Source: Yuukianura sp. NJ FZ-2021 | Taxonomy: Eukaryota | Assembly (NCBI GenBank): GCA_046563655.1 | Contig: CM102283.1 | Span: forward strand, 4,092,001 to 4,156,000 | Direction: 5' to 3' | Length of the DNA: 64,000 nt | In this document: positions 1 through 64,000 of the stretch, piece by piece | Layout: the number at the start of each line of letters is the position of its first letter | How positions within the stretch are numbered: position 1 is the first letter of the stretch | Notes under the pieces: model-generated | What the model was told of the DNA's origin: nothing | Seen by the model: only the letters and a program-made list of their open reading frames with translations | The model's database searches: none | Made by a program: the position numbers and the translations under genes

Positions 1-139
1 TTTTAACATTTCTCTCACAACGTTTTCCTTCCCGAAATCGTTGGATACAGTACAATGTAAATCCGTCCATTGTAACCACCGAATGCTGCCAATCATCGGA
101 CCGGTGGTTTAGATTGGTTTCAGGATTGGAAATGGAATA

Positions 140-380
140 CAATGACGACAATACTGCGGGTGCGTAAAGTGGCTTACTATTTCTACGTTGTTAAGATAAC
201 ACTTTGAGTGCAATGTAGACTTAATGAAAACACTTGAGGCATACATAACCCCACGAACACAATGGAGCTCATGTTTCATTGCAAAAAATCCTAAAAAGTG
301 TGACGGACGGAGAGACAGACAAAGTCGTATCAATAGTCTTCTTCATCATGTCGTAGACATGCGTCTCCAGCAGACTACTA
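140..380 (-). mobile_element. DINE-1/HINE-like (Helentron-associated) non-autonomous repeat fragment
   Basis: Inverted, diverged homolog of 38355-38590: shared core TAGTC(T)..CTGGAGACGCATGTCTACGACATG.TGAAGAAGACTATTGATACGACTTTGTCTGTC, followed by a GTCY microsatellite. Subterminal inverted repeat plus GTCY tract is the DINE-1/HINE architecture; the family call is inference. Confidence 0.55.
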
Positions 381-543
381 ATACCTAACCTGACCTAATC
401 TTAATTAGAATCAAAAAAAAATTTTCAAAAAAAAAATTACAAAAACCTACATCAAAATTATGATTGAGGGAGGGTCTTACGATTTATGGAGTAAAGTGCT
501 GTTCGATTTTATAGGACTAATGGCGTGCTTCGTTCCACCACCT

Positions 544-1148
544 TGTTACACATGCTTTAATTCAAGATTTATTTCCACGTTTTACTTTCACTCAGCCAAG
601 GTTCCACGTACACTTAGTCACTTAGTCGCTAAGGGACCCCAGCACTTGTATTTAGTTACTAAGCAGGAAGTGTAATAGCAAGGCCAGGTTAATTAAGACA
701 AAACCACAAGGCCAGGTAGATAATTCGATTAAGAATCAGCCTCACCGCAGGCCCTCTTTATCACCCAATTAGTGTTACCACAGCCTACGCCGGTAATGCG
801 GTTAGTGCTCCTGCGGTTGTTACTTTACCACTTGTTTACCACAAAAGGTACTATCTAACCACCTTCAATTAACGGATAATTAAGCACCTGGCATAAATAC
901 CCGGCAGTCACTGCCTAAAGTTAAGTCAGTACAGAAGTCGAAGAAGTAAGCGAAACTCGAATAAAGGAAGTACGACACTTAATAAGAACATAGGGACTTC
1001 ATTTTCACCTCCTCGCAACAATGGACTGACTGGCATGGAACCTCGGCCGCCCGGAAGGGGTCTCTGGGGCCCTTGACCCCACGGGGCAAACAGCGGTCTC
1101 CCCCGTGGGCCCTTCCTGAAACGGCGAACGCCTATTTCCGGCGTTACA
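544..1148 (+). repeat. 5' LTR
   Basis: TG..CA termini; about 5 substitutions versus the 3' LTR by manual comparison; TATA-like CATAAATA (892-899) about 30 nt before an Inr-like TCAGT (926-930); AATAAA at 960-965. Confidence 0.95.
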
Positions 1149-1150
1149 TT

Positions 1151-1167
1151 TGGTGCATTTGCCGAGA
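1151..1167 (+). promoter_or_regulatory. Primer-binding site, tRNA-Gly(GCC)-like
   Basis: TGGTGCATTTGCCGAGA begins 2 nt after the LTR and matches the reverse complement of the metazoan tRNA-Gly(GCC) 3' end (TGGTGCATYGGCCGGGA) with about 2 mismatches. Confidence 0.75.
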
Positions 1168-1566
1168 TATGCGGCAGTCAGGAATGCCAGGAAGAGGAGG
1201 TCACACCAATCCTTGGACTACGTCGGACCGTCCCCAGTCAGGTTCGCTATTCAGAAAATAAATTACCTTATATTTGAGTGTTGGAATTGGGAACAGTAAC
1301 GTAGTTAATAATATAAAGAACAATAACGTTGTAAGGACAATAACGGTTGGAATTTAACGTAAGACATAGTAGTAAGGGACTCCTGTACCTCCACACTGAA
1401 AATAGAGCAGGTCGAGCTGATTCCTACGAAGCTACCTTCCACGGAAGTAACGGAGACCTAGTGCTATCCCCCCCTGGTGACCAAGTACCCAAATGCATCG
1501 AACAGGTACAATAGAGAAGGTGACCCTCGAAGAGGTGAAAGTCCTCTATTGTTACCACACACGCTC

Positions 1567-2148
1567 CCCAACTAGAAACGAAACTTAAATTCATGTTAAT
1601 TTAACGTTGGAATTGTGAAAAATCAGTGATGTTGTAAATTATAACCGGACTCTGTATTTACAACATAATTTCAACTATTAATTTAGAAGTTAAAATAACG
1701 TTGGGGTGATGTGTTTTTATAACAAGTTTACAACGCATCATTCTACAACTGTTACCAATTTTGCGAAAATAACCTAAATTTAACGTCGTTTTAACTTGTG
1801 GTGCTGTAGTAGGAGGCGCAACGTTATTTTCACCTCTTTTTCACATCGCTCCCGCTCTTCTCCTTAACCGGCATGACTGCTAGAAAAGGATAGTGAGACT
1901 CCAACAATGTGAGTTTGTGGAAGTGGTGCAGAGCATAGGAGTGAGGAAGAGACGGGAAGAGAAGGTGGGAGTGCAAAGCTCCACACGGGAGTTATTTTTT
2001 TTCACTCTCGCAACAAAAATGCAACGTTATGTTTTTCCACACTCTCAACATTAATTTCACGTGGAAAGCGCGGCCACAAATCACTTTAGCGCAACGTTAC
2101 GTGGTAACAGAAATAAAACGTTGTTTTAACTTTCGATTTCTAGTTGGG
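1567..2148. mobile_element. CMC/EnSpm-type MITE nested in the LTR element
   Basis: Imperfect ~24-bp TIRs CCCAACTAGAAACGAAACTTAAA / TTTTAACTTTCGATTTCTAGTTGGG; 2-bp TSD TC (1565-1566, 2149-2150); many subterminal CAACGTT/AACGTTG motifs. Confidence 0.8.
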
Positions 2149-3057
2149 TCTGCTTACGGTTAAAGGTCACCTCATAGGGCAGTGGCTCTAGCCAAAGGTC
2201 AGAGGTTACTGTGGTAGCTATCGGTTCGATTTGTACACTTTTGCCAGCATTATTGTTAACAAACAGTAGGAAGAACAAGTGCTAGGATTTTATATGCTTA
2301 AACCTCTATGGCACTTAAAGAGCATACGGACATGCCGTATAACGTACGATCACGCGTTTCGTTCACGTATTTCCACTTAACTGATTTGCAGTCACTATTT
2401 GCCAGTTGTAAGCTATGCTTAGGTCCAAAAAAATTTTACGACTCACGATTCACAAATGTGATCTGACAATTTGATCAGGTGCTCATTGAAAGGATGAGTG
2501 TGAACTTAGCTTAAGTTAGTCGAAGATTTGGAAATTTTGATGCTAGTGAAACCATTGTTGTCAGAAGTAGATACTATGTGTTGTTGGACTTTCATTTTCC
2601 GGGGTTGCAGTAGACCTCAGTTAGTTTAATTCTGACAGTACAAAACATTCCCGAGTGTGAGTATGATAGGCGTCTAGTCTATTTTCAACTTTGGACTTTA
2701 TGGAGGTAAGTTATTGACTCCTCGAAATTCGAAACCCTTGTTTGTATTTTAGCTATTCTAACTCAGGGTGAACACACGTTCAATTGTCTCTTAGAAATCA
2801 TCCACAGTTTTGAAAATTTTGCATAGATTTGGAGAAAATGTTTGCTAGTGAATCAGCAGTTGCAGAAGTTACGGATATTTAATTTTTTTTTGTTAGACAA
2901 ATGAAATCGATTTTGGTTTGAATAGAAAAACGTGTGCTGAAATGTCAAAGGGCAAAAGGACATCTACCTTTTAAAGAAAGTATTTAACGAAAGGCCTGTA
3001 ATTCACTTAGGCAAGTCGAGTCACGTTTATTAAATTCGTTTAGCGTGTTAGATCAGA

Positions 3058-3420
3058 CTATGTTTCAGAGTCGCTTGAAATTAGGATAGTCTCGATAACG
3101 TTGGTAGTCGGTGTCGGCAATATTCCTTCACCTTCGTCTGCAATGTCAGAAAGGGCGATGGTCCGCTCCTCTTCTATCCATCGGTGAACGTTGACGGTCC
3201 CTGCCACAACGCCATTAATTCTCAGGAAGTCTTCAAGGCTCTGGTTATGGATTAAAGTACACAACCTCCGTCGCCTATCGTCCACCGACGTCCACGGTCG
3301 GTTTCCCGCGAACAAGACGCGCTCAGTTTGGAAAGCGCACATATGGCGCCGCACTTCCAATTTGATAAGGTTAACGAGGGCAGCCATTTCCAACGTGATT
3401 GGATTTCCCGCCTTATGCAT
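3058..3420 (-). CDS. Hypothetical antisense ORF (120 aa) inside the LTR element, unknown function
   Basis: Open frame with an acidic C-terminus (ILISSDSET); minus-strand AATAAA at 3026-3031, just past the stop. No recognisable domain. Confidence 0.3.
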   Translation of the reverse strand: MHKAGNPITLEMAALVNLIKLEVRRHMCAFQTERVLFAGNRPWTSVDDRRRRLCTLIHNQSLEDFLRINGVVAGTVNVHRWIEEERTIALSDIADEGEGILPTPTTNVIETILISSDSET

Positions 3421-3863
3421 AAGGAGACTGGCAAACGCTGCCCAGTTCTGAGTGAAGAATGGTTTCGACCAACAAATGACTCAAGAAGAAGTCATCCTGG
3501 AACAATTAGATGAAGTGCAACGATTAGAGGAACTACATTTACATTTTCGGAATGAAGCTCTTCCATGATGAAGTTCTTCCACAATGAAGCTCGTGCGAGA
3601 TGAAGCTCTTCCAAGGTGAAGCATCCATAAGACCAAGGTTTCTATAGCAACCGCTGCTTCATAAGGTTAAGCAATAAGTCTTGTTTTCCAAAAATCTCGC
3701 TCCAAACTTTTTTTTCACCCAAGTTTCACCCAAGTTTGTTGATCACTTTTTGGGGATGAAAGAAATTAAAAGTTAGCATCAAATCAAATTAAAAGTTGAC
3801 AGTTAAAGTTAAGTTTACAGTTAAAGTTAAGTTTACAGTTCAAGTTAAGTCATTTAGTTTAAG

Positions 3864-6804
3864 ATGGTGCATTATTGCTCAGTTCCAGACTGTCTGAACA
3901 GTGACTACAAAGTGAAGATTGGTGAATGCAAGACTAAGTTGTTTCGAGTGCCAAAACCAGAAGCAATTCGTAAAAGTTGGGAAGCCAGTTGCTCTACCAA
4001 GTTCAACGACTCTTCAAGAGTATGTTCCCATCATTTCCCAAATCTACCGGAGAATGTCAAAAGGCTACCAAAGGGCCAAGTTCCAGTTCCTCTAGTCAAA
4101 CCAAGTAATTGCATTCGCACTCTAACACAATATCCCTATCAACTGTTAACTCATTATGATTTATTTCAGTTAATACGCAACCGATTCACGTTGGAAAAAA
4201 AAAGTTGTCGTTTCGAGAGAAATGGAAGAAATGTAAGAAGCACATCAAATTCCTTCGCCTCACTTACTCCGAAAAAGACAAGTCCAGACAACACCATCAC
4301 AAGAAAGTAATTCTGGGGTACCGGAAGTTGGTCCAAGCTAAGTCAGTCAGAATTACGGAACTGGAAAATTGTTTGAAAAAACTGACCCAGAAAATGGAAG
4401 CCCAAAACGATGTTCTCAACAAAGTGAGTTTCACGTCAGACGTCCCACTATTTAGTGTAATTTAATGCAATGTGTTGAATATGTTATATTTTCAGATAGT
4501 CACCCCATGTCAACTGGATATGCTACTGTCGTCAAAAATAAAAACTTGGTGGCCCGTAGAAGACATTTTGAAAGCTATGCGTTTAAGGGTTAAATCAAAA
4601 TCAGCTTATGAGTTTGTGAGAAATAACTGGAACATCCCACTTCCTTGCGTCAGAACTTTACAGAACTGGCTTCAAAATATCAGCATCCGCCCAGGAATTC
4701 TAAATGATCTGATTGTTTTCATAAAATCAAAGTTCACCGATGCCCCTCAATTGTCTAGGTTAGAACGTAACAAAATGTAAGCAGAAAATCATTCATAACT
4801 AAATCACTTGCAATTGTTCAACTATGTATTGTTGTGTCACATTTGACGAAATGAACTTGGACGGCAGTTACTGCTACGATACTTCTTTGGATCAAGTCCT
4901 TGGAGGTGCCAAGAATTTTATGGTAGTTTTTGCCAGAGGTATTTTTGCATCCTGGAAAATTCCAATCTTCATGGGGTACGACGTAAAGTTTCAGCGAGAT
5001 ACAATTGAAGAAATTATGTCAAAGTTACACGACGCTGGATTGATACCTTCCGCCATGACGTGCGATAATTCTGGGGCCAACAGAGGGATTTGGACAAGAT
5101 TGAATGTCAGTTTCACTAATACTTCTTTCCCACATCCCGTGACTGGACATCGTATTTATTGCATCTCTGATCCGGTACATCTTATCAAATTGCTCAGGAA
5201 TAACATCTTCGACTGGGGACTTACACTTCCTGATGGGTATCAAGTAACAAAGGGTGAGTTTAAGTTATTTCTGACATCGACGGTGGCGCCATCTAGCGGC
5301 CAAAGTCGGAACTACTGAGGTCCCGAGGGGTCGACGGTGGCGCCATCTAGCGGCCAAAGTCGGAACTACTGAGGTCCCGAGGGGTCGACGGTGGCGCCAT
5401 CTAACGGAATTTATATTTAAATGAAATTTTAATTGAAATATTCTTACGTTGCAGATCTATTTGAGGAATTGCTTAAACACGATCGTTCGGAGCTACGAAT
5501 TTGCCATAAGCTCACTAGACGCCATCTTGAAGTCCAGAATTCCGAAAGACAAAATGCCAGAATGGCTTTTCAGACCCTGTCAAATTCAGTTTCCCACGCT
5601 ATTGAGTTCTTGTTTCCCGCCAAGAAGTCGCAAAGTCAATTTATACGCTTGATTTCGGATGGTTTTGACCTTTTGAACTCCAGGATTAGAGAAGAAAAGA
5701 ATCCAGCGAAGCAGTGCTACGGAGTCCACCTCGAAGCGCAGAATCAAACCTTGGATAAGCTGTACCAGGTACAAATTACAAAGCAAATTTTCAATTTTTA
5801 ACGCTTACATTATTTAAAACAGTTAAATTTTTAGATGGTTTCAAAGATGAAGGTTAACCACCCAAGACTGAAATCCTTACTACCCTTCCAGAAGGGAATT
5901 CTGATGACGATTACTTCCGTGAAAAATCTGTTTCAAGATTTGGTTACATCCCAAGGAGTAAGGTACATGGCCATCAATAGGTTGAATCAAGATGTGGCAG
6001 AAAATGCTTTTTGCATTATGAGAGGAATCGGAGGCTTCAAAGTCATCATGACGGCTGTTGACGCAAAATATCGTCTGAGAACTCTGGCTTTGATCTGGCT
6101 TTTGTCAATGGAAACGGATGACAAAGAGCTCGCTCGATTGTGCGACGTTTTGCAGGAACTGATCGAGGATGATACCGTCAAAGTGAGTTACATGAATTAA
6201 AATTTCGATTCCGCACTTTTGTTAAAAATTACACTTTTGTTTCCTCAGATTAACACTGATTATTGCGCCAACTTTGACCCTCCATCTACATCCAGAAAAA
6301 GAAAACGGTCACGATCTGATGAATGTGAGAATTCTGGTCTGGAGTACGTCGCCGGCTACATTTTGAGAAATTTCAAGGACACGAATCCTGACTTGGTCTT
6401 GTTGGATGAGAACCGATTGCCACAAAGTTGGTGTCAGAGGCTCTCTCGCGGTGGCATCACTGTTCCTTCCGAACGAATGATGTCCCTCATGGAATTGTGG
6501 GAATCGTATTTCGAAAAGTAAGTTCAGCGTTTTCCAATATTATAATTTTTTTTCTAAAAGATAAATATATTTCAGGGTGCATGGAGGACATGTATGTAAG
6601 GATCCTGGCGTCATAAGTCGACTGGAGTCAATGATTGTTCACGATTTTCCAACTATCGACGCTGGTGTCGTGAAACGATATGCAAGGGTCAGGACATTTC
6701 TACGATTGAGACACTTGAACCAGAAGCTTCATCTCCTGAAAGGTCGTATTCGTAACTTGGGAAAGGGGAACCAATTTGCATTGTGCGGTGATCCAGTAGC
6801 ATAG
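3864..6804 (+). CDS. P-element/THAP9-like transposase, 8 exons, ~781 aa
   Basis: Predicted exons 3864-4104, 4170-4423, 4496-4758, 4826-5253, 5455-5768, 5835-6182, 6249-6517, 6576-6804, all phase-compatible. THAP C2CH finger (CSVPDC..P..W..CSHHF..VP) and catalytic-type motifs TFDEM, TCDNSG, SDPVHLIKLLRNN, NQDVAENAF. The intron-3 acceptor reads AT, not AG. Confidence 0.9.
5277..5407. repeat. 54-bp tandem repeat (x2.4) in transposase intron 4, each unit carrying a CTCF-like motif
   Basis: Units start at 5277, 5331 and 5385; each contains TGGCGCCATCTAGCGGCCA (reverse complement TGGCCGCTAGATGGCGCCA); the third copy is truncated/diverged. Confidence 0.85.
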
Positions 6805-8723
6805 CTAAAAGTTTGCAGCACATTGTCTCTACATTTCTCAGAATTAAAAAAATGAAAAATAAAAAAAAGGAAAAAAAGTGAATAAAAAAATTCGGATAAA
6901 AAATTCCCAAGGAAACGAAAGCCGCCGTGATGTCCTTTCATTTTTGCAATTTTGGGAGGAAAAATATAAAAACCGAGGTATTGCTTAACCTTATGAAGCA
7001 AGAACTATTCCGTTGCTATAGAAACCTTGCATAAGACGAAGCTTCTACAGATGAAGCCCTTACAGATGAAGCTTCCACAGATGAAGCCTTTACAGATGTA
7101 GCTGCCACAGATGAAGCCCTTACAGATGAAGCTTCCACAGATGACGCCCTTGCAGATGCAGCTTCTACAGATGAAGCCCTTACAAACGAAGCTTCCCCAA
7201 GATGAAGCCCTTCCAAGATGAAGTCTTTGCAAGATGAAGCTTCCACGAGATGAAGCCCGTACCAGATGAAACTTCCACATGATGAAGTTTTTGCAAGATG
7301 AAGCTTCCGCAAGATGAAGCCCTTAATAGATGACGCTTCCACAAGATGAAGCCCTTACCAGATGAAGCTTCCGCAAGATGAAGCTTCCACAAGATGAAGC
7401 CCTTACCGGATGAAGCTTTCATTAAATGAAGCTTCCACGTGATGAAACTTTCTTAAGATGAAGATTGTCCGAAATGAAGAATTTCCGAAATGCAGATTTT
7501 ACCTAATGAAGATTTTACGGAAAGAAGATTTTCCGAAATGAAGATTTTACCGGAAGAGGATTTTCCGAAACGAAGATTTTACAAAAAGCAGCTTACGAGG
7601 GGAAGATTTTACGAAGTGAAGACTTGACGAGACGAAGAGTTTATGAGAATTTGTCGATAAGACAACGCAAGTATCGGCCTAACATGAATCGCTTGGACAT
7701 GAGGGATGGGACCGAAAACAGAAATATCCTGTGAAAGGACGGGCCGGGAGAATTGGAACTCCTAGTAACAATGTATTCATTGACCGGGCTGTAGTCTAAA
7801 TCCCAAAGAGGATGACGTTATGTCCTACAGCTACTCATCAAATACCAAATTAGGAAAAGGTAAAACAAAAGGAGGTAAAGGTTAGTAATAATGAAACTCA
7901 CACTGCTACTGGTGGGGTGGACCCACGAAAGTTATGGTACCAAAGGCGCGCAATAACGGTGTAATCGGATCCGACAGTACTGTAGCGCATGCGCAAATCG
8001 TTCAGCACAGACAGACATACGGCCTGGGTTAACTGAGAATTCTCTCTGATATCAGTGCTTCAGCAAAAGGGGCCAGCCGAGCCTCATGGTGCTTTGCAAC
8101 GTCTGCTTATGCTTTATGTATTTGTCTTACTAATCTAACTTCTGATCTCGAGTGGAAAATTGTGACACCAATGTCAAATATTGGTTAAATTGTTACTTAA
8201 AATCAGCTAAGAAATCATTACCTACGTAAAGTAGTTCAGATCACATGTTTAAGTTTATCACACGAATCTCCGAACGCATTTTTTTTTTGATAAGATAAGA
8301 AATTACTTAAAATTACTTAGACGCAAACTAATGTAATTAGCACTGTAGCTTAAGCTCCAATGAGCGTGGTCATCCATGTGGCCAAGTCATAAACTCTCAG
8401 ACGACTCTGTTCTAATTCGCACCCACCGAAGCTGCTCCGGGAGTAGCAGCGATTTAAGTTGGGGAAGGCCAGGCGTCGCCAGAAGTCTTTTAACGTGACC
8501 TGCGTCACCACCTCCAACCTCTAAGGACGAAAATTACGACAGAAACCGGAGAAACTACGAGAAGAAAACACGAAGGGAGTAAATTCTGAACCTTGGGGTC
8601 AACGGTCAAACTAGACGACCCCGTACACATGCTTCGCTCTCATGATCAGAGGCAACCCGGAAGAAAAATTGATGCTGTCCCGTCACCTCAACGAGTGATG
8701 TTCCAATTAAGGACCACCGAGAT

Positions 8724-8895
8724 ATCAGCACCGCAGATTATTTAATTCAGCACTGCCGCAGCCAGCGCCGGTAATGTGGTTTTTGGCGCCGAAATTGCTA
8801 ATCACCTACCTTCAATTAACGCCCACAGACGAGCAATTAAGAGTTCAGGTTAAATAACGAGCAGCAGAGAATTGGAGAGTCAGTCAGTGGAAGTC
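8724..8895 (+). promoter_or_regulatory. Internal diverged copy of the LTR promoter upstream of the cargo ORF
   Basis: Collinear blocks shared with LTR 735-939: ATCAGC..CACCGCAG, CGCCGGTAATG.GGTT, ACCTTCAATTAACG, AATTAAG, TAAATA, AGTCAGT, GAAGTC. Confidence 0.7.
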
Positions 8896-9723
8896 AACAA
8901 GCCAAAGCACTCCCCACACAACCAAACAAACGTCAACGTCTAATTCACCTTCGAAGGAACTACAGTAGACATGGAGACGCTTCACAAGTCAACTCAACTC
9001 AACTACGCGCAAACGCAGGTTAGAAACTTACGGACGGTTTGCGACTCGTGCGACCAATTCGCACGGGAGTTCCTTTCCTAGACGACGCACGAATGGGCAA
9101 CACACTTTGGACAGCAGCCTGGGAACTGCCGCCGTTTAACATGCACACCTTAACAACGCAGGACGAGATCACGGCTCACTTCACGACAGCGATGGAAATC
9201 TCTCCCGTTGCCTTCACTTGTTTTGAATGGCCACATTCCTACGTAGGCGCGAATTGCAGTATTGTCATCATATCCAAGAAAAACGCTTTTGCCGTGGACC
9301 CCAGGAATCCGAATTCTCACGACCCTCTGCGACAACTGTTCGGAACGCATCGAGTAATCAAGCTTTGCTACAGCGGTCAGCAGCAGCAACAATGGATCGA
9401 ACGCGACGATTGTACCCCGAAGCATACTAGATGTTGAAACAATTCGCCTTCACTGGGACAACCTACCGGATCACGCAACCCCACACGTTATCCGAACCGA
9501 GTTCGGGTCAACAGTAACCATACCCGCCGGCTTCCCCCGCCAATTCCTAGATCAAGACCTAGAGCGCATGATGGACTCGACAGCAACAATCGTTCTTTTC
9601 TGGCGGGACATCACCATGCACCTTCAGGACACCCTCGACAACAGCGTAGTAAATATTCGTTACACCCTACAAGAGATTTTCGACAGCACCCACGAGCAAA
9701 CAGCAGAACAGTACCAGTTAAAA

Positions 9724-11031
9724 CCCAGTTAGCACAGTTTCGTCCCTTGAACATCCCGGGGATTTCAACCGAATGTCCCAATCAAATCCCAGGGATGTTC
9801 AGAAACTCCGTATAACCTCCTGTAAACATCCGAAATGCCCACTTTTCAAACTCCCTGGGAGCACCTCTTTTTAGCTCCATGGGAGTTCTGATTCGGACGT
9901 ACCATGGAGCTAACCCACGTGTACCCACGTGTACATACTTGACGCGCGAAAAATAAACAGATAAAAGTTTACGAGTTTTTAACTAACCCAATTTTATTTT
10001 ATTGTAAAGCAATGAATTACGTGAAACTGAAGGTTAAACTGCTAAATATGACTAAAAACACTGGAAATTGCCTTTTGCATCTCCGCGTCATCCATCTTCA
10101 CCCTCATGTTAAGTTTGGCGCAATCTGAAATTAAAGAAAACATAAGCCATGGACTACTAAACCGCCAAAATCTGAATGTTGAAATTAAAATCAACGGAAT
10201 AATCGATAGGTCTTGTTAAAAACTTACAGAGTAGCAATTTAAGGCCGCTTTCCTTTCCTCCCTTGAAGGCTAAACGGCATAAGCAGGTTATCGTTCCAAA
10301 GTGCTGTCGTTAACCTTTTTACAGTTTCGTAGCAGCTGTTTCCTCCTAATTCCAGTAACTTAGTTATCTATGAAATGTTTTTACGATAGTTTTTAACATT
10401 GTATATGAAACTTGAAACGGACTTACCGCTGATTGTCTGAATTCCTCTTCTGTTGACAATCGGTTTACGAGGCATTTCAAATTGAACAATGGTCAGACTG
10501 GAAACCACTAAAGAAACGATACGAAATTAACTGAAACGTTAACTGAAATTGCTATGTAAACACGTAATGACAAAGTACTTTAACTTAATCGTTTCAAAAA
10601 TTTTGAAATTCTTACCGAACTTTGTATCGGGCCAGTTCCTGTAGACGTTGCTTCTCTTTGCTAACTTGTGCAGCGACAATGATTTCCGGACGAGATAGAT
10701 TTGACTAAATCAGTTTAATTTTGTGTACAAAGTTAAAATTCCTTCCGACTTTAGACAGATTGGCAGAAAATAATGAGCAAATGATGATGCAATGTGCTCG
10801 GATCATCTGGAAGCTGAAAATTGAAACGCGCAGGGACAAAAGTCACATGACTTGGGTTTTTCCCGTGGGGATCGTCCCTGGGACATTCGTGGGAAACTCA
10901 ACATTTTCTGAGGACATGTCCTTAATGTGGAAATACCAGGGAGGTCCGGTGGAGAGAATCCACGGCTCACGTCCCGAAGAGTATTTTGGGACACTAATCG
11001 GACGTTCCCAGGAGGTTATGTGCATATAGGG
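9724..11031 (-). mobile_element. CMC/EnSpm-type deletion-derivative transposon carrying a spliced DUF4806-like gene remnant
   Basis: Termini CCCAGTTAGCAC / GTGCATATAGGG; 2-bp TSD AA (9722-9723, 11032-11033); subterminal GTCCC/GGGAC and ACATCC motifs. Precise removal restores the flanking reading frame. Confidence 0.75.
10040..10660 (-). pseudogene. DUF4806-like accessory gene remnant of the CMC element
   Basis: GT-AG bounded exons. 10367-10228 translates ITKLLELGGNSCYETVKRLTTALWNDNLLMPFSLQGRKGKRP*; the upstream exon reads FPV*PLFNLKCLVNRLSTEEEFRQSA. In-frame stops are present. Resemblance to DUF4806 is from memory. Confidence 0.55.
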
Positions 11032-11306
11032 AACACTTCTTCTCGGACACCGACCCAACAAATGCCAGAGACGCCCGGGTTCGAGCCAGTATTATTTATG
11101 TTGCGCGCGTCCTCGACCTCCCAACAAACCTCTTCCAGCAAGACTACGAGACGTGGAAAGAGGGCACAGACCGTGAGTTCATCAAAGGACTGCGCCAGCG
11201 CATCACCACGCTACCAAAACCCGAAGGCATGGACGAAGCCCGTGCCCGCCAGCTCGTACCAGAATTACTCACTTGGTTCGGGGCGGACTTCCCAGCAAAC
11301 ATGCGC

Positions 11307-11958
11307 CAGTGGTGGGAACCCGCGCGGATAACCTGCAGCTCATTGCAGATACCTGCAAACCTGCGCAGATAGGTACAGGTGATCAAGCTAAGAAGTTGGA
11401 TTTTGCAGGTGCAGGTCCCACAGGTACAAGGTCCCACAGGTACCATGTTGTACAAGGGGAAAACTGCGAAAATCAACCGAAAAACAGTATTCTGGCACCA
11501 AAAGCACATATTTTTTGTTTCGGATTAAAACATTTGTATCAGTTTGTACAAAACGTTAAAGGTTTGCCGTTGAGACGGTCAAAATGGCACATCCGCTTCA
11601 ACTAGCAATAAGTGTTTTGAATGATAAAAAAATCTTAAGTGGGTCATCTCCAAGATTTGAGCTATTTTATGACCACTAACAGTCTTCATAAATAGGTAGT
11701 ATGATTTAGCGGCGCTGCGTACATTGCTAACCGCAGTAATTAGTATCAATTAGAATTAGTTCAAAACTAAAATACACCAAACCGGCTACGTTAACTGGAG
11801 TTAAATCTATTGTTCTCTGGGCGGGTAACCTGCATCATCTGCAGGTCCCACAGGTTTTACAAACCCGCTAGACCTGCAGGTTGCAGGTTGGACAGGTTAC
11901 ACAAGGTGCAGGTGCAGGTGCCACAGGTTTAAAAAATTCGCGCAGGTTCCCACCACTG
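11307..11958. mobile_element. hAT-type MITE, family A copy 1 (652 bp)
   Basis: TIR CAGTGGTGGGAACC / GGTTCCCACCACTG; 8-bp TSD ACATGCGC (11299-11306, 11959-11966); subterminal ACCTGC/GCAGGT motifs; near-identical inverted copy at 16636-17313. Confidence 0.92.
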
Positions 11959-12198
11959 ACATGCGCCCAGCAAGTCGGCTCGCCGTGGGACCGGGCAAGC
12001 ATACACCACGGTGGACACCGTACTCTATTCCGCTGGCACCGCCCCAGTCTGAACTCCCTGTACTAGGAAGTCTACCTCCGCCGGACATACTCCTCCCGAT
12101 GCTTGTGGCCAAGGTGCAAGAGTTAGAAGCCCGCCTCCGACAATTTGAACCACAGAATCTGTAGCACACATGCTCCGCCCCCTACGCATTGTTTTGTC

Positions 12199-12228
12199 GG
12201 GACGACAAAAAGAATAGGCGTTGGAGAG
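12199..12228 (+). promoter_or_regulatory. Polypurine tract
   Basis: GGGACGACAAAAAGAATAGGCGTTGGAGAG immediately precedes the TG of the 3' LTR. Confidence 0.7.
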
Positions 12229-12833
12229 TGTTACACCTGCTTTAATTCAAGATTTATTTCCACGTTTTACTTTCACTCAGCCAAGGTTCCACGTACACTT
12301 AGTCACTTAGTCGCTAAGGGACCCCAGCACTTGTATTTAGTTACTAAGCAGGAAGTGTAATAGCAAGGCCAGGTTAATTAAGACAAAACCACAAGGCCAG
12401 GTAGATAATTCGATTAAGAATCAGCCTCACCGCAGGCCCTCTTTATCACCCAATTAGTGTTACCACAGCCTACGCCGGTAATGCGGTTAGTGCTCCTGCG
12501 GTTGTTACTTTACCACTTGTTTACCACAAAAGGTACTATCTATCCACCTTCAATTAACGGATAATTAAGCACCTGGTATAAATACCCGGCAGTCACTGCC
12601 TAAAGTTAAGTCAGTACAGAAGTCGAAGAAGTAAGCGAAACTCGAATAAAGGAAGTACGACACTTAATAAGAACATAGGGACTTCATTTTCACCTCCTCG
12701 CAACAATGGACTGACTGCCATGGAACCTCGGCCGCCCGGAAGGGGTCTCTGGGGCCCTTGACCCCACGGGGCAAACATCGGTCTCCCCCGTGGGCCCTTC
12801 CTGAAACGGCGAACGCCTATTTCCGGCGTTACA
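12229..12833 (+). repeat. 3' LTR
   Basis: 605-bp direct repeat of 544-1148, followed by TSD ACCT. Confidence 0.95.
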
Positions 12834-13487
12834 ACCTCCACCACCACTTACCTCAATTCCACCACCACCACCACCGAATTTCTGCGTTGTTGGCCTTTCA
12901 GATGATTAGTTGGTCTCATGTAGTGTTGTTAGGTTGATTCTCGTTGATGTAAGGAAGAGGTGCATAGAAGATCATAGTAATACTAGTTACATCAAACAAC
13001 GTTGTACCAATATGGTCAATTATGTTGTCACTCCAGCCGTAATACCCGTAGAGGCGTAGACGTTTAATCTAGTACTTGGTGGTACCAGGTTGATATTGTA
13101 GTGTGAGCACTGGTACAACAGAATGATGCTAAAACTTATTAACATTGTTGAGGTTACAATGGAGTGGGATAATTCTGTCGTTCAACCAAGTATGTTGTGT
13201 ATGAATTTGCGGTTTTGCGAATAACTTAGGTTACTAACTTCCCTACCTTTCGCTTTCACTACCGTACTTATACCTGGTACGTATTATTTATTGATTTCAG
13301 GGAAGATAAGTGTTTCTAAGCGTTTTCCTGTGTTCTTTCAATTGAGGTCGACTCCGATAATCGTAGTCCGATTATTTATAAAATATTTAAAGTTTTTATT
13401 TAGTAAGACCGGACAACCAAACTTTCGTGGTGCCTTTCTGAAACCAGGATAAGGTTCAATATTTCAATAAGCGTAAGGTTCAATAAA

Positions 13488-15260
13488 ATGAATCTGGCTA
13501 GATTGTGGAAACCTCAAGGTCATCTTATTAGGACTCCGATTAGTCCGATTATTGCCGTGGTAGGATCTACTCTTCTCTCGCACGAAGGCTCAACTTCATG
13601 TGTACCCTTGCGGCGTCAAGACGAAATATTCCGAAGATGGAAGGCAGATGATCGGAAAGAATTGGCAGCCTCGATGCCAAAGAAGGATATGGGGACGCAG
13701 GGCGAAACCGGGACAGACATAGGTCTCATTGGCAGGAGGTAATAAGTACTAGTAAAGCTCTTTTTGTAATCTAAGCAATTGATTAGTCATACACCACTAA
13801 TTGCAGTTTGATTTAGCAAGGATGACATGTTCCCTACTGCCGAGACTCCTGACACTCTTTTTGACGGGGTACGTTTCGCTGATCTTCCAATTTGTCACAT
13901 CAAAACCAGTCCAAATAACACAATCATAACTGTTACCAACTACAATGGAAGTGAGCGGCTGGGCTACCGGTCTTGCGGTATAGAAGGATTCAAAAACACG
14001 CGAAAAGGAACGAACATTGCTGCTCAGGCGACGGCCATCACATTAGGCAATGTAAGACTAGGGGTCGCAAAGTCGACTTTTCGAGTAAAGTCGAAGTCGA
14101 TTTCTTGACCATTTTTTGGAAAGTCGAAAGTCGACTTTACAACTTTCGAAATTCGACTTTGCCTTAAAAAATGAGGTAATTTGAGCCTAGGAAAGCGACA
14201 TGCAACTTAATGCCTAAGCACTGTAAATCATTTAATTGAAAACAAATTAGTTATTTTCCTTTTCGGGGTATTCGCAATATGATGAATACATCCGGGTTTG
14301 AAAATTTTGAACCCGGATTTGAGTTTAGTTTAAGGCATTGACGGTACTTGTGGCAATTTTTAATGAACCTGCGAATTATGTTCGCACCATAGACAAATTC
14401 TAGAAACCATATTCAACATATCGAAATTCGAAATGTGCATTTAAAAAAAAAACAGATTTAAACAAAAAGAATTTCTTAAGTTTTCCCAGTTTTCGTGCAG
14501 ATATTTGAATAGTCTTAACCCATTAATCAACATTTTCATTTCGGTGTTTAAACCCCACCTTTTGTTGCTAACTAAAAAAAATATTTAAAAAATATACATA
14601 AAAAATTATGCATGAGTGTTTGTCCGAAAAATCCGGATCAGAAACCATATTTGGTTAAATAATAAAATCCGAAATCCGTGTATTTTTGAAAATCATGCGG
14701 ATTTGGAATGTGATTTTTAGTTTTCTTTCGGGGCATTCTATTGAAGGTTCAAAGTCGACTCCAAAGTCGACTCTAGAGTCGAAACTCAATTCCCAGAGTC
14801 GAAAGTCGACTTTGAGATTTCGTTCGACTTTGCGACCCCTATGTAAGACTGGCCAACTGTTGAAAACGTTACGCGAGCAAACTGAAACACAAATCTGTCA
14901 TATCTCAACAACACTAAAGAGTGATTATTGATGTGATTAATTTCCTGATTTCAAAATCGGGAAATCGGGGTTTCAAAATGTGTTTCAGCTTGTTTGGAGA
15001 TTATTAACTACCCAATAATACGGAGGTCATTTGACTGTGCAGTGTATCTATTTCTACCTACAGCTGATTCCGCTTTTTGACTACAGGATCTTGTGAAGAA
15101 GAGTGTGAAAACACTTCGAGTCAAAATCCAAGGCCTCGGTCCGGGACGTATGAGTTCAGTAAAGGGACTTCAAATGGCCGGTCTCAACATTGTTTCCGTG
15201 ACGGATAACACACCCATCTCCTCCAATCCACCACGAGGAAAGAAACAGCGGAGAATCTAA
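13488..15260 (+). CDS. mRpS11: Mitochondrial 28S ribosomal protein S11 (uS11m), 3 exons, ~219 aa
   Basis: Exons 13488-13738, 13817-14051, 15087-15260. uS11 motifs [70 protein letters not shown]-terminal extension resembles a targeting peptide. Confidence 0.93.
14059..14841. mobile_element. hAT-type MITE, family B (783 bp), in mRpS11 intron 2
   Basis: TIR TAGGGGTCGCAAAGTCGA / TCGACTTTGCGACCCCTA; 8-bp TSD TGTAAGAC (14051-14058, 14842-14849); subterminal AAAGTCGA repeats. Confidence 0.92.
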
Positions 15261-15382
15261 CATCCAAGTTTTGTACCAAAAATGTTTTGTTTGTTAAGTC
15301 CGTTTATTATAGAATCACAGTTGATGCGATTGTTTTGTTGAGGAATGTAGAGTACGTGTACTTCCGGAAATAGACTTGTAAT

Positions 15383-18300
15383 TTATTGATTGTTGTTGAG
15401 ACTCACGGATGAGAGGGACAACGGGTGTGGTTTGGGGCTCACGCGAAGGTTGCGTCCAGACGTGTGGTTCGTTGTTGGCCTCAACTCCAATCGAACGCTT
15501 CCAGGAACTCCCGAGTTGTCCAGGGCGTAGAAAACGTTTGCGTTTGCGGGGAACTTAAGTTCTTTATTAGCGAGAACTTGGACGAGTGAGAAGCGACGAG
15601 GTTCCTCTCCTTCGAAACCCAACTTTTCCAGCGCTTGGGCTATCACTTGCGGCGTGTGGTCCGAATTACTGACAATCATAGATTTGTACATTACATCTGA
15701 TTTGGCTGGTGATGAAACTTTCACAACGACTGATGTTTCCGGCGTGGGGGAGGTGAGTCCGGGTACGACTGGTGGGGCCTCTGAGTAACCCATGGAACTT
15801 TCGTTTGAACTCTGGATTGAACCCTAATAGAACATAAATACAATCACATAATAATATAATAATAATTGGCTTTCAAATTACAAATTACCTTTCGAGTGGG
15901 GGGAATTCCCAAAACGCTCTCCGTATTTTCCGACGATGAGTTTGAAGCAAAAGAGTCGCTCTTGCGATGTCCTTTTGGTGGAACCCGTTCAGTTTGAATT
16001 GCGACAGACAAGTCGTAAGCAGCCTTGTCATCCAACACTGTTAAAGAGTTGTACCACGACGTGAAGTAAGGATCCTCTTCTAGACGATATCCTTTGGCAG
16101 ATCCTTGTAGGAGCTTCAGCTGAGCTAACACTTCAAATTCCTTTTTTCGTTTGTCAAAGTTGATGAGTGTTCCGTGTACGTAGTCTGGGTATGCAGCGTC
16201 AATGAAAGTCAAATCAGTGAGGAATGTACCAAGATAAGGAATCGTCCCATTCGGAGAGTCGAATTCTGCCGTCGTGCCTCTCGTGCCATGACTTGAGCGT
16301 AGAACCCTTGATAGGAATCTTCTGTCCTTTGGACTCTTGGTGGGCGTAGGGAATTTGGCTGTTCCCTCGGCTTCCAGAAGACTCCGTTGTGCCATTCGGT
16401 TGTTGTCTTCGGAGAAGATTTGGGATAATTGTGAGTAAATGGTCAGGCGGTCCTTGGAGACGAGATGCCAGAGCTTGGAGAGGCGAAAGATTGGGTTTGA
16501 CTCCAGGCCTGCAATGATGGCTTTCAACGACGAAAAATTCTTGAGCTGCCGTAATTCCTGCAATTAATGCAATTTAACGTCATTCCTGCCCAACAACTAC
16601 AAGAAAAAAAAGCAGTGTTTTCCCGAAATCCCACCCAGTGGTGGGAACCTGCGCGAATTTTTTAAACCTGTGGCACCTGCACCTGCAGCTTGTGTAACCT
16701 GTCCAACCTGCAACCTGCAGGTCTAGCGGGTTTGTAAAACCTGTGGGACCTGCAGATGATGCAGGTTACCCGCCCAGAGAACAATAGATTTAACTCCAGT
16801 TAACGTAGCCGGTTTGGTGTATTTTAGTTTTGAACTAATTCTAATTGATACTAATTACTGCGGTTAGCAATGTACGCAGCGCCGCTAAATCATACTACCT
16901 ATTTATGAAGACTGTTAGTGGTCATAAAATAGCTCAAATCTTGGAGATGACCGACTTAAGATTTTTTTATCATTCAAAACACTTATTGCTAGTTGAAGCG
17001 GATGTGCCATTTTGACCGTCTCAACGGCAAACCTTTAACGTTTTGTACAAACTGATACAAATGTTTTAATCCGAAACAAAAAATATGTGCTTTTGGTGCC
17101 AGAATACTGTTTTTCGGTTGATTTTCGCAGTTTTCCCCTTGTACAACATGGTATTCCGCAGGTTTGCAGTTAACTGCAAACCTGCGGAGGCTGTACCTGT
17201 GGGACCTGCACCTGCAAAATCCAACTTCTTAGCTTGATCACCTGTACCTATCTGCGCAGGTTTGCAGGTATCTGCAATGAGCTGCAGGTTATCCGCGCGG
17301 GTTCCCACCGCTGATCCCACCTGAGCAATTCGAATCCATTTCTCGAGTGTTTTCGCCCTTTGTTGCAGAGGTAACGTCGGATCAACCAGAATCGTGGCCA
17401 CAACACGTCCGGAAAGTGCATTGAACTGCTCAACTGTTGCCGCTACAGAAGCACATCCGCACCTTCGCTTCCACAAGCCTCCCAAACATTCCCAAACACG
17501 CAAATTAAGAAATAGTTCCTAAAAAACATGGACTTGTGTTAAGACGAATTGTATATATGGTATGTTTTGCTTCAAAATGTGTCACCTTATCATAGTAGGT
17601 GAGCTGTTGTGCAAAATGTGATTCCGGTATGGCCAAGAGTGAGTACGTTCGAATGTTCTGCGGCGAGAAAGTACGTAGAGAGTGCAGACTGCTAGACTTC
17701 CTCATCTTGCGCCGTGATCTCAGTTTATATTGAATTTTTAGTGCCAGAGAAGTGAGTCCTTGATCTTGTGCAAATGGCAGGATGACTTTACGTAAACAGT
17801 GGTAACCATCCCCTCCGGATTCGAAATCTTCAGAATAAGAGTCGAGCCATGCATTGAGACAGTCCAGCATCACCCTATTATGATGAAATGCTCCGAGTAA
17901 GGTCAATGCTACTTTATAACAAAGAACAAACATGGGCTAATTAGGCTCAGCTACCTTGATTTGACTTACTTTCGTAGTGAGTCTTGACTTGAGTGCTTGT
18001 AGAGGTAGATGATTTCTTGTAGTACTTCAGTCGGAGTTGCAAAGGCACGATACGTAGCTAAGAACACGCTCAGATGCGTCGCCTACTCAAAAACAGTTTA
18101 TTTTTTTCTCAGTAGAATAACTTCATGTGACTGTATACACAACTTCAGTTACTTTCCCTCACCTGGACATCGCTGTCGTCGTTCGACATGGCTTCAACTA
18201 TTCGTCGAAGGGTTCCGGCTCTGAGCACTCGCACACGAACAGTTTCCCACATCAAATGAGCAATTTCTCCTTGGTCGGAGTCCACTTCATCAATGACGAC

Positions 18301-18629
18301 GTCGCACGAAGAGGTGGTGCAGGACGTAATTCCGCTTGAGCGTCCTAACGACTGACTGTGGCTTGGCCCGGAAGAAGATGAAGACGGATAGTTGGTAACC
18401 ACTTGGACTAAGACAGAAGGCCTCTGGTAGCGAATCTTTTTCAAATACACGCCCCATACGGCATCATCTTCCACCTCCTCGGTCCACTGTGTCGTATCCT
18501 TTTGGTTACATGAGTTCATGATTATGTAGTAAATCCAATATTCGTTCAAATAATGATCAGCGGAACCTTTAAACTTACGGAACTTGGTACTTGGAATCCA
18601 AGACCACCAGAGCTATCATAGGTTTCCAT
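15383..18629 (-). CDS. Rgl: Ral guanine nucleotide dissociation stimulator-like (REM + CDC25 RasGEF + RA domain), ~7 coding exons
   Basis: Exons approx. 18629-18579, 18498-18163, 18082-17970, 17873-17586, 17518-17321, 16557-15889, 15823-15383. Motifs FLATYRAFAT, FAQQLTYYD, LKNFSSLKAII, GTIPYLGTFLTDL, LINFDKRKKEFEV, and RA-domain YKSMIVS..NANVFYAL. The start codon is tentative. Confidence 0.9.
16636..17313. mobile_element. hAT-type MITE, family A copy 2 (678 bp), in an Rgl intron
   Basis: TIR CAGTGGTGGGAACC / GGTTCCCACCGCTG; 8-bp TSD ATCCCACC (16628-16635, 17314-17321); inverted relative to 11307-11958. Confidence 0.92.
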
Positions 18630-19610
18630 GAAATTTTTGTGCAACTCTCCGCCGCCTGTTGCTTTAGTCTTCAGACTTGACGTTTGACAGAGTCTCCTAG
18701 TTTCTTATAACTCAATACCGCATTGAATCCTTGAAACAAAAAGTAAACCACAGTTATGGAACACTGGGTCTGAATATAATCGACTGAGAGAAGACGGAAG
18801 CGGAATACATGATTGATGATAACGAATAACGCAACACGGTTACGTGGTGACGGTGAGCCTGCTCGGCTTGTTTGAACTGTGTGTTTACATGTGTTAAACC
18901 CTCAAATCAGGAGGGTATTCCGTTAGTTGCTTGTCCAAGGAATTAACGATCCACTCCACGTTGCAGTAGTATTTCATGGGTCATCTGAAAATCTGAGTAA
19001 AAATGTAATTTGCAATGACACCGAATCCACCGAAGTTGGGGAAACCTCTAGTGTTCTGCAATACACGAAATAAAGGTACATTAGCGTGATTATTCTGGTG
19101 ATGTGACCCTTATTCAGGGTCCCTTATTCATCTCAGGTCGTCTTAATTAATTGCTAAGGAAATTCATATTAGACATAACGTGAAATTGAGTTAGGTGTCA
19201 CTAACTTCTTACCAAACAATAAGTGAATTCGTTTCTTCCAGCAACAGTAGGTTAAGGATCAATAATAATCCAGTATCCAGTCCTGATTCATTTACACATT
19301 ACACCTTAAACTGTTCCTTGCTTTCCCTTTTAATTAAAAACTGAAAGTGAAATTGAAAACCAAGGGTAAACATGTCATGTAAGTGATGAGATGATGGTTG
19401 ACGTAAGCGTAACGACACTTGTTGTTACCACTAAATATCGTGGCACCGCACTCCAATGCCGATTGTAAAGACTGCCGCATCAAAAATATGTCAAAGCAGT
19501 CTTATCAAGATTCAAAAAAAATATCTCATCATAAGGAGCCGTCAGTTAAATCCTTTCATTTTCCCGAACTTATGAAATATGAAACACTTTATTCAACTGC
19601 AGTTATTACG

Positions 19611-21716
19611 TTATTTTCTCTGATAGATCTGAATATAGGGTTCGGTGAGGGTTAGCATCTGAGGCAGGATTTCTTTGACATGCAAATCCTGCAGTTCGTA
19701 CCAAGTAGAATTGGCATGATGATACATCTGCATGCGCCAAGTCCCTCGCTTGGGCTGCCCCTCATGGACGACATTGGCGATGAGGTCGTAGGGCGCAGAC
19801 GGAAGTCCGAAAGCTTCTCCAAAGTCCACGGAGAGCACTGGGAAGTTGACGATGGTGGGATTCTTCTCAATGAAGAACGTATTCTTCGTGAAGCGGCGGA
19901 TGTACAGGATGAGGAACGGAGGAAGCGATGTCACTTGGAAACGCTTCAAAAAGTTTTCCTTGTAAGTGTTGTACTCCTTTGCCTCATTTCCGTTGAATTT
20001 TCCGAGGAGAGTGTACAGGTTTACCTGAAGTCAAACAGAAACGTTTAAAGAAAGTAAGTAAGTGGAATTAGATAACTAACGATTAGCTAACCTGTGGAAT
20101 GATGTTCTCCATCATTTCGTTCTTGAAAAGCGGAGTTGGCGGAAGGTCGCATGTTAAATACAGAAAAGACGTTTCTTCCACTTGCTCCTCCTCTTCTGCC
20201 TTGTCCTTTTCAATTCGCCGTGTAAACACTTTCATTTTGCCCAAAAATGTCTTGTAGATGATGCTGCTCCTTGGGTTTCTAAGAAAGTAGTGTAAACCTT
20301 TGAGTAAACTTTACAATGGAAAGTGCGAGAATGGCTGATGAATTAAACGTACTTGTTCCCATTGAGAGCCTTGTGAAGTGCGTTGAGAAGCCAGCTGAGG
20401 AATGTGATTGGGTCTCCTTGGGCTGTAATTTGGAATTGCTTCTTGGAGCAAAGTACCACTGCTTGCAGCATTTCATGTGGACTCACGTGAACTTTGAAGT
20501 TACGGGGATTCCATAGCTTTCGCATCAACTCACCGAAGCGCTGAACAAGTAGGAAGCTAAGAAGATCATACGTTCAATATTAGCCGCAGTTACCACAAAC
20601 GCAGCACTTCTTCGAATCAATGGATACTTTAAAATCAATGAATAAACTGTAATGTTGTGACCTACCTGTTTTCTCCCGGAGGTCGCTTGACACCAGAGTA
20701 ACTCTCTTCTCTGAGAAAATAGTCCCTAAGGGGTTTCACGTGACACAGGGCCTGGAGAATAACGTTGCAATAATCGTTGGCCTTTATGTTGTTCAGACCG
20801 ACCACACCAGGCAAATACATGGATCCATCAATCGCTCGTGATTCCTGAAAATTCAGAGATTCAATTCAGCATACGAATCAACAGTTAGTTAAGAGCAATT
20901 CTAGGGTAATCCGTTGATGCTTACCTTCGCCGTTGAATCCAACGCACTGATGTAGTTCTTAGTAAAAATTGGATTAACGACGTATTTAATGTCATCCAAC
21001 GAGGAGTCTAAATCGGTGTAAAAATAGCGTAGATTAAAATAAATGCGTTCTTCTGGTAGAATAGGTTGAGTTAAAGTGCCAACCAATCTTCTCTTATACC
21101 TATGATCTCGTAGTTATCTGGTAAACAGTAGAATTTGAGAGTGTGCAAATTAAGATAGACATGATGAAAATCCGCTACGCTATGTGTATGGGCATGCGTC
21201 GAAATTCCCCGGCCCTGGAAGTACTTGCCACAAACAAGGCAAGCGTAAACGTTGATCCGAGAAAGGGAGACAGAGCATAGCTTCTCAAAGTCAAAATCCA
21301 GTACGCTTCTGTCAATCGTATCCAAGTAGGGGCATTGACCTGTAAATGTACATAATCGTCTTATCAATTCCGATTCCGAATGTATTTTTAAGTCATATGT
21401 TCAAATCCAAGACAGGACGAAAGTATCAAACCGAATTTTCGGTATAATTCGTCGGTAAGAAATCCAACCTTGCCTACAACGATACTGCTATATTAAACAA
21501 TAGACGCAGTAAAGCCCATTCCTTTTGGTCTTTCTTGATTCAATGTTTACGTCTAAGTAATTTACACACACAGGACATCAGTTGGGTTTCCTTACGTGGT
21601 TTGAATCCGAGTTTGGGCTGTGAAATTTCCAAATCCAGTGCACCGTCATCGTCGGGTGTATTTGGGTTGTCCAATTTGAGCTTCTTCCTGGGCAAGTTAT
21701 CGTCACTGTCCGACAT
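19611..21716 (-). CDS. USP39: U4/U6.U5 tri-snRNP-associated protein 2 (USP39/Sad1), multi-exon
   Basis: ZnF-UBP CPYLDTIDRSVLDFDFEKLCSVSLSRINVYACLVCGKYFQGRG; GLNNIKANDYCNVILQAL; RKLWNPRNFKVHVSPHEMLQAV; RFTKNTFFIEKNPTIVNFP; WYELQDL. First exon 21716-21596. Confidence 0.95.
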
Positions 21717-24700
21717 GGTCAACAAATGAACAGCTTATCTAATTAATCTCCGGTTAATTAAAAGTCGACAAACACGACTATGTAATGTACACTCGCTCTT
21801 CCGGTTGGAGTCTGGGCGAATTAAACCCATCGTAACCACATGGTGTAATTTCCACTCATTGTACTAAGGTCGCGGTGATTTGATTACCAATAAGACGTCG
21901 ATATTTACACGTAAAATTTGGAACGTATTTATTAGGTTACATTCGTTTTAGCCATGCATTGTATCCATATGGCGGTTATAAATATGGCGTCGATGGTTAA
22001 ACTTTGTGGTTACGACGATCGTATTTCGCGTTCTGTCATCCCATGCTAGTTTGGTGTATTATATATCGGTCTCCACTAAAGCTCTGAAAACCAGATATGC
22101 ATGTGATGGGACTTGCCAATCGTTGGAAGCCGCAAGTGTGAACGAGATGAGTTTTGTGTAGACGCGGACTGCTGTGGACAGGACTTAAAATCTCCGTAAT
22201 AAGTCGTAGTTGATACTACCAAGGTTAACATTACCGTCAATTTGCTGTCATCTTTAGTGAATGGAATAACTGGAATATCGTAATCTTTGTACACTGATAG
22301 GATGAACGGCGTAGGTACGCATTCAATCATATGCGCATACAAAGCTTCTAAATATATCATTGCAAAGCTCCAATTTTGCCCAAGGAGCTTCAGGCGTATT
22401 TAGTGAAAGCTTCAGGCGTATTTTTGACTCAAAAATTGTTAGACGCTAAAGCTTGGAGGTCATTTCGAACATTTCCCCAATTTTTTGTAGGTTACTCTCT
22501 GACTTAGGTTAATACAGACCATAACAAAGTACTTCCCGCATGAAGGTGATAAAAACAGGCGTAATTTTTTACAGGTCTGCATTGCTCGGTCACTTCGTTT
22601 TCTGGACTTTAGAAGTAAATAATCTGGCAAAAAAAAAGCAACGCTTTGGGTTTTGGGTATCTTTGGGTAAAAAAAAAACTATTCCCCTCCAGACTTTCCG
22701 AAAACGGTTGAATCTCATCCAAACTTGCAATTCACCAATTCAAAGACGTTGTGCCAAGCAAACCCAAGAATATTTTTTTCTTGGTCAGAGACGTTTGTAA
22801 GTAACCACCTGTAGAAATTTAACTTAACACTTATTTTCGTTTAAATCAGTTGAACCTTTGCATGTCATTAGCAGGAGAGCTTATTGAATTTTTGTGCTTT
22901 CACTTTGATAGCGTTCCGTAGTGAAAGTAACATGGAACTAGAAAGTGGAGGTTCTCTCGTCGTCTCTGCTCAACTCCCTGGCTCATGGCTCAACTCAGCA
23001 GATGGGTTGAGTCGAGCAGAAGAGAGGAGAGATGACACGGGCGGTCAGTCGCAAACAACACACAGTCAGATCCACTACGTTTCCGTCGTCTCGTCATTTA
23101 GTGAACAACAGTGTTTCAGTAGCCACTCACACTCGCTACTTCCACGTATTCGACACAGCAACTGCCCTTTGACCTACTCAACACACTTCGTTCCAGCCAA
23201 ATTCTCCAAATGGAAGGTAACTTGCAACGTTCAATCACTAAAACTGTATAATCCGTAATCTCTTTCTTGGCGTACTACGTTCCGGAACTCAGAAAACTTA
23301 AGTTTAAGTAATTGGTGACTTCCACCGAAGGTCAACCAGACTACGGCCGGTCAACAATAAGGATACTTTGTGACAGTGAATTATTAGAAGCATAGTATTG
23401 GGAATAATAAGGTTAGTCAGCATTCATATACTTCATCAGAAGAGAGCTTGATGTTGGTTATTGGTTGACGAGGTCGGATGAGAATGAGATGAGAGCATTT
23501 CTTTTGTAAAAGGAACTGTCATTAGACATCAAAGTAAAAAGGAAGAGATGACATCGACATCTCCAGAACTCGAGAGTTTCGAGTCCATTACTTCCTTGAA
23601 AGAGGGAACACACAGAGTAGATCACAGACACACGTCGGTTTCGGTTTTACAAAGGTGGACGCTGGTCAGGAGGCGGATTCAATTCGTTTCAAAAGACGGA
23701 GAAAAGCTGTGGAGTTTTCTTCAGCATGAGAAAGTCTGAAGCGAATTCAATATCATTGCAGTCCCAGTACTGCTGAACTTGCATGATACAGTTGCTGGGT
23801 ATCATATTTTGTAAACCTATACGTTCAGAGGTGAATGAAGCCCTGATGCGACTGCGCACTGATCAGGTCATTTTGATTAGTTTTAACGTTCAACTTAAAA
23901 TGGCGGCGTGATTGTAATGCCGGATGCCAACTCAGGGAACTCATTATTTCCCAAGTCGTGTGCTACAGATTAGGTTGTGGTTTGGTTTGACAATGCCGAA
24001 TGTCAATTAGTGCAATTATCTTCCGAACCGACTTCTGTGTTTTAGGGTGGGACTTGTATGTTTTCAGGATGAGAGTTACAGTTTGAGAGTTGTGAAGTCA
24101 ATTAAAGATTCTTGTAGGAACCCGGACCAAGCAAATGAAGGGCTTTCATTAACTGGTTTAATGACTAGGAGTCTCTGCTGTCGTGTTCTGAGAGTGACAT
24201 GGGGAGGCCACAATCGTTATTTATTACGTATTCACCGGCGGTTTTGTGGTCGCTTGCTTTGTCCCCACTTGAGATTATGCAGGCCTTTGAATTTGTATGG
24301 GACAATGGAACGCGTTTGTCAATTTGTCATGTGGCGAATTATTGGATACCTCGGTTTCTGACTAGAAATGTTCCAGATTTTTGATTAAAGCGGCATTTGA
24401 CAAGGACACAATGACACACTACTGCAATGTCATCCGTTTGTTTGCTTTTGACAACACTCATTTTTACTTGCAGTCGTTTCGTTTGCTCTGTCGTCCTCGT
24501 CATCCTTTGTTTGTGTGGAAAGTCGTGCACTTCAATCGATTTAACTCAAGTTGCAAATTTCCATCTCATTGTTACAAATTTTTTGATTGCATTGTTTAAA
24601 CAAAGACAGGTCGAAGGAAGCGGAAGTCGGTACGGGATGGCTTAAACACTTTCGTTTGCATGACAAAATAACAATACACTCTTCATCCTTGTCTTTGTGC

Positions 24701-25712
24701 AGAATGCTTACTCGCGGAAAAAAAATCTTTACTAAAGTGCTAAAATTGACAATGGGTTTATCACTTGTTTTCTTGACCTTCATAAGTTGTGAATCTCGCC
24801 TAGAAGTTTGAATGCATTCACACTACCCTATTTAAAATAAGCCACATTATGGTTACGTCGCAGTCAGTCTGTCTGTCCGTTTCCTTCTTATTCTGTATGC
24901 AGTGTTTCGGTTACGCAATGGTGCTTTAAAGCAAAAACAGAGGTTAAACTTAAGCAAAAGAAGTAAACACAGGTTTTCATGTTGCTGTTTTTTTTAGTGT
25001 TTATTGTTTTAAAAATCACCAATTAATTTAGTTTTAAAAGTATTTAACGGGAAAGTAGTAGACTTTTGAGTAGAAGTTTTGCGAAAACAATCCTCCTTTT
25101 TTTTTAATCGAAAATCAAAGGTTAATGGTTTTGAAGTTGAGTGTAGTGTGGGTGTGCTACTTTCGGGAGATTAGGTTTTGGAAAAAATTGCAACGCAAGA
25201 GAAGACGGGATAATTTTCCTTTTCGTCGAAAGAATAAGAATGTGTTGTTAGATTGGAAATGTGTATTCCGCACGAGTGACGAGTGGAGTAAAGTGTGTTC
25301 TAAGTGATGAACTCTGATTGTTTGGATTGGATTATTAGGCTCTGGTTCAGGTTCTCGGTCGGATGCGTCGACAGACTGGGATATGTGATGTGAGCAACCA
25401 CGACGAGAGAGTGATGGCAATTAGCACGTGGAGAGCATGGCAGAGTCCGCAATCTCCGGTCGTTGCTTCCTTCTTCTTTTTTTGTAGGAATCCCTCATTC
25501 CTTTCTGGTTTGAGTCCAGGTCAGTTGGGGTCAAATCCTCAAATCCTGTTTGAGCCAACTATTCTCACGACCAATTTTCCAACTTGAAGAAGAAACAGGG
25601 AACAACCTAATGTGTTCAGTTGGAGGAATACATAGCATTACTGCGTCTGTACACAATACTTGAGAATCCCCTGTCCCACTGGCCCCATGTTTCACTTGTT
25701 TCTGGGACAGAT

Positions 25713-27134
25713 CTAGTACATGGTTTTATGATGTGTATTGGATTCGTGGGAACATTCAGTTTTTGCGATTTGTGGTCGGAGTGACCTTGTACGATGGCTT
25801 ACTACAACTCTGTCTGCTTCTTCGTCGGATTCAGATATCAATATGGGGATACTGTTGTCCATCTTCTCTCGAATCTCCCTTATGACATGGAAGCTAAGTA
25901 GTCCATTTGAGGGGATTAAAAAGTATCTGCTAGATTTAGCATCCATGTGTGGAGCATAATTTAACATGGCAAGAGCATGAGCCCAGCCCAAGCAAGCCAG
26001 TCTACCTGCTTAAGACTCTCAAACAAAAGTCAAATTAGATTTGTTGATTTTGTTGAATGCTGTTAAGGTTCAGAAGTTATTCGGAACATGATGCTTAAAG
26101 ATTCTTTTTAAAAGGGAAATCAGTCGTTTAAGAAAGTGTTGGCAAGTTTTTGATGTTGAGGAAGAATGTTAGCGGTGTTAGTGAACTGTGGGGGTTGAGC
26201 TGGTGATGTTATTGTTTGCGTTCTTCCTGGAAGGGCTCCATTGTTTTGCCAACTTCATTTGAAGGTAGTGCATGCTTGTCAGAATAAGAACAATGGTTTT
26301 GCGATGAGGAGGAGGATGAGGGAGATCAAGAACACTATCTTGTACTAGCGGCACAATTGGCCATTCCACGTCCTCAGTTATGAACTTGGCAGTGAACCAC
26401 TTTGAGTTGTGTAGTAAGTGTCGCTCAACTTTGTCATTCATTTTCCGTCAATTTGCTACAAATACTCTGGTTGTAGAAGAGTCTTGACTGGTTTCTGCGC
26501 ATGTCCAGTGCAAATTGCAGTTTTAGTGAATTCGATGACAAAGAGATTACCTTGGTAAAGTAAGTTTTGGAGGTGAGTAAAGAATTGCAGAGTTTTGTAA
26601 TCATAATCCTACATAATCTGTATGAGTCGCGTTTTGGTCCATTTGATTTGTCACATGTTCCATAGTCAAAACACATCGCAGTGTACCACTTAATGTGATT
26701 TGCAGTAATTTGGCTGTTTTGTGATTGTGAGGACAAAGATTCGAGCCAAGGTCACCTCTTTTCCACTTTCACTGCACTCTGAATGAGTGGGCCTCAGCGG
26801 AAGTGAGGCAGTTCTGTCGGATTACTTTGTTCGAGAGGTTGACTTTGCTACGATTAGTTTCTAGTTTAGTCTGCTCCAAACTGCCCACCCTCTGCTTCTA
26901 CAGGAAGTCACTTTTTGGTGTTGCAATTTTAGATATTTCGGACTTTTGGTATTTCTCAGTTGACTTTTGGCATTTGGTGTGAGAGGTCACGAAGCTACTT
27001 GGTGAAAGGAAACCGGAGGCTCCGTCCGGCGTGCCTAGCATCCAATTTATCATTCTCCGATTGTAGTCCACGGAGGAAACACCTCCCAGTGAAAGTTCAT
27101 TTGCGAAGACGCTCTTGTTGACTCTGAGCAGCAT
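25713..27134 (-). pseudogene. Possible degenerate intronless coding relic of unknown origin
   Basis: Four co-oriented minus-strand ORFs (26898-27134, 26434-26736, 26178-26441, 25713-25991), two of them overlapping like a frameshift; no domain recognised. Confidence 0.25.
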
Positions 27135-29013
27135 TTGTCAACTGCCACTTTCACGCCTTAAGTCCCTCACTTCATTGTCACAACGCACTCTCCCGCCACT
27201 AGTCCGTGTCTTTAAATGAAAAAAATACTATAGAAACAGGTAAAAAGCTTTTTGGTATTTGTCTTCTTGTATGTCAAGGAATCGGACATCCCCGTGTCTC
27301 ATTTTTTGCAATAACACCCAAGTACTTAAGTGTACTACTGTACATTGTGTGCTTTCAAAAGTCAGTCATCCTAGGAAATGTCACTTTCAAACTGAAAAAT
27401 CGGGCAGAATTTTTTTTTTTTGAAAATTTTTCGGCAGTAGGATGAGATGAGCAATTTTTGATGGTTTTTGAAGTCACTTGGGATTTCAGGGCACGTCAGA
27501 GAAGCTTGCGCTTGAGCATAATGCCCATGTAGAAAAACGAATCGTGCCGTTCTCAATTTCCAGCGGAATCTAATTTCTTTGAATTTGGCGCCTCTTTGCT
27601 CAAGTCGAGGATGGAATTTTTGATTGGGTTTAAGGAGGACCCGGTGAATGAAATTGGGTACAGGCTGTGTACAGTAGTATGTTGAATCTTCTACCCCCAA
27701 ACTTGGTCCCTTTTTGTGTCTACTGGACTAGACAGTGTGAGAATTTTCCGGAGGAGGAAGACTTGAGAGTGTTTGTCTGGTCCAGTATGCAGAACAGTCG
27801 CTTTAGAAATGGTTGTGTCGAGTATTTTAGACACTCCAAAAAGAAAAAGAAAAAAAAAGACCTTCTCACTGGGATTCGATCTACTGTCCAGCATCGCTGC
27901 ACTAATTTTTTGTTACACCCACTATCCACCTTACCATATCCTAGTTTTTGTTGAACTACTACTTAAATCTGTTTAATCTTTATGTCATGTATTCGTTATT
28001 CACTTTCTTTTATTTAACATCACTTACACCCACAATTCATGCATTCGTTAATCTTAAGTTTTCAATCTTATATTTCCACATTTCAATTTGATCAATCTGT
28101 TATACTATTAATGGGCGATTCATGGATTCGGTTAACTTATCATAATAGGTTATTTAAGATTTGGCTGCAAATCAATGACCTCAAAATTACCCCTCACATT
28201 TTCTTTTGATGCAATAGCTCAAAATTCTGAAGACTGTCAAAAAGTTCAAAATTTTGAAATTCTATGGAATCTGAGACGTAATTTTTCAACTTGAACTTAT
28301 ACGTCCCGTTTAGGTGATTTTTCGTGTAATTAAGTTAAAGTCTGGGAAAAACTACTTCAGTGGGAAGTTTTTGAATTTGATGATATTTTTTTTTGTAAAA
28401 TCGTTATGGACCCCTGATGTCAAAGAAAATCCGCCTTTTTAAAAAAAAAATTATTCTTCCCTCAAAGATCTGTTAGGAAAGTTATTGGACGGATTTTGAT
28501 GAAAATCAGTTTATGTTTATGTTTCAGGACTAGAATCTTAATATAATTTTTCACTATACTTGGCCACCTAACCAAACATAAACATAAATTGACAAATCTC
28601 TTCATATTCGCATTGAGTACAGTGAAATTAATGTAGAACTCATTTTAATCACTATATTCGGACGATAAAAAGAAATCTTTTTGACAAAATTTAGGCGGAA
28701 AATGGGAATGGATTTTTGTTTGTTTTCTTTTGGTATTATGAGCTCGGTAGGGCCTTCGCGACAAAAATTCATCAAAGTCAAAAAAATTGCACCGAATAAG
28801 GTATTTCCCCGGTTATAATTCCATTGCTCTTTTTCCGAAAACTCACCCAAGGTGGATATTTAAAACTGTATGACAGTATTTAAAAATTTTGAACTTCTTA
28901 ACCGTTTCCAGCACTCTGCTCCGAACTCATTGGAGGTTATTTTGTGTGACCTGTCAATTTGCAGGGAAGTCAGCCAAATTTTCGAAATGGATCTTCTTTT
29001 TTTCAAATTAAAT

Positions 29014-29390
29014 CAGGGTTCGCCAAATGTTAGAAACGTCGTTTCTAACGTTAGAAACGTTGCTAGAAACAGCCATGAAAAAACGCGCGTTTTTTTTTTA
29101 TTCAAATTTTGATATATAAAAATTGACTTCGACAATTTTTCAAAGTGAAAACGGAAATTGATTAAGTGAAAACAAATGACAACGGAAGACGTCGGCAAAC
29201 AGTCGCTTACTCTCGCTCGATTTTCCGTTGATTTTGATTGTTTTAGTCAACTAATCAACGATACCTCGTCAAAAAACCCAATGTGGAGTAAGTTTGAGCG
29301 TGAAGTTCTTTTTCGCGTCTCTAAACTTTTCTAACAAATCTAACGTTTCTAACGTTATTTTCGGAAAATAACGTTTTTTTGCGAACCCTG
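29014..29390. mobile_element. hAT-type MITE, family C (377 bp)
   Basis: TIR CAGGGTTCGC / GCGAACCCTG; 8-bp TSD AATTAAAT (29006-29013, 29391-29398); subterminal TAACGTT/AAACGT repeats. Confidence 0.88.
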
Positions 29391-32300
29391 AATTAAATTA
29401 ACAATTCAAATAGGTTTAACAATAAATTTGCAATAAAATTTGAAATTTATTGTTGAACCTATACCCAGTATAACAGTTGAAAACATTTTAAGCCTTCCAA
29501 ATGATACGCGGATGATGGGTTAAAGTTAAGTTAAAGATTTGGAGTACCGGACTTGACACAATGCATTGCATATTCTACATACGTAATTGTTTACAGGATG
29601 GAATGCATTCTTTTCTGTGCCGAATTCATGTCTACTGGAGTTCGAAAAATAGTAGGAGACCCACATCTTGTCCAGATGTTTAGGCACAGGTCAACCGACA
29701 CGAACCAATCTACACACGCTACGTCTAGTTAGAGGAGAGAGAGTTCACTAGACATGAATTCGGCCTAAAATAAAACACCGGGGAAGTTGGTATGGGAAAC
29801 ACAGACTTCGAATGTGGAAGGAAATTGGAATGATGGGAATTTTGCGATCAAGGAATTGGCGAATTCCGTTGGTATTTGACATCTTCCTCTCTGCTAAATG
29901 ATTTTCCCAAACCCATAAATTCGTTGCGCAGTGGCCTCGCAGGAGCCAACCTTCCTCGTCTTTTTTTTGGCAAAATTGAGAAAAGTTCTGCTCAGATGAT
30001 CTCAAGGAATTTGACACGGCCGTTGCCAATTTGAAACATTTTTGGAAAGACAACCTAAGATTAGTTTATGCTCTTGATTTGTATCTTTGGAAAAATCTCT
30101 TGACGTGGAACTTTTGAAAATGGAGATTCTGCTGGATGGTGGAGGATGTTTGGATCAATTAGGTCGATTGTTTTTATCTCTTTTCGTTTTTGTTCTGCTG
30201 AACTAGGCAAAGTGTTTGATTTGAATTTTGTAGAGTTTGACAGAGAGAAGTCCAGGGTTTAAGTTAGAGTCGATTAGTGTTATCCCTTGTGCCAAAGTTT
30301 GTGTTGCTGGACCTTGGTTTTTAGCAAAGACTTTGTTGGCAAAGTGTGAACGACCTCGCCCTGCCTCCCCACCTTCCTTTCTGCAATCGTGCAAAATAAT
30401 GCGAAAAGAGGAAAAGTGGTTTTAAGGAGATTATTACCGTATTTCCTCGCCTATGCTGAGCATACTCGTAAAATATGCAATCTCCTCCCATCAATATGAA
30501 ATCACTCCAATATGAAATCATGCGAATAGCTAAAGTTTATGTTAAGAATGCAATATTTAAATGCAATTTCAACTTTTTCCTTTTGTTAACGGTTAAATTT
30601 ATTAAACTTTCTTTTTAAACTTACGTTCGCTTGTGATGAAACCATTAGCAATTCACTTGATTTAAAATTCTGAACCAATTCCGTAGCACTCGACTGTCAA
30701 TTTTCGGAATTTTTAGACCCACCCCACCTAAAAGCATTGACAAATGAATGTGGTAACCAAATCTCCTGCTACCAAATGATGGAATTTCATGAAGCGAAAT
30801 CTGCTTTCAATTTGGTTTAGATTTGTGATTTATTTGACGGATTTGATGAATTGATAATTAGTAGATTAAAACAGTTTAGAGAAGTTTATGACGTTTTCAA
30901 ATAATTCATATTACGTGATTTATTAACAAAATAATTCGGTTTTCAGGCGAAACATTGTTTTTCTAAAATTGGTAAACTCTTCTAGGATACTGTGCGCATT
31001 ATTAGGAAGGAAATACGGTAGTAGTGGAAGGAGAATTGGGATTTGGTTGGATGCTTAGCTCATCCGCGGGGCTTTGCGGGATTTGGAAACGCAGAGACCA
31101 TGGCACTCATTCGCCTTTAAACTCATTCATTCCCATCAACATTTTATTTTTGCAAATCAACCAATTTTTGTGCTGACTGCTCACTTGGAAACTTTCCTCT
31201 GCTCCTATCCTATAACACAACCTAACCTTCATCCAACGACCCACACGTCAGCTTCTTTTAAAATCCTTTTAGTAGTTGTCAACGATTCGTTTTTCGTCAC
31301 CTTGGATTTTCGTGGACAGTGAAAGATGCGTCGGAGACTTGGCAATTTGGCTATAACTTCGAGGCACCAAATCTTCGTATGAGTAATTCGTTTTTTTTTC
31401 TTCTGTGAACTGTTGCCGTTTTTTTCGTCCCTAATTTATTAATATTTTACTATTTTTTATTATATATTTTTAAAGTCTGAAATATGATGGGTTTGTGGCT
31501 TGAACAAAGTTGAAATGAGGAACTGGAAATGTGTTTAAATGTGTTTAGAGTGCTGAATTGGGTTGTGCAGATCGTGTTTGTGGGTGAAGCCATAAATAGC
31601 TGCTACTCTCCAGAGACATCTCAATACTTTTGATAGGCTTCTGTGATCTTTAGTCCTGTGGGATACAGATACTGGGATCATCCGTTTCTTGGCTCTGCTG
31701 CATTTGGCAAAACTACATTTATATTTAAAATATCTCAGTCGTATTTAGGCTGTTGAGGCTTCCTCCCACTTCTACACTCCTCAATTCACATCTTATGTTT
31801 TCAGCACAAGTAGTTGTTCTGTCAGTTCGTCCAGTGTCTGTCTCCTTGTGAGAGCCAACAGTTGTCATACTAATTTGTGTGGTGAATGCTAATTCCATCT
31901 GATTCTGCTCATAAGTGGTGGTGAGACACTTGATTTTGCTTAGAATTCCCCTGTAGCGTCGGGGAAGGTGAATTCGAGGAAAGCAAAGAACTGCTGCGTA
32001 AAAGCGCACTTTCTCCTCCAGTTCCAGCAACTTTGTTCACATGAAAGTGAATTTGAAGAGCACTTGGACGAACAGAGTAAATTGAAAAACGTCTTTGAAC
32101 AAGAGAGCACGTAATTAAGGGATTAGGCCGCCCTTTTCTTGTCCTTTGAGAACTCTAGTACAAAAGCCTCAAAGTTTTTTAGTTTTGTTCAAGAAAGAGG
32201 ATTAAGTGATTTCGGTTTTGGTAGAGTGCAGACGCACGCGTTGAATTTCATCAAAGTCGACGCTTGCGCTGAACCTGAATCGGATGTGAGATTTGCTAAT

Positions 32301-33057
32301 CTTAAGCATTGCGCAGTCGCCTGAGTTGATTTGGATTTAGAATCACGAAATTGAGGGCATTAGACTATGGTGATAGAGGTTAAACTTTCGGAGAAAAGGC
32401 GACGACGGGAGAAAGCATGGTTGGATTGCGTGTGGACTAATTGTGAGTCCATTGCTAATTCAGTGCGAATTAGTCGCATGTCTTTTGTGTAACTTCCTAA
32501 AAGGACAGTGGGTTCGTGTCACCACTCCTCGTTTTCTAAATAATTTGAGTTGTCAGGAACGTCTTTTGGAGGAGTGGAAGAGAAAGCGGGAAAGTTTGAA
32601 ATGTTGATGGAGATTGGATCCGGGAGAGTGATCGTGTCATTTGGAGGAGACAGGCACAATGGGTTACATTTCAGTCGCAGTTTCAATTCCAATGGATCTG
32701 TTGTGCTTCCTGCCAAAGCGACGTTTCAAGCGTCCAATCAGACGCTTGACGTCTTTTCAAAAATTGAAATCGCGCGCTTGATAACACACCTTTAAAATCC
32801 TAGATTTTTTCTTCTGTCGTAACGAAAAGTCTTACTGACGTCAAGTTAGAGAAAAGTTGCGTTGAACGAAATAAGCGTCGAAGTAAGAGGAAGGAATGGA
32901 TAATGTGATTTTGTTATACAGAGTGAGTGGCAGGAATGAATTGAAGGAGAAAGTCTTCAGCGATGGAGAAGATGAGAAGTGAAATTAGGGATTAATTGAG
33001 TTAGAAGATTGAATTTGTGATTGATTGCAGGATGCTGAGTGCTAGTGGCTGTAGGAG

Positions 33058-36000
33058 ATGAAGTGGAAAGAGCGCGTGGGGCTGGCCCTGTCGGGTGCGC
33101 TCATTTGCCTCACGCTTCTTCTCATCTTGGACGTCCACTACCGAATTCGGAATGGACAGCTCAGTCCAGTGTCGGATTTTGACACACTTCCCACAGACAG
33201 TACGCCGGCAGCAGTTCAGGATGCTGGTGGGGAGGTGGGGCATGCAGTGGCGCACGGACCGGGAGGAGACACAGCAGAGAATCAGTATGCAAACAGTAAA
33301 CTGACGAATGGAGCTAGATTGGGCCTTGAAGGTACGCGCAATGAGCGGGAAACGGATGGAATTGACGTGAAGCATGACAAAGTTAAATATGTTGCACCCA
33401 ACAACCTCTCAGAAATTTTCAGTCAACCGTAAGTTCAACCCAAACGAAATTTCAGGAACTTGTAACTCATAAAATTTATTAATCCAACTGAAATTTGATA
33501 CTTATGATCTTTGTTAGATTGACATTGAATGAGGTGGAGAAGGTGGATGTGTTTGAAGACTTGGAGGCCATGCTGGATCCGAAAGGGAAAGGCTACGTGA
33601 TTCTGGATGGTGTTGAGAAGGACAATCCAAGTGTAGGCGACATGCTTCAGATTGACACCAAGTGAGTGTTTGCTCTGCTGTTGCTAGGCAACCGTTTAAT
33701 TCCCTAATGCGCTCATTACTAATACTAATACTCACTATGCCCCACTTTTTTTAAATTCGGTCAAAACCAATCTCCAAATTGACACCGTGTTCCTGCACGT
33801 TTCTACTTAATCCATGTTTGATGTTTGACAGAGGAAGCCTTTCAAACCTACTTCAAGTTGAGCAATCCACTCAACTCGATTGTACAAACTTATACTTGAA
33901 GCAGAGTTCCATTTTGGGTGCCACTTTATTTGCCATTTCGGGAGTGGCGCCGATTTGGAAAAATGAATCTCTGTTTTAAGGTGCCTGGAGGAAACATAAA
34001 TCATCCACCATCTGGTTTCTGCAGAGTCGTTTTGATTATGAATTGATTTAAAAGTTTCCGCTTCTAGTCGTTGGGAAGAGAGAAAGTGGGAATTTGAAAT
34101 GCTGGGGAGTCATCTTGACTTTCTCCAACTTTGGCTTCTTTTTCTTCCATGCAAAGTTTTTCCGTTTCTACGAGGATTTATGACGCCTCTGCCTTTTTTT
34201 TCTTCGGTGGCTTGATTAGAAAAGTTTCGTTTCCCAGTTGTTGGCCAAAAATCAGAAGATGGATTTTTGGTCTGGAGGCGTACAGGCTTGTCTCCCATTT
34301 TGGTGGATGGGCACAGTGAATTCACTTTTAACAAGAATCTTTCTCTGAGAGTAGTGGCTAGTGGAGACAGATGAACTGCGTTTACGCTAATGAAATTAAT
34401 TAAAACCGAAAACCGGTTCAGTAACTTTGGAGCTCCAGGAACAAGGGTTTCAAAAGAAAGGCAGACAACTTCTGGTACAAGTTACACTGTGGAACATTTC
34501 TGTAAGGAGTGTTTCCATTGTTAGAGACTAATTTACCCAGTTTCGGTCACTTTTTGGGATTTTCGCTCTGAACGATCTGACCGAAATATTCAAGTATGCG
34601 TACCCGTTGTGTGCGGTATTTGGCCACGCCTCCAAAGTTGTCGAGTCTACCGCGCCTAGTATACGGCTAAATTAAGTTTCGGTCATTTCGGTCGACAGCA
34701 ATTTGCGAGATTTGAAATGTCCAACAAACGGTTTCAGTCCCTTTTTACGGATGACCGAAATTTCCAATGTCCGAAATTGCGAAAAACACTTGTCTTTTTT
34801 GTAATTTTTCAAAGTAGTTTTTTATGGAAGAATGGACTTGACTCGAAACCTACGGCGTTGACCTGTCCATCCGTCTATCGGTATCGTCCGAAAGTGTCGT
34901 CAAGGTCGAACAGAGACTCCGGTCTTTTACACTAACCATTCTGCTAGAAATTCAAAGTAAAATTGTTGATGCAGGGTCTTTTACCTGCACGAATCGTGCT
35001 CGAACATGAGTTTGCATTCATTCAACAACGAACTTCATGGAAATGTGGACGCACTTGCTATGAGTGTATTAGTGCCTAGAATTGAAGCAGTTGATTAATG
35101 GATGGCGATGGTATGCATTTTGAGACACACTAAAAATGCTAAAGAGTCTTTTCTTTTGACAGCGCCAAGCCGAATCTGACGAGCTTCGAAAAGTTCCAAC
35201 TGCTCATTCGAAAGCAGAGCATGTACCAGGAGAGCGATGGGATTCTAGAGGATTTACTGCATGCCATGGCCACTGAGGAAATTGTGCATTTGGAACAGAA
35301 GGAGGGTGGGACACAGTTGAAGCTGATCATGGATTACGAGTCTAGTGGACAAGCCATGTTCAAACCCATGAGGTCAGAGGTCAAACCTTACAAATGATGA
35401 CTCGAATCAGAGAAATGACTTATGAATCTTCGTCAGACAATGACATTTCATTGTTTTGGTTTTCAGATTCGGTCGAGAGCAGGAAACGCTCCCAAACCAC
35501 TTTTACTTCACCGACTTTGAGCGCCATAATGCCGAAATTGCAGCCTTCCACTTGGACCGAGTCATCGGTTTCTATCGGTAACTTAAAAAAAAGCTGTTTG
35601 TGCGTACAAGACTGGATTTGCTTCAAGCTAATTAAAATATCGCAGTAATTGCAAAATTTGTGTTGGTTTTTGTACAGTGCGCCCCCTGTTTCTGGTCGTC
35701 TGCTGAATATTTCGTCCGAAATTTACCCCTTGGCGGAGGGTCAACTGCTCCATACGTTCTTTGTGTCGCCCGCAGGAAACATTTGCTTCCACGGAAAGTG
35801 TTCCTACTACTGCGACACCTCACACGCCATTTGTGGGAAGCCGGATATGCTAGAGGGGTCATTGGCTGCTTTCCTTCCTCCAAAAGGTGACTTGAGCAAT
35901 TTAAGGTCTACCAAATTCCACTGTGTTCATGGTTTGAATTTGAATTTGTTACAGAGGCAGCTTCCAGGAAAGTGTGGAGGCATCCCTGGCGACGATCATA

Positions 36001-36756
36001 TCACAAACGACGAAAGGCTCAGTGGGAAGCGGATGCTGACTACTGTGATATAATTCGCTCCACTCCACCTTACGACAGGGGCAGGAGACTCCTTGACATT
36101 GTGGTAATTCAAATTCTTACAGGAAGGATAGACTTTAATTGAATATAGACTTTAATGTAACAAGGAATCGAACAAGATGATTTCCCGAGACGGAAAAAAT
36201 CCAAAGGGCTAAAAATTGGGCCTTCAATGTCTGAATTTCAATTTGCAGGATATGGCTATTCTTGATTTTTTGATGGGAAACATGGACAGACATCATTACG
36301 AAACTTTTAAAATGTATGGAAACGACACTTTTTTAATTCACTTGGATCACGGAAGAGCATTCGGGCGAGCGAAACATGACGAAGTGTCTATTCTTGCCCC
36401 ACTCTATCAGTGCTGTATCATCAGGAAGTCCACTTTGGACAAACTGCTAAGGTTTGCAATCAATTTCATGAAATTGTAGTAACAAGTTAAGCTGGAGTTA
36501 AATACCTAAGTTAAATATTATATTTCATTGTTGCAGGTTTCACAAAGGACCTGTTCACTTAAGTGAGGCGCTGCGAAAATCACTAAACAAGGACCCCTTG
36601 GATCCCATCTTACTGGAACCTCATCTCGTTGCTTTGGACAGGAGGACGCAGACGATTCTGCAGACAGTACGTCACTGTGTTCAGCAACGTAAAGAAGCGG
36701 GAACGGGAAGCGGAGAGCCAGGGTTGGACGAAATTATTATTGACGATGGTTTTTGA
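33058..36756 (+). CDS. FAM20C: FAM20C-like secretory-pathway (Golgi casein) kinase, 7 coding exons
   Basis: Exons approx. 33058-33428, 35163-35372, 35467-35577, 35678-35886, 35955-36103, 36249-36451, 36537-36756. N-terminal signal anchor; [76 protein letters not shown]. Confidence 0.92.
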
Positions 36757-37631
36757 AATTAGAAGAAATTAGTGAACCTGCAGAGGCGAAATCTCACCGA
36801 CTTGGGATTCCAGAAACGAACTTTTTAGCAATGTGATACAATACTCTTACAAACTTGTGTTAATTTTACCTTCAGTTGTGTGACAACTTGTCCCAATGTT
36901 GTGATTCATCAAATTGTGACTCGTGGGCAGGGACAATCGTAGTGCTTTAAATTGTTTAGACTTTGTGCGCAGTCTCATGAGCACACTTCGAAGTGTCGAC
37001 GCGTGACTTCTTAATTACAAATCTAGTCTTGTACTAATACTGTTTTGAGAACAGAAGCTTACTAGGGCACTTCCGATAAGGGTATGATCGATAATTTATT
37101 CTAAGTTAGCTCAAACGACCTTAGTAAGTGGACTTGTTAATGCTAAACGTCACAAGCTTATGCAGTAGGTCCCACTGTTTTCAAATTGGGAATAAGGGAA
37201 ATGTGGCGTAATTTGTAACAGTCAGTAAGTAATATAAGTTAGTGGCTTGTTGCTATGAATTGTGGCATATCAGATAATAATTAAGAGGAAATTATGGACA
37301 ATTTTGAGTCTCTCTTAAGAGTATTTTTGTGCTATTTTTGTTCAAATTGTGGTAACGGGAAGCGTCTGGTGTTTAATTTTAAGCAGACAGATTTGAAATT
37401 GTCAAGAGATCTGAAATTTTTATACTAAATTCCATACACGAGATTTTGTGCTCAAGAAGTGTAAACGAAAACAAGGATTTCTGATCCGCAAGGCTAATCT
37501 GGATTTATTAAATGGATTCAAGAAACGTCAATGGTCTATCGTTCAATACTGCTTCAATTCAAGAACGCGACTTTTCAAAAAAAAAAAATTTTTTTTTTTT
37601 TTTTGGCTTTTTCAAAATTTTTAATACTTAA

Positions 37632-38194
37632 GGTGTGCGAACACCCTGGAAACGGGGGGTCAAAATGCGGCTGTAACTCATCAAATGGAAAATGGTCTGG
37701 ATCAGCGTAGGAAGGTCGTACAATGAACCAAAATATATCAAACTTTAGAAAACAACTTGATCTAGTACCCTGCCGGAGAAAAATTACACAATTTTAGTTC
37801 TAACCTTGAAAAAAATTAACCCAAACATCCCACCTCCATATTTACATAGAACTAAATTTTGTAGTTTTCTCCGACAGGGTACTAGATCAAGTCTTTTCCT
37901 AAAGTTTGATATATTGTGGGTCACTGTACGACATTCCTACGCTGACCTAGACCATTTCAATGTCACAGTTTCACAAAAGTTTTTTACAATACCCAAACGA
38001 CGGCAACCGAACTTGAGTCAGTATTTCGTTTGAAAGTGCCCACTTTTTTTATCTACTTTGCACTGAACGTTTTTCGCCACTTTCGAGGGTGTTTCTTTTT
38101 GTCGATGTCTGCAACTTTTACTAACTGCACAAGTTCGGTTATCGTGGTTACTAAATTTAACGACAATTGTTTATTAGACGCATAACACACGTCC
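37632..38194. mobile_element. Putative TTAA-flanked non-autonomous DNA element containing a long internal inverted repeat
   Basis: TTAA|GG...CC|TTAA flanks (37628-37631, 38195-38198) with only weak terminal similarity; clear ~110-bp inverted arms at 37690-37802 and 37847-37957. Confidence 0.4.
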
Positions 38195-38354
38195 TTAAGT
38201 CGACATTTCGGCTGATTAGAAAACTTTATGTAACTCCGTAACACCGCTTTCCTCCTTCCACTTTTTATTCCTTACTTTAACCAATTCAATTTCAAAGTTT
38301 CTTCGATTTTTGAAAATAAAATGCTAGTAGCGGTATTTTGTTCAGGTATTTTGT

Positions 38355-38590
38355 TTTAGTCTTCTGGAGACGCATGTCTACGACATGCTGAAGAAGACTA
38401 TTGATACGACTTTGTCTGTCCGTCTGTCACATTTTTTAGGAACCTTTGCACTTAAACTTAAGCCCTATCGCAGTCGGGGGGTTATCTACGGCTCAAGTGT
38501 TTTCTTTACCTCTACATTGCGCTCAAAGTGTTAGATTAACAACGTAGAAGTGGGCGGCCACCTTACGCACACGCAGTGTTGTCGTTTCCC
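38355..38590 (+). mobile_element. DINE-1/HINE-like repeat, second copy
   Basis: TAGTCTTC...GAAGACTA short inverted pair, then GTCTGTCCGTCTGTC; homologous to 140-380 in opposite orientation. Confidence 0.55.
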
Positions 38591-39320
38591 GACATTTGTC
38601 GGTTTCGATTATACTTAAAATTTATTTAAACAACGAAGATTTGACCCTGTCATTTGCTGACAGTATGTTTATTCGCGTTGTTAATTTAAGCCTGGTTAGA
38701 GGGTAGAAAATCCGGCTTAAATGTTTAATATGTGAATAGTGAATGAAAGGGGTCAAATTTGCATTCACTAGAAATTTTTATAATTTCGATTTTAAACAAT
38801 CGATATTGGACCCTATAAATGCGCTTAATTTTGTGCATGATGCAAACTTATTGCACATGATTGTAAAATTGTGCAGTTATTTTGACGCTGGGTAATGGAC
38901 GTTGTGATGACAACACTGGCAATGAATTACGTGCAGGTTGTTTAGGTTAGTTTCAACGTTCAATTTTGTGCATGTTACACATTTGTCAAATTTTGCAGTC
39001 AATTTCACGCCCGGTAATGGACTTTGTTATTTCAAAATTTGTGCATACTAGAGAACAATAATTTATTGTGCATCAACGTAATTTTGAAGAGAGTGAGAAC
39101 TGTTCAGAGCTCAATCTGTACATTTTGATGGAAGCGGTTTTTTTAACATTTTAAAAACGTTTTCAAACGGTTCATTATCATCTTGGTGCAATTCGTGCAC
39201 AAAAACGGTTTCTCTCGTTTGGTCGTATCCATTGTCTACTCCTCCAGAAGACCTATGCTCAACCCTTGAGCATTGCCCTACCTTGTTTAAAAAATGCACC
39301 AACTTTATTTGGTTGTCATC

Positions 39321-39420
39321 TGCGCCTAACCAAAGTGCGCCTCTCCAATATGCGCCTCTCAATGTGCGCCTAAAAAATGTGCGCCTCCATCCAAAGTGCG
39401 CCTTCAGCGAAAATGCGCCT
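39321..39420 (+). repeat. TGCGCCT motif array (7 copies, ~15-17 bp spacing)
   Basis: TGCGCCT at 39321, 39336, 39351, 39365, 39380, 39397 and 39414, with variable spacers. Confidence 0.8.
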
Positions 39421-39761
39421 CCAATCAAACAGTGCCTTCGGATCCAATTAAAAACCAATAATAACACTAACGAAACCTCAGCAGAAACCCTCCAGAAGTA
39501 ATCAGTATTTCGAACTTTAAACAAACGTAACTTACCCAATCTAAACCCTGGAGACGTAATCAGTATTGCGAATTTAAAAACCTAACACCGCGCCTTAACT
39601 ACCCTTGTTGGACAACTCCAACTTGTAATTGAATTAAACCAAATATACGCTGAATCTATACTTTTCCGTGCCCGTGCCATTCTACGCAAAAACTTTGTGG
39701 TAGGCCACCATAGCAACGTCGTGAATTAGCGAAAGCGCTAAATAAAAAAGGGAACAGGAAG

Positions 39762-42700
39762 GTAGCCCTTTTTATGAGGATTTCAAAAATATAGTTGACT
39801 CTTACCTAGCATCGTTCCGGAATGCATTTCTTTTGAATTCTTTGTTTTGAAACTTCAATTTTCATAAAGAAAAGTAACGAGATGAGGGACGCCACGGCAA
39901 GTGAAAGTGGGTTCCTGTAGCACTTTTTATGAGGGTTTCAAAAATGTAGTTGACGTTTACCTAGCATCGTTCCGGAATGCATTTCTTTTGAATTCTTTGT
40001 TTTGAAACTTGAATCTTCATAAATAAAGGTAACAAGATGAGGGACGACACGGCAAGTGAAAGTGGGTTCCTGTAGCACATTTTATGAGGGTTTCAAAAAT
40101 GTAGTTGACTTTTACCTAGCATCGTTCCGGAATGCATTTCTTTTAAATTCTTTGTTTTGAAACTTGAATTTTTATAAATAAAGGTAACAAGATGAGGCAC
40201 GACACAGCAAGTGAAAGTGGGCTCCTGTAGCACTTTTTATGAGGGTTTCAAAAATGTAGTTGACTTTTACGTAGCATCGTTCCGGAATGCATTTCTTTTG
40301 AATTCTTTGTTTTGAAACTTGAATTTTCATAAATAAAGGCGACAAGATGAAAGACGACGCAGCCAGTGAAAGTGGGCTCCTGTAGCACTTTTTATGAGGG
40401 TTTCAAAAATGTAGTTGACTTTTACGTAGCATCGTTCCGGAATGCATTTCTTTTGAATTCTTTGTTTTGAAACTTGAATTTTCATAAATAAAGGCGACAA
40501 GATGAAAGACGACGCAGCCAGTGAAAGTGGGCTCCTGTAGCACTTTTTATGAGGATTTCAAAAATGTAGTCGACTTTCTGTTCATTCTCACATTTGCATG
40601 TTCATTCTCACAAATTTAAGTCGTTTTCGACAAAATGGTGCTCGGCATTGCCCTGGGTGCCGTTTACCAACCCAAGATAAACTCCGAGGCAGAGCAGTTC
40701 ATCCAGACTTTTAAGTACACTCTAACCAGATTTAATGGCGATCTATCCACGCCAATCAAACTTGGGTTATTGTAGTACTTTTCAGGAGGATTTCAGAAAA
40801 GTAACCCATTTTCACCCGGCATCGCTCCGAGGAGGTTTCTGAAACAAGTTTTCATAAAGAAAAGTAACGAGATGAGGGACGCCACGGCAAGTGAAAGTGG
40901 GTTCCTGTAGCACTCTTTATGAGGATTTCAAAAATGTAATTTAGTTTCTGTTTATTCTCACATTTGCATGTTCATTCTCACAAATTTAAGTCGTTTTGTG
41001 TCAAAATGGTGCTCGACATTGCCCTGGGTGCCGTATTCCAACCCGAGATAAAATCCGAGGTTGAGCGGTTCATTCATACTTTCAAGTACGCTCTAACCAG
41101 ATTTAATTGCGATCTATCCACGCCAATTAAACTTGGGTTCCTGTAACACTTTTTATGAGGAATTTGAAAATATAGTTGACTTTTACCAAGCATCGTTCCG
41201 GAATGCATTTCTTTTGAATTCTTTGTTTTGAAACTTGAATTTTCATAAAGAAAAGTAACGAGATGAGGGACGCCACGGCAAGTGAAAGTGGGTTCCTGTA
41301 GCACTTTTTATGAGGATTTCGAAAATGTAGTTGACTTTTACCCAGCATCGTTCCGGAATGCATTTCTTTTGAATTCTTTGTTTTGAAACTTGGATTTTCA
41401 TAAAGAAAAGTAACGAGATGAGGGACGCCACGGCAAGTGAAAGTGGGTTCCTGTAGCACTTTTTATGAGGGTTTCAAAAATGTAGTTGACGTTTACCTAG
41501 CATCGTTCCGGAATGCATTTCTTTTGAATTCTTTGTTTTGAAACTTGAATCTTCATAAATAAAGGTAACAAGATGAGGGACGACACGGCAAGTGAAAGTG
41601 GGTTCCTGTAGCACATTTTATGAGGGTTTCAAAAATGTAGTTGACTTTTACCTAGCATCGTTCCGGAATGCATTTCTTTTAAATTCTTTGTTTTGAAACT
41701 TGAATTTTCATAAATAAAGGTAACAAGATGAGGCACGACACAGCAAGTGAAAGTGGGTTTCTGTAGCACTTTTTATGAGGATTTCAAAAATGTAGTCGAC
41801 TTTCTGTTCATTCTCACATTTGCATGTTCATTCTCACAAATTTAAGTCGTTTTCGACAAAATGGTGCTCGGCATTGCCCTGGGTGCCGTTTACCAACCCA
41901 AGATAAACTCCGAGGCAGAGCGGTTCATCCAGACTTTTAAGTACACTCTAACCAGATTTAATGGCGATCTATCCACGCCAATCAAACTTGGGTTCCTGTA
42001 GTACTTTTCAGGAGGATTTCAGAAAAGTAACTCATTTTCACACGGCATCGATCCGCGTGGAGGTTTTTCGAATAATTTGTTTTGAAACAAATTTTCATAA
42101 AAAAAAGTCAGAAGATGAGGGACGAAACAGCAAGTGAAAGAGGGTTCCCGTAGCCCTTTTTATGAGGATTTCAAAAATATAGTTGACTTTTACCAAGCAT
42201 CGTTCCGGAATGCATTTCTTTTGAATTCTTTGTTTTGAAACATGAATTTTCATAAATAAAGGTAACAAGATGATGGACGACACAGCAAATGAAAGTGGGT
42301 TCTTGTAGCCCTTTTTATGAGGATTTCAAAAATATAGTTGACTCTTACCTAGCATCGTTCCGGAATGCATTTCTTTTGAATTCTTTGTTTTGAAACTTGA
42401 ATTTTCATAAAGAAAGGTAACAAGATGAGGCACGACACAGCAAGTGAAAGTGGGTTCCTGTAGCACTTTTTATGAGGATTTCAAAAATGTAGTCGACTTT
42501 CTGTTCATTCTCACATTTGCGTGCTCAATCTCACAAATTTAAGTCGTTTTCGACAAAATGGTGCTCGGCATTGCCCTGGGTGCCGTTTACCAACCCAAGA
42601 TAAACTCCGAGGCAGAGCGGTTCATCCAGACTTTTAAGTACACTCTAACCAGATTTAATGGCGATCTATCCACGCCAATCAAACTTGGGTTCCTGTAGTA

Positions 42701-45700
42701 CTTTTCAGGAGGATTTCAGAAAAGTAACTCATTTTCACACGGCATCGCTCCGCGTGGAGGTTTTTCGAATAATTTGTTTTGAAACAAATTTTCATAAAAA
42801 AAATTCAAAAGATGAGGGACGAAACAGCAAGTGAAAGTGGGTTCCTGTAGCACTTTTTATGAGGATTTCAAAAATGTAGTCGACTTTCTGTTCATTCTCA
42901 CATTTGCGTGCTCAATCTCACAAATTTAAGTCGTTTTCGACAAAATGGTGCTCGGCATTGCCCTGGGTGCCGTTTACCAACCCAAGATAAACTCCGAGGC
43001 AGAGCGGTTCATTCAGACTTTTAAGTACACTCTAACCAGATTTAATGGCGATCTATCCACGCCAATCAAACTTGGGTTCCTGTAGTACTTTTCAGGAGGA
43101 TTTCAGAAAAGTAACTCATTTTCACACGGCATCGCTCCGCGTGGAGGTTTTTCGAATAATTTGTTTTGAAACAAATTTTCATAAAAAAAATTCAGAAGAT
43201 GAGGGACGAAACAGCAAGTGAAAGTGGGTTCCTGTAGCACTTTTTATGAGGATTTCAAAAATGTAATTTAGTTTCTGTTTATTCTCACATTTGCATGTTC
43301 ATTCTCACAAATTTAAGTCGTTTTGTGTCAAAATGGTGCTGGACATTGCCCTGGGTGCCGTATTCCAACCCGAGATAAAATCCGAGGTTGAGCGGTTCAT
43401 TCATACTTTCAAGTACGCTCTAACCAGATTTAATTGCGATCTATCCACGCCAATTAAACTTGGGTTCCTGTAGTACTTTTCAGGAGGATTTCAGAAAAGT
43501 AACTCATTTTCACACGGCATCGATCCGCGTGGAGGTTTTTCGAATAATTTGTTTTGAAACAAATTTTCATAAAAAAAAAGTCAGAAGATGAGGGACGAAA
43601 CAGCAAGTGAAAGCGGGTTCCCGTAGCCCTTTTTATGAGGATTTCAAAAATATAGTTGACTTTTACCAAGCATCGTTCCGGAATACATTTCTTTTGAATT
43701 CTTTGTTTTGAAACATGAATTTTCATAAATAAAGGTAACAAGATGATGGACGACACAGCAAATGAAAGTGGGTTCTTGTAGCCCTTTTTATGAGGATTTC
43801 AAAAATATAGTTGACTCTTACCTAGCATCGTTCCGGAATGCATTTCTTTTGAATTCTTTGTTTTGAAACTTGAATTTTCATAAAGAAAGGTAACAAGATG
43901 AGGCACGACACAGCAAGTGAAAGTGGGTTCCTGTAGCACTTTTTATGAGGATTTCAAAAATGTAGTCGACTTTCTGTTCATTCTCACATTTGCGTGCTCA
44001 ATCTCACAAATTTAAGTCGTTTTCGACAAAATGGTGCTCGGCATTGCCCTGGGTGCCGTTTACCAACCCAAGATAAACTCCGAGGCAGAGCGGTTCATCC
44101 AGACTTTTAAGTACACTCTAACCAGATTTAATGGCGATCTATCCACGCCAATCAAACTTGGGTTCCTGTAGTACTTTTCAGGAGGATTTCAGAAAAGTAA
44201 CTCATTTTCACACGGCATCGCTCCGCGTGGAGGTTTTTCGAATAATTTGTTTTGAAACAAATTTTCATAAAAAAAATTCAGAAGATGAGGGACGAAACAG
44301 CAAGTGAAAGTGGGTTCCTGTAGCACTTTTTATGAGGATTTCAAAAATGTAATTTAGTTTCTGTTTATTCTCACATTTGCATGTTCATTCTCACAAATTT
44401 AAGTCGTTTTGTGTCAAAATGGTGCTGGACATTGCCCTGGGTGCCGTATTCCAACCCGAGATAAAATCCGAGGTTGAGCGGTTCATTCATACTTTCAAGT
44501 ACGCTCTAACCAGATTTAATTGCGATCTATCCACGCCAATTAAACTTGGGTTCCTGTAGTACTTTTCAGGAGGATTTCAGAAAAGTAACTCATTTTCACA
44601 CGGCATCGATCCGCGTGGAGGTTTTTCGAATAATTTGTTTTGAAACAAATTTTCATAAAAAAAGTCAGAAGATGAGGGACGAAACAGCAAGTGAAAGCGG
44701 GTTCCCGTAGCCCTTTTTATGAGGATTTCAAAAATATAGTTGACTTTTACCAAGCATCGTTCCGGAATACATTTCTTTTGAATTCTTTGTTTTGAAACAT
44801 GAATTTTCATAAATAAAGGTAACAAGATGATGGACGACACAGCAAATGAAAGTGGGTTCTTGTAGCCCTTTTTATGAGGATTTCAAAAATATAGTTGACT
44901 CTTACCTAGCATCGTTCCGGAATGCATTTCTTTTGAATTCTTTGTTTTGAAACTTGAATTTTCATAAAGAAAGGTAACAAGATGAGGCACGACACAGCAA
45001 GTGAAAGTGGGTTCCTGTAGCACTTTTTATGAGGATTTCAAAAATGTAATTTAGTTTCTGTTTATTCTCACATTTGCATGTTCATTCTCACAAATTTAAG
45101 TCGTTTTGTGTCAAAATGGTGCTGGACATTGCCCTGGGTGCCGTATTCCAACCCGAGATAAAATCCGAGGTTGAGCGGTTCATTCATACTTTCAAGTACG
45201 CTCTAACCAGATTTAATTGCGATCTATCCACGCCAATTAAACTTGGGTTCCTGTAGTACTTTTCAGGAGGATTTCAGAAAAGTAACTCATTTTCACACGG
45301 CATCGATCCGCGTGGAGGTTTTTCGAATAATTTGTTTTGAAACAAATTTTCATAAAAAAAAGTCAGAAGATGAGGGACGAAACAGCAAGTGAAAGCGGGT
45401 TCCCGTAGCCCTTTTTATGAGGATTTCAAAAATATAGTTGACTTTTACCAAGCATCGTTCCGGAATACATTTCTTTTGAATTCTTTGTTTTGAAACATGA
45501 ATTTTCATAAATAAAGGTAACAAGATGATGGACGACACAGCAAATGAAAGTGGGTTCTTGTAGCCCTTTTTATGAGGATTTCAAAAATATAGTTGACTCT
45601 TACCTAGCATCGTTCCGGAATGCATTTCTTTTGAATTCTTTGTTTTGAAACTTGAATTTTCATAAAGAAAGGTAACAAGATGAGGCACGACACAGCAAGT

Positions 45701-48700
45701 GAAAGTGGGTTCCTGTAGCACTTTTTATGAGGATTTCAAAAATGTAGTCGACTTTCTGTTCATTCTCACATTTGCGTGCTCAATCTCACAAATTTAAGTC
45801 GTTTTCGACAAAATGGTGCTCGGCATTGCCCTGGGTGCCGTTTACCAACCCAAGATAAACTCCGAGGCAGAGCGGTTCATCCAGACTTTTAAGTACACTC
45901 TAACCAGATTTAATGGCGATCTATCCACGCCAATCAAACTTGGGTTCCTGTAGTACTTTTCAGGAGGATTTCAGAAAAGTAACTCATTTTCACACGGCAT
46001 CGATCCGCGTGGAGGTTTTTCGAATAATTTGTTTTGAAACAAATTTTCATAAAAAAAGTCAGAAGATGAGGGACGAAACAGCAAGTGAAAGAGGGTTCCC
46101 GTAGCCCTTTTTATGAGGATTTCAAAAATATAGTTGACTTTTACCAAGCATCGTTCCGGAATGCATTTCTTTTGAATTCTTTGTTTTGAAACATGAATTT
46201 TCATAAATAAAGGTAACAAGATGATGGACGACACAGCAAATGAAAGTGGGTTCTTGTAGCCCTTTTTATGAGGATTTCAAAAATATAGTTGACTTTTACC
46301 TAGCATCGTTCCGGAATGCATTTCTTTTGAATTCTTTGTTTTGAAACTTGAATTTTCATAAAGAAAGGTAACAAGATGAGGCACGACACAGCAAGTGAAA
46401 GTGGGTTCCTGTAGCACTTTTTATGAGGATTTCAAAAATGTAGTCGACTTTCTGTTCATTCTCACATTTGCGTGCTCAATCTCACAAATTTAAGTCGTTT
46501 TCGACAAAATGGTGCTCGGCATTGCCCTGGGTGCCGTTTACCAACCCAAGATAAACTCCGAGGCAGAGCGGTTCATCCAGACTTTTAAGTACACTCTAAC
46601 CAGATTTAATGGCGATCTATCCACGCCAATCAAACTTGGGTTCCTGTAGTACTTTTCAGGAGGATTTCAGAAAAGTAACTCATTTTCACACGGCATCGCT
46701 CCGCGTGGAGGTTTTTCGAATAATTTGTTTTGAAACAAATTTTCATAAAAAAAAAGTCAGAAGATGAGGGACGAAACAGCAAGTGAAAGAGGGTTCCCGT
46801 AGCCCTTTTTATGAGGATTTCAAAAATATAGTTGACTTTTACCAAGCATCGTTCCGGAATGCATTTCTTTTGAATTCTTTGTTTTGAAACATGAATTTTC
46901 ATAAATAAAGGTAACAAGATGATGGACGACACAGCAAATGAAAGTGGGTTCTTGTAGCCCTTTTTATGAGGATTTCAAAAATATAGTTGACTTTTACCTA
47001 GCATCGTTCCGGAATGCATTTCTTTTGAATTCTTTGTTTTGAAACTTGAATTTTCATAAAGAAAGGTAACAAGATGAGGCACGACACAGCAAGTGAAAGT
47101 GGGTTCCTGTAGCACTTTTTATGAGGATTTCAAAAATGTAGTCGACTTTCTGTTCATTCTCACATTTGCGTGCTCAATCTCACAAATTTAAGTCGTTTTC
47201 GACAAAATGGTGCTCGGCATTGCCCTGGGTGCCGTTTACCAACCCAAGATAAACTCCGAGGCAGAGCGGTTCATCCAGACTTTTAAGTACACTCTAACCA
47301 GATTTAATGGCGATCTATCCACGCCAATCAAACTTGGGTTCCTGTAGTACTTTTCAGGAGGATTTCAGAAAAGTAACTCATTTTCACACGGCATCGCTCC
47401 GCGTGGAGGTTTTTCGAATAATTTGTTTTGAAACAAATTTTCATAAAAAAATTCAGAAGATGAGGGACGAAACAGCAAGTGAAAGTGGGTTCCTGTAGCA
47501 CTTTTTATGAGGATTTCAAAAATGTAATTTAGTTTCTGTTTATTCTCACATTTGCGTGCTCAATCTCACAAATTTAAGTCGTTTTCGACAAAATGGTGCT
47601 CGGCATTGCCCTGGGCGCCGTATTCCATCCCGAGATAAAATCCGAGGTTGAGCGGTTCATTCATACTTTCAAGTACGCTCTAACCAGATTTAATTGCGAT
47701 CTATCCACGCCAATTAAACTTGGGTTCCTGTAGTACTTTTCAGGAAGATTTCAGAAAAGTAACTCATTTTCACACGGCATCGCTCCGCGTGAAGGTTTTT
47801 CGAATAATTTGTTTTGAAACAAATTTTCATAAAAAAAGTCAGAAGATGAGGGACGAAACAGCAAGTGAAAGCGGGTTCCCGTAGCCTTTTTTATGAGGAT
47901 TTGAAAAATATAGTTGATTTTTACCAAGCATCGTTCCGGAATGCATTTCTTTTGAATTCTTTGTTTTGAAACATGAATTTTCATAAATAAAGGTAACAAG
48001 ATGATGGACGACACAGCAAATGAAAGTGGGTTCTTGTAGCCCTTTTTATGAGGATTTCAAAAATATAGTTGACTCTTACCTAGCATCGTTCCGGAATGCA
48101 TTTCTTTTGAATTCTTTGTTTTGAAACTTGAATTTTCATAAAGAAAGGTAACAAGATGAGGCACGACACAGCAAGTGAAAGTGGGTTCCTGTAGCACTTT
48201 TTATGAGGATTTCAAAAATGTAGTCGACTTTCTGTTCATTCTCACATTTGCGTGCTCAATCTCACAAATTTAAGTCGTTTTCGACAAAATGGTGCTCGGC
48301 ATTGCCCTGGGCGCCGTATTCCATCCCGAGATAAAATCCGAGGTTGAGCGGTTCATTCATACTTTCAAGTACGCTCTAACCAGATTTAATTGCGATCTAT
48401 CCACGCCAATTAAACTTGGGTTCCTGTAGTACTTTTCAGGAAGATTTCAGAAAAGTAACTCATTTTCACACGGCATCGCTCCGCGTGAAGGTTTTTCGAA
48501 TAATTTGTTTTGAAACAAATTTTCATAAAAAAAAGTCAGAAGATGAGGGACGAAACAGCAAGTGAAAGCGGGTTCCCGTAGCCTTTTTTATGAGGATTTC
48601 AAAAATATAGTTGATTTTTACCAAGCATCGTTCCGGAATGCATTTCTTTTGAATTCTTTGTTTTGAAACATGAATTTTCATAAATAAAGGTAACAAGATG

Positions 48701-51700
48701 ATGGACGACACAGCAAATGAAAGTGGGTTCTTGTAGCCCTTTTTATGAGGATTTCAAAAATATAGTTGACTCTTACCTAGCATCGTTCCGGAATGCATTT
48801 CTTTTGAATTCTTTGTTTTGAAACTTGAATTTTCATAAAGAAAGGTAACAAGATGAGGCACGACACAGCAAGTGAAAGTGGGTTCCTGTAGCACTTTTTA
48901 TGAGGATTTCAAAAATGTAGTCGACTTTCTGTTCATTCTCACATTTGCGTGCTCAATCTCACAAATTTAAGTCGTTTTCGACAAAATGGTGCTCGGCATT
49001 GCCCTGGGTGCCGTTTACCAACCCAAGATAAACTCCGAGGCAGAGCGGTTCATCCAGACTTTTAAGTACACTCTAACCAGATTTAATGGCGATCTATCCA
49101 CGCCAATCAAACTTGGGTTCCTGTAGTACTTTTCAGGAGGATTTCAGAAAAGTAACTCATTTTCACACGGCATCGATCCGCGTGGAGGTTTTTCGAATAA
49201 TTTGTTTTGAAACAAATTTTCATAAAAAAAAAGTCAGAAGATGAGGGACGAAACAGCAAGTGAAAGAGGGTTCCCGTAGCCCTTTTTATGAGGATTTCAA
49301 AAATATAGTTGACTTTTACCAAGCATCGTTCCGGAATGCATTTCTTTTGAATTCTTTGTTTTGAAACATGAATTTTCATAAATAAAGGTAACAAGATGAT
49401 GGACGACACAGCAAATGAAAGTGGGTTCTTGTAGCCCTTTTTATGAGGATTTCAAAAATATAGTTGACTTTTACCTAGCATCGTTCCGGAATGCATTTCT
49501 TTTGAATTCTTTGTTTTGAAACTTGAATTTTCATAAAGAAAGGTAACAAGATGAGGCACGACACAGCAAGTGAAAGTGGGTTCCTGTAGCACTTTTTATG
49601 AGGATTTCAAAAATGTAGTCGACTTTCTGTTCATTCTCACATTTGCGTGCTCAATCTCACAAATTTAAGTCGTTTTCGACAAAATGGTGCTCGGCATTGC
49701 CCTGGGTGCCGTTTACCAACCCAAGATAAACTCCGAGGCAGAGCGGTTCATCCAGACTTTTAAGTACACTCTAACCAGATTTAATGGCGATCTATCCACG
49801 CCAATCAAACTTGGGTTCCTGTAGTACTTTTCAGGAGGATTTCAGAAAAGTAACTCATTTTCACACGGCATCGCTCCGCGTGGAGGTTTTTCGAATAATT
49901 TGTTTTGAAACAAATTTTCATAAAAAAATTCAGAAGATGAGGGACGAAACAGCAAGTGAAAGCGGGTTCCCGTAGCCCTTTTTATGAGGATTTCAAAAAT
50001 ATAGTTGACTTTTACCAAGCATCGTTCCGGAATGCATTTCTTTTGAATTCTTTGTTTTGAAACATGAATTTTCATAAATAAAGGTAACAAGATGATGGAC
50101 GACACAGCAAATGAAAGTGGGTTCTTGTAGCCCTTTTTATGAGGATTTCAAAAATATAGTTGACTTTTACCTAGCATCGTTCCGGAATGCATTTCTTTTG
50201 AATTCTTTGTTTTGAAACTTGAATTTTCATAAAGAAAGGTAACAAGATGAGGCACGACACAGCAAGTGAAAGTGGGTTCCTGTAGCACTTTTTATGAGGA
50301 TTTCAAAAATGTAGTCGACTTTCTGTTCATTCTCACATTTGCGTGCTCAATCTCACAAATTTAAGTCGTTTTCGACAAAATGGTGCTCGGCATTGCCCTG
50401 GGTGCCGTTTACCAACCCAAGATAAACTCCGAGGCAGAGCGGTTCATCCAGACTTTTAAGTACACTCTAACCAGATTTAATGGCGATCTATCCACGCCAA
50501 TCAAACTTGGGTTCCTGTAGTACTGTTCAGGAGTATTTCAGAAAAGTAACTCATTTTCACACGGCATCGCTCCGCGTGGAGGTTTTTCGAATAATTTGTT
50601 TTGAAACAAATTTTCATAAAAAAATTCAGAAGATGAGGGACGAAACAGCAAGTGAAAGCGGGTTCCCGTAGCCCTTTTTATGAGGATTTCAAAAATATAG
50701 TTGACTTTTACCAAGCATCGTTCCGGAATGCATTTCTTTTGAATTCTTTGTTTTGAAACATGAATTTTCATAAATAAAGGTAACAAGATGATGGACGACA
50801 CAGCAAATGAAAGTGGGTTCTTGTAGCCCTTTTTATGAGGATTTCAAAAATATAGTTGACTTTTACCTAGCATCGTTCCGGAATGCATTTCTTTTGAATT
50901 CTTTGTTTTGAAACTTGAATTTTCATAAAGAAAGGTAACAAGATGAGGCACGACACAGCAAGTGAAAGTGGGTTCCTGTAGCACTTTTTATGAGGATTTC
51001 AAAAATGTAGTCGACTTTCTGTTCATTCTCACATTTGCGTGCTCAATCTCACAAATTTAAGTCGTTTTCGACAAAATGGTGCTCGGCATTGCCCTGGGTG
51101 CCGTTTACCAACCCAAGATAAACTCCGAGGCAGAGCGGTTCATCCAGACTTTTAAGTACACTCTAACCAGATTTAATGGCGATCTATCCACGCCAATCAA
51201 ACTTGGGTTCCTGTAGTACTTTTCAGGAGGATTTCAGAAAAGTAACTCATTTTCACACGGCATCGCTCCGCGTGGAGGTTTTTCGAATAATTTGTTTTGA
51301 AACAAATTTTCATAAAAAAATTCAGAAGATGAGGGACGAAACAGCAAGTGAAAGTGGGTTCCTGTAGCACTTTTTATGAGGATTTCAAAAATGTAATTTA
51401 GTTTCTGTTTATTCTCACATTTGCGTGCTCAATCTCACAAATTTAAGTCGTTTTCGACAAAATAATGCTCGGCATTGCCCTGGGCGCCGTATTCCATCCC
51501 GAGATAAAATCCGAGGTTGAGCGGTTCATTCATACTTTCAAGTACGCTCTAACCAGATTTAATTGCGATCTATCCACGCCAATTAAACTTGGGTTCCTGT
51601 AGTACTTTTCAGGAAGATTTCAGAAAAGTAACTCATTTTCACACGGCATCGCTCCGCGTGAAGGTTTTTCGAATAATTTGTTTTGAAACAAATTTTCATA

Positions 51701-54700
51701 AAAAAGTCAGAAGATGAGGGACGAAACAGCAAGTGAAAGCGGGTTCCCGTAGCCTTTTTTATGAGGATTTCAAAAATATAGTTGATTTTTACCAAGCATC
51801 GTTCCGGAATGCATTTCTTTTGAATTCTTTGTTTTGAAACATGAATTTTCATAAATAAAGGTAACAAGATGATGGACGACACAGCAAATGAAAGTGGGTT
51901 CTTGTAGCCCTTTTTATGAGGATTTCAAAAATATAGTTGACTCTTACCTAGCATCGTTCCGGAATGCATTTCTTTTGAATTCTTTGTTTTGAAACTTGAA
52001 TTTTCATAAAGAAAGGTAACAAGATGAGGCACGACACAGCAAGTGAAAGTGGGTTCCTGTAGCACTTTTTATGAGGATTTCAAAAATGTAGTCGACTTTC
52101 TGTTCATTCTCACATTTACGTGCTCAATCTCACAAATTTAAGTCGTTTTCGACAAAATGGTGCTCGGCATTGCCCTGGGTGCCGTTTACCAACCCAAGAT
52201 AAACTCCGAGGCAGAGCGGTTCATCCAGACTTTTAAGTACACTCTAACCAGATTTAATGGCGATCTATCCACGCCAATCAAACTTGGGTTCCTGTAGTAC
52301 TTTTCAGGAGGATTTCAGAAAAGTAACTCATTTTCACACGGCATCGCTCCGCGTGGAGGTTTTTCGAATAATTTGTTTTGAAACAAATTTTCATAAAAAA
52401 ATTTAGAAGATGAGGGACGAAACAGCAAGTGAAAGTGGGTTCCTGTAGCACTTTTTATGAGGATTTCAAAAATGTAATTTAGTTTCTGTTTATTCTCACA
52501 TTTGCATGTTCATTCTCACAAATTTAAGTCGTTTTGTGTCAAAATGGTGCTCGACATTGCCCTGGGTGCCGTATTCCAACCCGAGATAAAATCCGAGGTT
52601 GAGCGGTTCATTCATACTTTCAAGTACGCTCTAACCAGATTTAATTGCGATCTATCCACGCCAATTAAACTTGGGTTCCTGTAGTACTTTTCAGGGGATT
52701 TCAGAAAAGTAACTCATTTTCACACGGCATCGCTCCGCGTGGAGGTTTTTCGAATAATTTGTTTTGAAACAAATTTTCATAAAAAAAGTCAGAAGCTGAG
52801 GGACGAAACAGCAAGTGAAAGCGGGTTCCCGTAGCCCTTTTTATGAGGATTTCAAAAATATAGTTGACTTTTACCAAGCATCGTTCCGGAATGCATTTCT
52901 TTTGAATTCTTTGTTTTGAAACATGAATTTTCATAAATAAGGGTAACAAGATGATGGACGACACAGCAAATGAAAGTGGGTTCTTGTAGCCCTTTTTATG
53001 AGGATTTCAAAAATATAGTTGACTCTTACCTAGCATCGTTCCGGAATGCATTTCTTTTGAATTCTTTGTTTTGAAACTTGAATTTTCATAAAGAAAGGTA
53101 ACAAGATGAGGCACGACACAGCAAGTGAAAGTGGGTTCCTGTAGCACTTTTTATGAGGATTTCAAAAATGTAGTCGACTTTCTGTTCATTCTCACATTTG
53201 CGTGCTCAATCTCACAAATTTAAGTCGTTTTCGACAAAATGGTGCTCGGCATTGCCCTGGGTGCCGTTTACCAACCCAAGTTAAACTCCGAGGCAGAGCG
53301 GTTCATCCAGACTTTTAAGTAAACTCTAACCAGATTTAATGGCGATCTATCCACGCCAATCAAACTTGGGTTCCTGTAGTACTTTTCAGGAGGATTTCAG
53401 AAAAGTAACTCATTTTCACACGGCATCGCTCCGCGTGGAGGTTTTTCGAATAATTTGTTTTGAAACAAATTTTCATAAAAAAAAGTCAGAAGCTGAGGGA
53501 CGAAACAGCAAGTGAAAGCGAGTTCCCATAGCCCTTTTTATGAGGATTTCAAAAATATAGTTGACTTTTACCAAGCATCGTTCCGGAATGCATTTCTTTT
53601 GAATTCTTTGTTTTGAAACATGAATTTTCATAAATAAAGGTAACAAGATAATGGACGACACAGCAAATGAAAGTGGGTTCTTGTAGCCCTTTTTATGAGG
53701 ATTTCAAAAATATAGTTGACTCTTACCTAGCATCGTTCCGGAATGCATTTCTTTTGAATTCTTTGTTTTGAAACTTGAATTTTCATAAAGAAAGGTAACA
53801 AGATGAGGCACGACACAGCAAGTGAAAGTGGGTTCCTGTAGCACTTTTTATGAGGATTTCAAAAATGTAGTCGACTTTCTGTTCATTCTCACATTTGCGT
53901 GCTCAATCTCACAAATTTAAGTCGTTTTCGACAAAATGGTGCTCGGCATTGCCCTGGGTGCCGTTTACCAACCCAAGATAAACTCCGAGGCAGAGCGGTT
54001 CATCCAGACTTTTAAGTAAACTCTAACCAGATTTAATGGCGATCTATCCACGCCAATCAAACTTGGGTTCCTGTAGTACTTTTCAGGAGGATTTCAGAAA
54101 AGTAACTCATTTTCACACGGCATCGCTCCGCGTGGAGGTTTTTCGAATAATTTGTTTTGAAACAAATTTTCATAAAAAAATTTAGAAGATGAGGGACGAA
54201 ACAGCAAGTGAAAGTGGGTTCCTGTAGCACTTTTTATGAGGATTTCAAAAATGTAATTTAGTTTCTGTTTATTCTCACATTTGCATGTTCATTCTCACAA
54301 ATTTAAGTCGTTTTGTGTCAAAATGGTGCTCGACATTGCCCTGGGTGCCGTATTCCAACCCGAGATAAAATCCGAGGTTGAGCGGTTCACTCATACTTTC
54401 AAGTACGCTCTAACCAGATTTAATTGCGATCTATCCACGCCAATTAAACTTGGGTTCCTGTAGTACTTTTCAGGGGGATTTCAGAAAAGTAACTCATTTT
54501 CACACGGCATCGCTCCGCGTGGAGGTTTTTCGAATAATTTGTTTTGAAACAAATTTTCATAAAAAAAAGTCAGAAGCTGAGGGACGAAACAGCAAGTGAA
54601 AGCGGGTTCCCATAGCCCTTTTTATGAGGATTTCAAAAATATAGTTGACTTTTACCAAGCATCGTTCCGGAATGCATTTCTTTTGAATTCTTTGTTTTGA

Positions 54701-54772
54701 AACATGAATTTTCATAAATAAAGGTAACAAGATGATGGACGACACAGCAAATGAAAGTGGGTTCTTGTAGCC
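39762..54772. repeat. AT-rich satellite DNA, left block: ~155-bp monomers plus ~235-bp and ~152-bp variants forming ~697-bp and ~1085-bp higher-order repeats
   Basis: The anchor GGGTTCCTGTAG recurs at 155-bp (A type), 235-bp (B type, 42452-42686) and 152-154-bp (C type) spacing. Identical spurious ORFs recur every 696-697 bp or 1086 bp. Confidence 0.97.
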
Positions 54773-55554
54773 TTTTTTTTTTTTTTTTTTTTTTTAAACT
54801 CTTCCGAGAGTTTCAAAAGACAGGCTCCCTGATTAATCATTTTTAATCACCAATTAACTAACCTCGGTCACTGGAATCAACTGGAATTCGACAGAAGAAC
54901 TCTTCCCGAACACGGTGATACTACTTTCGGCAGTACCAGGGAGGTATTTGTGGGATTTTTCAGTACTTTTCGATCAGCTGACCCTTCACTCTCGTGTATA
55001 AGTATAAACATTAATCAAGTTAATGCACTACTGACTACTCTTGTGTCTCGTGACAAACGAATCATCAGTGGCTAACATACTATCAGTAATCAATAACAAT
55101 CAACTACTAAACGGCAAAGGCATCGATAACTTCATAATCAAGCACTGAACGAGACTTAGAACACACTTCAAACCAAGGGCATTACAATCTACCCAAGGAT
55201 TACGACACCCATCTTTTGTTTCAATACTGCTAATTGTCCAGTGACACGAGACGACACGTTGCCAGCTCCAGTGCACATCAAGTCACTACCGTCGATCCGC
55301 AGGAAGAATCTTCATTGCGCAGGCACAAACAGAGGAATTAGTACTACCACACTACTCGTCTACACCTAAAAACGAACAGTTATCGTCTAGTAGCAACGTT
55401 TAACTAACATTCAGAACACATCAAGTAATTCCAGCATTCTTCTTTCAACTCCAAGTCATTCAATTTCAGTCAATTACGTTATCCCTACGCCAATTTCCCT
55501 TCGACCGAATACGCCGTTTACCTTTTACTGCAGAAGAACTACGAAATAATAACC

Positions 55555-55990
55555 AAGAGAGTAACCTAAATATTACGTAACCTACGGCCCAAGGTAACTC
55601 AGTAGAGTAACCTAAGGTAACCCAGTAGGGTAGCCTACGGCCTAAGGTAACTCAGTAGAGTAACCTAAGGTAACCCAGTAGGGTAACCTACGGCCTAAGG
55701 TAACTCAGTAGAGTAACCTAAGGTAACCCAGTAGGGTAACCTACGGCCTAGGGTAACTCAGTAGAGTAACCCAAGGTAACCCAGTAGGGTAACCTACGGC
55801 CTAGGGTAACTCAGTAGAGTAACCTAAGGTAACCCAGTAGGGTAACCTAAGGTAACCCAGTAGGGTAACCTACGGTCGAAGGTAACCCAGTAGGGTAACC
55901 TACTGTCAAAGGTAACCCAGTAGGGTAACCTACAGTCAAAGGTAACTCAGTAGGGTAACCTAAGAGGTAACTCAGTAGGGTAACCTAAAG
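55555..55990 (+). repeat. 53-bp/30-bp tandem repeat in the LINE 5' UTR
   Basis: Unit GGTAACTCAGTAGAGTAACCTAAGGTAACCCAGTAGGGTAACCTACGGCCTAA starts at 55593, 55646, 55699, 55752 and 55805, followed by shorter ~30-bp units. Confidence 0.9.
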
Positions 55991-56000
55991 TAAAAAGCTG

Positions 56001-56762
56001 ATGCCAATCTCACGTTCTCCCGTATCACAGAACATGTCGCAAACCACCCTACCTTTTCTCCCACAAAGTAAGGGTAGTAAGCGAGCTGCTGATTCGGAAC
56101 CAAACGCTGGAATCGAGCCAAGTTCAAAACGATCAAATCACTCAAATGACGATTTATTGGAGGCAATGACAAAAATGTTTGCAAACTTGGAAACAAGAAT
56201 TGAAACAAAAATCGACACGAGATGCGATTCCATCGAACTCAAACTTGAGAAATACCAGGAACAAATTGAAGAGCTACAAACCAAAACGGAGCAACAACAA
56301 AACGAAATCGATCAACTGAAAAAAATGAACTCCCGCCTGACAGACGAATTAAGACGAAATAACATTCTGATCCACGGACTTTCGGAAACTACAAATGAAA
56401 ACACGATGAACATCACCAACGACTTTTTTAACCACTACAATGTTCCGGTCAACGTAGAAGATGCATTTAGAATTGGAAAACTGAACCCATCGTCCGATAA
56501 GCCCCGCCCAATTAAAGTGCGAATCTCGACATTTGCCCAACGCATGCGAGCTCTACAGCTTCGGAAGACGTTCATACAAAACAAAGAAATTTACTCCATT
56601 ACCGAAGACCTCACGGTGGAAACCAGACTTGAAAGACAAAAAAATCGCGAATTAAGACAACGGGCCTCTGAATCCCGAACTCGAGCGCCAGGATCATCAA
56701 ATCCTACTATTCCCAGAACCTTTGCTTCTGCCACTCGAAGCTCATTCCCTGCCCCAAAATGA
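56001..56762 (+). CDS. LINE ORF1p (coiled coil + RRM/CTD-like), 253 aa
   Basis: Heptad-rich segment followed by LRRNNILIHGLSE, AFRIGK, PRPIKVRI and ITEDLT motifs typical of L1/L2/CR1-type ORF1. Confidence 0.88.
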   Translation: MPISRSPVSQNMSQTTLPFLPQSKGSKRAADSEPNAGIEPSSKRSNHSNDDLLEAMTKMFANLETRIETKIDTRCDSIELKLEKYQEQIEELQTKTEQQQNEIDQLKKMNSRLTDELRRNNILIHGLSETTNENTMNITNDFFNHYNVPVNVEDAFRIGKLNPSSDKPRPIKVRISTFAQRMRALQLRKTFIQNKEIYSITEDLTVETRLERQKNRELRQRASESRTRAPGSSNPTIPRTFASATRSSFPAPK

Positions 56763-56837
56763 CGACTCGGCCGCCCTATCAATAGCCTACCAAACAAAAC
56801 AAGTACAGCATCCTGCAGCAAAACATTTTTAAACAAC

Positions 56838-59800
56838 ATGACAATCTTCTATTTGAATGCAAGAAGTGTAAATAACCTGGGACCGACTTTCTGGAACGAA
56901 TTCTTGACACTTCAACCTTCTCTTTTCTGCCTATCAGAATCAATGCAATGGGAAAATTATAAAAACCTCAGACTACAGCAACAATATACAGTTCATCAAA
57001 TTTTAGCCAAAAAACATCACAGGGGGCGTCCATATGGAGGCTTCATATTTGGCTGGCACAACTCACTAGACTCACAAATCACTTTACTAGAGACGAGGGA
57101 GCACTCCATACTACTAACCGTTCGCAACCATCAATCACAAGTTCTCTTGCTGTTCACCTACATTCCTCCGGGCAAATTCAACCAAAAACTAGTGACCGAA
57201 ACACTTGAAACTGTGAAATTCACGAACAAACCGGTATTGCTAATGGGAGACCTAAATTCAAGAACCGGAGAAAGAAACACCACTCCATTGTATAAAAGGA
57301 AAAGCAAGGACAAGTTGATAAACGGAAACGGGAGAAACCTGCTATCAGTTGCTGCCGACTGTAACCTTACAATTTGTAATGGAGCAATAACAGGAGATGA
57401 ACAAGGGGAAATAACAATGGTAAACCCAGCAAACGCAGGGTGCAGTGTCGTAGATCTTGTGCTTACATCCCAGAACTGGCGAGGCAACGTTAATGATTTG
57501 AAAATACTAGACTGGCATCATTCCGACCATTTCCCTTTGCTCCTCTCACTCCAAAAAACGGTCAACCTACCGCAGAACGAGGAAGGCCAGACCCAAGAAA
57601 AAATAACCATCCCCTCAGAAAAAATGGAAAAACACGCCTTTTATCAACATCTTGAGGCCTCACTGAATTATGAAATCGAGGATGCAAACCAAGCTAGTCT
57701 TCACCTACAGGAAAAAATCTTTGAAACCGCTAAGGTAACAGGTAACCACAAGAAGTCAAAGCCAAAACCAGAAAGACCAAAGCCGAAGTGGTTTGACGCT
57801 GAGTTGAACTCCTTGAAATGGAGGAAAAACAATGCCATCCGCAAGTTGAGAAGATGCAGCGAAGAGAATAAAATGTCATGTGCACAACGCTACATAGTAG
57901 CCCAGAAACTATACAAGCAACAACTAGTTCACAAGAAATCTCTGTTCCTGTCAAATTTTGTCTCGCATCTCCACTCATCCAAAGACCCGGCAAACTTCTG
58001 GAAGGCCGTAAAATACTTCACAGCTCAACCAACCTCACAAGACAAAATCCCGAAGGATACGTGGTTCCAACACTTCCAGGACCTCTTTAAAGCCCGTGAC
58101 GTTCCGAACCATCAACTAAATATCCTAAATACACCATTCGTAGAAAATGAAATACTAGATCGTGACGTAACAGCAATTGAGATAAGGATGGCAACAAAGT
58201 CGTTGAAGACACGAAAAGCAACAGGTCCTGACAGAATCCCGAATGAGTTATGGAAAGGGGCCACCCCAAACATTCTAATTTTCCTGGTTACTCTCTTCCA
58301 AAATATTCTACAGAACGGGATACTGCCACAGCATTGGTGTAATACTCGAATACTTCCATTACACAAAAAAGGACCTAAAGAGCAGCCGCAAAATTACCGT
58401 CCAATATCGCTGATGAATACGATACTAAAGCTGTTTACTAAAGTGCTGAACACGAGAATCAACAACTGGATAAATGCCAACAAAAAAATTTCAGACTTTC
58501 AAGCTGGCTTCAGAAAATCTAGATCCTGTACTGACCACATATTCACATTAATGGCTATGATTCAATGCCAGATGTTGAAACAAAAAGAGTTATATGTCGC
58601 ATTCGTTGACTTGTCACAGGCTTTTGACACTCCAAACCACTCTCTACTCTGGGAGGTCCTAGGAAACATGGGTGTCTCAACAAAATTTCTAAAAGTATTC
58701 AAGTCCCTGTATGACAACGCCACTACTCAAATTAATACCAGCGAAGGACTCACCGACCCGATTAAAATAATGAAAGGGGTGCTCCAAGGTGAATCTGCCA
58801 GTCCCACCCTCTTCAATTTGTTCATTGAAGACCTAGTAAGCAGGTTTACCAATTCACTACTCAAAGGCTACACTCTGGGCTCCCGTATTATTCATGTTCT
58901 GCTCTACGCTGACGACCTTGTAATCACAGCACAGTCCAAGGAACTGCTCCAAGAGAAAATCAAAATCGCCTCCAACTTTTTCAAAGCCAGAGGTCTCCAT
59001 GTCAACCTTACAAAAACAAAGGTAGTACCATTCCGTCTTTCGGGAAGATTACGAAAGGATGACCTGTTCCTTTGGAATGGAACACTGATAGAAACAGTGG
59101 CAGAATACAAGTACCTCGGTGTGATCTTCCAATCTAACGGCACATTCCACAAAGCTGCAAGGAGTGCAGTTGAGAAAGGAATTTCAGCACAAGGAGCAGT
59201 CTTGGGTTTACTCAAGAAATCTGCTTACATTGACCTGTGGACGGTTAAGATGCTACTCAACTCACTTGTAACATCCACAACCTTATACAACTGTGAAACC
59301 TGGGGTTTACTACATTCTAACACCGTAGAAACGGTTCAACAAAACTACTACAAACGAGTTTTCCACTTCCACTCCAACAAAAGAGCCTGGCAACTGTTCA
59401 CAAAATTCCACTCAAAATCTTGCTCTGACCTCACAAAGAACGCATACCTACAACTAAGGAAAGTTACACTACTCCACCCTGATCAAAAATACAGTTGGTG
59501 CCTACAGCTTAGAGCCGCCCTTACCCAAATTGGGGAAGAGGACGCCTATGACGGGGGAAACTTACATGACATCAGAGCAAGAACAAAAATAATAATCAAG
59601 AAACTTGCGAACTTCTACCGGGATTCAGACAAGAGACGTGCATCGCTGTCTAGTTCCATACCACACTACTCTGCCCTTGAGGAAGATTTCCCGGCGAAGG
59701 AATTACTTTCCAAACGGTTCCCAGCCTACCTCACCAGAACAGTCATGCAGATCCGACTGAACATGAACCAGCTCTACCACAACCGAAAACGGCTTGATCT

Positions 59801-60032
59801 CGGCCAGTTCAAAGAAAAGTTCTGCAGTTTCTGTGGGGACCAACTGTCTTACTACCACGCTCTGTGGACTTGTCCACAGACTAACACACACCGGAACCAT
59901 TTGCACATCCCAGCGTACCAATGTCCAATTGTTTGGGTCAGTTCACATTCCACAGACTTCACATTTATCAAGAACCTCCAAATTCTAAATCAAAGAGTGC
60001 TGTCAATGTTCGAGCCTACCCTGGACCGATGA
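56838..60032 (+). CDS. LINE ORF2p: APE endonuclease + reverse transcriptase + C-terminal CCHC motif, 1064 aa
   Basis: YLNARS, LSES, YIPP, GDLNSR, VVDLV, SDHFPL (APE); KATGPDRIP, YRPISL, QAGFR, FVDLSQAFD, GVLQG, YADD, YKYLG (RT); CSFCG....YYHALWTC. Confidence 0.97.
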   Translation: MTIFYLNARSVNNLGPTFWNEFLTLQPSLFCLSESMQWENYKNLRLQQQYTVHQILAKKHHRGRPYGGFIFGWHNSLDSQITLLETREHSILLTVRNHQSQVLLLFTYIPPGKFNQKLVTETLETVKFTNKPVLLMGDLNSRTGERNTTPLYKRKSKDKLINGNGRNLLSVAADCNLTICNGAITGDEQGEITMVNPANAGCSVVDLVLTSQNWRGNVNDLKILDWHHSDHFPLLLSLQKTVNLPQNEEGQTQEKITIPSEKMEKHAFYQHLEASLNYEIEDANQASLHLQEKIFETAKVTGNHKKSKPKPERPKPKWFDAELNSLKWRKNNAIRKLRRCSEENKMSCAQRYIVAQKLYKQQLVHKKSLFLSNFVSHLHSSKDPANFWKAVKYFTAQPTSQDKIPKDTWFQHFQDLFKARDVPNHQLNILNTPFVENEILDRDVTAIEIRMATKSLKTRKATGPDRIPNELWKGATPNILIFLVTLFQNILQNGILPQHWCNTRILPLHKKGPKEQPQNYRPISLMNTILKLFTKVLNTRINNWINANKKISDFQAGFRKSRSCTDHIFTLMAMIQCQMLKQKELYVAFVDLSQAFDTPNHSLLWEVLGNMGVSTKFLKVFKSLYDNATTQINTSEGLTDPIKIMKGVLQGESASPTLFNLFIEDLVSRFTNSLLKGYTLGSRIIHVLLYADDLVITAQSKELLQEKIKIASNFFKARGLHVNLTKTKVVPFRLSGRLRKDDLFLWNGTLIETVAEYKYLGVIFQSNGTFHKAARSAVEKGISAQGAVLGLLKKSAYIDLWTVKMLLNSLVTSTTLYNCETWGLLHSNTVETVQQNYYKRVFHFHSNKRAWQLFTKFHSKSCSDLTKNAYLQLRKVTLLHPDQKYSWCLQLRAALTQIGEEDAYDGGNLHDIRARTKIIIKKLANFYRDSDKRRASLSSSIPHYSALEEDFPAKELLSKRFPAYLTRTVMQIRLNMNQLYHNRKRLDLGQFKEKFCSFCGDQLSYYHALWTCPQTNTHRNHLHIPAYQCPIVWVSSHSTDFTFIKNLQILNQRVLSMFEPTLDR

Positions 60033-60254
60033 CCTCGGGACACCTGTAATTCCTTCCCATTGCACACTTCAATTAAGTCCATCTAATTCTACTGTCGACT
60101 TTGTATTACTTACATCATCTTACTTATTTTACTTTTCCTACATATTTGACTATGCTAACTTGTTTTTATTACTTTTAACTTAAACGAGCTGCAGGATTTC
60201 TAATTGATAGGGCAAAAGGCCAAATCAAATAAAAATTGATTGATTGATTGATTG

Positions 60255-63200
60255 ATAAATATAGGTAACAAGATGAGGCACGACACAGCAAGTGAAAGTG
60301 GGTTCCTGTAGCACTTTTTATGAGGATTTCAAAAATGTAGCTGACTTTTACCTAGCATCGTTCCGGAATGCATTTCTTTTGAATTCTTTGTTTTGAAACT
60401 TGAATTTTCATAAAGAAAAGTAACGAGATGAGGGACGCCACGGCAAGTGAAAGTGGGTTCCTGTAGCACTTTTTATGAGGGTTTCAAAAATGTAGTTGAC
60501 TTTTACCTAGCATCGTTCCGGAATGCATTTCTTTTGAATTTTTTGTTTTGAAACTTGAATCTTCATAAATAAAGGTAACAAGATGAGGGACGACACGGCA
60601 AGTGAAAGTGGGATCCTGTAGCACCTTTTATGAGGATTTCAAAAATGTAGTTGACTTTTACCCAGCATCGTTCCGGAATGCATTTCTTTTGAATTCTTTG
60701 TTTTGAAACTTGAATTTTCATAAAGAAAGGTAACAAGATGAGGCACGACACAGCAAGTGAAAGTGGGTTCCTGTAGCACTTTTTATGGGGATTTCAAAAA
60801 TGTAGTCGACTTTCTGTTCATTCTCACATTTGCGTGCTCAATCTCACAAATTTAAGTCGTTTTCGACAAAATGGTGCTCGGCATTGCCCTGGGTGCCGTT
60901 TACCAACCCAAGATAAACTCCGAGGCAGAGCGGTTCATCCAGACTTTTAAGTACACTCTAACCAGATTTAATGGCGATCTATCCACGCCAATCAAACTTG
61001 GGTTCCTGTAGTACTTTTCAGGAGGATTTCAGAAAAGTAACTCATTTTCACACGGCATCGCTCCGCGTGGAGGTTTTTCGAATAATTTGTTTTGAAACAA
61101 ATTTTCATAAAAAAAGTCAGAAGATGAGGGACGAAACAGCAAGTGAAAGCGGGTTCCCGTAGCCCTTTTTATGAGGATTTCAAAAATATAATTGACTTTT
61201 ACCAAGCATCGTTCCGGAATGCATTTCTTTTGAATTCTTTGTTTTGAAACATGAATTTTCATAAATACAGGTAACAAGATGATGGACGACACAGCAAATG
61301 AAAGTGGGTTCTTGTAGCCCTTTTTATGAGGATTTCAAAAATATAGTTGACTCTTACCTAGCATCGTTCCGGAATGCATTTCTTTTGAATTCTTTGTTTT
61401 GAAACTTGAATTTTCATAAAGAAAAGTAACGAGATGAGGGACGCCACGGCAAGTGAAAGTGGGTTCCTTTAGCACTTTTTATGAGGGTTTCAAAAATGTA
61501 GTTGACTTTTACCTAGCATCGTTCCGGAATGCATTTCTTTTGAATTCTTTGTTTTGAAACTTGAATTTCATAAATAAAGGTAACAAGATGAGGGACGACA
61601 CGGCAAGTGAAAGTGGGATCCTGTAGCACCTTTTATGAGGATTTCAAAAATGTAGTTGACTTTTACCCAGCATCGTTCCGGAATGCATTTCTTTTGAATT
61701 CTTTGTTTTGAAACTTGAATTTTCATAAAGAAAGGTAACAAGATGAGGCACGACACAGCAAGTGAAAGTGGGTTCCTGTAGCACTTTTTATGAGGATTTC
61801 AAAAATGTAGTCGACTTTCTGTTCATTCTCACATTTGCGTGCTCAATCTCACAAATTTAAGTCGTTTTCGACAAAATGGTGCTCGGCATTGCCCTGGGTG
61901 CCGTTTACCAACCCAAGATAATCTCCGAGGCAGAGCGGTTCATCCAGACTTTTAAGTACACTCTAACCAGATTTAATGGCGATCTATCCACGCCAATCAA
62001 ACTTGGGTTCCTGTAGTACTTTTCAGGAGGATTTCAGAAAAGTAACTCATTTTCACACGGCATTCCTCCGCGTGGAGGTTTTTCGAATAATTTGTTTTGA
62101 AACAAATTTTCATAAATACAGGTAACAAGATGATGGACGACACAGCAAATGAAAGTGGGTTCTTGTAGCCCTTTTTATGAGGATTTCAAAAATATAGTTG
62201 ACTCTTGCCTAGCATCGTTCCGGAATGCATTTCTTTTGAATTCTTTGTTTTGAAACTTGAATTTTCATAAAGAAAAGTAACGAGATGAGGGACGCCACGG
62301 CAAGTGAAAGTGGGTTCCTGTAGCACTTTTTATGAGGGTTTCAAAAATGTAGTTGACTTTTACCTAGCATCGTTCCGGAATGCATTTCTTTTGAATTCTT
62401 TGTTTTGAAACTTGAATTTTCATAAAGAAAAGTAACGAGATGAGGGACGCCACGGCAAGTGAAAGTGGGTTCCTGTAGCACTTTTTATGAGGGTTTCAAA
62501 AATGTAGTTGACTTTTACCTAGCATCGTTCCGGAATGCATTTCTTTTGAATTTTTTGTTTTGAAACTTGAATCTTCATAAATAAAGGTAACAAGATGAGG
62601 GACGACACGGCAAGTGAAAGTGGGATCCTGTAGCACCTTTTATGAGGATTTCAAAAATGTAGTTGACTTTTACCCAGCATCGTTCCGGAATGCATTTCTT
62701 TTGAATTCTTTGTTTTGAAACTTGAATTTTCATAAAGAAAGGTAACAAGATGAGGCACGACACAGCAAGTGAAAGTGGGTTCCTGTAGCACTTTTTATGG
62801 GGATTTCAAAAATGTAGTCGACTTTCTGTTCATTCTCACATTTGCGTGCTCAATCTCACAAATTTAAGTCGTTTTCGACAAAATGGTGCTCGGCATTGCC
62901 CTGGGTGCCGTTTACCAACCCAAGATAAACTCCGAGGCAGAGCGGTTCATCCAGACTTTTAAGTACACTCTAACCAGATTTAATGGCGATCTATCCACGC
63001 CAATCAAACTTGGGTTCCTGTAGTACTTTTCAGGAGGATTTCAGAAAAGTAACTCATTTTCACACGGCATCGCTCCGCGTGGAGGTTTTTCGAATAATTT
63101 GTTTTGAAACAAATTTTCATAAAAAAAGTCAGAAGATGAGGGACGAAACAGCAAGTGAAAGCGGGTTCCCGTAGCCCTTTTTATGAGGATTTCAAAAATA

Positions 63201-64000
63201 TAATTGACTTTTACCAAGCATCGTTCCGGAATGCATTTCTTTTGAATTCTTTGTTTTGAAACATGAATTTTCATAAATACAGGTAACAAGATGATGGACG
63301 ACACAGCAAATGAAAGTGGGTTCTTGTAGCCCTTTTTATGAGGATTTCAAAAATATAGTTGACTCTTACCTAGCATCGTTCCGGAATGCATTTCTTTTGA
63401 ATTCTTTGTTTTGAAACTTGAATTTTCATAAAGAAAAGTAACGAGATGAGGGACGCCACGGCAAGTGAAAGTGGGTTCCTTTAGCACTTTTTATGAGGGT
63501 TTCAAAAATGTAGTTGACTTTTACTTAGCATCGTTCCGGAATGCATTTCTTTTGAATTCTTTGTTTTGAAACTTGAATTTCATAAATAAAGGTAACAAGA
63601 TGAGGGACGACACGGCAAGTGAAAGTGGGATCCTGTAGCACCTTTTATGAGGATTTCAAAAATGTAGTTGACTTTTACCCAGCATCGTTCCGGAATGCAT
63701 TTCTTTTGAATTCTTTGTTTTGAAACTTGAATTTTCATAAAGAAAGGTAACAAGATGAGGCACGACACAGCAAGTGAAAGTGGGTTCCTGTAGCACTTTT
63801 TATGAGGATTTCAAAAATGTAGTCGACTTTCTGTTCATTCTCACATTTGCGTGCTCAATCTCACAAATTTAAGTCGTTTTCGACAAAATGGTGCTCGGCA
63901 TTGCCCTGGGTGCCGTTTACCAACCCAAGATAATCTCCGAGGCAGAGCGGTTCATCCAGACTTTTAAGTACACTCTAACCAGATTTAATGGCGATCTATC
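60255..64000. repeat. Satellite DNA, right block: same monomers in ~1005/2012-bp higher-order repeats; runs off the window end
   Basis: Spurious ORFs recur at 60563/61568/62575/63580 (1005-1007 bp) and 60971/62983 (2012 bp); block-specific GGGATCCTGTAGCACC monomer variant. Confidence 0.97.

Follow-up and report, generated by a model that had tools for sequence, protein, structure and literature searches.

An extra gene in an LTR retrotransposon is a rare clue to the dealings between an element and its host, and the locus described here raises the question of where the open reading frame (ORF) that precedes the 3' LTR of one such element came from, and what its product could have done. The window, meaning the whole stretch of DNA that was analysed, comprises 64,000 nt of Yuukianura sp. 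NJ FZ-2021 (GCA_046563655.1, CM102283.1, 4,092,001 to 4,156,000, forward strand), and the coordinates below are those of the window.

The LTR element and its interrupted ORF

An LTR pair bounds an element of 12.3 kb (544-12833), in which the following parts were recognised.

540-543 (left) and 12834-12837 (right): target-site duplication ACCT, read directly
544-1148, + strand: 5' LTR, 605 bp, with TGT...ACA ends; blastn self-match to 12229-12833
1151-1167, + strand: primer-binding-site-like TGGTGCATTTGCCGAGA, two bases past the 5' LTR, beginning with TGG
3858-6521, + strand: nested P-element-type transposase remnant in several frames, from Pfam matches
7700-8914, + strand: TE-derived high-copy stretch, supported by high word depth and, in runs X2 and X3, by a loose end at 8914
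8850-8857 and 8880-8888, + strand: putative internal promoter, TATA-like TTAAATAA and initiator-like TCAGTCAGT, read directly
8915-12191, + strand: low-copy ORF unit, about 1.3 kb without its insertions, from the lowest depth of the stretch covered by the contigs, an exact contig and loose ends
12192-12228, + strand: polypurine-tract region common to other members of the LTR family, read directly, with loose ends at 12192
12229-12833, + strand: 3' LTR, with TATAAATA at 12577-12584, TCAGT at 12611-12615 and AATAAA at 12645-12650

The two LTRs are 99.17% identical, with 5 differences. Their interpretation as two unrelated solo LTRs is ruled out, given that ACCT is common to the outer flanks only and that the inner flanks hold the primer-binding-like site and the purine tract. 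No tRNA gene was found in a tRNA scan of the window, and the primer-binding-like site is without a matching tRNA. Neither as an ORF nor as a Pfam domain was gag or pol (protease, RT, RNase H, integrase) detected in 1149-12228, where the sole enzyme is the nested P-element transposase (Pfam matches to THAP, Tnp_P_element, TNP-like RNaseH_N, TNP-like GBD and Tnp_P_element_C). This copy is non-autonomous. The placing of the ORF inside a bona fide LTR element, as made in the original prediction, was borne out, since it sits just 5' of the polypurine tract and the 3' LTR. The parts of the ORF and the sequences that interrupt it are these.

8971-9081, + strand: first ATG and 36-codon frame to TAG, either a short upstream ORF or the true start, severed by a frame change
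9024-9407, + strand: frame A, 128 codons, N-terminal DEDD exonuclease-like half, from Atlas features and an RNase D HMM
9408, + strand: switch point from frame A to frame B, one base, from the ORF reading
9409-9723, + strand: frame B, 105 codons, proposed ExoIII half, with scores at chance
9724-11033, no strand assigned: inserted non-autonomous repeat element, from depth, a family boundary and the frame restored on excision
11034-11306, + strand: piece C, 91 codons, predicted helical, proposed HRDC
11307-11966, no strand assigned: hAT-type MITE (11307-11958) and second duplication copy, from inverted ends and an 8-bp duplication
11967-12164, + strand: piece D, 65 codons and stop, proline-rich and then a short amphipathic helix

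When both insertions are excised, 9409-9723, 11034-11306 and 11967-12164 (315 + 273 + 198 nt) join into one frame of 261 codons and a stop (12162-12164), with 64 nt between the stop and the start of the 3' LTR at 12229, which reproduces what had been predicted. Stop codons interrupt every other frame of the joined ORF: 10 and 4 in the remaining two forward frames, and 12, 7 and 8 on the reverse strand. For DNA of the same base composition, the chance of 261 open codons is 9.4e-5 per frame by analytic calculation, and any open forward frame was seen in 2 of 5000 mononucleotide shuffles of the joined ORF. Its GC content by codon position (0.64/0.42/0.58) is coding-like. The predicted link, by a frame change near 9408, to an upstream frame of about 128 codons was confirmed as well: 9024-9407 is open, frames A and B overlap at 9358-9437, and a one-base shift at about 9408 leads from one to the other. 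In the main frame, the next in-frame ATG is at 9093.

The frame change(s) and the two insertions confirm that this copy is broken. The second insertion had been described as a hAT MITE, which fits its inverted ends CAGTGGTGGGAACC... and the 8-bp duplication ACATGCGC at 11299-11306 and 11959-11966; a further copy of this MITE, inverted and 95.6% identical, lies at 16636-17313. The first insertion had been assigned to the CMC group with a target-site duplication. Its membership of a repeat family and the restoration of the frame held up, with high depth and a contig loose end exactly at 9723/9724, but the CMC label and the duplication remain putative: the element has subterminal repeats like TCCCNGGGA and an inverted pair of 22 nt, displaced by 88 and 14 nt relative to its ends, and no terminal inverted repeat was found at the exact ends of 9724-11033. 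Among the joints listed from the sequencing-run contigs, none skips 9724-11033 or 11307-11966, as an empty-site copy would.

Exonuclease likeness of the N-terminal half

Two methods without shared machinery agree on the family that frame A resembles. In a comparison of ESM Atlas protein-language-model features, 25 of the 30 matches of 9024-9434 are 3'-5' exonucleases of PF01612 (first match 0.92, recognition 2782), with 150-157 features in common, where same-family matches typically have 170; 4-10 per 100 shuffled proteins also reach 0.9, and one third of those draw ten matches from a single family. An RNase D HMM built here gave 10.4 bits with frame A (E 1.2e-5), aligning residues 39-120 with HMM positions 12-94. 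This score was reached by none of 3000 shuffles (maximum 4.7), the reversed sequence scored -3.3, and among the 272 ORFs of at least 60 aa in the window frame A came first, with 10.3 bits against 3.7 for the runner-up. In a range-restricted alignment frame A scored 33.6, and again none of the shuffles (0/300, maximum 18.6) came up to it. From the helix before ExoI to the ExoII region, the HMM alignment preserves the expected order and spacing. The single-sequence AF2 model of 9024-9434 is unreliable (pLDDT 37.7), and the succession of helices and strands in it is compatible with an RNase H-like alpha/beta fold.

The metal-binding acids are absent from this likeness. The HMM and hhalign alignments agree in setting the D of ExoI against a gap or T and its E against C, within a local sequence, FTCFEW, that has a single acidic residue; the ExoII D faces a Q in a run of five (YSGQQQQQW), with no acidic residue within four positions. 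The predicted replacement of the ExoI D and the ExoII D is thus seen in both alignments. As a whole, these comparisons partly support a relationship between the N-terminal part of the ORF and DEDD exonuclease domains of the RNase D/Rrp6 type.

Taken together, we estimate at about 0.6 the probability that the locus is a dead, non-autonomous LTR copy with an accessory ORF whose N-terminus comes from an acid-less RNase D/Rrp6-type DEDD exonuclease. The ORF, of about 390 codons and directly 5' of the polypurine tract and 3' LTR, would be the sole coding capacity of the element's own. Its first ~120 main-frame residues would go back to a DEDD domain of RNase D/Rrp6 type in which the metal-binding acids of ExoI (D, E) and ExoII (D) have been lost, so that the intact protein could not have hydrolysed nucleic acid and may have acted only through the binding of RNA or DNA 3' ends or of partner proteins. 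The remainder, with its helical middle, proline-rich tail and short C-terminal helix, appears to belong to no demonstrable family. In the present copy, two DNA-transposon insertions and one or two frame changes have destroyed the gene.

Origin of the ORF

The last ~215 nt of the high-copy stretch (~8700-8914) resemble, in collinear blocks, the U3/TATA/initiator part of the element's LTR, and the region of TTAAATAA and TCAGTCAGT aligns with the LTR's own TATAAATA...TCAGT; we infer that these two motifs are the promoter of the ORF. Since this degenerate LTR part lies immediately upstream, the ORF was presumably transcribed as a unit of its own, and the transcript would have been polyadenylated in the 3' LTR. 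The ORF unit is flanked on both sides by high-copy TE-family sequence, and a low-copy unit in such surroundings, together with the LTR-like promoter, fits acquisition by template switching or recombination in reverse transcription, with a divergent cellular gene or another retroelement as the possible source. A LINE-type processed retrocopy is ruled out, as there is neither poly-A nor a flanking duplication at 8915/12191.

In the sequencing-run contigs, an exact contig covers 8877-9789 and loose ends fall at 8914 and 12192, those at 12192 in 4, 2 and 4 contigs of runs X1, X2 and X4; these ten LTR-family contigs from three runs hold other sequence upstream of 12192, not the ORF. A 2014-nt contig in run X1 contains one diverged relative of the ORF, ~81% identical over 8947-9406, which means that the ORF unit is not strictly unique. 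The idea that the ORF was retained across the retrotransposon family is weakened by these contigs. Contig depth is not copy number, and depths, which vary among runs of one sample, were not used as copy numbers. Matching sequence is present in four sequencing runs from two studies, with no RNA run among those listed, which has no bearing on expression.

The same contigs bear on an unlikely but not negligible alternative, according to which read-through and template switching brought a fast-evolving cellular gene or pseudogene, its DEDD domain degenerate, into a single LTR element on one occasion, where it has remained a useless passenger in its sole copy. The lowest depth of the contig-covered stretch in the ORF unit, the unbranched passage of the exact contig across the ORF/insertion junction and the ten contigs with other sequence would all be expected, as would the fusion of the unit ~30 nt past the LTR-like initiator, which resembles retroviral transduction, and the decay of the gene at a time when the LTRs differ at 5 of 605 positions only. 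However, the protein searches yielded no cellular parent, the relative in run X1 speaks against a sole copy, and low contig depth is not equivalent to low copy number.

The accessory-ORF reading given above is also narrower than the original prediction, which is improbable in its full form: an intronless, retrocopied Rrp6/EXOSC10, with exonuclease and HRDC domains, kept by the family as a dead decoy against nuclear RNA surveillance. The likeness of frame A is specific to the RNase D/Rrp6-type profile, an HMM from 20 small bacterial PF01612 exonucleases giving -3.1 bits with frame A (E 0.26), and the acids are missing as a dead decoy would have it. The blocks HSY..G..C and W..RD, spaced as they are, presumably resemble Rrp6 more than RNase D, which we count in favour of that reading. 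With hhalign, the whole read-through is collinear over 263 columns with exonuclease and HRDC1, but at P 0.015 and a probability of 3%, and frame B and piece C alone give P 0.6. Only in this non-significant alignment do the ExoIII, linker and HRDC blocks of the proposed collinear series appear, whereas the first three (N-terminal helix, ExoI and ExoII) are recovered by the profile alignment.

Beyond the N-terminal half, where the exonuclease reading is partly supported in the claimed register (9024-9434), the remainder scores at chance. The ExoIII half was not borne out: 1530 of 3000 shuffles reached the score of frame B, as did 130 of 300 in the range-restricted test, and frame B had no Atlas match. 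In the ExoIII slot, hhalign and the small-exonuclease HMM both place ERMMDSTATIVLFW, in registers one residue apart. Nor could the HRDC domain be upheld, given that 249 of 3000 shuffles (51 of 300 in the range-restricted test) reached the score of piece C against the HRDC1 columns of RNase D, and that Pfam gave no match. The AF2 model of piece C is helical (pLDDT 78.7) and in fold searches matches generic helical bundles only, with no HRDC among the matches listed for this 91-residue model. PMC2NT (Rrp47 binding) had no Pfam match, and the ~40-60 residues 5' of the exonuclease-like block are too short for one. With frames B, C and D at chance, exonuclease origin could be confined to 9024-9407, which would make the ORF a chimera. 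The absence of EXOSC10 from the phmmer matches at E<=0.001 among 1.84e9 proteins makes it unlikely that the canonical host gene was captured recently, most LTR-family members seen as contigs lack the ORF, and a decoy function of its protein is purely conjectural.

The env position was not borne out either: the ORF directly precedes the polypurine tract and 3' LTR, but no pol defines such a position, and in a copy without gag or pol both the env position and the place of the ORF in the element's own gene set are putative. An envelope glycoprotein is ruled out by the lack of a hydrophobic anchor in the read-through (maximum 19-residue hydropathy 1.41; one N-x-S/T sequon), and piece D has no transmembrane segment.

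It is also doubtful that the ORF has no exonuclease ancestry at all and is an orphan retroelement protein, such as a divergent gag-like or other accessory product, with its DEDD signals due to chance. Standard searches were negative throughout, as would then be expected. None of the four ORF pieces matched Pfam at E<=10 (no PF01612, HRDC or PMC2NT), phmmer against PDB sequences returned no exonuclease for the ORF, and phmmer against 1.84 billion representative proteins gave three internally repetitive matches at E<=0.001, judged spurious. One of these looks ankyrin-like by eye. Word-indexed protein searches with 9358-9729 and 9024-9434 had no match, a further one with E. coli RNase D as a bridge to Rrp6 retrieved a single high-GC junk protein (P0004), and relatives of frame A were found neither in viral contigs nor in metagenome contigs. 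The rate at which shuffled proteins attain high Atlas values and the modest bit score of the RNase D HMM are also in line with chance. Against it, two unrelated methods and an earlier guess from sequence alone agree on one family, the controls are clean (0/3000, 0/300 and first of 272), and the read-through has no CCHC or other gag feature, with 3 Cys in 392 positions. If the preferred reading is right, pseudo-enzymes of this kind go unnoticed in Pfam and in very large sequence searches, and it takes hypothesis-driven profiles to find them.

A long shot, lastly, is that a retroelement lineage of a non-rotifer animal, probably an arthropod, encodes a dead RNase D/Rrp6-fold anti-silencing protein, driven by its own LTR-derived promoter, which binds transcript 3' ends or exosome/piRNA cofactors and shields the element from RNA surveillance. 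This would be a transposon-encoded pseudo-nuclease that counters silencing. The locus as a whole carries limited weight, since the only copy seen is dead and without gag and pol, and half of the domain architecture proposed for it could not be demonstrated.

Comparison with known systems

Like Rrp6/EXOSC10 and bacterial RNase D, the ORF matches the profile from the helix before ExoI to ExoII, with an hhalign alignment that continues into the HRDC1 region; unlike them, it lacks the DEDD-Y acids and PMC2NT, its ExoIII and HRDC alignments are non-significant, and, in contrast to Rrp6/EXOSC10, it has no C-terminal exosome-binding tail. Gene capture by LTR retrotransposons, or retroviral-type transduction, leaves an intronless foreign ORF fused soon after an LTR-type initiator. 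The present ORF likewise lies shortly 3' of such an initiator, with the polypurine tract and 3' LTR of its carrier behind it, but the donor gene is not known and the carrier has another full LTR 8 kb upstream.

Mobile elements have recruited DEDDy-class domains before. The transposases of Dada DNA transposons contain such an exonuclease domain (Kojima & Jurka 2013, PMC3706591), which, as described there, retains all four catalytic residues within a DDE transposase, in a DNA transposon and not a retroelement. Among animal proteins, EXD1 and Maelstrom (PMC5408684), as well as Egalitarian, are described as catalytically inactive RNA-binding proteins of the DEDD fold; the proposed protein is like them in concept, with an exonuclease fold and RNA binding but no catalysis, although these are host genes and not TE-borne.

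The closest comparison is with the bdelloid rotifer LTR elements Juno and Vesta and with Athena/Terminon, which carry an RNase D-like ORF3 of the DEDDy type (Rodriguez, Kenefick & Arkhipova 2017, PMC5408684). According to that description, ORF3 is also an extra RNase D/Rrp6-class ORF in the 3' part of an LTR element, without transmembrane or envelope features; its acquisition through RT template switching has been proposed, and the authors cite the inactive DEDD derivatives Maelstrom and EXD1 as functional analogies. ORF3 is reported to have 'strong homology' in HHpred and to keep the catalytic residues DEED, whereas the present ORF, compared with it by description only, has a faint match in its N-terminal half alone and no ExoI or ExoII acids, and it resides in another animal group, in a copy without gag and pol. 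In the literature that we found, exonuclease-type extra ORFs of retroelements are described from bdelloid rotifers only, where they are seemingly catalytically competent. The present ORF, if its reading is true, would be a second independent case, one in which the acids are gone, and would suggest that retroelements have recruited the DEDD fold repeatedly and that it can be of use through binding instead of cleavage, as with the host piRNA-pathway proteins EXD1 and Maelstrom.

The retrotransposon and its interior

Self-comparison with blastn revealed two direct repeats of 605 bp (544-1148 and 12229-12833) that are 99.17% identical, with five substitutions and zero gaps between the copies. Both start with TGT and end with ACA, and ACCT is present on both outer flanks (540-543 and 12834-12837). 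The LTR pair and these flanks, together with the following two features read from the sequence, indicate a single LTR-retrotransposon insertion of 12.3 kb.

Just inside the 5' LTR, forward strand: primer-binding-like site, TGGTGCATTTGCCGAGA
Immediately 5' of the 3' LTR, forward strand: purine-rich tract

Neither gag nor pol was found in the interior by ORF and Pfam scans, and this copy of the element is therefore non-autonomous. The sole enzyme recognised there by Pfam is a P-element-type transposase (3858-6521), split into several frames, with THAP, Tnp_P_element, TNP-like RNaseH_N, GBD and Tnp_P_element_C domains. It lies in a nested P-element-type transposon at 3500-7700, in which the transposase is spread over at least six frames; arrays of 15/16-nt tandem, ATGAAG-like units stand on either side (3536-3650 and 7019-7640), and a 54-bp perfect tandem duplication (5277-5384) lies between the RNase H-like and GTP-binding-domain pieces. 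Outside this transposon with its arrays and the ORF under study (that is, in 1149-3500 and 7650-8970), the longest interior frame has 140 codons; located at 3058-3480 on the minus strand and adjoining the transposon, it has no Pfam match. Since the copy is non-autonomous, the env position assigned to the ORF in the original prediction stays putative, and what holds is its placement, with a stop 64 nt upstream of the 3' LTR, directly before the polypurine tract.

Elsewhere in the window, an apparently intact non-LTR retrotransposon (55989-60032) carries an ORF1 of 257 codons, with weak sub-threshold Pfam matches only and coiled-coil-like by eye, and immediately after it an open ORF2, 1089 codons long, that encodes an endonuclease/exonuclease/phosphatase domain as well as a reverse transcriptase. 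There is also a 233-bp repeat present as an inverted pair, 83% identical (145-377 and 38357-38585).

An interrupted reading frame

The stop-free frame that had been described after excision of two insertions was reproduced: 9409-9723, 11034-11306 and 11967-12164 join into a single open frame, 261 codons long before its stop. Each of the five remaining frames of this DNA has 4 to 12 stops, 261 open codons have a chance of ~9e-5 per frame at the observed base composition, and any open forward frame was seen in 2 of 5000 shuffles. GC content by codon position (0.64/0.42/0.58) is coding-like.

The second insertion (11307-11958) is a hAT-type MITE with inverted ends CAGTGGTGGGAACC and an 8-bp duplication, ACATGCGC, and another copy of it, inverted and 95.6% identical, is found at 16636-17313. 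Because the MITE's own structure sets its boundaries, the in-frame junction left by its removal is a genuine test, which the frame passed. A minus-strand host gene of RalGDS-like type, with an RA domain at 15386-15823 and a RasGEF domain at 15847-16563, contains or adjoins the copy at 16636-17313. The first insertion (9724-11033), a putative CMC element with a putative target duplication, belongs to a repeat family whose boundary, in public contigs, falls exactly at 9723/9724; its exact ends show no terminal inverted repeat, and TCCCNGGGA-like repeats occur only subterminally. In one contig of a public run (X3), the left end of the family is immediately preceded by the right end of another copy, which indicates that the family also occurs head to tail or nested.

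Upstream, frame A (9024-9407) provides 128 open codons and is followed by a one-base frame move at ~9408. The first ATG, at 8971, opens a 36-codon frame to 9081 in a third frame. Either a second frame change occurred near 9075, or 8971 begins a short upstream ORF and the main frame starts at the ATG at 9093.

Exonuclease likeness

Pfam gave nothing at E<=10 for the four ORF pieces, word-indexed protein searches with 9358-9729 and 9024-9434 gave no match, and no exonuclease came up when phmmer was run on all PDB chain sequences. A phmmer search of 9024-9434 against 1.84 billion representative proteins returned three matches at E<=0.001, no EXOSC10 among them; all three have internal repeats, one of them resembling ankyrin on inspection, and were judged spurious. 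AlphaFold2 run without an alignment on 9024-9434 gave an unusable model, with a pLDDT of 37.7.

Language-model features and a branch-specific profile point to the DEDD exonucleases, for the first half of the ORF only. In the ESM Atlas, 25 of 30 matches fall in the PF01612 3'-5' exonuclease set (best match 0.92, recognition 2782), with 150-157 shared features, which according to the tool is the range for distant relatives or chance. Against a profile HMM built from 30 Pseudomonadota proteins of RNase D type, E. coli included, frame A scores 10.4 bits, a value reached by none of 3000 shuffles; the best shuffle has 4.7 bits and the reversed sequence -3.3. Among the 272 stop-to-stop ORFs of the window with at least 60 codons, it ranks best (10.3 bits, E 0.0035; runner-up 3.7), and a range-restricted alignment gives it 33.6, a score that none of 300 shuffles reaches (the highest has 18.6). 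The signal is specific to the RNase D-type branch, because frame A goes undetected (-3.1 bits) by an HMM of 20 small bacterial exonucleases of the PF01612 class. Though faint, it fits in kind the original prediction of an Rrp6/EXOSC10-like pseudo-nuclease. That prediction, the language-model search and the profile all converge on one family, so chance is unlikely, and we put the probability of true DEDD ancestry of 9024-9407 at about 0.8.

The likeness holds for this N-terminal half, and the rest of the ORF is at chance. Frame B (9409-9723) and piece C (11034-11306), in which an ExoIII half and an HRDC domain had been proposed, have RNase D profile scores that are reached by 1530 and 249 of 3000 shuffles, respectively, as is that of the ORF end, 11967-12164, by 948. 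When only the expected profile ranges are used, the counts are 130 of 300 for frame B and 51 of 300 for piece C. In hhalign the X-joined read-through is collinear with 263 profile columns reaching from the exonuclease domain as far as HRDC1, but not significantly so (P 0.015, probability 3%); frame B plus piece C alone give P 0.6, and frame B has no usable match in the ESM Atlas. Some blocks of the ORF look Rrp6-like by impression, and an Rrp6 origin with HRDC, as opposed to one from RNase D, WRN, Mut-7, EXD1/2 or Egalitarian, is a hypothesis. It is possible that 9024-9407 alone is exonuclease-derived and that the remaining ORF is of other origin. A recent capture of canonical host EXOSC10 is argued against by its complete absence among the protein matches. 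The N-terminal half is likely a pseudo-nuclease of RNase D/Rrp6 type carried in an LTR element, and the originally proposed role as a decoy of RNA surveillance would be hypothetical.

DEDD nucleases bind two metal ions through catalytic acids. Opposite the ExoI Asp, the HMM and the hhalign alignments both place a gap or Thr, and opposite the ExoI Glu they place Cys; the ExoII Asp falls in YSGQQQQQW, with no acidic residue within four positions. The predicted replacement of the ExoI and ExoII Asp is thus upheld and, judging from these alignments, a protein of this sequence would be unable to hold the two metal ions in the manner of DEDD nucleases.

Genomic context, origin and known relatives

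Contigs of four public sequencing runs (X1-X4; two studies, none recorded as RNA) were compared with 7700-12900 at 80% likeness. The ORF stretch has the lowest word depth, and the values are high in 7700-8917, in the LTR and in the first insertion. An exact contig in X1 (8877-9789), also found in X2 with one differing letter, leads without branching out of the upstream repeat, across the ORF and into the first insertion, and X3, a run labelled as another organism, contains 9337-9753 with two differing letters. The broken ORF is thus shared beyond the source sample. Loose contig ends place the departure of the upstream high-copy family from the window sequence at 8914, and ten LTR-family contigs (four in X1, two in X2, four in X4) have other sequence upstream of 12192. 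The depth profile and these departures identify a low-copy unit, 8915-12191, that contains the ORF between high-copy TE-family sequences. Retention in a retrotransposon family, as originally proposed, is weakened by the same ten contigs: most LTR-family members are without the ORF. A 2014-nt contig of X1, the only relative seen in the public contigs, is ~81% identical to 8947-9406 (88 other letters, one gap), and its word depth is 11, as compared with 215 in the exact contig. The alignment of this relative ends at 9406, where the frame in the window changes.

Inspection of the window sequence revealed neither poly-A nor a flanking duplication at the unit's edges. The last ~215 nt before it (8700-8914) are collinear with the LTR U3, TATA and initiator at roughly two-thirds identity, and include two features read from the sequence and aligned with the LTR.

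8850-8857, forward strand: TATA-like, TTAAATAA
8880-8888, forward strand, ~30 nt before the breakpoint: initiator-like, TCAGTCAGT

From this we infer a putative dedicated promoter for the ORF upstream of the unit. The arrangement resembles retroviral transduction, in which a foreign ORF without introns follows a 5' end driven by an LTR and precedes the polypurine tract and LTR of the carrier. Contigs joining 8779 to 12526, one in X1 and one in X4, indicate that LTR variants with the internal version of the boxes exist elsewhere.

According to Rodriguez, Kenefick and Arkhipova (2017, PMC5408684), bdelloid rotifers have LTR retrotransposons of the Juno and Vesta clades, and Athena/Terminon retroelements, whose ORF3 shows 'strong homology' to DEDDy exonucleases of the RNase D-like kind. 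These ORF3s retain the catalytic residues (DEED) and are closer to one another than to cellular RNase D, Mut-7, WRN or Rrp6, which suggests exchange between retroelements; the authors also describe Maelstrom and EXD1 as inactive RNA-binding DEDD derivatives. A DEDDy domain is also reported inside the transposases of Dada DNA transposons (PMC3706591). Titles and abstract openings of the other papers listed on DEDDy/RNase D exonucleases and retrotransposons, ORF3 or gene capture mention no further such LTR-element ORF. Compared with the ORF3 of Juno/Vesta as described there, the window ORF represents the same domain class in the same kind of element, but in another host group, with its catalytic acids lost and far more divergent, and so far seen in one example only, which is decayed, non-autonomous and low-copy.
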